From assembly GCF_006345805.1 (NCBI RefSeq), contig NC_042997.1, positions 134,106,001-134,170,000 on the forward strand: DNA of 64,000 nucleotides, read 5' to 3'. The position numbers were made by a program, and so were the translations under genes. Each line of letters begins with the position of its first letter. The stretch's first letter is position 1. The stretch is from Octopus sinensis (Eukaryota). Below are positions 1 to 64,000 of the stretch, in pieces. The notes under the pieces were generated by a model. It was not told the DNA's origin. It searched no databases and saw only the letters and a list, made by a program, of their open reading frames with translations.

Positions 1-279
1 ACTTATAGACTCTTAGACGGCTTTCAGACAAACACACACACACACATTCTATGCGCGCGCGTATCTTTGTGCTTATGTTTGTCCCTCACCACCGCTTGAC
101 AACCGATGGTTGCGTGTTTGCGTCTCCGTATACTAGCGGTTCAGCAAAAGTGTCCGATAGAATAAGAAATAGGCTTAGAAAGAAAATCCTAGGGTCGATT
201 TGTTCGACTAAAAGACCCTTCAAAGCAGTGCCTCAGCATGGCCACAGTCAAATGAGTAAAACAAATAAAAGATAAAAGA
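1..279 (+). mobile_element. SINE (family B), 3' part
   Basis: Ends ...cagcatggccacagtcaaatgagtaaaacaaataaaagataaaaga; the same body and tail recur at 5995-6455, 51545-51870, 53140-53541 and 63270-63590. Confidence 0.7.
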
Positions 280-299
280 TTTTTTAATTTATTTTTTTT

Positions 300-452
300 T
301 AATTTGATTTTTTTTTTGTTCTTTTCTTCCCTTTTACGATCCCTCTTGATCGAAAACCTACGCCCCCTCTTTTTTTTTCATCCCCCAAAAGAAAAGCTCT
401 ACCTTGTAACTTGTCCCATCTGTGTGCAGCCCTGTGTGGCCAATAAAGAAAC
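300..452 (+). mobile_element. Isolated 3' end of Tx1/L1-type LINE
   Basis: Matches the 3' UTR of the element ending at 59793 (gatcc..ttgatcg; aaaagaaaagctc.ac.ttgta..ttgtccc; aataaagaaac) and is followed by (TATC)n. Confidence 0.7.
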
Positions 453-458
453 TTATCC

Positions 459-527
<69 letters not shown>

Positions 528-540
528 CCTACCTACCTAC

Positions 541-624
<84 letters not shown>
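453..624 (+). repeat. (TATC)n microsatellite
   Basis: Direct reading. It generates the spurious IYLS/SIYL ORFs. Confidence 0.95.
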
Positions 625-625
<1 letters not shown>

Positions 626-899
626 ACCATCACTTTCTTTCATGATTTTTTATTATTTTTGTCTTCTTTGCTTTCCTGTTTTTTCTTTCCTGTCTCTTCC
701 TTATGGAGACAACGTGCTCAACAAATCATTTCGCCTATAAATAGCGCACCTTGGATTAAATTAGATCAGTAATAATAAAGACCATCCCATAACATGTGGA
801 CAGTACTTCAGAGTGGGCACACTGCTTATGAAAAGAGCCATGTGCGCGTATATATTTGCTCAATGTCTGTCTGCCTACAGCATCATATTACTCGAGTAA

Positions 900-2703
900 G
901 CTACATACACATTTATAGGCGGAATTTCAGATCAGGACGCCTACACAAGTTGGATTTTCTGTTTTTCTTTTTTTTTTTTTGTAGGGGATTTTTCCACTAG
1001 TTTTTCAAAACGTCCTTGGAAACGATGGTCAGAGGTCATTTATGGAAATAAATTTTGAAAAAAAAACCTTTTTTTTACCCTTTTCTCATCTTTCGAATTT
1101 ATCCCCCTCCGGACCAATTCTGGCCAAATATTTTTGGCATTACGGACTTAAAAACGATGGGAGAAACCTTTTCTGTTAAAAAAAAAAAGAACAAAACTTT
1201 TGAAAATATTTTCAGATGAAAAAATATGTGATTTAAGAGAGAATTAGGTGTTGTTTCTAGCTTGTCGGAGAGGCTTCTTCCTTTGTTTTTAAGTGCATAG
1301 TGCAAAAAGACTTAAGGAAATCAATCCGGAGGTTGGGTGCCATTATATGGGACACCCTACCCCCGAACGCTAAAATCTGTTTATGGGGAGAAAAATATTT
1401 ATTTCTTCATTGCCCATCGGGAGCTAAACATAAAGGGGACAAAGACAGACAAAGGGCTTAAGTCGATTACATCGACTCCAGTACACAACTGATACTTATT
1501 TAATCGACCCCGAAAGGAGGAAAGGCAAAGTCGACATCGGCGGAATTTGAACTCAGAACGTAATGGCAGACGAAATACCGCTTAGCATTTCGCCCGGCGT
1601 ACTAACGATTCTGCCAGCTCGCCGCTTTTGTGGGGAGAAAAATATTGAAACATCTATCAGACAGACAAAGAAATGAGGAAGGCAACTGGTGGTCGTCGGA
1701 AGTGCTAGAAGCAGCGGTTAAATCTCCCTTAATTTGCACACATTTTCGTCTGAAAATATTAAAATAAAATTTACTTTAATTTTTTATTTATTACAGAAAT
1801 GGCTTCTCCCATCTCTTTAAAGCGTGTAATGCCAAAATAATGGCTAAAATCGGTCCGGAGTTGAAGGACGGTGAGGGGGATGAAAGGAAGAGGGAGAGGC
1901 AATCATAAATTTCTAAAATTAATTTTTATAAAAAAGCTTCTCTCCATCTTTTTCTTAGGCCGTAGTGAAAAAAATAAATTGAAAAGTCCCCGCCCACATG
2001 TTATGGAATGATGATGCGGAATAATACACGGCTTTTGTTTAGCTCAATGGTGATCAATTGCTGGGGACTTTTCCACTTAGGTTTTTTACGGGGACTTTTC
2101 CAATTAGTTTTCACCACGGCCTTTTTTTCATAAGTGGTTTCCCTTCATCTTTTTATAAGGCCGTAAACAAAAGGAAATATCTCCGTGACAACGGAAAATA
2201 TCTAACTTAAGTGGGCATGCTGACCAAATGCTCCTACCATATTTTATGGAATTATGATACGGAGGTAAAAGACGGGTTTTGTTTAGCCCAAGGGTGGTCA
2301 ATTGCTGCGATAGAACACCCACTTAAGTTGGATTTCCTCCACTTTGATGGGGACTCATCCAATTAGATTTCACCATGGCCTTCAAAATAATGTGATAGAG
2401 CTATCTTTGAAAATTTGACTTTTCTCTTCTCGTCCTTCCCCTTCACCCCACTTTGGACTGATTTTGACCATTTTTTTTGGCATTTGCGCGCGTAAAAACG
2501 AAAGGAGAAATTTTTCCGGTAAAAAAATAAAACTTTAGTAAATATTTTCAATAAAAGAGATTGTTGTTTCTAGCTTACCGGATATACTTTTCAAACGGTT
2601 TTCACACGCGTAGCGCAAAAACAACTGCAACAATTAGTCAGGAAGTGGCAGTGGGGTTTGAAGAAGGTGGAGGTGAGGGTTTCCCCTCATCTTTTTCAAG
2701 GCC

Positions 2704-2786
<83 letters not shown>

Positions 2787-3290
2787 AGGTAAATAAATAA
2801 AAAGAATGATCTCTGTGTATACGGAAAAAAATCTAACTTAAGTGGGTATCCTGATTCAATACTCCTACCATATTTTATGAAATTATGATTCGGCAGTATA
2901 AGACGAGGTTTGTTTAGCCCAAGGGTGGTCAATTACTGGGATAGAATACCCACATAATTTGGATTTTTTCCGTTTTGTCTGGGATTTTTTCAATTTGTTT
3001 TTTACCATTTTATGAAAAAATTATTATTGAAAATTTATGATTTTCCTCTCTACCTCCGCCCTTTCCTCTCTACCTCCGGATCGATTTTGGCCATTTGTTT
3101 TTTGGCACTACACGCTCAAAAACGATGGGAGAAGCCTTATCAAGAGAGGAAAAAAAATTTTTGAAAATATTTTCAGACGAAAAGGTGATTCAAGAAAGAT
3201 TTAGCTGTTATTACTAACTTACCGGATATGCTACTCTCACCGTTTTTACACGTGTAGCGCAAAAGAGAGCTGAGAAAATCGGTCAGAAGA

Positions 3291-3321
<31 letters not shown>

Positions 3322-4277
3322 CGAAGGAGAGGGAGCGGTGAAAAAAATAAATTTTCAAAAATTTCTTTTCATATAAAGCTTCCGCTTATCATTTCCAAGG
3401 CTGTGGTGTAAATAAAAACAGGAAATATCCTCGTTGAAACGGAGAAAATCCAACGTATGGAGACGTCCTGATCCGAAACTCCGCCAAAATGTTTTTATGG
3501 GGAGATTAGTATTGAAACATCAATACATGTCAGAGTCACATAGAAACGCGGAAGGCACCAGGTGGTAATGGGAAATGCTAGAAACAACAACTAAGTCTCT
3601 CTTAAATTACATACCGGTTCGTTTGAAAATATTAAAAAAAATATTTCTGATTTTTGTTTTGTTTTTAAACCAAAAGGGATTTTCCCATTGTTTTGAGTGT
3701 TTAATCCCCTCCAAAATGGTCAAAATTGATCCGGAATGGGATGGAGGACGAGGAGAGGGTAAAAATTCTTAAACTCAAAATTTTTTCATATCTTTATTCA
3801 AGACCGTGATGAAAAAAACAAAAATGAAGGAAAGATCTCCGTCAAAATCATCTAACTTATGTGTACATCCTGATCCGCGTTTCAACCATATTTTATGGAA
3901 TGATGACGCAGAATAACAGATGGCTTTTGTTTAGCTCAAGAGTGATTAATTGCTGATAGAACACCTGCATAAGTTGGATTTCCTCGGTTTTGACGGGACT
4001 TTTTCAATTTTTTTTTTTTAACACGGCCTTTTAAATGATTGAGGGAAAGCCATTTAGGAAAAAAATATTTTTGAAAATTTATGATTTTTGTTTTTACTGT
4101 CCCCTCCCCCTCACCCCGCTCTGGACCGATTTTGGCCTCGATTTCTTTCTGGCGTTACGCACGTAAAATCGATGGGAAAAATCCTACCGGTTAAAAAAAA
4201 AAGAAAAGGAAAATGTTGAAAACATTTTCAGACGAAAATCTGTGTGATATAAGAGAGATTTAGCTGTTGTTTCTAGC
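900..4277. repeat. Cluster of degenerate foldback (long inverted-arm, MITE-like) units
   Basis: Arms starting gctagaa(a/g)ca (1703, 3576) and ending gttgtttctagc (1262, 2575, 4277). A central core ttatgga..gtttagc.caa..tggtcaattgc recurs at ~2000, 2245, 2875 and 3895. Confidence 0.55.
1400..1630 (-). mobile_element. tRNA-derived SINE (family A), monomer
   Basis: Head ggcgagctggcagaatcgttag with B-box gagttcaaattcc; 16-bp TSD tggggagaaaaatatt at 1384-1399 and 1631-1646. Confidence 0.85.
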
Positions 4278-4305
4278 ATATCAACGACCACCTCTTACCT
4301 ATCTC

Positions 4306-5131
4306 TTTTCTTATTTCTTTATTGCCCACAAGGGGCAACATAGAGGGGACAAACAAAGACAGACAAACGGATTAAGTCGATTACATCGACCCCAGTGCGT
4401 AACTGGTACTTAATTTATCGACCCCGAAAGGATGAAAGGCAAAGTAGATTTCGGCAGAATTTGAACTCAGAACGTAGCGGCAGACAGAATACCTATTTCT
4501 TTACTACCCACAAAGGGCTAAGCACAGAGAGGACAAACAAGGACAGACAAACGGATTAAGTCGATTATATCGACCCCAGTGCGTAACTGGTACTTATTTA
4601 ATCGACCCCGAAAAGATAAAAGGCAAAGTAGACCACGGCGGAATTTGAACTCGGAACGTAACGGCAGACGAAATACCTATTTCCTATTTCTTTACTACCC
4701 ACAAGGGGCTAAACACAGAGAGGACAAACAAGGACAGACAAAGGGATTAAGTCGATTACATCGACCCCAGTGTGTAACTGGTACTTATTTAATCGACCAG
4801 TGTGTAACTGGTACTTAATTTATCGACCCCGAAAGGATGAGGGGCAAAGTCGACCTCGGCGGAATTTGTACTCAGAACGTAACGGCAGACGAAATACCTA
4901 TTTCTTTACTACCCACAAGGGGCTAAACACAGAGGGGACAAACAAGGACAGACAAACGGATTAAGTCGATTATATCGACCCCAGTGCGAAACTGGTACTT
5001 ATTTAATCGACCCCGAAAGGATGAAAGGCAAAGTCGACCTTGGCGGAATTTGAACTCAGAACGTAACGGCAGACGAAATACGGCTACGCATTTCACCAGA
5101 CGTGTTAACGTTTCTGCCAGCTCGCCGTCTT
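4306..5131 (-). mobile_element. tRNA-derived SINE family A, four-unit multimer
   Basis: Four ~190-230 nt units, only the 5'-most with the full tRNA head; 15-bp TSD cctcttacctatctc at 4291-4305 and 5132-5146. Confidence 0.85.
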
Positions 5132-5350
5132 CCTCTTACCTATCTCGTTTCTTTGTCACTCTGACATGTATTGATGGGTTTCAATATTTTTTCCGCATTA
5201 ATAGATTTTATGGAATGACGATAAAAACTAAAAGTGGAAATTGCACGGAAGTATATCTAAAGATTCTGTATATTTTTTTCTTTTGAACCGGATAAATATT
5301 TTTATACTTGTTACAGTAAGAGATTTCTATAGAATATTACCGGTTTTGAT

Positions 5351-5560
5351 GTACAGTAATCCCTCGCCATATCGCGGTTCACCTATCGCGGTTTATTATT
5401 TAAGCTTATGTCGATTCCTCCGTGTTGTTTTGCATTTATAATAAAATAAATATATATAACTTATAAAAATTATTAAAAAAATACAGTACAGTGCTATTTT
5501 TACTTCGCGGATTTTCAACTATTGTGGAGGTTTTTGGAACGTAAAAACAACGATAGTCGA
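5351..5560. mobile_element. pogo/Tigger-like MITE
   Basis: Starts tacagtaatccctcgccatatcgcgg; degenerate right end ggaacgtaaaaacaacgatagtcga, cut by a SINE. Confidence 0.45.
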
Positions 5561-5752
5561 TATCTTTTACTTGTTTCGGGCATTTGACTATGACCATGTT
5601 AGGGCACCACCTTAAAGGGTTTTAGTTGAACAGTTCGACCCCAAAACTTTTTTTAAAGACTAGTACTATTTTGTGAGTTTCTTTTGCCGAGTCGCTAAGT
5701 TACAGAGACGTAATCTTACCACCAATTATCAAGTAGTGGTGAGGGACAGGCA

Positions 5753-5791
<39 letters not shown>

Positions 5792-5930
5792 CTATGACGG
5801 GCATCTTTCAGTTTCCGTCTTACAAGGTTTTGGTTGACTCGAGGCCATCGTAAAAGACACATATCCAAGTTGCCCCGCAGTAGGACTGAACCCAGAACCA
5901 TGTGGTTGGGAAGCAATCTTCTTACCGCAC
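5560..5930 (-). mobile_element. SINE family B
   Basis: Reverse complement of the family-B body and tail, with an internal (CA)n. Confidence 0.7.
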
Positions 5931-5994
5931 GATCAGCCTATTTTATCAAATGTTAGAAGTTTAAAGTAAAAAATTATGAAATAAAAATTAAAAT

Positions 5995-6146
5995 AGGTGT
6001 AGGAGTGGCTGTGCGGTAAATAGCTTGCATACTGTGTGGTAAGTAGTTTGCAAACTGTGTGGTTCCGGGTTCAGTTCCACTGCGTGGCACCTTGGGCAAG
6101 TGTCTTGTGAGTGGATTTGGTAGACGGAAACTGAAAGAATCCTGTC

Positions 6147-6206
<60 letters not shown>

Positions 6207-6455
6207 TATATATGTATATATATATATATTGTGTGTGTATATGTTAGTGTGTCTGTGTTTGTCCTCCCAACATCGCTTGACAACTGATGCTGGTGTGTTT
6301 ACGTCTCCGTAACTTAGCGGTTCGACAAGAGAGACCGATAGAATACGTACTAGGCTTACAGAGAATAAGTCCTGGGGTTTATTTGCTCGACTAAAGGCGG
6401 TGCTCCAGCATGGCCACAGTCAAATAACTGAAACAAGTAAAAGAGTAAAAGAGTA
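5995..6455 (+). mobile_element. SINE family B
   Basis: tRNA-like head (ggagtggctgtgcggtaa...ccgggttcagttcc), internal (TA)n, tail cagcatggccacagtcaaataactgaaacaagtaaaagag. Confidence 0.75.
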
Positions 6456-6911
6456 AGAAATTTAAACAGTTTGTTGCCATGTTCTGTCTGTAGTTATGAG
6501 CATGTTCGTAATTATACACAGAATATGAAAACAAACTGTTTTCTGTTCTTTTACGATTAAAAATCCTGGAAGCTGTAGACGTGTTTCCATGCCTCCAGCT
6601 CAATACAGCGGTTCAGTCTAAGGTGCTTGCTTTCTAATAAAGTGTACCTCTGTTATTCTGAGTCTAACAACATCCACCCCACTCGCTAGTATGCAGGTGG
6701 AGAAATTCCCCATCAGAGAGTTGGTGTTGTTGGAACGCGGCGCTGGGTGGTGTGGCCTTGTACGGAAAATATGAATTAAAACGATAAATGTCTGCTAAAA
6801 AAACCCCGCGGTTCGAAAGCATTAACTAAATAAGTTACAATACCCAGAGGTTCACTCCAGATTACACGCCACGTGTAGGGTAAGCCAATATTCTTCTGTC
6901 TACTTACCGAA

Positions 6912-6992
<81 letters not shown>

Positions 6993-6999
6993 CCCCCCC

Positions 7000-7900
7000 A
7001 AAAAAAACACGAAATAATGAGAAGTAACATTTAAGGGTAAGTTGGGGAAATGGTTCATTTGCTCTTCGAATTTTAGAACTAATGTAGGTAGCAATTTCCT
7101 TTCCTTGATAGATAAACATTTCTCCGATAGTCACATTTATAAGAAAACCTACAATAGCAATTTTACGGAAGTTTCCTATAGTTGCAGCCCTAATATGAAA
7201 ACCATTACGTAAGCCATGTAGATTGTCCAATCCAGACTGCCACTTCAGGAACCCAAATACTTGCCCATTATATCAGGCACGCATGGTTAGCTTAGTCATG
7301 TATGAAAAAGAGCTCCCCTATGTTCCGACAAATAAAGTAACAGAAAGAAAAAAATATATTGGAATATGCAAAAATGACTTCAAAAAGGGATACACCAAAT
7401 CAGGTTTCTATCAAGCAAGAAGACGAAAAGAAAAGCACAACGCTAGCAAGCCATATTTGGGACCTGAGGGACTGCAGTATACTACACAGTGTCAAGTGGA
7501 GCTCTGTAGCAAGATTTAAGCCATATTAATGGGTAAAAATGTGTACGCTCTCTATAGCTGAAAGAATTCATCCGATTTTAGAAATTTTTACGAGATGAAG
7601 GCATAATGACAAATTTCTGTAATCGAACTGGAAGACTCCGTCAACTCCCCACCAGATTAGATACAGTTTAACACACTTTAGCCTTTCTCCTATTCGACTA
7701 ATCTTACTAGGCATACTTATTTAAAGTGTTAAAATTCAGCATTTTCTCGTTTTTCTCTCATTTCCTCCCGGAAAAGTAATCTGATTTTTGAACGACTGCC
7801 GGATTATGCATGATACACTATAGAAAACTATCCGCTTTCTGCACTATCGGAGCATGAACTTTAAGTAGTTCACTAAATGATACTTATTAAACGCTGTATT
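7000..7900 (+). mobile_element. Penelope-like element, C-terminal/GIY-YIG region (degenerate)
   Basis: Frameshifted peptides TNVGSNFLSLIDKHF..EVSYSCSPNMK and CHFRNPNTCPL..KYIGICKNDFKKGY fit the PLE linker/GIY-YIG pattern. Confidence 0.75.
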
Positions 7901-8024
7901 TTACAGAATATTTTTATTACTAAATAGATGGTTGCGATTATATGAAATCTTAGTGTGATGAAGTGTGTCAGCTCACATCATACTTTAGCCTTAGTAAGGA
8001 AAATTACATACATACATACGTACA

Positions 8025-8058
<34 letters not shown>

Positions 8059-8099
8059 CATACATACATACATACATACATACATACATACATAGATTC

Positions 8100-8720
8100 A
8101 ACAGATGAGATCGAGAGAATCTCAATATAAAAAATACTAAGTAGCACCCACTTGATTTGAAATTACACTCCGATATCTTTACTGGGGATTAAGGCAGCTG
8201 AGTAAAGAGTGCTAATAAGTGCATCCAAGTGAGCAAACATGGAGAGAATGATTCACATACGCAAAATCGGAGTAGCAAATAAACGAAAACAATCTCTTAC
8301 CGTCAATGGTGAACATGTTTCTAGATCACAGGCTAGAAATTGCCTGATTTCCTTCGTCAACACCATATTCGATATTCATACCTATGAATAAACAATCCTT
8401 GGGAACATCCACTACGATCACATTTCCCCCTTTGTGTCCATACAGGGAACTCTTATTACGCTTAACAAATGACTCCATTACTCGAATGAGGTGGCGGGCT
8501 CTCTACTATGACTCAAGTTGAATTTTTCTAATCGTTCCAAGGATAAGACTCTCTCTCAATTTTCCCTGATACATTAGACTCACAACTATCCCCGCTGATG
8601 AAGAAAGCTTTGGATTTTACCAGTGTTTGTTTGATTCGATTACTTCCAATGTTATGAAGTAGCTTTGAGCCCCCAGAAACAACTGTCAGATTTGTAACAG
8701 CTCTTATTCTTTATAATCCG
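8100..8720 (+). mobile_element. Penelope-like element, N-terminal ORF fragment
   Basis: Plus frame ..PLCPYRELLLRLTNDSITRMRWRALYY..ESFGF resembles the PLE N-terminal 'KRMRWKAFFF...YGFKS' motif. Confidence 0.55.
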
Positions 8721-9248
8721 AGTTAGTTTGCTGTATTAAAAATAATAATATTTACATATTTTAAGTGTGCTTTCTCTTTTTACATGTATACATGTATATA
8801 TATTAAATCCAATATATACATATATACTATCTTTACTCACTTCTTACACTCGCGATTTTCCACCACCCAAGAGTCGATGGAAACTTCGGTGAGGCGTTCT
8901 CACCTCAAAGATCAAGAACTGATATCAACGTAGGATCAAGGAACAGACAGACACGTAACTTCGGACGGTGCAACATGACAGCTTCTACTTTAAAGGCTAG
9001 GCTGCTTTTGTTGTAACTTTGACGAATACAGCAAATATGTTGTCCAAATATTGCAAAATGTTTGATTCAAAACTGTATTTGGAGCACTTAAGTGGAAATA
9101 GAGTAAAGTTATTTGACAAAGTATTTGAGTCATGAGGTTGACTTCTTCCATCATTTTTCCTGATAACATCACTTTTACTACCGCTGTTGAACTTATGAAA
9201 CCACTTGAAAAACTGATGCATTTATCTCGAGTACATCGCATGCTATTT

Positions 9249-9805
9249 TTACCTCCACCTTAGCGAAGGCGTGAACGAGACATCTCAAAAACCACTGGAT
9301 AGATTCGGTTGAAACTTTCAGGGATGTTTGGCCTCATGACTAGCACGAATTAATTAGATTTTGGGATCGTTCCGGCACAGGACAATTCAGGAATTTTTGT
9401 TATATTTACTTTACATGATTACGCTCTTACGTTAACTTTCAAGTCTTTCTCAATTTTCTCTCTTTAGGTTGTAACTATTTTGAATGGTGAGTTTGTTAAC
9501 CTTGGTTTGTATTAGATAAGGATAAGCTATTTATTACTGTTACTAAATTTTCTACCGCCACCTTCACGTTCCATGACTACTATTGGGTTCGATCGGATAC
9601 CAGACAAGGATTCTGGACTTTTGCCATTTTTAAACTTAATTTTTGAGAGGGGTCGGGTTCATTTTTTAGTATTATTGTTTGTACGAGCAGTAGAGGTCAT
9701 TTCAGATATTCTCATTTGAAAATCATCTCTGGCTAATCGTTGAGAGGACGTTGGTGGCGCCTTGACGGAGGTTTGTGCTCTTGTTAATACTTGCATCTGA
9801 AGTAC
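9249..9805 (+). mobile_element. Non-autonomous Helentron/HINE-like element
   Basis: Subterminal inverted motifs ttacctccacc (5') and gacggaggtttgtgctct (3') in T-rich flanks. Confidence 0.4.
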
Positions 9806-10829
9806 AGTTGCAAAGGCATGTCTTCTCATTAAGCTAAGTATTCCAAAAATTTAGTATTTGAATGACACAAAAATAGACCGTTTACGCCTTAATCATACTG
9901 TATGATACACCACTAGATAAACCTCGGTTGTGATCCCGTTTAATGAAACGTAGGATATTTGCTCCTATGAATTAAACCGACATTGCATTATAAGTTGCAG
10001 TTTTACGAAAATATCCTGCTTGGATGTTTATAAGCTTCAAAATAGGGAAACACACACTAGCGTAGGATGTAAAGTTTGGCAAACTAACTCTCTCGTTTAT
10101 TTACATTTATGCTCACGTGTGGTCACTTAATTTTACTTCTTGGAAGACGTACTTATTGCAAGAGTTATGTTTGCAGTTCATTTTACGCAGTACCGCAGCA
10201 ATTGAGCAACAGTTTGCAAATAACCCATGGCTCGAGCTAAATAAAGTGTTGATAAAATATTTTGGATATATTTTCAATGCAAAATCAACAACAAAAAAAA
10301 CCTACAAAAAACAAACAAAACAACACAAAACCAAGCAAAAGACCCATCTCCTCCCCCAAAATAGTGTGCTTTATAAGCAGTCAACCAAATAACTTGATTT
10401 CTTTCCTCTATGACCTGAGTTTAAATGTCTATGATTTATTTTATCTAGCATGGTAAAAGGTGGGACGGTGGCGATTACATAAATAATAGTAACACTCGAG
10501 CTATAAACGCAGAAAAAAAAGACAAAGCAAAATATGTGTCAAAAGCGCAGAGCTCATTCATTCCGCGGAAGCTGTAATGCATATATATATATGAATGTAC
10601 AGAAAAGGAATGTTTCCTATTCATACACTTATCTATGTCTAAATATGTATATGTACATGTCGCATATCTATGTATAGAAGAATTAGATTAAAATGTGTGC
10701 TATATCTATCTATATTATCTATATATAACTGCATCGAAGTTGATGTTCTAATATGATGCACCTGTAACCACTACAGAAATATTAAAATTCTTTTCCTCTT
10801 TCCTCTCTCTGTTTTGTGGTACTGTAGGC

Positions 10830-10878
<49 letters not shown>

Positions 10879-11233
10879 GCATGATATGTGTGTGTGTGTG
10901 TGTGTGTGTTTGTGTGTGTACGTGAATGTAAATTATGCACGTCCACAAATTAGCACGCATGTCGGACCATAACTTAATTTTCACAGCGGAGAAATCCAAC
11001 ATTGTTTATACAAACATTGTTTATACAAACACCGACACAAAAGCGTCGGTGTAAAGAGAGAGAGGGAGAGGGAGAGAGAGAGAGATAACAGATTTTTAAA
11101 ATTTCGTCTTTTTACTGAGTGATTGATAGGCAAAAACAGACAGACACGTGTTGTTATGTATGTATGGGTGAATGGCTTCAGTCACACACACACACACACG
11201 AACATGTATGCAATGTGTGTGTGTGTGTTGCCC

Positions 11234-11268
<35 letters not shown>

Positions 11269-11478
11269 AAAAAGGAGATTGGAACACGAGTTGTGATATA
11301 TAAAAAAAGGAAATGAAAAGAGAAAAGAGAAAAAATCTATCAGAAAGGAACTCTATCTCTCTTAAAAAATATCTTTTGATAAGCATAACAAATGCGCAAC
11401 CGGTAAAAAGAACTTTCACCTAATTAAATACACTCTCCCTTACTTAAATTATTTTGTCAGCATTTTCTTCATTTCCTT

Positions 11479-11552
<74 letters not shown>

Positions 11553-11567
11553 TATATATATAAATAA

Positions 11568-11618
<51 letters not shown>

Positions 11619-11789
11619 ATATAAACGATATTCTCCGTTTCTCCACAACTAATTTCCAAATTAGCTGAATCCGTTGCTCTACTCATAGCGAAATATAGCT
11701 GGTCGTGCGTGACTATGGGAGAGAGCAGAGGTTACCAGAGCAAAGGACCGAAGTGTTGACTGTAGACCCGCTCCTTCGCAAACGATCAG

Positions 11790-12313
11790 CTATTATTTTG
11801 TAAACAATGTTTCGAAACTGTTCATGTTTCCGAAAGTAGAGATCTGACTCTCACATCTCCGTGGGAGAATGTTTATCTCTCTATTCCACTTACAAAACTC
11901 ACGTCTGGGTGTTTACAAATTTGTATTTTGTAAACAATGTTTCGAAACTGTCCATGTTTTCGAAAGGATAGATCTGACTCTTTTCAACCATAACGTCTAC
12001 CGATTTTGATGTATTTTGTTCAAACTTGATGCCAGCATTACTTAGGACTCACGAGATCTTTGAATGCTTTAAGTTCTCCAAAAACGACCCCCCCCGCAAA
12101 AAAATACAATCGATGAGTGGAAAAATCGATAAACCGATTATTTATGGGATTTCCCAATCAAATTGTCTGCAAAATTTCAGCCAAAAGTTTACCAATTTCA
12201 ACGGATTTCACTCAAATTTGACGTCGATGTTACTTAGTTTGCTTTGAAATAAAGAGCTTGATTAGTTTAATAATCCTAACTTAATCCCGAGCAAAGCCGG
12301 GCTATACTGCAAG
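11790..12313 (+). mobile_element. Non-autonomous Helitron-like element, 3' part
   Basis: 3' hairpin cccgagcaaagccggg + ctatactgcaagt, like the end of the 23299-23678 element; ~55-nt internal duplication. 5' end not located. Confidence 0.5.
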
Positions 12314-12334
12314 TATATATATATATATCTTAAA

Positions 12335-13067
12335 GTGTTTGAACGAGTGGTAAGATCAAGGATAGCTGATTTCCTGGAGATCCACAAACTACTAAATGGA
12401 AACCAGCATGGCTTTCGCTGTGGCAGGGACTGTCTAACACAGCTCTTACACTACATTGAAGAAGATATACTTAAAGCCTTGGGAACAGGTTCGAACTCTG
12501 ATGTCATATATCTTGACTTCGGTAAAGTGTTCGACAGGGCTGACCATAATATCTTACTATCAATATTGGCAAATGCTGGAATGTGTGGAAAACCTCTACA
12601 CTGGATTAAGTATTTCCTGGCGAATAGAACACAACATGTTGTAGTCAATGGAGTCCACTCAAGCCCAGCAAAAGTCACCAGCGGTGTCCCCCAGGGGACT
12701 GTCTTGGGTCCGCTACTCTTCATAATTTACATAAACGACCTTTCCAGCGTCGTAACACACTGCAGAGTGAAAGTATTTGTTGATGACACTAAGCTCCAGA
12801 AAACCATCAATAAAGAAGAAGACTGATCTATATGTGGTGAGTCAATGGGCAGACAAAAACAAAATGCAACTAAACGAGGGAAAATTTGAGCTGATGCATT
12901 TTGGAAGAAAGTCTATACTAAAACAGCCATACTCTCTTCCTTCAGGGGAACTGCTCACAGCATCTAATAATATCAGAGACCTAGGTGTAATTGTTGATAA
13001 CAATCTCAGTTGGAGTGCCAACATCAACAATACGGTCGATATAGCTCGTAAGATGTGCTCCTAGATC

Positions 13068-13129
<62 letters not shown>

Positions 13130-13527
13130 TGTGTACAGTGCTCAGGTGCACTACAACTCATCTAAAGTGTATATATAATCTTCCGGTTCAGAGAACAAGG
13201 TGTCATCATTTCACTTTTCTCTTCCTTTGTACGGCCACACTTCGAATACTGCTGCCCCTTTTGGTCTGCCCATACAAAACATCGAAAATTGAATCACCCC
13301 AGAGGGCACTCACTAAACGAATTGAAGGCATGACTGATCTCGATTACTGGGACCGCCTTAAAGCCTTGAAACTCTACTGTCTCCAGCGCCGCTGCGAGCG
13401 GTATATCATTTGTACGATGTGGAGAATATACTGCCAGCATTGTCCAAATGACCTGAACATTAGTTTCAAGGTTCATCTAAGGCTGGGACCACGGGCCATG
13501 TGTCCTCTGCCCAATTCAGGATCGTTC
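12335..13527 (+). mobile_element. CR1/Jockey-group LINE reverse transcriptase fragment
   Basis: [61 protein letters not shown]; broken by stops and a (TAA)n insertion. Confidence 0.9.
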
Positions 13528-13586
13528 TGTGCCCACATATTTATATGTATATACGTATACATGTAAGTATGTACGTATACATACAT

Positions 13587-13682
<96 letters not shown>

Positions 13683-15238
13683 GTATATTGTTGTGCCTTT
13701 AGGAGAGTCATTCTGTCTTAATGCCTTATTAATTAACACATTCACCGGTTCAGTTTCTACTCATTTAGTTATTTATTTATATTATTACGGAGATGTATTT
13801 GCATAGCAAGTGACCTGATAAGAGATCGTGTGCTGAAAGACAAACAACTGCAGCGTGGAAGGTATTCATAAGCCGTTTAAAAACACACAAAAATCGATAG
13901 ATTCACTTCAACATTTAAATATAATTTGCCAAAATATTTTCGTCGCTTTGATACCGCGACCTGTTCACTGACAAAATTCCGTGCAGCACCGATAGAATAA
14001 GTAATTGACTTAAGTAAAGAAAGATATAAGTAATGATGTGGATTTGTTCGACCAAAACCCTTAAAAGAGGTGCCTTAGTCTGGTCGCAGTCCAATAAGCA
14101 AAACTAACAATTAAATGATAAAAGATATCTACATTTGCTTCTATCGCCTAAAGGTCAAGCTGTTTCAGTTATCAGTATGTCAATTCCTGAACCAATTGAA
14201 TATAGCATATAACATCTTATTGTTCATCATATTAGTGTTGTTGTTATTACTGTTATTGTTGTTAGTGCTGTCCTTTGTGTTGTTGTTTCTTGACCATATC
14301 GTGAATCCTTTGCTATTATATTTATTGCTTGGGGACGTGAATATATTATGCGAGTGTAACAGTGTGTGTTCGCCGGTGCAACGGCTATGACGGTGGGTAT
14401 TTTGTTACTTACTCCACCTTCAAAAAGATGATAGCCCGTGAGCGAGTTTGTTAGTGGATGTACTGTGTCTAATAATACACTATGTATGAGGGGCGATGGA
14501 AAATTTACATCCTGTGCTTTTTTCTCTCTTATTCGTATCTGAAATCGCTATTTAAAAATTATTTAATAGAAGGTTATTCGGAATGGGTTTCAAACTCCTG
14601 ATTAATGCTAAAAGATAAGGAATGTAAACTGAGGAAATGATGAAATTTTGAGTGGCTGCCTGGTCATTCTCTGAAGAGGAATATAACAAATTTGGACTGG
14701 CGAAGTAGAGTAAACAGGTATTTGAAAATATCTCATCGACGAAGAATCTGCGTTTTCTATATTTTATGGTATATGACAAATGTGTCAGATACATTGAACC
14801 TGCATTCAAGCTTGAAAAAGAAGTTCATACATCGCGAAATTACACAAATTCAAACAGAATGTTCAATGAAAATCAGACGTAACAATTTAGAACGCAAGTA
14901 TAAAAACATCAAGAAATATGTAATTTAGTCATTATTGTCTCGAACAGATAAAGTTAGAGAATACATGATATATTTCTTGATTATTCTGGATTTGCGTTCT
15001 ACAGTTTTCGTTAATAAGTTTTTCGAAATATTTGTTTATCCAATTTCAACGGTCCAAAATTGATATTTTCTTTCGGGTTCACCAGACGGCACCAAAGACG
15101 TCGTCGTACTTTATTTTGTACCGCGAAACGGGTATATCCACACCCGTTCGCATACTCTTCCATTAGGTATATTTTAAATAGTGAGTTCAGAGAGAATCAA
15201 ACACAGGAAGTAATATGTCTCTCGCTGCTCGTACATTT

Positions 15239-15285
<47 letters not shown>

Positions 15286-15867
15286 ATATATACTCATTAT
15301 AAGGGAAGCTGTTGAGACTTCATCTTCGTATAATTCTAGCATAGTACAGGCATTGTTTACAGAAATCCTTTTATCTTTAATAAACAACCAAGTACACTAA
15401 AAGTACAAAACTGGTATATAAAAAGCCGCAGAAAAAAAACACCGATAAAAGATTTGGATGAGACATCCAGCTGTCCAATATGATTTACCCAGAGCAAAAG
15501 TATAATGCATAAGAAATAACAAAGGTGGAATATTTGTGTTTATATTATATTTTATTCATTAAATGCAATTTTATGTTACAATTATAATTTATACACAGTA
15601 TAAACTGGTCAGTTCTTGCTCCCTATATTTATGAAATATATAGAACAAGATTATATTAAACACAATGTTATTGGGAAATAAATTCTTATAAAATTATACA
15701 AAAGTCTTATTTACTAAAATAATGTACAAACTATAAAATTAATTATATATTACATATTGAAAGGAATATAAATATCCAATAGGGAACAATACATACGTAT
15801 AAATATTTCTTTAATTAGTTTAAATTTATTCTATATACACAGTTATTTTAAACATGCCTTGCTTGCC

Positions 15868-15965
<98 letters not shown>

Positions 15966-16177
15966 GTATGTAACTGAAAGGCTACGATTTCCAGCAACCA
16001 TAAAAATATTTAGACTATGAATATACAAGAGAAAATCAAGCGGGGGTTTACCATCTGATGATTGCAAACAAGAAAACTTGAGGGATGCAAAACGGAGTCT
16101 TTCACTGATAATGTATCAATGAATGTTCTACATTTGCTTTCATTCCTGTAAGTTGTCACTTCTGATGAGTAAAAACA

Positions 16178-16265
<88 letters not shown>

Positions 16266-16359
16266 TATATATATATAATATATATATATATGTACATGTA
16301 GAGGTAGGTACGTACATATATGTTTGTATATATGCATATGTTTTATTTTATTTATTATT

Positions 16360-16390
<31 letters not shown>

Positions 16391-16779
16391 TAGAAATATA
16401 TGCTAAATAAAATGTGTAGGAAGGAGGATGTGTGCATATATGCATGCGTATGCACCTATACTCTTTCCAACTCACTTTGGCTCTATGAACGTTATCCTCC
16501 AATTTGCAAATTCACGCGTAATTTCGGTTAGATTCATATCGGTTCATGAACCTCATATACATATGCTGTAATTTATTATTCAATTGACAAAGGTAACAAG
16601 ATAAAATAAATAAAGACGGAGATAAAAAAATTAAAATCAAGAAATGAAAATAAGAGAGAAAATAATGATAATAATAATAATAATAAAAACCACACGGTGG
16701 TCAACTCGTCGTTCCATGATACTATGAATAACTTTTGCGTTACACGCATTGAACGAACAATTTAGCATTTGGTCGATTT

Positions 16780-17298
16780 TTAGTTCCCATTGTCGTCTCT
16801 ATTGACATCAACCTTCCGTGCACACACACAGGCTGTGGATACATAAATTATATCTGGTTTATACACATACAATCCATCAATACATTCACCTGTTCGTTTC
16901 AGGACAGTCATTTTAGTGTGTACAGGCGTACATTCTTGATTGGTGTACTTAGGGCCGACACAGGTTTCACAGCGACATCTCGCTTCCCTACGTGATGGAG
17001 GGAAAACTGTTGAATCATGCGTAATGTCCAGGTACCAAGGACAGGTTGAACGTTCGCGGATTTCACCAAAAGATTCAAGCGATACTGGGCACTTTTTATC
17101 ACCATCGGTCAGTGTTGTCCGGTTTTCGGCTGGAGCCATTTCAGCTGGCAGAAAAAAATTATTGTCAATGGCTGCTTTGGACAAGCTCTTGTAGCGGACT
17201 TTTAAGTCTGATGGTATTTTACATTGGGTTGGAATTGATGCCGAAGATACAATCAAGATGAAGTTCAAGATGAGAAAGATTACAACTTGTGAGAGATC
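16780..17298 (-). CDS. IL17: Interleukin-17-like cytokine, exon 2 (172 codons + stop)
   Basis: Acceptor ttgttttattacag|GAT. Signal peptide (M)DLSQVVIFLILNFILIVSSA, then IL-17 cystine-knot motifs RSTCPWY, EARCRCETC, VLKRTGECIDGLYVY and VSTACVC; 10 Cys. Confidence 0.93.
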   Translation of the reverse strand, partial: DLSQVVIFLILNFILIVSSASIPTQCKIPSDLKVRYKSLSKAAIDNNFFLPAEMAPAENRTTLTDGDKKCPVSLESFGEIRERSTCPWYLDITHDSTVFPPSRREARCRCETCVGPKYTNQECTPVHTKMTVLKRTGECIDGLYVYKPDIIYVSTACVCARKVDVNRDDNGN

Positions 17299-17394
17299 CT
17301 GTAATAAAACAAGATATATTTTCATTAGGCTTTCTACGTTAATATATATATATACACACGTATATGTATATCTATAAATAGACAGATAGGTAGT

Positions 17395-17460
<66 letters not shown>

Positions 17461-18179
17461 TAGCTACCTCTTTTCTGTGTCTGGTTTGCACGATACATTA
17501 TGTGAAGTCGTGTGTTGCATCACTGCGTGTGTTAATGTTATTGGGATAAAAACTCGCCTAAGTCACAACACTATACATGGAGTGAGAGAGAGAGAGAGAG
17601 AGAGGGAGAGAGGGAGAGAGAGAGAAAGAAAGAGAAAGAGAGAGAAGGAGAGGGCGAAAGAGACTGAGTGAGGAAGTGAGAGAAAGTGGAAAGATAGAAG
17701 ATGCGATGAAGTCCATGCAATGAAGTCCATTCAGTTCCAGGTCAGACCAGTGTTTGCGTGTCATTGGGATGCCAGCTAGGACTTGAACAATCACGACTGG
17801 ACCAGCTTCGAAAGTGGGGTCTAAAAATCTTTAGACCACAGAAGCATCACTGACATTACATCCCATAGCATATGTATCATAGCATATGCATCATAAACCT
17901 AATTCATTACATAGACATAGACAACTAGGTGATACAAAAAGGGGCAACAAAACACCCAGATAGACGATACAAAAAAAAAACAAGGACTGGTCATTCGAAG
18001 CTTTCTATCCTCAGTCAAGAACTAAATCATCCTCGCAATTTTGGTATGAGTGTGTGTGTGTGTGTGTGTGTGTGCATTCATAGATACATAGTTTTTCATT
18101 ATTGTAGAATCGGACGCTTTACTTCAGAAAGAGTGGCATGAAGAAATTCGCTAGTAAACATAAACTGAAGTCTACTTAC

Positions 18180-18182
18180 CAT
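18180..18182 (-). CDS. IL17: IL-17 exon 1 coding part (ATG only)
   Basis: aaaataacgATG|gtaagtag. A phase-0 join to GAT gives MDLSQ...; ATG|gtaagtag is conserved at 50775 and 60971. Confidence 0.8.
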
Positions 18183-18309
18183 CGTTATTTTTACTGTGGT
18201 GTTTTTTTCGCTTTGAAATATAAAGTAAGATGAGAGCAATACAGCTTGTAAGTCAGTAAGGCACTAAGGCAGCCAGATATTTAACTCGTTTCTGAATGTG
18301 ATTTGCTTC

Positions 18310-18440
18310 TAAATGATATCGACTCTCCTTGATTTGCTCCTTATATACCGTTGCAAAATCCACTTATGTTAATGTTATTCATAAAACAACAGGAAAAGTA
18401 TTTGATTTAAAAATATCAACGAGTGGGACTCCAAACTATA
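18310..18440 (-). promoter_or_regulatory. IL-17 core promoter: TATA (18347-18341), Inr TCATTT (+1 ~18314), adjacent C/EBP-like site
   Basis: TATATAA lies 33 nt upstream of TCA(+1)TTT, with the same spacing in paralogs (50611/50645; 60808/60841). The C/EBP call is motif inference only. Confidence 0.7.
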
Positions 18441-19236
18441 CAGAAGTGCCCTCATCCGGCTGTATGGTGAATCTGGACTATGTGTAATACTTTCTAATAA
18501 ATTATAGAATTTAACTACTATCCTGACCCAGTATCGTAGGTGTTATTGTAGATCTCAATGATACACAGTCATCTCAGTTGCGATATACGCCCTATTGCCC
18601 GCTTTCTCTAATTTTAACATAGTATTATGCAGTCACTGTTGTGCAGAGAAAAATCTACTTTAAGCGTACTTCAGCGTTCTAATTGTATCATTAGTGTACA
18701 CATCTGTAATAACAATATTTCCCTTCTTTTAGATTGGAATAAACAACGATGATAATTTCAAATGTCATTTTATATTCTTTATAAGTTTTACTATGTTATG
18801 TAATTTTGATAGAATTTTTTCTGTCTCTCAGAACAGTCTCTCCAAGTTATTCAGAGTAACTACGCAATTACAATAAAATAATTTATATCGTCTCAGGTTC
18901 AAGTATTTATATACCTTGTGATCACGAAATTCGCATCACTATTTGATTAACAAACATACAAACAATACGAAGGAATATTGCCAACGTAACTGCAAAGTTG
19001 AGTAATACCCAAAATGGTGTAACAAGCAATTGTTCAGTACCGGAGATTATAAATATTTCATATCAAAATTCCACCCCACGCCTCCGCTACTCCATAATTT
19101 CCTCGTTATGGGGTACATGTAGAAAAGTTAGGATCTATGCAATAAGGTGTCTATCTATTCTTTGTACATTCTTCATCGATGTTAATTTTCGTTATCGAAG
19201 AATATGTTTTTATTTGGATTTTCATTGCTTTGTGTG

Positions 19237-20988
19237 CACTCCAGGAATTATTACACCCATCAGCACGTTTTCTACCACAGGGTTTATCAATAGTCTTTAG
19301 CTAATTTGGAGGCACTGAATCCAAATCTGGCATCAGATTTTATCTACCACATAGAATTTTTGAGATATAAAATTTTTTAATTTGGCTAGAAAAGCTATCT
19401 AATGCTCATAATGTAATAAGTCAAAACACGAAGTTGTGGAGTAATTACACATTAGCATTTAAAAATTAAATTTGGTAATAAGAAAATATTACTACAAAAT
19501 CTCTATTCATTGTGGTCATTCATTTTGATCGTGCTATTACTGCAAGAACTTCCTCTGTTTTTCTTTGACTATCTCGTACACAACTTCTGGAAAATCTCTC
19601 ATCCAGCTCCCGCGGTAATTTGCCGTTGTATTTGAATCCCATTGGCCTTGGTAGCGTTCTTCCATTTCTTTTACGTCTTGATAAAAGGGTTCACCTTCTT
19701 CTTCCCTAACATCACTCAAGTAGTCTGGAACTCACCCAAATGACTTAATTTAATGCCCATTTTCCATCGAAGTGCTCTTTTCCCACTCAGTGATCCTTTG
19801 TAGCCCTACTCTCCCAGTAGCACAGGAAACAAGGCCCAGTAGAAGGTTTGCAATTTTCAGATCGACACAAATTGCTCGTCCATGAACATGATAGTGCAAC
19901 CTCTCCAGAATTCTCTTGATGTTGGCATACTACTCTTTCATTTTTATAGAATGTACTATTGGAATTGAGCCATACAAATTCCGTTGTGGAGTAAAAAAAA
20001 ATTCAATCTGGTTTTAGAGTTGTCAAGAAGTCTCCACTCACGTGAAATATTTGCCAGCACTCCCATATTGAGAAGAATCCCTTCAACATCATTGCAATAA
20101 ACATGTTGACCATCTGAAAGGAAGTACGTCCACAGTTCTGCTTCTCTGTTACAATAAATGGAAACACAAGTGTCAGGTTTCAGCAGTCTTATCTCTTGCA
20201 AACCTGGAAGCCAATAATTCTGCTTTGGCTCAAACAAATCCCTAACCAGATCATTCAATTCAAGTTGACTAAACAGAGAAAAATGACCACAGTCTGAATC
20301 AGATGGCATAAGGCGTTCATCTTCATCACCTGTAGGTGAATTGAGGGCTTCATCATCAATCTGTGACATCTCAATAAATACAGACACAGATATTTCCTTG
20401 GAGTGTGCAACCTGTCGACGCGCTGATAGGATATCTGGGTATTGCAATTTTCGTTTGGCTTTTGTATTGATCTCTTTGCACTCTTTCTTTCAGACCATCA
20501 TCGCAAAGTTTCAACATATCTTTTTCAAATTTTGTGGGGATCCCAGGTTTTGTCCTAAGCTCCAAGTGTGACTTTGAAGTACGTAATATACATCTTCATG
20601 ACAAATTTATTAACGTTGCGCCTTTGAGCCTGTGGGAGTGAAATTTCCACAGATGTAATAGAAGACATCGGGGTCATTACAACACCCCCTTCCTTTTGAT
20701 GTATCCGTAACTAGATTACAGTAGTTTCCTTTACAACTGAAAAGAAGAGATAGGGTTGTAAAGCAAAATTCTGCTTAGATATATTAAACCAACTGCATCT
20801 CCCGCAAATTGTGTTGTAAAGATAATTTTTGGTGTAATCCAAATAAAGAAGGTATATACCGAGGGCACAAAAATGTTATGTGATAGAGCAAATCCGAGAT
20901 CAGTTTTGGGATCAGCACCCAAAAATTAATCTAAAACAGCTCTAAGATTTTATGCCAGAGAATAAAGTAGTTAATTTGTTGACGAGTG
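19237..20988 (-). mobile_element. Chapaev3-like (CMC) DNA transposon, internally deleted
   Basis: Termini CACTC...GAGTG. Transposase remnants DVFYYICG, KTWDPH, FSQLELNDLVRDL, WRLLDNSK..LLHNG and GEPFYQDVKEMEERYQG. No clear TSD. Confidence 0.7.
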
Positions 20989-22048
20989 TTATCTTTTTGA
21001 TAGATTTCTGCATGCGTCAGCTAATAAAATGCTGATTATTGTAGAGAAAAGTCCGTACACTTCACAGATACATTGGTAAGGCAGGATAGCATTGTGTGAG
21101 GGGACACACAACACGGTCCCAACAGTGTACAGAATCACAAAGTCCCTTACACCGGTGAATTGCGAGTGTTATGAACGAACACATATATTATAAAGTGAGA
21201 TGTTTCCAGTGACACAACAGCGATTAGATATTCACGTTCCAATCTGTCAGAAGCTATTAAAAATGAATGAAACACATTATATTTCCTCTAAATTATTTTC
21301 CATAATAGAAATTCTTGATTGCTGTTCGAACCATGCTTAAAGTACACGCGAAATTACAGTGATATGGGGTAAATGTTCCACTGTCCAGTGATGGGCTAAA
21401 TATATACCTGCTAATGTTCTCTGCAAAATGCTATATGAGCGCGTTTGGTGAAGAGATTTCCTTTTTATGTATTTTGTATCAATTTTAACTTTTCAGTCAT
21501 CAAGGAAAGTTAGTTTTTCGGATTTTCATATATTGCAAAATCAAATTTATTAGCTCATTTGTTTTTTTCTTACAAAATGCTTAACAGTGCTTATATTTTC
21601 TGGGTTTTTCATATTGTTCATATAATTTCAATTGCAATATTGGCCATATACAAGTCGATCCTGTTCGATTTTTCTGTTTATATGAGAGACGTTAAATTTC
21701 AAGTTGCTTCTCTATCGTAAATGCCTATGTTTATTTCGGCTTCTCTTAACCCAGAAGAAACAAAAGATCGTCGTAAAATAAAAGCGACTTCCTTGTATTC
21801 ATAATGTTAATGATATCACTGCCAGTTTGTGGTCGTAAATATCTTAACGACTTAGAGCGCTTACAGAACAAAAAAAAGAAAAACAGAAAGAAAAAAAAAC
21901 AGTATTGTGTAACATGGAAAACGGTTAATGTGAAGTTGAAATTATTTTGAAAGTATTAAATTCGCTTTATTTAAAGACTTTATTCCTTACAGATCAACAG
22001 TATTTACGGACTGGATGGATGTTAGCCGAAAAAGTCGCTTCTTGAATG

Positions 22049-22128
<80 letters not shown>

Positions 22129-22359
22129 TACACATACACACACACACACACATATATATATAAAATACAAAAAAGGCAACAAAATATCCAGACAGACGAT
22201 ACAAGGAAAACAAGGACGCATCATTCGGAGTTTTCTATCCTCAGTCGAGTTTCAGATTATCTTTGCAATTTAGGCTGGTTATACTGGAGATTGCTCCAGT
22301 CTGACCAGCCTCAAGGAAAAAATAAGCTTAGAGCATTATATTCGCAGGAAGAAAGCAGC

Positions 22360-22400
<41 letters not shown>

Positions 22401-23298
22401 AAGGGGTGTTGAAAAATTCTTGGCTTTAAGGTTATCGCGAAATTCGGACGTTTTCAAGTTTGCAACCAAACTTTGTTTCCCGGCCCAAACTTCCGAGCTG
22501 CCTTCCTTACACGATTTAGAACAACCAAAGGGCTGATGTAATAGGTGTGTAAATCATAATTAACTGATCTTCCAGTACTTTTTTTAATCCAAAGCGAGGA
22601 TATGTATACATGCATGCTTATAATATAATATAAGATAACATAAAAAAAAACCCCAAAAAAGCCAACGATTTGTTTCGACTTATTTGATGTATAAACAATT
22701 CATATCCATGTATACAAATCGCTTCAGGGTTTTGGTTCAAAAGACAGACGAAATTCCATGTAAAAGTACTGCTAGATTTAAGATAAGGATTCAAAATACT
22801 TATGTTTAAGAGCGTGAACGTTAACTTTTCAAATACATAACAAGTACCATAAAATAAAATTATAACGGACAAAATAATTAAGTAAAGAAAATCTACAACT
22901 GTCAAAATGTTTCTTTAATATCACTTCAAATGCATTTAAGTCGAAAACATTCACTGGCTATTTTAATGATATATAATAATAACAATAGATAAATAAATGA
23001 AGTATCAGAGTCTTACTTCGTTTAAGAGAAGGTAAGAAATCGTGTAAATTCAATATTTATTCATATATTACTTCGACACCTGATTCGTGGAACACAGTGT
23101 ACCTTTTCAGACAACGTCGATTTCATGGAGAGCGTGAGCTAACGTGCGACACGAACGCGCGCGCACACGCACACAGAGACACGCACGCACACACACATTC
23201 ATTATTGTTGAATCAAGCATTTTATTCTGTCAGTTTACTTCACAAAAAAAAAACAACTCAAATAGTTAAGGAGTAATATGCAGAATTACACCAAATAA

Positions 23299-23678
23299 TC
23301 TCTCTCTATATAAAACTGAAGTTGTCTGTTTAGTAGCCTTCAACTAACACTATCTCCTCAGAGACCCTGCGGCGCAAGTTGACCAAAGTTGAGAGTATGA
23401 TAGAAGAAGGCTTGCTCTTCCTTCCGGAGCAGAAAAAATTCAAATCGGACCAGGTTAATACCAAAAATTATTTACATAAAAAAGGTGTTTTTTTCTATGA
23501 AAATGCCTATTTTTTACGATTTTTTGACAGCTGTGTCGCCATTTTTCGGTGTATTTCAACCAGAAAAATGTTGACTTAAAGAAAATAACAAGCTACATAA
23601 TGCAAAAGTTTTACTTTTCAAAAATTCCAATTCTAAAGGGTCGAAACAAACCCAAGCAACGCCGGGCGATACTGCTAG
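23299..23678 (+). mobile_element. Non-autonomous Helitron
   Basis: 5' TC (tctctctctatataaaac), 3' hairpin cccaagcaacgccggg then ctgCTAG; inserted between A and T. Confidence 0.8.
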
Positions 23679-23679
23679 T

Positions 23680-24130
23680 ATGAACTAAGGTCATCGTTAT
23701 TTTTACTTATTGTTTGTTCTGTTTGAAATAGAAAGCAAGATGAGAGCTGTACGGTTGTAAGTCAGTAATGCACTAAAGAAACAAGAAACTTTACTCGTTT
23801 CTTATTATGATGTGCATGTAAATAATGTCGATAGTCTTTAAGTTGCTCATTATATTTTCGAGTTGCAATCAAATTACATTTCTTTACTTCAATAGTTTCT
23901 AATATTTTACCTTCTCTCTACTAGTTGATGACACTAGTTTTGTGGTTTCCGCACAATGATATTCATAAAATAAGGAGAAAATATTTGATTTAAAATTAAC
24001 TTGCAGTATTCTAAACTACACGGAAGAGTTTATATCCGGTAACTGCTGATCCAGCCTGTGTGTAAGAGTTCTTAATTACTTGCAAAGTTTCACAGCTACT
24101 ATAATCCACTTCAGTGTTATTGTAGTTATC
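23680..24130 (-). pseudogene. IL-17 paralog remnant: promoter/exon 1 with deleted splice donor; no exon 2 found
   Basis: Homologous to 18170-18620. ATG at 23694-23692 is followed by accttagttc instead of gtaagtagac; TATA and Inr are degenerate. Confidence 0.75.
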
Positions 24131-24255
24131 AGAGCAACTTAAAAATTAGAATAAATAAAACTATAAAGTTGCTTGTTTATACGTTTATACGTTCTACTAG
24201 TATCATGAAATCTATACATCACTATTTGATTAATTTAACCAGTAAGACGTAATAT

Positions 24256-24669
24256 AAATAAATGCGCCCTTTTTTAAAGCCTAGCCAGGCTGATGTGGAG
24301 GCGCGTGGCTTAGTGGTTAGGGTATCAGCATCATGATCGTAAGATTGTGGTTTCGATTCCTGGACCGGGCGACGCGTTGTGTGCTTGAGCAAAACACTTC
24401 ATTTCACGTTGCTCCAGTCCACTCAGCAGGCAAAAATGAGTAACGCTGCGATGGACTGGTTTCCCGGTTGCTATGACGTATGTGTTCCCCAGCAGGACGG
24501 GGCGCCAGTCCATCGCAACGTTACTCATTTTTGCCAGCTGAGTGGACTGGAGCAACGTGAAATGAAGTGTTTTGTTCAAGCACACAACGCGTCGCTCGGT
24601 CCAGGTATCGAAACCACAATCTTACGATCATGATGCTGACACCCTAACCACTAAGCCACGCGCCCCTAC
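24256..24669 (-). mobile_element. tRNA-SINE containing an inverted copy of its own 5' half
   Basis: ~163-nt arms (24297-24460, 24505-24665) with about 6 mismatches; 12-bp TSD aagacgtaatat at 24244-24255 and 24670-24681. Confidence 0.8.
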
Positions 24670-24932
24670 AAGACGTAATATGTCTCGATGTAACTGTATA
24701 AAATTAAATAAAACCCAAATAGTTGTAACATACAATTGTTCTCTACTTGGGTTTATAACTATTTGATATATTTAGAAAACATTTTCATAATTCCTGATGT
24801 GCATACACAAAAGCTAGAATCTAAGTAGTAACTTAAACGATTCTTAGCACGTCCATGTTGATTCGAACGTGAATATTTTATTGCTGTTAATTTTTGTTAT
24901 CGGAGAATATATTTGTATTTGGAATCTCACTG

Positions 24933-25381
24933 GGATCTTTTCGGTTTGACCGGCAGTTTTTTCTAGCGGTGTCATATGAAATTGTCATCCATAATTATGA
25001 CCCTAGTATCGACCTATTGCATTTCAATCTGTTTTAGGGTTAGGGTTAGAGTTAGGGTTAGTTAGGGTTAGGGTTAGGTTTAGGGTGGGGGGAAGGGTAT
25101 CTTTTTTTCTTCAGAAATGTAAATAAACCCAATCTGTTTCTTAAACGAGGGACCTATTCATACAGCACAGAATGTTTTCACCTCAATAGACGTCATTGAT
25201 TGGTTGAAATTGCAGAAATTGAAGAAAAAAACAACAAATATCTTACAAACTATAGAATTTTCTCAATAAAGCCAAGAGAAAAAGATGTTTTATAAACACA
25301 TTCTACCAGTATACGAAGTTTAAAAGTGTTTAGTTACGTGGAAATTATTTTAAAAAACTGCCGGTCAAACCGAAAAGATCC
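24933..25381. mobile_element. MITE with ~29-bp TIRs, 8-bp TSD and internal (TTAGGG)n
   Basis: TIR ggatcttttcggtttgaccggcagttttt; TSD tctcactg at 24925-24932 and 25382-25389. Confidence 0.85.
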
Positions 25382-26184
25382 TCTCACTGGTCTGTGTGTA
25401 TCCCGTGAACTAGTACCTGTTTGACAGATTTCTGCATGCGTCAGCAAATAAATTATTTGCTTATTCCTTATAAACAAGAATTCGCGCACTTGACATTTTT
25501 ATTGCCTAAGACAGTGGTTCCCAACCGATTTTTGTCCATGCCCCTCGAATCATTTCTAAAATTCTGATACTCCCTTGTGATATTAAATTTTGTTATTTAA
25601 AATTTGGTTAATGTAACAATATTATCCGGAAAGAAAAATAGTGCAACGGATGTAAAATAAAAATGTATAAGAAACGAATATGAAAGAAAAAATGCGCGGA
25701 AAGCAACGGGTCAGGGAGGACTTCGGAAAATTCACAAGATCCGAGTTTTTCCCTCATAACTTTTAGGAAAATATTTCGTTTTTGGATTTGGTTTGCAAGA
25801 TTCTTTATATGAGTTCGTGTGTTGAAGCATATTCTGCTGTGTCTGGGGAGAGTCATTTTCTTTTTGTGCCTTATAATGTAACACACTCACCGGTAAAATT
25901 TCCACTTTTTTCTTATTTTTATTTTCAACCGGCATGGATTACGATTATAAAGAAATTTGTGGGAAAATCTTTTCCGAGGTGTGAAATTCACCTAAGGTTT
26001 GGTCCCTGTGCTGCCGTCCTCTGCGAAAATCATGCTTGTATCACATCAAAACACTAAGACAGAACTATTTCACCTCAACTGGCCCCCTTTCTTTAATATC
26101 ATGTCAAGACATGTAAGAGAACATTTCATAACATTAAAACGGTTCCTGGATCAATATTTTTCCTTTATTATTTCATCTGTCTTT

Positions 26185-26335
26185 ACGTTCTGAGTTCAAA
26201 TTCCGCCGAGGTCGACTTTACCTTTCACCCTTTCGGGGTCGATAAATCAAATACCAGTTGCGCGTACTGGGCTCGATCTAATCGACTGGCACCTTCCCCA
26301 AAATTTCGGGCCTTGTGCCAAGAGCAGAAAAAAAT
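26185..26335 (+). mobile_element. 5'-truncated SINE (family A core, different tail)
   Basis: ttacgttctgagttcaaattccgccgaggtcgac...ggggtcgataaatc. Confidence 0.7.
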
Positions 26336-27184
26336 ATTGTCTCCTTTATTAGTTTGGGCTTCAGAGCTGCGATCATGCTAGGTCACTGCCATTAGCTTTG
26401 CTAAATTTTCACAACTTGAAACCTTCTTTGATATGTGGAATTTGGTGAATAAGGGAGTTTGATGGTGGTGAATTTGTTACGTTTCTTGCTGCCTGGCAAG
26501 TTCGTCCAGAACTCTTGACAGGAGATCCAGTTGACTTATGAAGACACCTATATCCACTCCCATGTCGGTCTCTCGGGCATTTTGGAAGGATACTGAGGAG
26601 CTGTGGGCCCTTGAAAGACAAGTTACTGTAGTGTCTGGTTCTGTTTCCTGACGGCGATGATGAGAGTTTGGCACGATACAGTGATTCCCCGTTCTGTTGT
26701 TTGTGTAACTTTCACTGCCAAAGTATGGTACAGTCATTCTAACATTTTCGAAATGTATGTCATTGAATACCTTTCCCGCCTACGTTCTTGTGAGTAAAGC
26801 CTTAACTTTTTTAATCTCTCCTAGTTCTTAACACATCGCATTTCGACTATCTTCTTTGTGTAGTTTCGCTGGATCACTTCTAGTTCCGCCGTTAATATTA
26901 CACTGTGTAGTGGCCATAGTTGAGAGAGTAGTCTACACAGCCGAGGACAAATATCTCCAACAAATTTCAGATAAACCACATATTTCTGCAAATAAATCTT
27001 TACTCGAAGGGGCTATGATGCCAAAAGAATGACTGTAATATGAAACATCATTACACTTCTATTCCTGATGGTGCTATTAAGTTAGTCATAGCGACGGCCA
27101 ATCCTGGCTGGAACTTATCTAAGTATCCGAGTGTATGTGTGTCACATATATGTATGTATATTCATAAATGGATTTTTCTGATAA

Positions 27185-27366
27185 TTCTAACTGGGTCCCA
27201 CCTGCAAGGACATGCGCTGTTTATCTTGATATGAGATCATCATGTCGTGCACTTATGGTTGTGATGCATGGGCTTGGTGTACCCTTATCAGGCCGGTAGT
27301 CATAATGGGTATATTGGGCTTCGTATATTTTACCCCAGTGTCACTTTGATGGCATGCACTGCTTTC
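27185..27366 (+). mobile_element. Non-coding retroposon ending in (AAT)n
   Basis: Same 3' end (..gtgtcactttgatggcatg.actgct.tctcactc + (aat)n) at 36020-36445 and 36520-36665. Confidence 0.65.
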
Positions 27367-27372
27367 TCACTC

Positions 27373-27439
<67 letters not shown>

Positions 27440-28434
27440 GTAATAATGATGATAATAATAATAATAATAATAGTAATAATAATGTTATATCGCACGTTCG
27501 AATGACCTCCATATCTCTTTATTATAGGCATATACCCTGAAAACATAGAATGGGCATTACAAGTGCATACAACACATAATTTAGGGTACATATAATGATT
27601 TATGAATATGAAATGAGATATTTGTAATGGAGAAATGGAATGGCTTACGAGCCCCCCCCCCAAAAAAAAAGCTCGCAGTTTCATTTTACAGTTCTTTTAT
27701 ACAGTTTGTAATCAGTTTTGTTTATCCATCTGTTATATGTTCTGTTATGTCCTCCAGCCCAATCACGTTGGCCAAATTTTCATAACGAACATATATATGC
27801 TTTAATCATGTCTTTGAATGTCTCTATTAGTTCTTCCATCCTCTCCACTTCCACCAACACTGCTCCATTGCTTGGTTCAAACATATCCTGTTCCAATTTT
27901 ATTCATATCAAACCTTTTGTTTTGGTTAACCTTTTCTCTATTTCCATATTCTTATCGTAGAATATCAACGTTCTTAAATTCTGTCCCGAAGGTCGTCCTG
28001 TTCGCTTTACATAATCTAATCTTTTTGCTACTCTCCTCCTCCATTCATCAATTTTCGCTTTTCTAGCTTTATTTCCTTCATTCATTGTTATTGTCTTCGG
28101 TTCCTGAGTTCGAATCTCTGTACTTTCTTTTTCACTTACTGTTGTCTTTTTTCTTCTTTACCTGCTTTTCTTTTCTTAGGGCTTTTTGGTGGTGACCCCA
28201 CCCTCGTTCTCTTTCTTTCTACCGTTATTTCCTCTTCCGTTTTCTCTTCCTGTTTTTCTTCCTCTTTTTTTTCTTCCTCCTCTCTCGCTGCGTCGCTGCA
28301 CATTTCCATCTCTTCCACCTGCAATTCTCTTAGGGGACACTTTGCTTGCATAAGTCCCCTACTTTTACATTCGTAACATATTGGTGGTCTCCACTACTAC
28401 TACTACTACTACTACAACTACTACTACTACTACT

Positions 28435-28480
<46 letters not shown>

Positions 28481-28488
28481 ATAATAAC

Positions 28489-28531
<43 letters not shown>

Positions 28532-28534
28532 TTA

Positions 28535-29470
28535 TACCAAAGGCATACACAGATTGTCTTTACCAACCCAACGCTTGAAATCGCCTACAAAACTACACAA
28601 TTGGATTGGCAAAATATCTTGAAACATCTAATGACTGAATGCTAAAGCTCGCTGAAAACCATGAAAAACGTAAGAAGTTTCATCCTGTAATGAAAGATAG
28701 CAAAACATTTTCGAGTGAGCTTATGCATAATGCCTAGATTGAACAGCATGATGGAAGTGCGGCAACTGTAGTTGTAAATAAGGTAAAATCAATAGCAAAG
28801 CAAAAATGCGTTTGAACAACTGGCTGATAGTTGAGAACAGAAACCACAACTTGGCAAATACATGGTCCATAAGAAACAAACTGATGTAGCCCAGAAGCAC
28901 ACTCATCAGAGGCTATGGAGCTCAGGGCTAAAGACAGAGTGTGAAGGCTTTATCTTGGCTGCCCAAAATCAGTGTTTATTGACCTAGAACTATCAAGCTA
29001 ATGTGATGAAAAATGGCATAGACCCAAAATGCCGATACTGCAACGATGGGATTGAAACACTTGATCACCTATTCTCTGGGTGTAAGGTTTTAGTACCTGT
29101 AGAGTACAAATCAAGACATGACAGATTTGGCCATTATCTACATTAGATAATGTGTCAGCATTATAAATCGTAAAATCAAAACTCCTGGCAAATGGTACAA
29201 GCACCACCACGAGGTTGTAACTGAGGAAGAATATGAAACGATTCTTTTGGGACTTCCTAGTATGTACAGACCAGACATCCAAAGCAGATAAACCAGATAT
29301 TGTTGTGAAAGACCAAAGCAATAAAATCTGTTTATTGATTGACATGGAGCATAGCCTTTGACCATAATATCTCGACAAAAGAATTTGATAAGCTCAGAAG
29401 TTATAAAGATTTGCTAATCGAAATCGAAAAGATGTGGCACCTGAAAATGGTTACAATACCAGTGATTGTA
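28535..29470 (+). mobile_element. R4/Dong-clade non-LTR retrotransposon, 3' fragment
   Basis: LRAKTEC.GFILAAQ, CRYC..IETLDHL, KPDIVVKD..CLLID; preceded by (AAT)n. Confidence 0.75.
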
Positions 29471-29635
29471 AGAGAAAAAAAGGAACTGTAAATTATTGAA
29501 GAACTAGCAAAGGCACCCGACATTGCCCGGGAATGAAATTGTTCCTTATATATTGGAAGAAAAAAGCAAACTATTCTGTATAAAAATTTGTTATTCTAGA
29601 TTGAATTTATTCTTCAATTGGGAAATCAATTCTGA

Positions 29636-29684
<49 letters not shown>

Positions 29685-29708
29685 TAATAATAATAATAAT
29701 AGTAATAA

Positions 29709-32236
<2,528 letters not shown>

Positions 32237-32344
32237 GAAGAAGAAGAAGAAGATGAAGAAGAAGAAGAAGAAGAAGAAGGAGGAGAAGAAGAAGAAGAAG
32301 AAGAAGAAGAAGAAGAAGAAGAAGAAGAAGAAATAAGAAATAAG

Positions 32345-33480
32345 AAATAAGAAATAAAAAATCTTATATGCACAGAGTTGTCATGGAAGACGTTTAAGTT
32401 CATGTTCTTTCACAAATGCAACCAAGCCTGTGATGTCATAATTTATTTCTCTTGCAATGTCACTTGAAGTTAAATCACTAATTTGACGGTATGTTTTGGC
32501 AGTCCAAAGCCAGACTCTTGCAAATTTTTTACCTCTCTTGGCTAAAACGTGATCTTCAATTTCAATCAGTTCTTGGTTAAAAATTATTTCAGAGAACTGA
32601 ATATTGATATCTGGGTTTGTCTGTTGAACTGCATACTCTAAATCCTCAGCCACATCTTCATGATGTTTCATCCAAAGCTGTAGGAGACTGCCAAGTTGAC
32701 ACATGTTCAGAATAATTGCTAAACGATTACGGAGTTTCCTTGGAGAATCTGATACTGATGCATCAATCAATGCAAGGTCCCAATGTTCATCATTTTCTTA
32801 AAAAGAAAAACCTTGTTTGATAGCATGCTTTCCTATAAGTTTCACACTTATGACCATCTACCCTCCTCGAATCTTGGAATGATTTGGTACCAAGTATTTC
32901 ATGGAAATGGAAGCGTAAGTAGTAACATTCTGCTTGGCTTGTAGGGTTGGGGGCACTGTAAACACTTTAAGAACATCAGCTTCTCATTTCCTCTTGTGCC
33001 ACTTATTGTTTCTCCAAGTGTAATACTTGGGCAATTGTGGGTAAAGGAGTTTTCTTGCATCTTCATTTACTTGATACAGCTTTAAAAAGGCAGTAAAAGT
33101 AGTTTCTTTTGAAGAAAGTGCTTGTTGCAAGGTTTGTTTGTTTTGTAAAGATAACCCTGTGGTCATTCTCTAGATGGACGCTCAGATGAATGATGGCTGG
33201 GTACCTGCGCCAAAAAGCCTCATTGGTACGAATGTATCTTCCTCTGTCATACTGTGCATCTTCGTCATTTTTATTTATCTGCTGACTGCCATTCTGCATA
33301 AGAGTGTATGTTACAGCATCTAAACCTTTGTTTATATATTTGCAAACACACTTGGTTGTTGCAGAATCCGACATTGACTCTGGGTACCTGTACTCATTTT
33401 TGCTTCATTGTAGAATACTGATCATCTACTTCTACCCCGACTCTTTTGTAGAGTGAGAACATTGTTCTCGGAAACTTTTA
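32345..33480 (-). mobile_element. Helitron RepHel transposase fragment
   Basis: KYINKG, GRYI..EAFWR, IHLSVHLEN, TTFTAFL..ARKLLYPQLPKYYTW, PRKLRNRLAIIL. Confidence 0.85.
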
Positions 33481-33605
33481 CGAAAATTAAAACGGAGGTA
33501 AAATGAAAAAATGGGTTACAAGAGTAATTGAAATAAATGGCGATTGTGGAACGCCCCGCGCACTCTCACGCACACACACAATATCACGCATTAGATGAAA
33601 TAGAG

Positions 33606-33652
<47 letters not shown>

Positions 33653-33956
33653 GGTGTGCTGTCATGTATACGTATATACATAATTATGCATACATCATTG
33701 TGTGCATGTGTGTGTGAGAGAGAGAGGGGAGAGAAAGAGAGAGTGAATGCCACTTAGATATCGCTTTCTACTCTGTCTCTCACACGCACTACCCACACAT
33801 ACATACAAAAACGATGTATGCATATGTAGTAATATATGTACATATACATGACAACACACACCTTGACTCACTCTCTCTCTGACAAACATACACACATACA
33901 TAAATGTATACAAACGTACTTACAAAAACACGTGTGCGTGTCTGGCTGACTTGTGC

Positions 33957-33990
<34 letters not shown>

Positions 33991-34745
33991 AGAGGGAGAG
34001 AGAGAGAGAGGGTGAGAGAGAATATTGCGAACAATGAATGAAATAAACATGAAATGAAAAAAAGTTATATAAATAAAAAGCTCTTGTACGGAATGTTTAA
34101 ATTTGAGAACTTAGTAAATATTTCATTCATTAATTTATCGTAGTTGTTTGCTAATAGTGAATTAAAACTTGAAATGAAGACGTCAAAATAGAGAGTGAAG
34201 CTTTTTGCCGTTGCTATGTCAATACTGGAAGTTGACATTGAGAAACCTTTTTAAAGAAGTGAATCATATATGTGAAGCAATATTATTTATTTTTAATAAC
34301 AAAATCAAATGAAGAGCCTAACATGTGTCCGAGGTCAAATTATTCATACATCACAAGTACGGAAGCAATTGGCGAAGCCGTTTTGCGTGAAAAGCGAATA
34401 CGCACACATCTCTATTTATATATTAGGCAACCCCTGGCTTACTATCCATGCAGGAAGTGCAAAAGCTTGTCTCAGTTGGTACGTCACACGTACTGAGAAG
34501 AGCATTGTCGCTGTAAATTTCATTTCCTTTTCTCCTTTTTATTTTCTTTGCTCACATTTTAATTTTGTACGTTTTACTTTTTCTCTCTATCTTTTTTACT
34601 CTTTTTCTCTATCACTTGACTTTGTAAATGAACAATCTGGTGTGTTTATTTTAATGGCCTAACAATGTATACAGTGAATTTCTCTGCCATAGGTATCTGG
34701 AAGACACTCGGCAAGAAATAGAAGCATTATTGAAGGATGATGATG

Positions 34746-34805
<60 letters not shown>

Positions 34806-34810
34806 GTAAT

Positions 34811-35651
34811 GGTAAATACTGGACTAAACTAAACGCAAAAGAAATAGACAAAGAAAAATCCCAGCAATGGTTGAGAAGCTCAGGACTCAAAGCAGAAACA
34901 GAGGGATTTTTAATTGCAGCACAAGACCAAAGCCTCCCCACCAGAAATTACCAAAAACATGTAATGAAAAGAAATATTACAAGTAACTGCAGAATATGTG
35001 GAGATGGACAAGAAACAATAAATCATATTATCTCTAGCTGCCCAGTCCTGGCTAAGAAGGAATATATTCACAGACATGACAGAGTTGGAACCTACATACA
35101 TTGGAAGCTATGCCAACATTATGGAATAACAACAGAAAAAAGATGGTATAGGCACACACCAGAAAAGGTCACAGAAAACGAGAAAGCAACCATACTCTGG
35201 GATATGCCGATACACACAGATAGAGAAATTAAGGCCAACAGACCAGATATAGTTGTCAGAGATCATGAAGAAAAAAAATGCTTTCTAATTGATGCATCAA
35301 TACCGGCTGATGACAACGTGTCTCTAAAAGAAATGGAGAAACTCTCAAAATACAAAGACCTGAAAATAGAGGTAACTAGAATGTGGAATCTGAAAACAGA
35401 AACAATTCCTATCATAGTAGGTGCATTAGGCATGATAAAAAAATATTCAGACAAATACATAACAAAAACACCAGGACTTACAAACACATATAACATACAG
35501 AAAATTGCACTACTAGGCACTGCACACATCCTACGCAGAGCACCTTCCATACAATAACCATCAGAGCATCACAACAAATCACAGCACATACCCAAGGCAC
35601 ACAGAGCTGCGCTCGGTAGTGAACTGAAAGCACGCTATAAAAATAAAACTA

Positions 35652-35654
<3 letters not shown>
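34811..35654 (+). mobile_element. R4/Dong-clade element, 5'-truncated, intact RLE ORF portion
   Basis: LKAETEGFLIAAQDQ, CRICG..ETINHIISSC, RHDRV, ANRPDIVV, EKLSKYKDL; (TAA)n on both sides. Confidence 0.9.
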
Positions 35655-35712
<58 letters not shown>

Positions 35713-35716
<4 letters not shown>

Positions 35717-36003
35717 CCTAGCTCAGATACCAGGAAACCCCAAAATGGCAGAAATTCAAAAGTTAGTGCTCATGGGAACTGCTCATATCCTACGCAAAAT
35801 TCTTTCTATGTAACCTCAAGTTTTAAAACAAATATAATTTTCTTATGGCTTCTTAAACATTCTCTAGAACAACATTATGTACAAAACCTAAAATATGGCA
35901 CCCTAGGCATAACACCAACATGAACTTCCAACTTGTTGTCTCTCGAGGTCTCTGGGTGAGACTTGGAGCCAGCTTGTACAAATGTAAAGCAAAAGTCAAA
36001 CAT
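35713..36003 (+). mobile_element. R4/Dong 3' end (same subfamily as 31790-32075)
   Basis: Near-duplicate of the 31790-32075 end; sits in (TAA)n. Confidence 0.8.
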
Positions 36004-36019
36004 GAAATAATAATAATAA

Positions 36020-36460
36020 TAAATAGATTCTGATCTTAACTGATTGGAAGTGTTATCATGTACATTGTCTTGTCATTAACCTTAACCAGTTGAGCATGTC
36101 CCTCAGTGACTGACAATATGTGCATATCTGATCACGAGCAGAAGTAGTGGGGAAGCATCATAGCCATGGGTTTAGAGGAATTCTTTAGGGTTTTAATAAT
36201 TCATCTCTGGAAACAACCCTTGTTCAGGGACCTTTTGAGCTGGATGGGCTACTCAAACTGAAGAAAATTCAAATTGGGTCCCACCTGTAAGATCATGATA
36301 TGAGATCACCATGTCGCGCACATATGGTTGAAATGCATGTGCCTGATGTACCCTTATCAGACGAGTAGTCATTATGGGCATACTGGGCTTCGTATATTTT
36401 ATCCCAGTGTCACTTTGATGGCATGAACTGCTCTCTCACTCAATAGTAATAATAATAATG

Positions 36461-36523
<63 letters not shown>

Positions 36524-36664
36524 GAGATCACCATGTCGTGCACATATGGTTGTGATGCATGTGCCTGGTGTACCCTTATCAGACGGGTAGTCATGATGGG
36601 TATATTGGGCTTCGTATATTTTACCCCGGTGTCACTCTGATGGCATGAACTGCTCTCTCACTCA

Positions 36665-36665
<1 letters not shown>
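36020..36665 (+). mobile_element. Two copies of the (AAT)n-tailed retroposon (second 5'-truncated)
   Basis: See 27185-27366; each copy ends in (AAT)n. Confidence 0.65.
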
Positions 36666-36719
<54 letters not shown>

Positions 36720-37607
36720 TAATAATAATAATGATAATAATGATAATAATAATAATAATAATGATAAGAAGAAGAAGAAGATGAAGAAGAAGAAGAAGAA
36801 GGAGGAGGAGGAGGAGGAGGAGGAGGAGGAGGAAGAGGAGTGAGAAGATGTTGATGGTAATGACTTTGGCACTAGGTCAGCAATTTTGAGGGTAAAGTGT
36901 TAGTCGATATCGTCAATTACAGTTTTTGAATGGTACTTTATTTTATCGATTCTAGAGTAATAAAAAAAAAGGTATTCGACGGAATTTGAACCTTGAACGT
37001 TAAGAGCCGAAACAGATATTACTTTAGCGAACGTTCTAGATAATGGTGTCTGGTGTTTAGATGATAGCTTGACCTCTGCTAGATTTAATTTCGGGACGTG
37101 AAGGGCTGAAACAAATACTACTTTAACGGTACTGACGAATATCAAAGAGGCATAATGCATTATATGACTGGAAGGCAGAGAACTTACAATTAAATTGACT
37201 CCGGTACCTGTCGGGCACGTCAGAGCTAATTAACTCTTGAAGGATGGGGATTAAATATGCCATCGACCAAATTTCAACACAGAATGTAAAGAGTCCTAAC
37301 CAAATATTACAAGACATTTATTCCGGCATTTTACCGATGCCGAGTAATAATGATAATCAAACGGAATGTCACTGGCTACGTAGTTTTAGCCAGAAAAAAA
37401 TCTCTACATCTCAACCTCCTAAAACTATTTGTAGCTATTCAAAAACAAAGTACTACAGATGAAATAATTATATGGTAATAAATTACTATGTCCACTTCAA
37501 AGCCACTTATATGGAAGCTATTTATAAATGCATCCCGATCCAAAAATAGTTTCTTTGTCCCACTTTACCGTATTATGAGAAATGAGGACATTAGAGACTT
37601 TCTTAAA

Positions 37608-39107
37608 CTGGAATGTATACCAGCAGTATGAAAACCGGTGCTTTAGACACACATCAGAAACTGCTTCGAAGCATCTCTACTCTGAGATATGGCAATCTAC
37701 AAAGAGAACGAGGGTAATACACCAGAAAAGAAAGTGCTTCCTAAAGGAAGTATCAATCTCAACAGATGATGATGTATTGCTCAAAGAAATTGCGAAATTA
37801 TTCATATCCTTAAATCCTTAAAAATGTTTCAGCCCGAAAGCTGCGGCCATGCTGGGGCACCACCGTTGAATGAGCTACACTAGTATGTGAAACCATATAC
37901 AAAGATTGGGAAATAGTAAAAAAAAACCAAATAACCTGAATGCTGTTTTTGAAAATAGAAACAACTCTTACCATAGCTGGTACCTTGGAAATGATCAAAA
38001 GTAGGCAGAAAACTGCTGAACTAAACTTTCAGGACTTATACATATGCGCAACATGCAGAAAGTAGCACTAAATATATTGCATGATATGTTGCCTAGAGTA
38101 TTTTCAATACAAGAAGCAGAACAAAACATTATTCATATCTATGGCATAAAGGGATTCACTGGGTAGTGCAATGACAGTGAGTAATAAAGAATAAAATACA
38201 TTATTGTTATATAACTGGTGTTAGTTTGTATAAATATCCGCTATCTTTTACAAACTTGGAAGATATCCCTATGCCTCCCTATAAACATGCAGTGTTTCAT
38301 TTACTGAGTACAAATGTGTTAATTATAGCATGCTAAATTATACAATATTGTACAATAAGCTACTTGTATATATTTAACATATACTTAAGCATTCTGAGAA
38401 ATAGGAAATCCTTGTGAAAAGAGCAACAAATAAGCGGTGTAATGTTTGTCGGTCACAAATGCTCCCACTAGCCCATTTACTTATAGTGATATTTTTGTAT
38501 CGGCCTAATTTTCAATTAAACAAGGAAATATACGTCAGCTTTGAGCATGATTATCATGACTAATATAAATTTTGGAATGCTTATGATCAGTCAATCATAT
38601 ATGTTTACATTAAAAAAAATCGCGTTATTATACATTATAATCTCATAAAATTAATTTTCTCGTATATTTTCATTGGTTTCATTCACTATGTGGCATACCT
38701 ATTTCTTTATTATCCACAAGGGGCTAAACATAGAGGGGACAAACAAGGACAGACATAGGTATTAAGTCGATTACATCGACCCCAGTGCGTAACTGCTACT
38801 TAATTTATCGACCCCGAAAGGATGAAAGGCAAAGTCGACCTCGGCGGAATTTGAACTCAAAACGTAACAGCAGACGAAATACGGCTACGCATTTCGCCCG
38901 GCGTGCTAACGTTTCTGCCAGCTCGCCGCCTTTCGTAAGCTGGAATTTATACCAGCAGTATGAAAACCGGTGCTTTAGACACACACCAGAAACTGCTTCG
39001 AAGCATCTCTACTCTGAGACATGGCAATCTACACAAAGAGAACGAGGGTAATACACCGGAAAAGAAAGTGCTTCCTAAAGGAAGTATCAATCTCAACAGA
39101 TGATGAT
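37608..39107 (+). repeat. Direct duplication of a 166/168-nt degenerate R4/Dong RLE fragment (37608-37773, 38940-39107)
   Basis: Only a few differences by eye; peptide-like ..RHTPET..DMAIY..KCFLKEVSISTDD. Confidence 0.8.
38697..38930 (-). mobile_element. tRNA-SINE family A monomer
   Basis: Full head and AATAAA-containing tail. Confidence 0.85.
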
Positions 39108-39206
39108 TGGTGGCGTACCATCTTCCCTATTACATCGATTCTGTTACTTATTTTCTATGACGCTATGTACGTGTATATGAAATGGACGTGTGTGTGTTTG
39201 TAAGAG

Positions 39207-39261
<55 letters not shown>

Positions 39262-41559
39262 AAGAGTGTGTGTGTGAGAGGTGCGTTCAAGTTCCTGGAA
39301 CTCACATCTATAACTTTTTAAGTATTTACTCTTGTTTTAGAATGAAAGACAGAAGAAAAGGAAAGATTTATGTATATGCAAATTAAATGGACGTGTGTGC
39401 GTGAGAAGGTGAGTGAAATGTGTGTATAAATATTTGTTCTCTAACCGATAAATTAACTGCTGCTAACTATTAGCTGCAGGCTAGTTTTCTCGGGTCTCAT
39501 CGCGCCAAAAGTAGTGGCATTTGAAATATATATTTCAAATGTAATAGGCCGGACTCCATGCACGCGATATTTTGGTGTGGTGTTGGCATTTAGTCCAGCA
39601 AATTACATTTTATATGGGACCATGCTGATGATGCTGCACTTTTCCTTGCGGAAAATAACAACTGAAACTAAATTTAGTACATGGGTAAATATTTATTTCG
39701 TATATTTTTCACTTGTATATTACTTTGGTTTTGTTGAGTTTGATCTGAGAACATAAACTTTTTGTGGAGAATGGCGATTTGACGTCTATATCTAGCATGT
39801 TGACTGTCCACTTTTCGTGTGCAGTCTTTAATTGGTATATATAAATATTTTAATCTTCGGATTCTTTTTAGAATTGATAAATATCAATTTTTACCCTAAA
39901 TTTAATTTTATAAAATTATATATATATATATATATATATAATGGCGGTGCCCCAGCATGGCCACACCTCGTGAGCTGAAACTAGATGAAAAGGAAAATGA
40001 AAAAGATATATATTGGCTGGCTTCCCGCATGCGTAGAATTCTACTGAAATACTAAACTTAAAGAATACCAGACCACTGCCAGAAAGCCCGGCATGCTAGA
40101 AACAGCAGGTAAACGACATCATTTCTGAAGAAACTCCCCCGTTTTCCAAAAAGCTAAAAATAAAACATTGGGAGTGTGTAGCTTTTTGAAAGTAGTGAGG
40201 TGATGGGTAAAATTCTTAAAGATTCGTACTCTGTTTTCTTTTTTCTCCATGGATTACAAAAAAAAAAAAATTGAAAAAAGTAAAATATGTGTTTGGTGTG
40301 GAGAGGGAAAAAATTAAAATATTGAGAACGTATTTTGTGGGTGAAATCCTAATCTCCTATATCGCAAACATAAAAATCGGAATAAATTTAAGGAAAAGAA
40401 TAAGGGCGGGGAAGGAAATGTCACCTCGGACATACTAGAAAGAAGCGAAAAAGGACAGGATTTCTGAGAAAACTTCCTTTTGAGTGTATATCATCAAACA
40501 CACAAATTGCACAATAGAAAAAGACAATTTCAGTTGGACTTGAGCTGTAAATTTGCGCGTGCACACTGTAAGAAATAACACAATTCACACAGAAGTTTTA
40601 CCTAAAGTGTGTGCATGTGTGTCAAAGGAAGTTATTTTATGGCTTTCTTTCGTTAGAAGAAGTAAAGTTGTCAACTCGACATATACGTGATCATAAGATT
40701 GTTGGTTAATTTCCGTAAAATTGTTTTAATTTCTGTGTGCTTTCAAGAAAGCAGAAGCTGAAAGAGAAGATAAAGTGAAAAGGCGACATTTGCTTTGAAG
40801 TGAGAGGAGAAAGTAAAAGAGAGGAGAAAGTGTATATGAAATGGACGTGTGTGTGTGTGTGAGATAGATAGATGTATACACATACATAGCGGAGGTAAAG
40901 AATATGCATACCACCCATTTTCGGCGTAACTCTAAACCTAACCCTAACACCTAACACCGAGAGTGCACATTCTCTACCTTCGCCCATAAATACATATGCA
41001 TACATCTTTTGTGTGTGTGTGTGTGTGTGAGAAAGAGTGAGTGTGAGAGAGAGTGAGAGAGAGAGGGAGAGAGAGAGAGAGGGAGGGTGTGTGTGACTGT
41101 ATTTCCTCATAACATATAGAGAAATGGATGTCTTTTAATGAAATTTTTTGGGTTGTAGCTTATTTTAATACAATATTTATGTGTACATTTTCATAACTGT
41201 TTGTTTGAGTAGAATTCTACACATGTGTGAACATTGGACGAAAGTGAAACAATGGAAGCAAATCGAAATATTGTCCAAATATGACCTCAAAATTGTGCGA
41301 CCCGACCTAATTACGAAGGTTATTTTAGTTATAAAAAAGAGTTGAGTCCAAAACAGTTTGTTTGGTAGATAGATAATAAGCAGCTTTCTTTATTATAATA
41401 CAGATGTGACTAATTCGGAGAAACATTACTTTCATTATTCACACATCGTAATTCTCGTAATACAACACTTCAAAATTTTCATTCAAATTGAAAGTGAGAA
41501 ATTATTTTCATTTTCTAACGAAACCTGGTCGTTGTAGAGAAGTCTAGTTGAAATAACTA

Positions 41560-41888
41560 TAGCTGGTTTTTGAGATAACGTAGAAAATATGTGAATGAAA
41601 ATAAAGTTTATTTGACATGTGTAATTCCTTTGATTGTTCTAGTCTTAACATCAGTTAACAGAAGTCATTTGAGGACAACTTTTAGTTTGAGGACACCTTT
41701 TAGTTTAGATGATACCCATCTTGTCCATTCCACAGAGTAAGAGTATATTGGAGAGCATGATAAGAGGGATGAGTCTGAAAAATACGTTTAAGTTTATCTC
41801 GAACACGAATCATAATATCATGATTTTCATGGGGATCACCAACCATAAGGATGGCGACTTCATTAGATGTGGGCTCATTAAAACGTAG

Positions 41889-41890
<2 letters not shown>
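41560..41890 (-). mobile_element. Helitron Rep-region fragment
   Basis: RFNEPTSNEVAILMVGD..HPSYHALQY..GQDGYH. Confidence 0.8.
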
Positions 41891-41946
<56 letters not shown>

Positions 41947-44309
41947 ACTCATAGAATTGATTATATTGAAAACAGCAAAATGTACACATACGAAGCTAAA
42001 GCGAAGCGAAATCTATTAAAAAATGGCAAGTCACCAATTTAGCAAAAATGACTAAATGTAGTCAATATAGGTGCAAAACATACTTCCTGTAGCATAATCA
42101 TGCTATAAAACATGTAAAGTCACCAATTTAGCAAAAGTGAATATGTGTCACCAGTGTTACAAAGTACAGAAAGTCAACATTTATTTGGAACATGCACTAA
42201 ATGTTATAAAATTCAAGATTGAATATCACGGTGAAGAAAGTGAAAGCCTAAGAAAATTCAGAAGGCATAATTCACTTTTTTTATACAAAAAAAATTTATT
42301 CTATAATTTTGAAACGAACGCTGAACCAAGTGTATAGAAAAGAAAATGCTGTTGTTGTGAACGTTAATTTGAAATATTTGCTGAAGGATGTATGTAGCAA
42401 GATACAAGTTAATTTGACATTACTAAATATGTTTTAACTGTTTACTTTTATAGGCTGTAGAATAAATACCGACTAACGCAGTAAAGAGGTTGTGCGATGT
42501 TGATACTCTCAGAGATGAAGAAGCTTGGGAAGACTGTTAAAAATTACGTTGAAGCTAGTTAGAAAGTGTGGAATAATATTTCTGCAATTATAGTGAAAGA
42601 GCCGTTGCGGCTTTCTACTTCGCCAAGTTACTGAATTTGTTATAATAACCAAAATAACATTTTTCCCAGATATATTTGCGAGTCTTGTGAGTGGTGTAAA
42701 ATCAGCCAAATCTTCATGTTGGTAGTACTTGAAAGTGAACGTTGTTGTTCGTTTAAAGTCCAGGCCGCAACTAAAGTTTCAATATCGGCGCGTTTAACTG
42801 TTGGGCGGGAGAAAGTTACATACATAACCTAAGACACACACATACATTAACGCACACCTGAAGCCTATCTCTGTCCCTGTGTGTCAGTTGTCACAAAAGG
42901 TATGCATACAGACAGACACATACACCAACACACACACACACTTATCAGTCATCGGCCTAACGTAGGTAACGAACGCGCGAACACATTCAAATAGAAAATG
43001 TGACGTCATCGTCGTTATAGTGGTGATATAAAATGTCGTTTATCATAAGTGACTAAAAGAAAAATGACAATGTAAAATTTTTGTAATGCAAATATGTGAA
43101 TGAAAATATAGTTTCGTTGATAGCCAAAAGCCTACTGAATCTTTTGATACCCCATACGTTTTGGAATGCATAAGGAACATACGCGCCCGCACACACAGAC
43201 ACACATATACAAACTCTCTCTTATATATATATAACTATCTATGTATATATTTTTTAAATGCAGAAATGGTTAAATTTGCCATCTTTGTATGTCTGCTACG
43301 TAATTATATCTATATTATAACATACTTCTATGCAGAGGGGACTAACATCCCCGTTAACATGCATCTGATATAAAACAATGTGTCTGACACTTATGGCATG
43401 CAAATTAGTAACTCCAGTTCTATGTCGTTGCTGGATTTGTTGAGCATATAAGTATTTGGGACACACACTCACACTCTGTGGAATATTAAACAATTATATA
43501 AATCAAAAAATTCCCAGATTATACGTAATTAAAATCATCACATAGTAAGGTAACTAGAATTACAAATTTAACGTCTGTTACATCCTACTTTCTTTATAGC
43601 ATAATTCGCAACCTCTCTGTTCACCTTAGCACGGAATAGCAAATTTCCTAACAGTTTATTCCATAGTTTTGTTTGTATAGATACACACTTGCATGCATAG
43701 ATATGTGTGTGTGTGAGTTTGTGTGAGTGCGTACGTAAGTAGTAGTCATAGAAGCATCTAGACATCCCAGAATGTATATATGCATATGAGTTCTTCATAT
43801 AAGTAATTCGTAATTGACTTTTTCCCTTGTTTCACATACTCGTTGGCCATGACTAATTTTTAATTAGTTTTATAACATTCTTAATGAATAAATGCTTTAC
43901 ATAAACGAAGTAATGTTCATATCTGTCTACTTCCCCCCCCCCAAAAAAAAAAAACACTTACCACACACCGACATACGAATATAAACAAACCCACAAATAA
44001 ATATACACATGCACGTTGTTGAAACATCCTGGCCACGTAAGAATATGAATGATTTTGATACAATGTCCTCTTTTTAACACTGAATTCTGTCTGTGTTCTC
44101 TTTTTAACACCGAATCTTGTCTGTGTGCAGTCTACTATGATCACCAGATTGGAATTCTCTCTCTCTCCCTCTCTCCTTCCTTCCATATTCCCTCTCTCCT
44201 TCTCTCCCTTGCTTTCTCGCTGTATCTTTCTCTGTTTCTCTCTCTTTCCAAATGTGTGTCTGTGTGAATGAGTTTTATGTATGTATGCACATACGTATGT
44301 ATATGAAGT

Positions 44310-46590
44310 TATATATATTCCCCCCACACACATATCCTATTCCGAAGGATATTTTTGCAAATTTAAATGGCGACAGAATATTTTCGAAACTGGATCTGTC
44401 TGATGCGTATCTACAAATTAAAGTAGACGGGGAATGCCTGAAGCTTCTAACTGTGAATACGCACAGAGGGCTATACAGATACAATGGACTACCATTTGGT
44501 CTGAAGGTCGCAGCTGCAATATTTCAACAGGTTATGGATGCGATGTTGGCGGACTGTTAATTTGCAATTCCATATCGCGAAGATGTATAAATTAAAAATG
44601 AATCTCGTGATCAGCATATCGAACATGTGAAGTGTGTTTTTCAAAAAATAAGAGATTATGGTTTCACACTCAGTGAGGAGAAATGTGAATTGTTTTGGCC
44701 TAAAATTAAATATTTAGAACAAATTATAGATAAAAATGGAAAACGACCTGACCCGTCGAGGAGAGACGCAATTACAAATATACCTCCCTCAACTAACATA
44801 GCGACATTAAAAGTTTTCTTGGCCTAGCGAACTATTATCAAAATTATATACCAAACATGTATGAATTGAGAGCTCCACTTAATAATTTGCTAAAGAAAGA
44901 CGCCAAATAGAAATGGTCAAATAACTGTCAAAGGCATTTCAGGATATTAAAAAAATGTTAATTTTAGATTTGCTGCTGGTTCACTTCGATCCTGCAGCGG
45001 AGATTGTTGTAGCGTCTGACGCTTCTGAATACGGCATTAGAGCAGTTTTGCTACACAAATATAAAGACAGTAATATGAAAGCATGAGTTCATGCCTCACG
45101 TGCTCTGACTGTAGTAAAAAAAAACTGCAGTCAGATAGTGACAGAAGATACAGCGATTATTTTTGCCCCTGAAAAATTTTTACAGATTTCTCCACAGTAG
45201 ACGTTTTCGGATTCAGATGGACCACTGAGCGTTGTTATCAATTTTTGGATCGAAGAAAGGAATTCCTACCATTACAGTCAGAAAAGGAAATTAAAAACGT
45301 TGTGTAGTGTCATTCAGGACTGTACAAGATATAAAATGTAAATCAGCGGAGGACAAATACATTATAAAAATGAAGGAAACCTTGAAAAATTAACATTAGA
45401 GAAACGCAAATGCGATCCATTTTTCACTCTACAACAGTACGCACAAAGGGTGGTCTACCAACTGCACAACAGAAGCGGATATATGAATTTTATTGTGAAC
45501 ACCCGGGGATGTCAAGAATGAAAGCTTGATGAGGAGTTACGTGTATTGGTCAATAATGGGCCGGGGCATTGTACATTTGGCAAAATCATGTAGAGGTTGT
45601 GCGCTAGCAGCCAAGGCACCACCGGTGAAATACCAATCGTGGCCTGAGGCGGATAGTCCGTAGTCCAGGGTTCATATAGATTACGCTGGACCAGTGAAAG
45701 GCGCGTAATACTTGATCATTGTTGGTAGCTTTATCAAGTGGCCGGAAGTATTTAGGTGCAGTCAACCTAGCTCGAAGGCAACAATAAAATTCCTGCATGA
45801 ATTTTTTAGTCGATACGGTGTTCCGGACACCATAGTATCGGACAATGGAACACAATTTACAGGATATGAGTTTAAAAATTCTGAAAATGTATGCAGTCAA
45901 GCACATGTTTAACCCATTCTACCACCCGAGGTCAGATGGGCAAGCAGAACGATTCGTAGATATTTTTAAGCGAGCGCTAAAAAAAGCAAGGAACGAGTTA
46001 GGAAATGACAAAACGCTAAATTATTAAGGGTGTACAGAATAACGCCCAATCCAAATACTAGCTCAGGCAAGTCTCCTGCAGAGCTAATATTCATTCGAAA
46101 GATTAAATCGATCTTCGGCAAATTGTTGCCAAAGGGGAAAAAAAGCGTATAGAGGAAATACAAAAAGTTCAACCAAACATTTTGATGTCGGAGACAAAGT
46201 CCATTTCAAAGTATACAAGTAAAAGTAAAGAAAGTTGGCAGAGTGGTGTAGCGACTAAAAGAATTGGAAACATGATGTATTTAATAAAAGGCCAACGATG
46301 GAAGCGTAAACGACACCTAAATCAATTAAAAACCAGACATACAGAAGAAAGGAAGGAAATTCCAGTGGAAGTGCAATACGACATGTTTAATGTGCTTCAG
46401 TAGATTGAGCCTAGAGGGAGCAGTAACAGAAAACGTAAACAGACTGAACATTTAGAAATAATTCCTAAGCGGAAAGGTACTGAACTCCCTAGGGAAGCAA
46501 AATTTCAAAATGGGAGAGGTGTTGGAAATAAATAAATAATAATAAGATAAATTTCATTTTCTACGAAGATCAAAATCTCAAAAGGGGAGA
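44310..46590 (+). mobile_element. Gypsy LTR retrotransposon pol remnant (RT-RNaseH-integrase)
   Basis: FSKLDLSDAYLQI, LPFGLKVAAAIFQ, VASDASEYG, HPG..CRGC, RVHIDYAGP, IVSDNGTQF, HPRSDGQAER; many stops; PPT aaaaggggaga at ~46580-46590. Confidence 0.92.
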
Positions 46591-46808
46591 TGTTGTGGCG
46601 AGAATCACGACATCATCTGCGAGAACAGACCAGAGAGAGTAGGCGTTAATTGCAGGAAGTCGCAAGATGTCGTTTTGGTAGTATATCGTTTGTTGGCTCG
46701 TGTATAGTTCGTGGAGAGTTTGTTGGATTGTTACGTTGTTACTACCCTGCTTCGTTACATGTTTGATTGTAAGTACACGGTTATAGTGTAAAAAGTATAA
46801 TCATAACA
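46591..46808 (+). mobile_element. LTR (218 bp, TG...CA)
   Basis: Follows the PPT; ends tgttgtg/cataaca are imperfect inverted repeats. Confidence 0.7.
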
Positions 46809-46824
46809 ATTGGCGATACAACAC

Positions 46825-46880
<56 letters not shown>

Positions 46881-46992
46881 TCCAAAGTTTTCTATTCTCT
46901 TTTTCGGGACCTCCTTTATGCACACGACTGTGACTTAGTCACTCAGACAGTGGATGACATGCAAATACATATGAATCATATTTCTGCTTCTT

Positions 46993-47410
46993 ATTTCTTT
47001 ATTGCCCACAGGGAGCTAAACATAGATGGGACAAACAAGGACCAACAAACGGATTAAGTCGATTAGATCGACCCCAGTGCGTAATTGGTACTTAATTTAT
47101 CGACCCCGAAAGGATGAAAAGCGAAGTCGACCTCGGCAGAATTTGAACTCGGAACGTAATGGCAGACGAAATACCTATTTCTTTACTACCCACAAGGGGC
47201 TAAACACAGAGGGGACAAACAAGGACCGACAAACGGATTAAGTCGATTACATCGACCCCAGTGCGTAACTCGTACTTATTTAATCAACCCCGAAAGGATG
47301 TAAGGCAAATTCGACCTCGGCGGAATTTGAACTCAGAACGTAGCGGCAGACGAAATACCGCTGAGCATTTCGCCTGGCGTGCTATCGTTTCTGCCAGCTC
47401 GGCGCCTTAA
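46993..47410 (-). mobile_element. tRNA-SINE family A dimer
   Basis: Two units; 15-bp TSD atatttctgcttctt at 46978-46992 and 47411-47425. Confidence 0.85.
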
Positions 47411-47479
47411 ATATTTCTGCTTCTTGTAAAGCATTTGAACTCAGGACTAGCCTGGACAAGACTGTCTTAATGTTCTAGC

Positions 47480-48300
47480 CTGCACCAGGAAATCCATATG
47501 TGTAACCAGCTATCTTGGTTGAAGTAACAATACTGAAAAGAGTAGACAAGTTTATCTACCTGGGCAGCACACTCAGCCGTTCTTGTTCCTTGGATGATGA
47601 AATGTCTTTCAGGTTGCAGAGAGCAACTGATTCCTTTAGGCCTTTTGAGTCTTGTGTCTGGTCCCAACACGGCATCACAAAGCGAACAAAAATTGCTGTG
47701 TACCGTGCATGTGTAGTGATATCACTCATTTACTTATATGAGAAATGAACCCTTTACAAACGTCATGTAAAGATCATTGAACGCTTTCATCAGAGATGTC
47801 TGAGACACATTCTGAATGTCGGCTGGACCTTTAAAACTCCAGATACACAGGTCCTGAGGAAAGCTGACAACCTGAATATTGAGGCGATGGTGCACAAACA
47901 CCGATTACATTGGATTGGACACCTTATTAGAATGAATGTTAGCCAGATACCGAAACATATGCTATATGGGGAACTTGTTAGTGGAAAGCAACCCCGGCAG
48001 AAGCTAAGACTGCGACTTGAGGGCTGTGTAAAGTGCTCATTAAAAGCTTGTGAAATGCGGGAGGGCTGACTGAGAAAGCAATGCTTGTCATCGCTACGGA
48101 TGGAGGAAACAGGTGAATAAGGAGTCAACACCTTTGAAAGAACACATATTCTTCATGAAGAATTTAAGCGTGCTGCTCGAAAACGCACTGCTAGTGTAAA
48201 GAACTGGGAAAGCTTGGTCTGCAATGTTTACAGTCGTCTATGTTTGTCAAGAGCAGGACTCGTTAGTTACCAGCGGAGCCGCAAGTATAAAGTATAAGAT
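47480..48300 (+). mobile_element. RTE-clade LINE 3' fragment
   Basis: VDKFIYLGSTLS, TKIAVYRACV, ERFHQRCLRHIL, RLHWIGHLIRM..IPKHMLYGEL. Confidence 0.88.
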
Positions 48301-48395
48301 AGTGTTGAACGCATAATATTCCTAAAGGTCAGTAATGATCACGAGTGGACGGCCACCACACACACACAGACACAGATACACACATGCACACACAT

Positions 48396-48428
<33 letters not shown>

Positions 48429-48806
48429 ACACACACACAAATGTATGCATGTATGTTTGTATGTATGTATGCATAATGGGCTTCTTTCTGTTTACCACAT
48501 CGGCTCACAAAGCTTTGTTCGGCTTCAAGCAAAACTAGCAGTCAAAACATCATTGAACGTCTGCGACTATCATATATATACATACATATATATATATATA
48601 CATATACATGCATACATACATGCATACACACATACATACATACATACATACATATACATATGTACGTTTCTCTCCTTGTTTCTTTCTGTGTTCCTTTCTG
48701 TGGAAGAGCGTAAGCTCGAAACGTTAAAAACTTTTTCAATTCCCGAGCGTTATCTGTTTGGTTTCTAAACCACCTGTCTTCGTCTTTTGTTTTTTTCTTG
48801 AATTCT

Positions 48807-48896
<90 letters not shown>

Positions 48897-49275
48897 TGGT
48901 GTGCGGTGGTTAAATTGTGGCCATTTATATTTTTAATTCCACACATGCACATTGTTTGCTTTTGATTTTACCGACTACACAGTATAGTAGGGTCAGCTGG
49001 GCACCGTCTGTGAGAAAAACAGCCCCATGATGCATTCCCCACTCTGCTGGAAACTTGGAAACGATATGCTTGGAATTCGCGCCGGAAGCTCCAATACGAA
49101 CACTCTGAGGACAGCGCAGAGGATTCGGAAAGAGTTGGATGAATCTAATGGTGATTACGAAGATACGGCAGAGCGGAAAACTCAATCTGATCGAATTTGT
49201 TGGTGAGATCCAGGCCATGATTAACAACGATCCCCACAAGACAATCAGGTCATTCGCTTGAGACATGGGAGTGTC
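48897..49275 (+). mobile_element. Tc1/mariner (maT-like) 5' fragment
   Basis: EFVGEIQAMINNDPHKTIRSFA.DMG resembles the Tc1/maT HTH region; starts after (TA)n. Confidence 0.55.
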
Positions 49276-49735
49276 TTAGATTCTTATCAGGAAAGAGAAT
49301 ATCATTCGGCTTGGAATGACTTCACTGGTATTATGCAAAATTTCCCTGCGAATAGGAAAGATGACAACTATGAAGGGATTGTGGAGGAGCTGATTAGAAT
49401 GAATGAAAACAATAATTTTGCATTCATATTTTGTTATCAGCAAACTTAATTTTTAAATGCTAACGTGCAACTTAGCAACTTTGTGATTTGATTTATCGGA
49501 TTAAAACAATAAGACTTATTGTATATTAAAAATTGCATGTATCTATGTTTAATCCTCCCTTTATATGCATGAAATAGCTGTTTCTGGCAAAATTAAAGAT
49601 TATATATCTCAAAACTGCGAAGTGATAGACAAAATCTGATGCCAGATTTGAACTCAGTACCCAAAAATTAGCTAAAAACCAATTGATAAACCTTGTGCCA
49701 GAAAACGTGCTTACAGTGCAATAATTCCTGGGGTG
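49276..49735 (+). mobile_element. Chapaev3-like transposon 3' end, at the same site as 19237
   Basis: AWNDFTGIMQNFPANRKDDNYEGIVEEL; terminus aataattcctggggtg matches the reverse complement of 19237-19255, and the flanking host sequence also matches. Confidence 0.75.
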
Positions 49736-50579
49736 CACGCAGAGCAGCGAGAATCCAAATAAAAGGATATTCTCCGATAAAGAAAATTAAGAGGGATTAA
49801 GAATGTACAAAGAATGGCCAGATACGTCATTGTTTAGATCCTAGCTTTTTTGCATGCTTCCCATGAAAAAGGAAAAATGTTTGGAAATTTTGATATGAAA
49901 TATTTGTATTCTCAAGTATAGAAGAATTCCTTGTTATACCTATTTGTTATGACTGAATGTTACTCACAATTTTGTACATTTACGTTGAGGGATATCCCTT
50001 CTTATTGTTTATATAATTGTAAATTAATTAGTGTTGTAAATTTCGAGATTACGGTACAAGTTATATTAACTCATATACCTGCGACATTATAAGCTTCTTT
50101 AATTCTAATGGTGTAGTTGTACTGCATCACTTGGAGAGACTACTCTGATACACAGAAATTCTATCGAGTAATTATATAACAGTAAAACTTACTATATAAA
50201 ATGATATTTGAATCATTATCGCTGTTTATTGCAATCCAAAAGAAAAGAAAATAAATTTTGCTATTACAAATGTGAACGCTTAAAGTGAATTTGTCTTTGC
50301 ACAACAGTGTCCGGACGAAAATGTATAATTCTATGTTAAAATTAGAGAAAGCAGGTAAGAAAGCATATATTGCAGCTTAGATGAATGTATATCGATAAGA
50401 TCTACAATAACACTCACTGGACAGGGTCATGGTAGTAGTGAAATTCTATAAATCCTTAAAAAGTATTACACAAAGTCCGGATTCACTATACAACCGGATG
50501 AAAGCTCCGTATAGTTTGGAGTTCCACAAGTTAATATTTTTAAATCATATATTTTTCATTGTTTTATGAAGAACAATAA

Positions 50580-50779
50580 ATGGAAATCCCATTAGTGGGT
50601 TCCCCAGCTGTATATAAAGCGCAAAATTCAAGACAGTCGATGTCATTTAGAAGCACATCATATTAACAAAGGAATAAGATATCTTGCTGCCTTAGTGCTT
50701 TACTTACTTACGGTCGTACTGCTCTCATCTTGCTTTCTGTTTCGAAGAGAACAAATACTACAGTTAAAATAATAATGGT
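50580..50779 (+). promoter_or_regulatory. IL-17 paralog promoter and ATG-only exon 1 (TATA 50611, Inr ~50645, ATG 50775-50777, donor 50778)
   Basis: Inverted homolog of 18170-18380; intact TATATAAA, TCATTT and ATG|gtaagt; kB-like ggaaatccc (50582) and gggttcccc (50597). Confidence 0.85.
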
Positions 50780-50979
50780 AAGTAGACTTTAGTTTATCTT
50801 ATTGAGCGCGTTTCTGCATGTCACACCTTAAATATTTGAGTTTTCTATATGATGTAAAAAGCTTCAGAATTTGTCTACAATAATCAAAATCAATCAATCA
50901 ATCAATCTATCTATCTAATCTATCTACATGAGTATGTATATATCTACTTACCTACCCATGGTACTCTGTGTGTGTGTAT

Positions 50980-51073
<94 letters not shown>

Positions 51074-51251
51074 TAATAAATAATGAGGGAGATAAATTGA
51101 ATATTAATTTAATTATTGTCAATTTAAAACCAGTAGCCTAGCGTATAAAAGATCTGAAAAATCAGAAAAAATTCAATACATGTTTATATTTAGGCTAAAA
51201 CGTGAAACTCAGAGTAACAGTTTTGTTGAATTCTCTGCTGCTTTAAATAAA

Positions 51252-51317
<66 letters not shown>

Positions 51318-51544
51318 CTCGCATAGAAGAAATGAAAAAAAAAATAATATGCTGAAAATTTTATCAGAGATGTTGAATGTAGTGTGATTGGTGGCAAGAT
51401 AGATAACTTATTTGATGTTGATTTTCTAAAACCGCTAAGATGTATATTATAACATAATTGCAGCATTGTGTTTCTGATGTGTAAAAGAATTATGCATTAA
51501 TACAGGATATATATATATATAAAAAACCATTTTATCGACACAGG

Positions 51545-51870
51545 TAAGATTGTGTAGTGAAGAGGTTCGCTTTACAACCATGTTGCTTTGCGGTTCAATC
51601 CCACTACACAACATCTTAAGCAAGTGTCTCCTTCTGTATCCTCACAATAACTTGTGAGTGAATTTGGTAGAAGGAAACTGTGTACAACCGTAAGTTATAT
51701 ACGTGTGTATGCGTGTGTGTGTGTGCGCGCACACTTACCTTTGTGCCTGAGTTTTAACACACCTGGCTTTAACAAGTAAGTACTAGTATCGATATGTTCC
51801 ATCAAACTCATCACAGCGATGTCCCAGCATGGCCACAGTCTAATCATTGGAACAAGTAAAAGATGAAAGA
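51545..51870 (+). mobile_element. Old SINE family B in the paralog intron, shared with 63270-63590
   Basis: Same position and flanks in both paralog introns. Confidence 0.7.
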
Positions 51871-52195
51871 TTTTCTTCAGTAAATTTCAACAATTCATTG
51901 TAACATATCTTCTTGGTTCAAATGTTTCCTTATACTATAAAAATTCTTATCTGCATATAAAAGTTGTTTACTTATAATTTCACACATTTACTTGTATATT
52001 GGCACTCCTCTATTTAATGTATTTGCCCTTTGGCTCTTATTGTCTTTCGGCTTGCAACAACAGCTATTTGAAGTAGTTTCAAGTGAGGCAATCTATTGTG
52101 TATGTTTGTTACTTTTATTATTTGTCTTCGTTACCATTCAAAAATGAAAGTAAAGTAAAATCATGTGTCTAGTATCTACATATATACATACATGC

Positions 52196-52232
<37 letters not shown>

Positions 52233-52326
52233 AAGATACATACATACATACATACATACATGCATACGTACAACTACACACACACACGCACACATACATG
52301 CATAAATACATGCATGCATACATACA

Positions 52327-52362
<36 letters not shown>

Positions 52363-52996
52363 TATACATACACACACACATACTTAGAGAGAGAGAGAGA
52401 GAGGTAGACAGAGAGAGGCCAACCATTGTTTCTTTCAGCATTAGACGAGGGTCGCTGTTCACTTCCTGTCTATGTATATGGATTAGGTTTATGATGCATA
52501 TTATAGGTGCTATGAGATATAATGTCAGTGGTGTTTCTGAGGTTTAAAGATTCTTAGGGGTTTTCGACATCGGATTCCCTCTCCCATCTGATCTATTCGT
52601 GGTCAATCAAGTCCAAACTGGCATCTCAATAGCATTCAAACACTGATCTGCCCTCATGAGCCAAAAGCCACATGTTGATCTTCATTGCAACTTCTATCTC
52701 TCCAGCATTCCACTCTCTCTTTTCCTCTCTCTCTTTCTCTCTCTCTGTCTATATGTAGTGCTGTGACTAGGGAGAATTTTTATGCGAATATTATTAACAC
52801 ACACACTATTGCAACACACGCGTTCATATAATGGATCTCACAAACCAAATACAAAAAAGAAGTAACTCCCTCTATTCCTGTATGTATGCATGCATGTATG
52901 TATGTATGTATGTATGTATGTATGTATGTATGTATGTATGTATGTATGTATGTATGCATGTATGTATGTATGTATGTATGTATGTATGTATGTATG

Positions 52997-53068
<72 letters not shown>

Positions 53069-53139
53069 ACTCTGTCTGTCTATCTACATACATACATTCA
53101 TATATAATATATATTATATAATATATATATATATATATA

Positions 53140-53277
53140 TATGTGGCGTAGGAGTGACTGTGTGGGAAGTAGCTTGCTTACCACCACATGGTCCCGGGTT
53201 CAGTCTTCTACTATAGCCCGGGCCGACCAAAGCCTGTGAGTGGATTTGGTAGACGAAACTCAAAGAAGCCCTTCGTA

Positions 53278-53371
<94 letters not shown>

Positions 53372-53541
53372 TTGTGTGTCTGCGTTTGTCCTTCCAACAT
53401 CGCTTGACAATCGATGCTGGTGTATTTACGTCCCCGTAACTTAGCGGTTCGGCAAAGAGACCGATAGAATAAGTACTAGGCTTCCAAAAAATAAGTCCTG
53501 GGGTCGATTTGCTCGACTAAAGGCGTAGCTCCAGCATGGCC
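53140..53541 (+). mobile_element. SINE family B running into the gap
   Basis: Head ggcgtaggagtgactgtgtgg; tail cut at cagcatggcc by the Ns. Confidence 0.8.
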
Positions 53542-53641
53542 NNNNNNNNNNNNNNNNNNNNNNNNNNNNNNNNNNNNNNNNNNNNNNNNNNNNNNNNNNN
53601 NNNNNNNNNNNNNNNNNNNNNNNNNNNNNNNNNNNNNNNNN
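53542..53641. other. Assembly gap (100 N, probably of unknown size)
   Basis: Direct reading. Confidence 0.99.
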
Positions 53642-53656
53642 TATGTGTATATATAT

Positions 53657-53861
53657 CAAACTTGCTGGAATGAAAACAAATGTAGATTATTCATTAATAC
53701 GTTAAAAGGAAAGGCTCCATTTTGCAGCACTCCGACTTTGTCGTTTCTAACCATTAGATTGTGAAACTCGCTCACTTTCTTTTGCGTATTCACAGTCGAA
53801 AGTTTTTAATTATTGCTGGATATCCTTCATAGATACATACATATAAATACATGTGTTGAAA

Positions 53862-53931
<70 letters not shown>

Positions 53932-53958
53932 TATATAATATATATATATTATATATTA

Positions 53959-53994
<36 letters not shown>

Positions 53995-54207
53995 TATAAT
54001 ATATATATGTATATATATATAATATTTATATATAGTTATATATATATATATTATATATAAAATATATCTATATATATATATATATATAATATATTTAGAT
54101 ATAATTATATATATATATATATATAAAATATATATATATATATATAATATATATATATATATATAATTATAAATATATATTTATACATTTGTATATATAT
54201 ATATATA

Positions 54208-54247
<40 letters not shown>

Positions 54248-54372
54248 TCATATATTTATACACACATATATAGATACATAAACGTAGAAATGTATATATA
54301 TATTATATATATATATATATATATACCATATATATATATATTATATATATATACATATATACATATATACGT

Positions 54373-54406
<34 letters not shown>

Positions 54407-55270
54407 ATATATATAATAATATAATATATATATATCTACATGCGTATATCCTAAATAAATTTAGATTAAAGAAATATTTACACGCATGTATAACAATATA
54501 GAATATTTATATCCTTATACATTTTCAATATGCAATATACAACGAATTTCATAGTTTGTACATAATTTCATATGTTTTTATAATAATATCTTTGTAAATG
54601 AGAATTTTGTATATTTTTATAAGAATTTATTTCTCAATAATATTATGTTTAATATAATTTAATATAATCCTATTCTATATATTTCATAAATAAAGGGAGC
54701 AAGGAGCGACCAGTTTATATCGTGTATAAATTATAATTGTAATATAAAATTGCATTCAACGAATAAAATATAATGTAATCTTAAATGTTCCACCTTTTTA
54801 TTTGTTTCTTATGTATTATACTCTTGCCTAAAGTAAATCATATATTCTTTGGATACAGTTGTGGACAGCTGGATGTCCCATTCAAATCTTTTATCCGTGT
54901 TTTTTTTCTGCGGCTTTTTTTATACCACTTTTGTTTTGTTAGTGTACTCGCTTATTAGTTGGAGGTAAAGGAATTTTTGAACAGTGCCTGTGCTGTATAT
55001 ACATATATTATGTCGAGATGAAGTCTCAGCCGCCTTATTTATAGTGAGTGTATATACATAAAAGTATGAGCAACGAGAGACATATCACTTCGTGTGTTTC
55101 TTTCTCTCTGAATCCACTGCTTTAAAATTATTTAATGGAAGAGTATGCGTACATCTGTGGAAATACCTATTTCGCGATTCAATATCAAGTACGATGAACT
55201 CTTTGGTGCCACCTGATCATCCACAGACGAAAATAACTATTTTGCTCTTTCGAAATTGTGTAAAGAAATA
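53657..55270 (+). repeat. Inverted paralog of the IL-17 3' flank (16150-15030)
   Basis: For example ggaatgaaa.caaatgtaga..attcatt.atac; cagctggatgtc.cat.caaatctttta; gcggctttttt.atacca; ggaagagtatgcg. Confidence 0.85.
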
Positions 55271-55500
55271 TTGGGTTGTCAGGAAAGTTTGTGCCGATTT
55301 ATAGTAGCTTACATTTCGACTTATTTTAGAACATGGTTGAGTTCATAAAATAGGATTTGACTACACCTCCATTTAGAGCACAGTTTAAAATATCTTTTCG
55401 TGGAAGAAGGTTTATGTTGCTATAACCTGTGTTAATTCTGTAACTCTTTAAAATGGAAGATAAGAAAGTTAATTTTCGGCACTTGATGCTTTGGGAACCA
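55271..55500 (+). mobile_element. mariner 5' TIR and start of transposase
   Basis: ta|ttgggttgtcaggaaagtttgtgccgattt; ATG at 55453 gives MEDKKVNFRHLMLWE. Confidence 0.7.
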
Positions 55501-55689
55501 GACAAATTGCTGCAGCTCGGCTGTGATGCTTCACTTATTGGACTGCGAGCATACAGAGGCATCACCTTGAAGAGTTATAGTTGAACAAAGCCACATCATC
55601 ACTTATGGTTAGCTTTATCTACTTAAGCCTGTTAAGTATTCTATCGGTATCTTTTATGCAGTCACTAATCTGCCGTGACGTAAGTAATG

Positions 55690-58600
55690 CATACATACAT
55701 ACACACCAACAAACCAGCCCAACCAAACAACACCACCACCAGCGCCACCACGAACAACACCATCATCACCACCACCACCAACAACCCAAAAGGTAGAAGA
55801 GAAAACCAAAAAGACTTATACCCCACCCCCAAAATCCCATACACCACATCTCAACTGATACAAACCAGCACCAACACCACCAACAACAAAATCATCATAC
55901 TCAGAAATAGCCCCCAATACCCTACCCTTCTCATCTTCTGATTCTTCCGACATGTCTTCAGATGAAGACGACACAGAAGATTGGCAAGCGGCCACAGGGA
56001 GAAGGAGAAAAAGGGGGTAAAAAAGAATAGAGAAGCAGACAAACAAAGCAGGGTGGTTTACCACTCCCGAAACCAAAACACCCGCAGAAAACAAAAGCGT
56101 CAAAAACACACTAACACCAAACCCCACAACAATGTTGGCAGCTATAAACATCAACGATCCAGACCTAATGGAATACATTAGGTCAAACACCAAAATAACG
56201 GAAAATGATACCAAAACAAAGAATCACCCACGCACAACACATTAAAATCGTACACATAACACAAAACACACACAGTACACTAAAATCTCTCTACCCGGAT
56301 GCAGTAGGGAGATTTCAAAAATACCTGTCTAAAAAACTATACAAAAACCTTCTGGGAAAAAAATCTTAATGCTCAAAATAGGTAGTATAAATGTACGTGG
56401 CTTGGGTCGCCTTGGTAACAAGGCCACCTGTTAAATGACATCAAGTCACAGAATCTGCATATCACAGCCATCAGCGAGACCAGACTCCACAACTCGAGGG
56501 CTCTCCAGCACATGTTCGGTGAACATTTTGTTTTTTTTTCTCCATGTTTGCCGAGAATGGGTGGAGGTAGCACCGCGGTGCTTCTTCGGAAGAGTCTCGA
56601 CCTCAAAATAAGAGCAATTTTCCTAAACCCGGAGGATAGGCTGGTCGTCTTGGATGGCGATGGCAGTAATGGGTGTGATTTTCGACTGATAACAGTTTAT
56701 GCACCGTCGTTTACAGGTCGGCCAGATTTCTTTCGACGTCTAGAAGTTTTCCTCGGAACATCTCGACCTTTACTTTTAGTGGGGGATTGGAATGCTACCC
56801 TGGATACGCATCTAGACTACATGAGCAGAGTTAGTAATAGGAGGGGATGTAAATGCCTCAAAGACCTGCTCAGAGGTTTCAAACTGTCTAACAAGTACCG
56901 ACTGGACCACCCGTATGTGCTAATGTGGTCATAGAGTAACCGCATCGGGTCGTCTAGGCTTACAGGGACCGGATTAGTGCTATCGTCAACAATAGATGGT
57001 GGTATGCCCTAAAGAAAGCAATTAAAACAGAATCGGTTAGGTATAGTAAGGCCCTAGCATTAAACCGAAATAGAATAGAGAGAGACTTAGTGAAGAAATT
57101 AGGAGAGGCACTTAGAACTAGCATCACATCCAACGTACTGGCAGTGAAGTTGGCCCTCGACCAACATTTCAACGCCAAACACGAAGGATGCGTACTCTGA
57201 GGAACGAAGGAGTTGGAGTCGCCCGAGAGGCCCGAGTGGCGGAGGCGCAACGAAGCAACAAAGTCACCATTAGATCTCTGACAGATGAACAGGGGTGCGA
57301 ATTACTCGAACCTGAAAGGATGTGTGACGCCTTTCAACAACACTTTGCCCGACTATTCGGGACAACTGGTGGGTCAGAACGCAGAGTGGACTTTAGTGCC
57401 TGTCTGCATAGTCTGCCACGACTCTCGGCAAGAGAAGCGGAGTGTTATGAAAGACCCATCACAGTCGCGGATGTACGGGATGCGATGGCAGGCTGCACGG
57501 GAGACAAGTCGCCAGGCTTGGATGGTCTGCCCTACGAACTTTATTGTCATATGCCTGACTTGTTTGGAGGCGTCTTGGCAGCTCTGTACTGCAACTAGCA
57601 GCAAAACGGGAGTATCCTCGTCTCTGTAAAGCGAGGAGCGGTGGCACTGCTAAAGAAAGATCCAAACAAGGGGAACGTCATAGATAACTTCAGGCCCATC
57701 ATTCTGCTCAATGCAGATTTGAAGATTTTGGCCAAGGTGTTAGCCGAGAGGTTGCGCTTGTCATCGACAAACTGATCGACAAGGCGCAAACGTGCGCTGT
57801 GACGGGTATGAGTATCCATGACAACCTCCTTAAGGAACCAGGAATGGGTGGGACGCTGATCAATTTGGATCAATCAAAAACTTTCGATAGGGTAGACCAT
57901 CACTACTTGGAGGCTGTCCTTAGAGCGGCTGGTTTCGATCCCGTCTTCCGCGGTTGGATCGCTGCCTTATGTAGCGGCATCTGCTCGGTAGTTCGCGTAA
58001 ACAGTCATCTATCCAGACCATTTAACATCACGCGTTCGATACGTCAAGGATGCCCACTCTCGTCACTTCCGTACGTATTGACTATTGAGCCACTACTGCG
58101 GAAGCTGGCGACGCTGAGGGGCATCCCGCGAGAGCTGGGATGCTGGGGTAGCGTGTCCGCATACGCGGACGACGTTCCCGTCATAGTGTCGAGCCACAAG
58201 TATATCGAGCTGGTCGGCGAAACATTTAAGAATACGAAGCATTCTGGAGCAAAATTTAACCGGGAAAAGTCAGTGGGCTCACGGCTCGGCACCTGGAGAA
58301 GCAAACTCATGCCGTCAAACAGCATCTCCATCGTGGTGGGACGCTGGACCGATGGACCGGTTAAATTGCTCGGAGTCTGGTTCGGTCTGGACCTCCAAAT
58401 GGAGAAGAACTAGGGCGAGATAATGACTAGGGTGGCCACTCTCATCCAGCAATGGGCCGAGCGGAAGCTATTCCTAAAAGGTCGGGCGGAGGTGGCGAAC
58501 GCTTACATCGCATCCGTCATCGATTACCGTCTGACCGTCGTGCCTTGTCCCGACCCTACCTTCACCAAATTGGAACGTATACTCTTCCGCTTTTTGTGGA

Positions 58601-59793
58601 TGGGAATCGTTCCGATGGTTAGGCGATCAATTTGCTGTCAACACCCACTAAAAGGAGGGAGAGGCATACCATGATTGGTGATGTGCAGACATGCGCTGAG
58701 TCTGCGACATCTCCGGCGATTGATAGACGACGGTGAATAGGTGTGGCCGCCGTTTGTGCAACGCGCTTTCCCGCACATCGTGTCTGTCCGAACTCTGGAT
58801 CAAACAGAGACAGAGGCTAGGCGAATGGCACCACGAGTGCCGCCTTGTTTCAAGCAACTCTGCCGTCCGAGACCAAACTTGTGCGACTTCAATTCCACAA
58901 AGTCATTCTGTCGAGGATTAGTAGAGGGGAGGGGCGACGACGTTCTCGGGCAGAATCTGGGCGTTGACGAGGAACACCTGACCCGCCTGTTCAGGACAAC
59001 TTTCGGGCTGGGACCTATGGACAATCACCAGAGATCCCTGACCTGGCAGTGCTATCGAGAAGCATTACCTGTTCGGGATAAGCTCTACAGGCATGGTTCG
59101 AGACACACCGGACTGACTTGCCCGAGATGCGGTCAGAGCGATGAAACCGTTCCGCACGCACTCGTGCAGTGTCCAACCGTTTCGAACCTGTGGGCTTATG
59201 CCGAACAGGTGCTGTAACGTGTGGGACGAGTTCGCTAGTCGGCCGAGTCTATCGTGAAAATTGCTCCGACATCTCCCCGTAACCGTGAAGGCAAGGCAGT
59301 CTTCATCGTACAGGTGGCCATGGTGAAAGAATGTGTGAAGTGGACTCGAGCGAAAGGTTTAGAGACAAACACTTTCCTCTCTGGCCAATTGCTCATCAAC
59401 GTTTTCAAGTACCACTTGAAAAGGAAGGTGAGAATAGAGAAACAAGTTTTGTCTCGCGAAAGTTTCAATAAAAGGTGGGTGAATGTAGCAAAGATGATAC
59501 GTGCAAATGACGAAACTACATTGAGCATGATCTGTAAACCGAAAAAAAAGAGAAAGAAAGCACTTTGCAGTCATGTGTTTATTCCCTTCCTGCCTGAGGT
59601 TACCGTGGTCTTTTTCGTAGGCTTTTCTTTCCAAGGATAAACCTAATACACGAGCCCTTTTGATCGCTTTTTTTTCCTCAAGATCCTTTTTGATCGGAAT
59701 TATATTTTTCTCCTCATATCTATTTTCGAAAAGAAAAGCTCCACATTGTATTTTGTCCCTCTGTGTTCGGCTCTGTGTGGCTAATAAAGAAAC
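55690..59793 (+). mobile_element. L1/Tx1-clade LINE (end of ORF1 + disrupted ORF2 from 56369: APE-RT-CCHC)
   Basis: MLKIGSINVRG, AISETRL, LLVGDWNATLD, KSPGLDGLPYE, NFRPIILLNADLKI, RQGCPLS, SAYADDV, CPRCGQSDETVPHALVQC; ends aataaagaaac + (TATC)n. Confidence 0.92.
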
Positions 59794-59895
<102 letters not shown>

Positions 59896-60393
59896 GCGTA
59901 TCTTGCGAGGGTGCCATGACGACGGCGGTTGTGTGGGACACAATGGTGGAATGCTCGAGGGACAAATCGACGGGTTTGGATGGTCTGCTCTGCGAGCTTT
60001 ACAGTTGTATGCCAGACTTGCTTGGAGACGTCTTGGCAGCTCTGTACTGCCACAGGCAGCAAAACGGGAGCATCTCCGGTTTTGTGAGCCGAGGAGCTGC
60101 AACGCTGCTGACGAAAGATCCAAACAAGGGGGACGTCATAGACAACTTTAGGCCTATCATTCTGCTCAATGCAGATTTGAAAATTTTGGCCAAGGTGTTA
60201 GCCAAGAGGTTGGCGCTTGTCATCGAGAAACTGGTCGACAAGGCGCAAACGTGCGCCGTGCCGGGCCGGAGCTTCCATGACAACCTCCATCAGGGTGGTT
60301 AAGGAACCTGGCATGGGTAGGACGTTGATCATTTTCGATCAATCCAAAGCTTTCTATAGGGTACATCATCGATACTTGGAGGCTGTCCTCAAA
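59896..60393 (+). mobile_element. Second Tx1 RT fragment (related subfamily)
   Basis: Parallels ~57440-57920; begins immediately after (TATC)n 59795-59895. Confidence 0.88.
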
Positions 60394-60778
60394 TCATTAT
60401 CGTTGTTTATTCCAATGCAATAGAAAGTAAATTCTCCTATTATAGATGTGTACAGTAATGATACAATTAGAATCGACGTACGCTTAAAGTGGATTACTCT
60501 CTGCACAACAGTCACTGGACAAAAATTTATAATACTATGTTAAAATAAGACAAAGTAGGCGAAACAGCGTATATCGCAGTTTAGATGACTCTGTATCATT
60601 GAGATCTACAATAACACTTACTGGACTGGGTCATTATAGTAACGAAATTCTATAAATAATTTAAAAATTACACACAAAGTCCGCATTCACTAGGAAACAG
60701 GATGTATCCTCTTCCTTAGAGTTTGGAGTTCCACCAGTTAATATTTTTACATCAAATATTAACTGAACTACATTATAT

Positions 60779-60975
60779 GGAAATCCCATTTGTGGTTTTT
60801 ACAACTGTATATATTCAGCATATTCAAGACAGTCGATGTCATTTCAAAGCAAATCATTTTAAGAAACGAGTAAAATTTGTTACTGTCTCAGTGATTTTCT
60901 GACTTACAGCCGTACTGCTCTCATCTTGCTTTCTATTTCGAAGAGAACAAACATTACAGTAAACAAAACGATGGT
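60779..60975 (+). promoter_or_regulatory. Fourth IL-17 paralog promoter and ATG-only exon 1 (TATA-like 60808, Inr ~60841, ATG 60971-60973)
   Basis: Homologous to 50580-50779 (homology from ~60420); aaaacgATG|gtaagtagac; kB-like ggaaatccc at 60779-60787. Confidence 0.85.
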
Positions 60976-61110
60976 AAGTAGACTTTAATTTATATTTTCT
61001 AGTGAATTTCTACATGTTGCTCCTTACTATTTGAGTTTTCTGTCTCATGTAAAACATTAGAATTTGTCTACAATAATTTAAACCTGTATATATACATATA
61101 TGTATGTATG

Positions 61111-61157
<47 letters not shown>

Positions 61158-61217
61158 ATAGTAAATTAGAGATAAAACCACTATTAGGCAAATCAAACAG
61201 TGAAATCATAAGCCAAT

Positions 61218-61298
<81 letters not shown>

Positions 61299-61300
61299 GT

Positions 61301-61367
<67 letters not shown>

Positions 61368-61501
61368 AGTATATATATATATATAATCATACTAGGGAAT
61401 AAATTAGGGCGGGTTATTCATTGACTGAGTTGTGGAATGCTGGTTCGTCTCTAAATTAGTTACACACACACACACACACACACTTATATATATATATGTA
61501 T

Positions 61502-61810
61502 ATAAATACAATGTACATTTAAACACATAAGAGATATCCGTCATAGGATTCCTTTCACGCTAGAAGGAACAGCTAAAGTCCAAGCCATTATTAGGGATAA
61601 AAACTCGAAGGGAATGAAAAATAAAAACATTTACCATCTATCTCCCGGACCATGGTTTCTGACATTTTTAGCAAATAAGATAATTTGCTAGGCTAAGTCT
61701 TCATCAACAGATACGCCTAGATTAAACATATAGGACTTTAGCTGTTCCTTCTAGCGTGAAAGGAATCCTGTGACGGATACCTCTTATGTGTTTAAATGTA
61801 CACTGTATTT
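61502..61810. mobile_element. MITE with ~79-bp TIRs in TA context
   Basis: taaatacaatgtacatttaaacacataagag...ctaaagtcc versus its reverse complement, about 3 mismatches. Confidence 0.8.
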
Positions 61811-61894
61811 ATATGAATAATATATAGTCTATTGACTAATTTTTCTACACGCTAGGCCACAGATAATAAAATTTCTAAAATCTTTATTACCCTG

Positions 61895-61944
<50 letters not shown>

Positions 61945-62138
61945 AGGGAAAGTTTACGAAAAAAACAACAAAAGACGAAGACAGGTGGTGTACAAAACAA
62001 ACAGATGTATTAGAATAACGCTCAAGAATAGAAAAAGTCTTTTACGTTTCGAGCCTACGCTCTTCTACAGAAAGGTACACAGGAGAGAAAAAAATGTGTG
62101 TAGTGGCTAAAGATGTATCATATATATATGTGTGTATA

Positions 62139-62175
<37 letters not shown>

Positions 62176-62180
<5 letters not shown>

Positions 62181-62995
62181 TCAATATAGGGTGGCAAAAA
62201 AAATTTTGTAGAATTTTTTTTTTTTTTTTTTTTTTTTTTGCCACCAGCGGCCTAGTGGGAAAAAATTAATAGTCATAGACCATTTTTAAGTTCAACATCA
62301 ACAATCAAGAAACGGCCATAATAGGCCATTCACCCACTAGAAATAACAGCCAAAGCTTCAACCGCAAATAAAGTCAATTCCGTAAACAGGAGAAAATTAA
62401 AAAACATTTACCCTGTAATTTCTTATACGATGCACCGTTTCATCTGCTGTTTAATGGTAAACTAACCTGATTAATTAAATCAAGCCAATCTTCCATAGGC
62501 CCTCAGATTCTTCAGTAAGAAATAGCCACAAGTCGGAACAGATATTTTCACGAGGCATTTCCGACCCTGCCAAGGTAATATCTGACCTAAAATTTTCAAA
62601 TCATCGCACTCGCGCCAAATTTATCGGCAGCAAATAAATATAAGCCGTCGATTCCATTACGGAATTAACCAGAAAATTCATAATTAATCAATATAGGGTG
62701 GCAAAAAAAATTTTGTAGAATTTTTTTTTTTTTGCCACCAGCGGCCTAGTGGGAAAAAATTAAATAGCTATTTCTTACTGAAGAATCTGAGGGCCTATGG
62801 AAGATTGGCTTGATTTAATTTAATCAGGTTAGTTTACCATTAAACAGCAGATGAAACGGTGCATCGTATAAGAAATTACAGGGTAAATGTTTTTTAAATT
62901 TTCTCCTGTTTACGGAATTGACTTTTATTTGCGGTTGAAGCTTTGGCTGTTATTTCTAGTGGGTGAATGGCCTATTATGGCCGTTCCTTGATTGT

Positions 62996-62999
<4 letters not shown>
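62176..62999. repeat. Direct-plus-inverted duplication A-B-X-A'-B'(rc)
   Basis: A 62176-62270 = A' 62683-62765; B 62297-62526 = reverse complement of 62767-62999, nearly identical. Confidence 0.85.
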
Positions 63000-63043
<44 letters not shown>

Positions 63044-63915
63044 ACATCACCATATAGAAGAAATAAAAACTTAATATGTTGATTTTATCAGAGATGTTGA
63101 ATGCACTGTGATATGCGGCAAAATAGATAATTATTATTTTACGTTCATCTTCTAAAACCGCTAAGATGTATATTATAACATAATTGTAGGTTGTAGCATT
63201 GTGTTCCTGATATGAGAACGAATCATAGATTAATACAAGATATAAAGTATTTTTTATCGGCACAGTTAAGGTTGTGCGATGAAGAAGCTCGCTTTACAAC
63301 CATGTAGTCTGGGGTTCAATCCCACTACACAGCATCTTAAGTAAATGTCTCCTTCTGTATCCTCACAATAACATGTGAGTGAATTTGGTAGAAGGAAACT
63401 GTGTGCAATCGTAAGTTATATACATGTGTGTGCGTGTGTGTGTGTGCGCGTGCGTACCTTTGTGCCTGAGTTTTAACAAACCTGGCTTTAACAAATAAGC
63501 ACTAGTATCGATATGTTCCATCAAACTCATCACAGCGATGTCCGAGCAGGGCCGCAATCTAATCATTGGAACAAGTAAAAGATGAAGGATATTCTCCAGT
63601 AAATTTCAGCAATTCGTTGTACCATATCTTCTTGGTTCAAATGTTGTTTCCTTATACTAAAAAAAAAAAATATTTTCCTCGTATAACAGCTGTTTACTTA
63701 TGATTTCACACATTTAGTTGTATATTGTCACTCCTCTATTTAATACACTTATCCTTTGATTCTTATTGTCTGCCGACTGACACACTTTCAACAACTGCTA
63801 TTTGAAGTATTATCAAGTGAGACCATCTTGTGTATTTTGAAAACCTAATCGGCGTGTTTGTTACTTTTATTATTTGTCTTCGTTACCATTCAAAAATGCA
63901 CCCACAAATGCATAC

Positions 63916-63975
<60 letters not shown>

Positions 63976-64000
63976 GCCAACCATTGTTTCTTTCAGTATT

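Follow-up and report, generated by a model that had tools for sequence, protein, structure and literature searches.

An assembly gap in an Octopus sinensis IL-17 cluster probably hides the coding exon of an unannotated paralog

A tandem IL-17 cluster cut by an assembly gap

The window, by which we mean the whole stretch of 64,000 nucleotides analysed here, belongs to chromosome CM016859.1 of Octopus sinensis (GCA_006345805.1; record positions are obtained by adding 134,106,000 to window positions) and covers part of a tandem IL-17 cluster, whose members we number as copies 1 to 4. The only run of Ns in the window cuts through one of these members, copy 2. The features of the locus are as follows.

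16780–18182, minus strand: copy 1, a complete two-exon IL-17 gene with a Pfam IL17 domain, used as the template
23692–23998, minus strand: copy 4, a decayed promoter and exon 1 relic without exon 2
50500–50644, plus strand: promoter region of copy 2, with the TATA box TATATAAA at 50611–50618
50645–50777, plus strand: exon 1 of copy 2, consisting only of 5'UTR and start codon (ATG 50775–50777), followed by the donor gtaagtagact
50778–53144, plus strand: copy 2 intron as far as it is assembled, microsatellite-rich and homologous to the introns of copies 1 and 3
53145–53541, plus strand: SINE-like interspersed repeat, cut off by the Ns
53542–53641, no strand: assembly gap of 100 Ns, between the repeat in the copy 2 intron and the 3' flank
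53642–55272, plus strand: 3' flank of copy 2, opening in a TA/TG microsatellite and homologous to copy 1 16154–15027
60480–64000, plus strand: promoter, exon 1 (ATG 60971–60973) and intron of copy 3, which runs off the window

Copy 1 corresponds to the annotated 173-aa protein P0001 and scores 53.8 bits on the Pfam IL17 model (PF06083; cut-off 24). Its TATATAA box lies at 18347–18341, its ATG at 18182–18180 is followed directly by gt, and the acceptor ag (17300–17299) opens a second exon with a coding sequence of 519 nt (17298–16780). Exon 2 of copy 3 falls outside the window, at the equivalent of about 65.2 kb. In copy 4 an 8-nt deletion has taken out the G of the ATG together with the donor. 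As a dead partial gene, copy 4 sets a precedent within the cluster.

On the left side of the gap copy 2 looks like any other member of the family. Alignments revealed that its upstream block and TATA box are common to the annotated paralogs P0001, P0002, P0003 and P0037, and that none of the promoter and 5'UTR blocks conserved in the annotated paralogs has been lost. The architecture of exon 1 (5'UTR and ATG only, gtaagtagact donor, TATA box and 5'UTR blocks) matches P0001, P0002, P0003, P0037, P0036 and P0040, and the start ATG/gtaagtagact (the slash marking the splice site) is that of every IL-17 gene annotated in the cluster, both in O. sinensis and in O. vulgaris. The transcription start of copy 2 was placed by this conservation. 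In the intron, 52467–52654 matches copy 1 17917–17739 (E 8e-22) and 52713–52983 matches copy 1 17616–17344 (E 8e-41), the latter match ending 44 nt short of the copy 1 acceptor; identity is 70–73% to copy 1 (over 52467–52983) and 73–83% to copy 3 (over 51253–52857). The intron is also colinear with the P0004 unit of O. bimaculoides (L009 38093–38768).

The left edge of the gap lies inside the intronic repeat and the right edge inside the TA/TG microsatellite of the 3' flank; both sides are non-coding, and a test of continuity across the Ns found nothing in frame or continuous. On the right side 53659–53925 matches copy 1 16154–15875 (E 1e-50) and 54308–55272 matches copy 1 15972–15027 (E 2e-162), homology restarting 626 nt beyond the copy 1 stop codon. 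The flanks thus match copy 1 on either side of exactly the exon 2 interval, and a tblastn search of the window (word size 2, E up to 100) did not find a second IL-17 exon 2, the best other match having an E-value of 0.22. These observations bear out what a first-pass annotation had read from the letters: an intact promoter and ATG/gt exon 1 left of the gap, an intron tracking copy 1 to about 50 nt of its acceptor, a SINE running into the Ns, homology resuming about 630 nt past the copy 1 stop, and the whole 519-nt exon 2 contained in the interval that is absent relative to copy 1.

The repeat at the contig end is dispersed (about 250 kb contain 13 matches to its head and 13 to its tail), and ARAGORN found no tRNA in it; we call it only SINE-like because the name is based solely on the dispersed copies. 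In the family alignment it is 94% identical to the consensus and does not carry the diagnostic substitutions that the SINEs in the introns of O. vulgaris (L004 2–83) and O. bimaculoides (L008, L009) have in common. We therefore take it to have inserted separately and more recently than the ancestral SINE of the intron. Orthology with the SINE tail that opens O. vulgaris L004 was rejected, as the two are only 83% identical; on the basis of this figure we also considered that the gap might hide two units in tandem, a model that became unneeded once the younger insertion was recognised. Since the repeat lacks its last few tens of nucleotides and both contig ends lie in repeats, sequence is certainly missing here.

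The orthologous loci in O. vulgaris and O. bimaculoides

The sister species O. vulgaris diverged from O. sinensis only about 2.5 Mya, and the two genomes are largely collinear (PMC10700109). The left contig, with copy 1 and the copy 4 relic, is colinear with O. vulgaris L005, and the right contig is colinear with L004, into copy 3. O. vulgaris OX597814.1 is about 98% identical to window 53642–64000 and has no Ns in the stretch compared (L004), the copy 2 3' flank being orthologous to L004 from 2523 onward. Upstream of this point lies one further feature.

OX597814.1:131,752,268–131,752,801 (L004 922–1455): unannotated O. vulgaris IL-17 exon 2, the positional ortholog

This exon is intact (534 nt, 177 codons, acceptor ttttattacag/GAT), and sits 1.07 kb upstream of the base matching the right edge of the gap, in front of sequence about 98–99% identical to the O. 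sinensis right flank. It scores 52.6 bits on the Pfam IL17 model (cut-off 24); all ten cysteines, as read from the sequences, align with those of paralogs P0002 and P0038, and a hydrophobic stretch, VIFLFLNFILIVSSASIP, is visible as a putative secretion signal. Compared with copy 3, dN/dS is 0.38. A repeat has inserted 140 nt past the stop codon, displacing the ancestral poly(A) region. The exon carries no annotation, as CAI9715942.1 begins at the next gene. The O. vulgaris evidence for the copy 2 ortholog covers the exon 2 side (L004).

The closest paralog of copy 2 is O. sinensis copy 3 (XP_029648853.1, P0038), 10 kb downstream. Its exon 2 protein is 92–93% identical to that of the O. vulgaris copy 2 exon and, like copy 2, it has an ATG-only exon 1 and a SINE at the same intron position. 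It is, however, a separate gene, with flanks only 73–83% identical to those of copy 2.

In O. bimaculoides the whole window has a colinear counterpart, from copy 1 through the copy 4 relic, the spacer, copy 2 and the intergenic region to copy 3. Here the positional ortholog of copy 2 by synteny is the XP_014786842.1 unit (P0004; CM046601.1, L009 ~36.2–40.0 kb), which is complete in one piece, running from exon 1 through the intron with its ancestral SINE to an intact exon 2. It differs in that the canonical start codon is AAG instead of ATG and the annotated model starts at a distant upstream site, while non-coding identity is about 79–87%. The AAG in the orthologous exon 1 indicates that constraint is not uniform within this lineage of the family. 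In this species, too, runs of Ns stand at a place where an exon 2 is expected.

Possible content of the gap

Taken together, the flanks and the two orthologous loci suggest that the gap most probably holds the coding exon of copy 2, a two-exon IL-17-like gene, left unassembled rather than lost. Exon 1 (5'UTR and ATG) is assembled along with about 2.8 kb of intron, and the single coding exon, which in genes of this cluster follows a phase-0 intron, would lie in the unassembled sequence; it would measure about 534 nt and encode a signal peptide and the IL-17 cystine-knot domain. The intact promoter and exon 1, which match the annotated paralogs base for base at ATG/gtaagtagact, speak for retention of the exon. 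Judging from the intact exons of O. vulgaris and O. bimaculoides, exon 2 is most likely present in O. sinensis itself, and the earlier proposal that the gap probably hides an unannotated IL-17 paralog gains support from them. The splice junction would then read 5'UTR(50645–50777)-ATG/GATCTCTCTCAAGCT, and the product would presumably be a secreted IL-17-like cytokine.

The 100 Ns are best regarded as a placeholder. The shared anchors lie 30,865 nt apart in O. vulgaris and 25,456 nt apart in O. sinensis, and the hidden interval would be at least ~2.5 kb and perhaps ~5.5 kb, so that the ~1.2 kb originally estimated from copy 1 appears too short in the light of the O. vulgaris comparison. With L004 1–2522 as a guide, the interval would take in the missing end of the truncated SINE as well as the ancestral one of the intron, microsatellites, the acceptor, the 534-nt exon 2 and its 3'UTR, an inserted repeat, and arrays of (ATT)n and (TA)n. 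The missing stretch would be crowded, with two SINEs and a further repeat beside long arrays of (ATT)n, (TA)n and (CT)n, and the core around exon 2 would be 92–96% identical to copy 3, 10 kb downstream. This crowding, along with the high identity to copy 3, is likely to be the reason why the long-read assembly broke there.

What if the exon was really lost? Exon 2 could have been deleted in O. sinensis or in the sequenced haplotype, leaving an orphan promoter and exon 1, which would be either dead or an alternative first exon of copy 3; the latter would leave the copy 3 protein unchanged because exon 1 encodes only Met. Copy 4, a dead partial copy in the same cluster, shows that such remnants persist, and heterozygous deletions are a common cause of contig breaks. 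Nor did the databases searched contain a copy 2-type protein: none was found in a collection of 15 billion proteins or in the 90% clusters of P0001, P0002, P0003 and P0008, and the 90% cluster that the copy 2 protein would join has two members, neither of them copy 2-type. The dead copy 4 and the missing protein count against a retained exon, as do the AAG in exon 1 of the O. bimaculoides ortholog and the repeat insertion that displaces the ancestral poly(A) region in O. vulgaris. However, both the sister species (~2.5 Mya) and O. bimaculoides have kept the exon intact, assembly across a fixed deletion would not normally leave a gap, the contig ends stop within repeats and neither overlap nor abut, and exon 1 with its donor is perfectly conserved. 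We thus consider a real loss unlikely.

It is less probable still that the gap hides more than one gene, namely an additional complete IL-17 unit that has its own exon 1 and exon 2. The O. vulgaris locus is about 5.4 kb longer between the shared anchors, roughly one repeat unit, and the long N runs at the equivalent place in O. bimaculoides could conceal more. The surplus is, however, also explained by ~2.5–3 kb of known hidden content together with ordinary repeat indels; elsewhere indels between O. sinensis and O. vulgaris amount to 0.2–0.8 kb, and at least 7 kb would be needed to fit in a full unit on top of the known content.

A mis-join, that is two contigs from different paralogs or loci set side by side by scaffolding, as the first-pass annotation had allowed for, is very improbable. 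In its favour, a gap set at exactly 100 Ns says nothing about the true length, so that the assembly by itself does not show the contigs to be adjacent, and identity between the SINE at the contig end and the SINE tail starting O. vulgaris L004 is only 83%. Against it, the order and orientation of the flanks relative to copies 1 and 3 agree with both species (in O. vulgaris L005/L004 also the spacing, 30.9 kb vs 25.5 kb), and the 83% figure is accounted for by the younger, separate SINE insertion.

Annotation of the cluster and the octopus IL-17 family

The assembly around copy 3 is also at fault. Just past the window, 11 kb further on, there is a 1.47-kb assembly-artefact duplication, an artefactual duplicate of copy 3 exon 2, because of which the RefSeq model of copy 3 (XP_029648853.1) has a spurious first exon and a false N-terminus. 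The artefact makes the assembly demonstrably unreliable near the gap, and we counted it in favour of the hidden exon. In O. vulgaris one model fuses five IL-17 genes and a sixth is unannotated. There would then be three faults within about 100 kb of one cluster: a gene in a gap, an artefactual duplicate, and a five-gene fusion with an unannotated sixth gene.

The exon 2 tract is 92–96% identical between neighbours, with their introns and flanks at 73–83%. A broader reading, which we put forward tentatively as one that has close to an even chance of being right, is that an intact, expressed IL-17 gene exists here in both O. sinensis and O. vulgaris and is found in no current annotation, that the coding exons of the cluster have been homogenised by gene conversion, which would systematically break assemblies and gene models, and that published repertoires may be mis-counted in both directions. 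The suggestion that IL-17 counts from this assembly may be underestimates holds as far as the gene apparently lost in the gap is concerned; in the other direction, the assembly also over-counts nearby, through the duplicate of copy 3 exon 2.

IL-17 is among the gene families reported to be expanded in the octopus genome (Albertin et al., 2015, as cited in PMC8353272), with 31–36 genes in O. bimaculoides (PMC8353272); a census of O. sinensis IL-17 genes was not found in the literature searched. Copy 2 would be a member of this same expanded family and no new kind of gene. The expansion being already known, the finding is a useful annotation fix and ordinary biology; new beyond it is the evidence that the cluster is mis-counted in the assemblies and annotations available for three Octopus species. 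Knowledge of how IL-17 works is unaffected. IL-17 repertoire counts serve comparative immunology, and both family counts and expression quantification based on these references need manual curation.

Flanks of the gap in O. sinensis

Our template is copy 1, a complete two-exon IL-17 gene whose product is an annotated 173-aa protein of GCA_006345805.1 (gene at CM016859.1 134,122,780-134,124,182, from which record coordinates equal window coordinates plus 134,106,000) and whose coding exon scores 53.8 bits for Pfam IL17 (cut-off 24). A tblastn search of the whole window found no further IL-17 coding exon. The only N run in the window, at 53542-53641, interrupts a second unit, copy 2.

18347-18341, minus: copy 1 TATA box
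18182-18180, minus: ATG ending copy 1 exon 1, then gtaagt
17300-17299, minus: copy 1 acceptor ag
17298-16780, minus: copy 1 coding exon, 519 nt
50611-50618, plus: copy 2 TATA element TATATAAA, left of the gap, followed by the 5'UTR
50775-50777, plus: copy 2 start codon ATG, then gtaagtagact

The first-pass annotation described copy 1 exactly, including its 519-nt exon 2, and the flank anatomy from which it argued that the gap probably hides the coding exon of an unannotated paralog was borne out throughout (E-values 1e-22 to 1e-162). The promoter and ATG/gt exon 1 left of the gap are indeed intact (50611-50777): in an alignment with copy 1, copy 3 (the next IL-17 gene downstream and the closest paralog of copy 2) and three annotated O. 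sinensis genes (P0002, P0003 and P0037), no conserved promoter block is missing from copy 2, and the ATG/gtaagtagact start is common to all annotated cluster genes of O. sinensis and O. vulgaris. The intron is homologous to that of copy 1 at 52467-52654 and 52713-52983, and the homology stops opposite 17344, 44 nt short of the copy 1 acceptor (about 50 nt had been estimated). After microsatellites, a dispersed SINE-like element begins at 53145 and, as described, runs into the Ns, which cut it at 53541. The right edge is a TA/TG microsatellite, with copy 1 homology back at 53659, opposite 16154, and continuing through 55272; this restart lies 626 nt beyond the copy 1 stop, close to the ~630 nt proposed. 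Both edges are non-coding, the left inside an intronic repeat without its last few tens of nucleotides and the right in a 3'-flank microsatellite. As they neither overlap nor abut, some sequence must be missing, and the question of frame does not arise.

The same interval in O. vulgaris and O. bimaculoides

That the gap hides an IL-17 coding exon is supported by an intact exon 2 at this position in both O. vulgaris and O. bimaculoides. In O. vulgaris, cluster look-ups placed CAI9715942.1 (P0040, 604 aa) beside the copy 1 ortholog CAI9715941.1, and the locus of CAI9715942.1, L004 (OX597814.1:131,751,347-131,847,327), contains 0 Ns. L004 2523-12324 is ~98% identical with window 53642-64000, the first annotated ATG (10001) being copy 3 exon 1, and L004 1-2522 is the stretch upstream of the base matching the right edge of the gap. 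It contains, in order:

SINE tail (L004 1-83), 147 nt of unique sequence, and (CT)n, (TA)n and (ATT)n arrays
acceptor ttttattacag, an intact 534-nt open reading frame (L004 922-1455) and 140 nt of 3' sequence
a ~550-nt repeat insertion, a 170-nt (ATT)n array and a microsatellite where the O. sinensis right contig begins

With the exon 1 Met, the predicted product of this reading frame is 178 aa long, scores 52.6 bits for Pfam IL17, shares 74% identity with copy 1 and 92.7% with copy 3, and retains all paralog cysteines; the exon has a dN/dS of 0.38 against copy 3, a sign of constraint. No gene is called there in the O. vulgaris annotation. Window 6531-28186 is colinear, at 97-98% identity, with another O. 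vulgaris locus, L005, so the left contig bears true orthologs of copy 1 and of copy 4, a decayed promoter and exon 1 relic. Shared anchors are 30,865 nt apart in O. vulgaris and 25,456 nt in O. sinensis, an O. vulgaris surplus of ~5.4 kb. Further copies of the repeat at L004 1542-2002, within the gap-hidden interval, are found at window 27180-27425 and 36076-36716.

Between the SINE tail at L004 1-83 and the contig-end SINE, identity is only 83%, which initially pointed to different units; aligning the SINE family showed otherwise. The window SINE matches the family consensus at 94% identity, while certain non-consensus substitutions (AAGTAC to AAGCAC, GGCTTAC to GGCCTAC, GCTCGAC to GCTTGAC-type) are common to the O. 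vulgaris tail and the intron SINEs in the two O. bimaculoides genes. It follows that the window SINE inserted more recently, and that the gap should contain the ancestral intron SINE.

The whole window is colinear with O. bimaculoides L009 and L008 (CM046601.1), where the order starts with copy 1 as an inverted unit, then the copy 4 relic and a repeat-rich spacer, followed by:

L009 36191-36989: promoter and exon 1 of the copy 2-position unit
L009 38093-38768: its intron
L009 39478-40023: its intact exon 2, which is exon 2 of XP_014786842.1
L008 5056-7817: intergenic region matching window 55705-59253
XP_014786843.1, after the intergenic region: copy 3 ortholog

From promoter through exon 1 and intron to the ancestral SINE and the sequence after it, the copy 2-position unit matches copy 2 and L004 1-288 (86%). 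With exon 2 intact at this position in both species, the gene had it in the common ancestor too. The aligned O. bimaculoides exon 1 reads AAG where others read ATG (L009 ~36,860), a probable reason for the unusual RefSeq model XP_014786842.1, which spans 30 kb and has an N-terminal extension. Long N runs (L009 2458-4729, 5036-6428 and 40891-49626; L008 1-4591) fall at the expected exon 2 of the copy 1-position unit and again after XP_014786842.1 exon 2; a similar hidden-exon problem probably affects this genome.

Probable content of the gap and possible exchange with copy 3

Judged from these alignments, a copy 2 coding exon most probably exists in O. sinensis. The positional orthologs carry the IL-17 domain, which in O. 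sinensis copy 2 would fall in the Ns. Real deletion of exon 2 is a good deal less probable: it has a precedent in the cluster, copy 4, but needs a loss within the ~2.5 My since divergence from O. vulgaris (PMC10700109) and an unrelated contig break at the same place.

23692-23998, minus: copy 4 relic, IL-17 promoter and exon 1; more of the unit at 22165-24932

Copy 4 has a 65-nt insertion before the TATA box, an 8-nt deletion taking the G of ATG and the splice donor, and no exon 2. Its region is ~98% colinear in O. vulgaris L005 and an exon 1-like fragment occupies its position in O. bimaculoides (L009 ~16572-17810), which suggests an old relic. A second IL-17 unit hidden in the gap is possible, but is not needed. 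A mis-join of two contigs is unlikely, since order, orientation and spacing agree in two other genomes.

The dense SINEs and long microsatellites of the hidden stretch, and the near identity of its core to copy 3, 10 kb away, may both have contributed to the assembly break. Copies 2 and 3 are 95.7% identical in exon 2, 87% in the 3'UTR and 95% in an intron block ~550 nt upstream of the acceptor, against 73-83% in more distal intron and flanks; the ~1.3-kb tract around exon 2 (L004 273-1594 vs 13335-14187) is ~87-96% identical. Because exon synonymous divergence (dS = 0.086) is far below that of the flanks, the pattern suggests gene conversion between neighbouring IL-17 genes, not constraint alone.

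Gene models and family membership

Just past the window, the O. sinensis assembly contains a 1.47-kb tandem duplicate of copy 3 exon 2 and 3' flank (CM016859.1 ~134,171,000-134,173,972):

L006 9094-10560 (window-equivalent ~65,000-66,466): first copy, frameshifted
L006 10597-12066 (window-equivalent ~66,503-67,972): second copy

Since the copies differ by 0 substitutions and only 11 gap bases, and O. vulgaris lacks the duplicate, an assembly artefact is very likely. RefSeq XP_029648853.1 is built on the second copy and borrows its spurious first exon (MELTEITHAFANWR) from 3' flank sequence belonging to the first copy. CAI9715942.1 (L004 10001-85981) is a chimeric model joining five successive IL-17 exon 2s through a GT donor within exon 2 (GCG/GTATGT); counting the unannotated L004 922-1455, this one model stands for six IL-17 exon 2s.

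About 250 nt after every IL-17 exon 2 examined lies a short conserved sequence whose translation reads M-x-LTEIT-xx-FANWR (window 16537-16496, minus; L002 12400; L004 14296, 30171, 43035 and 57720); one RefSeq model takes it as a start exon. Fragmented reverse-transcriptase-like open reading frames, remnants of retroelements, occur on the far side of copy 1 and between IL-17 units (window 12335-12826, 29920-31166, 34730-35557 and 56512-60302).

Expansion of IL-17 in Octopus is already known, O. bimaculoides having 31-36 genes (PMC8353272, citing Albertin et al. 2015). Copy 2 would be one more member of this family, and the gene is probably present, though not annotated, in O. sinensis as well as O. 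vulgaris.
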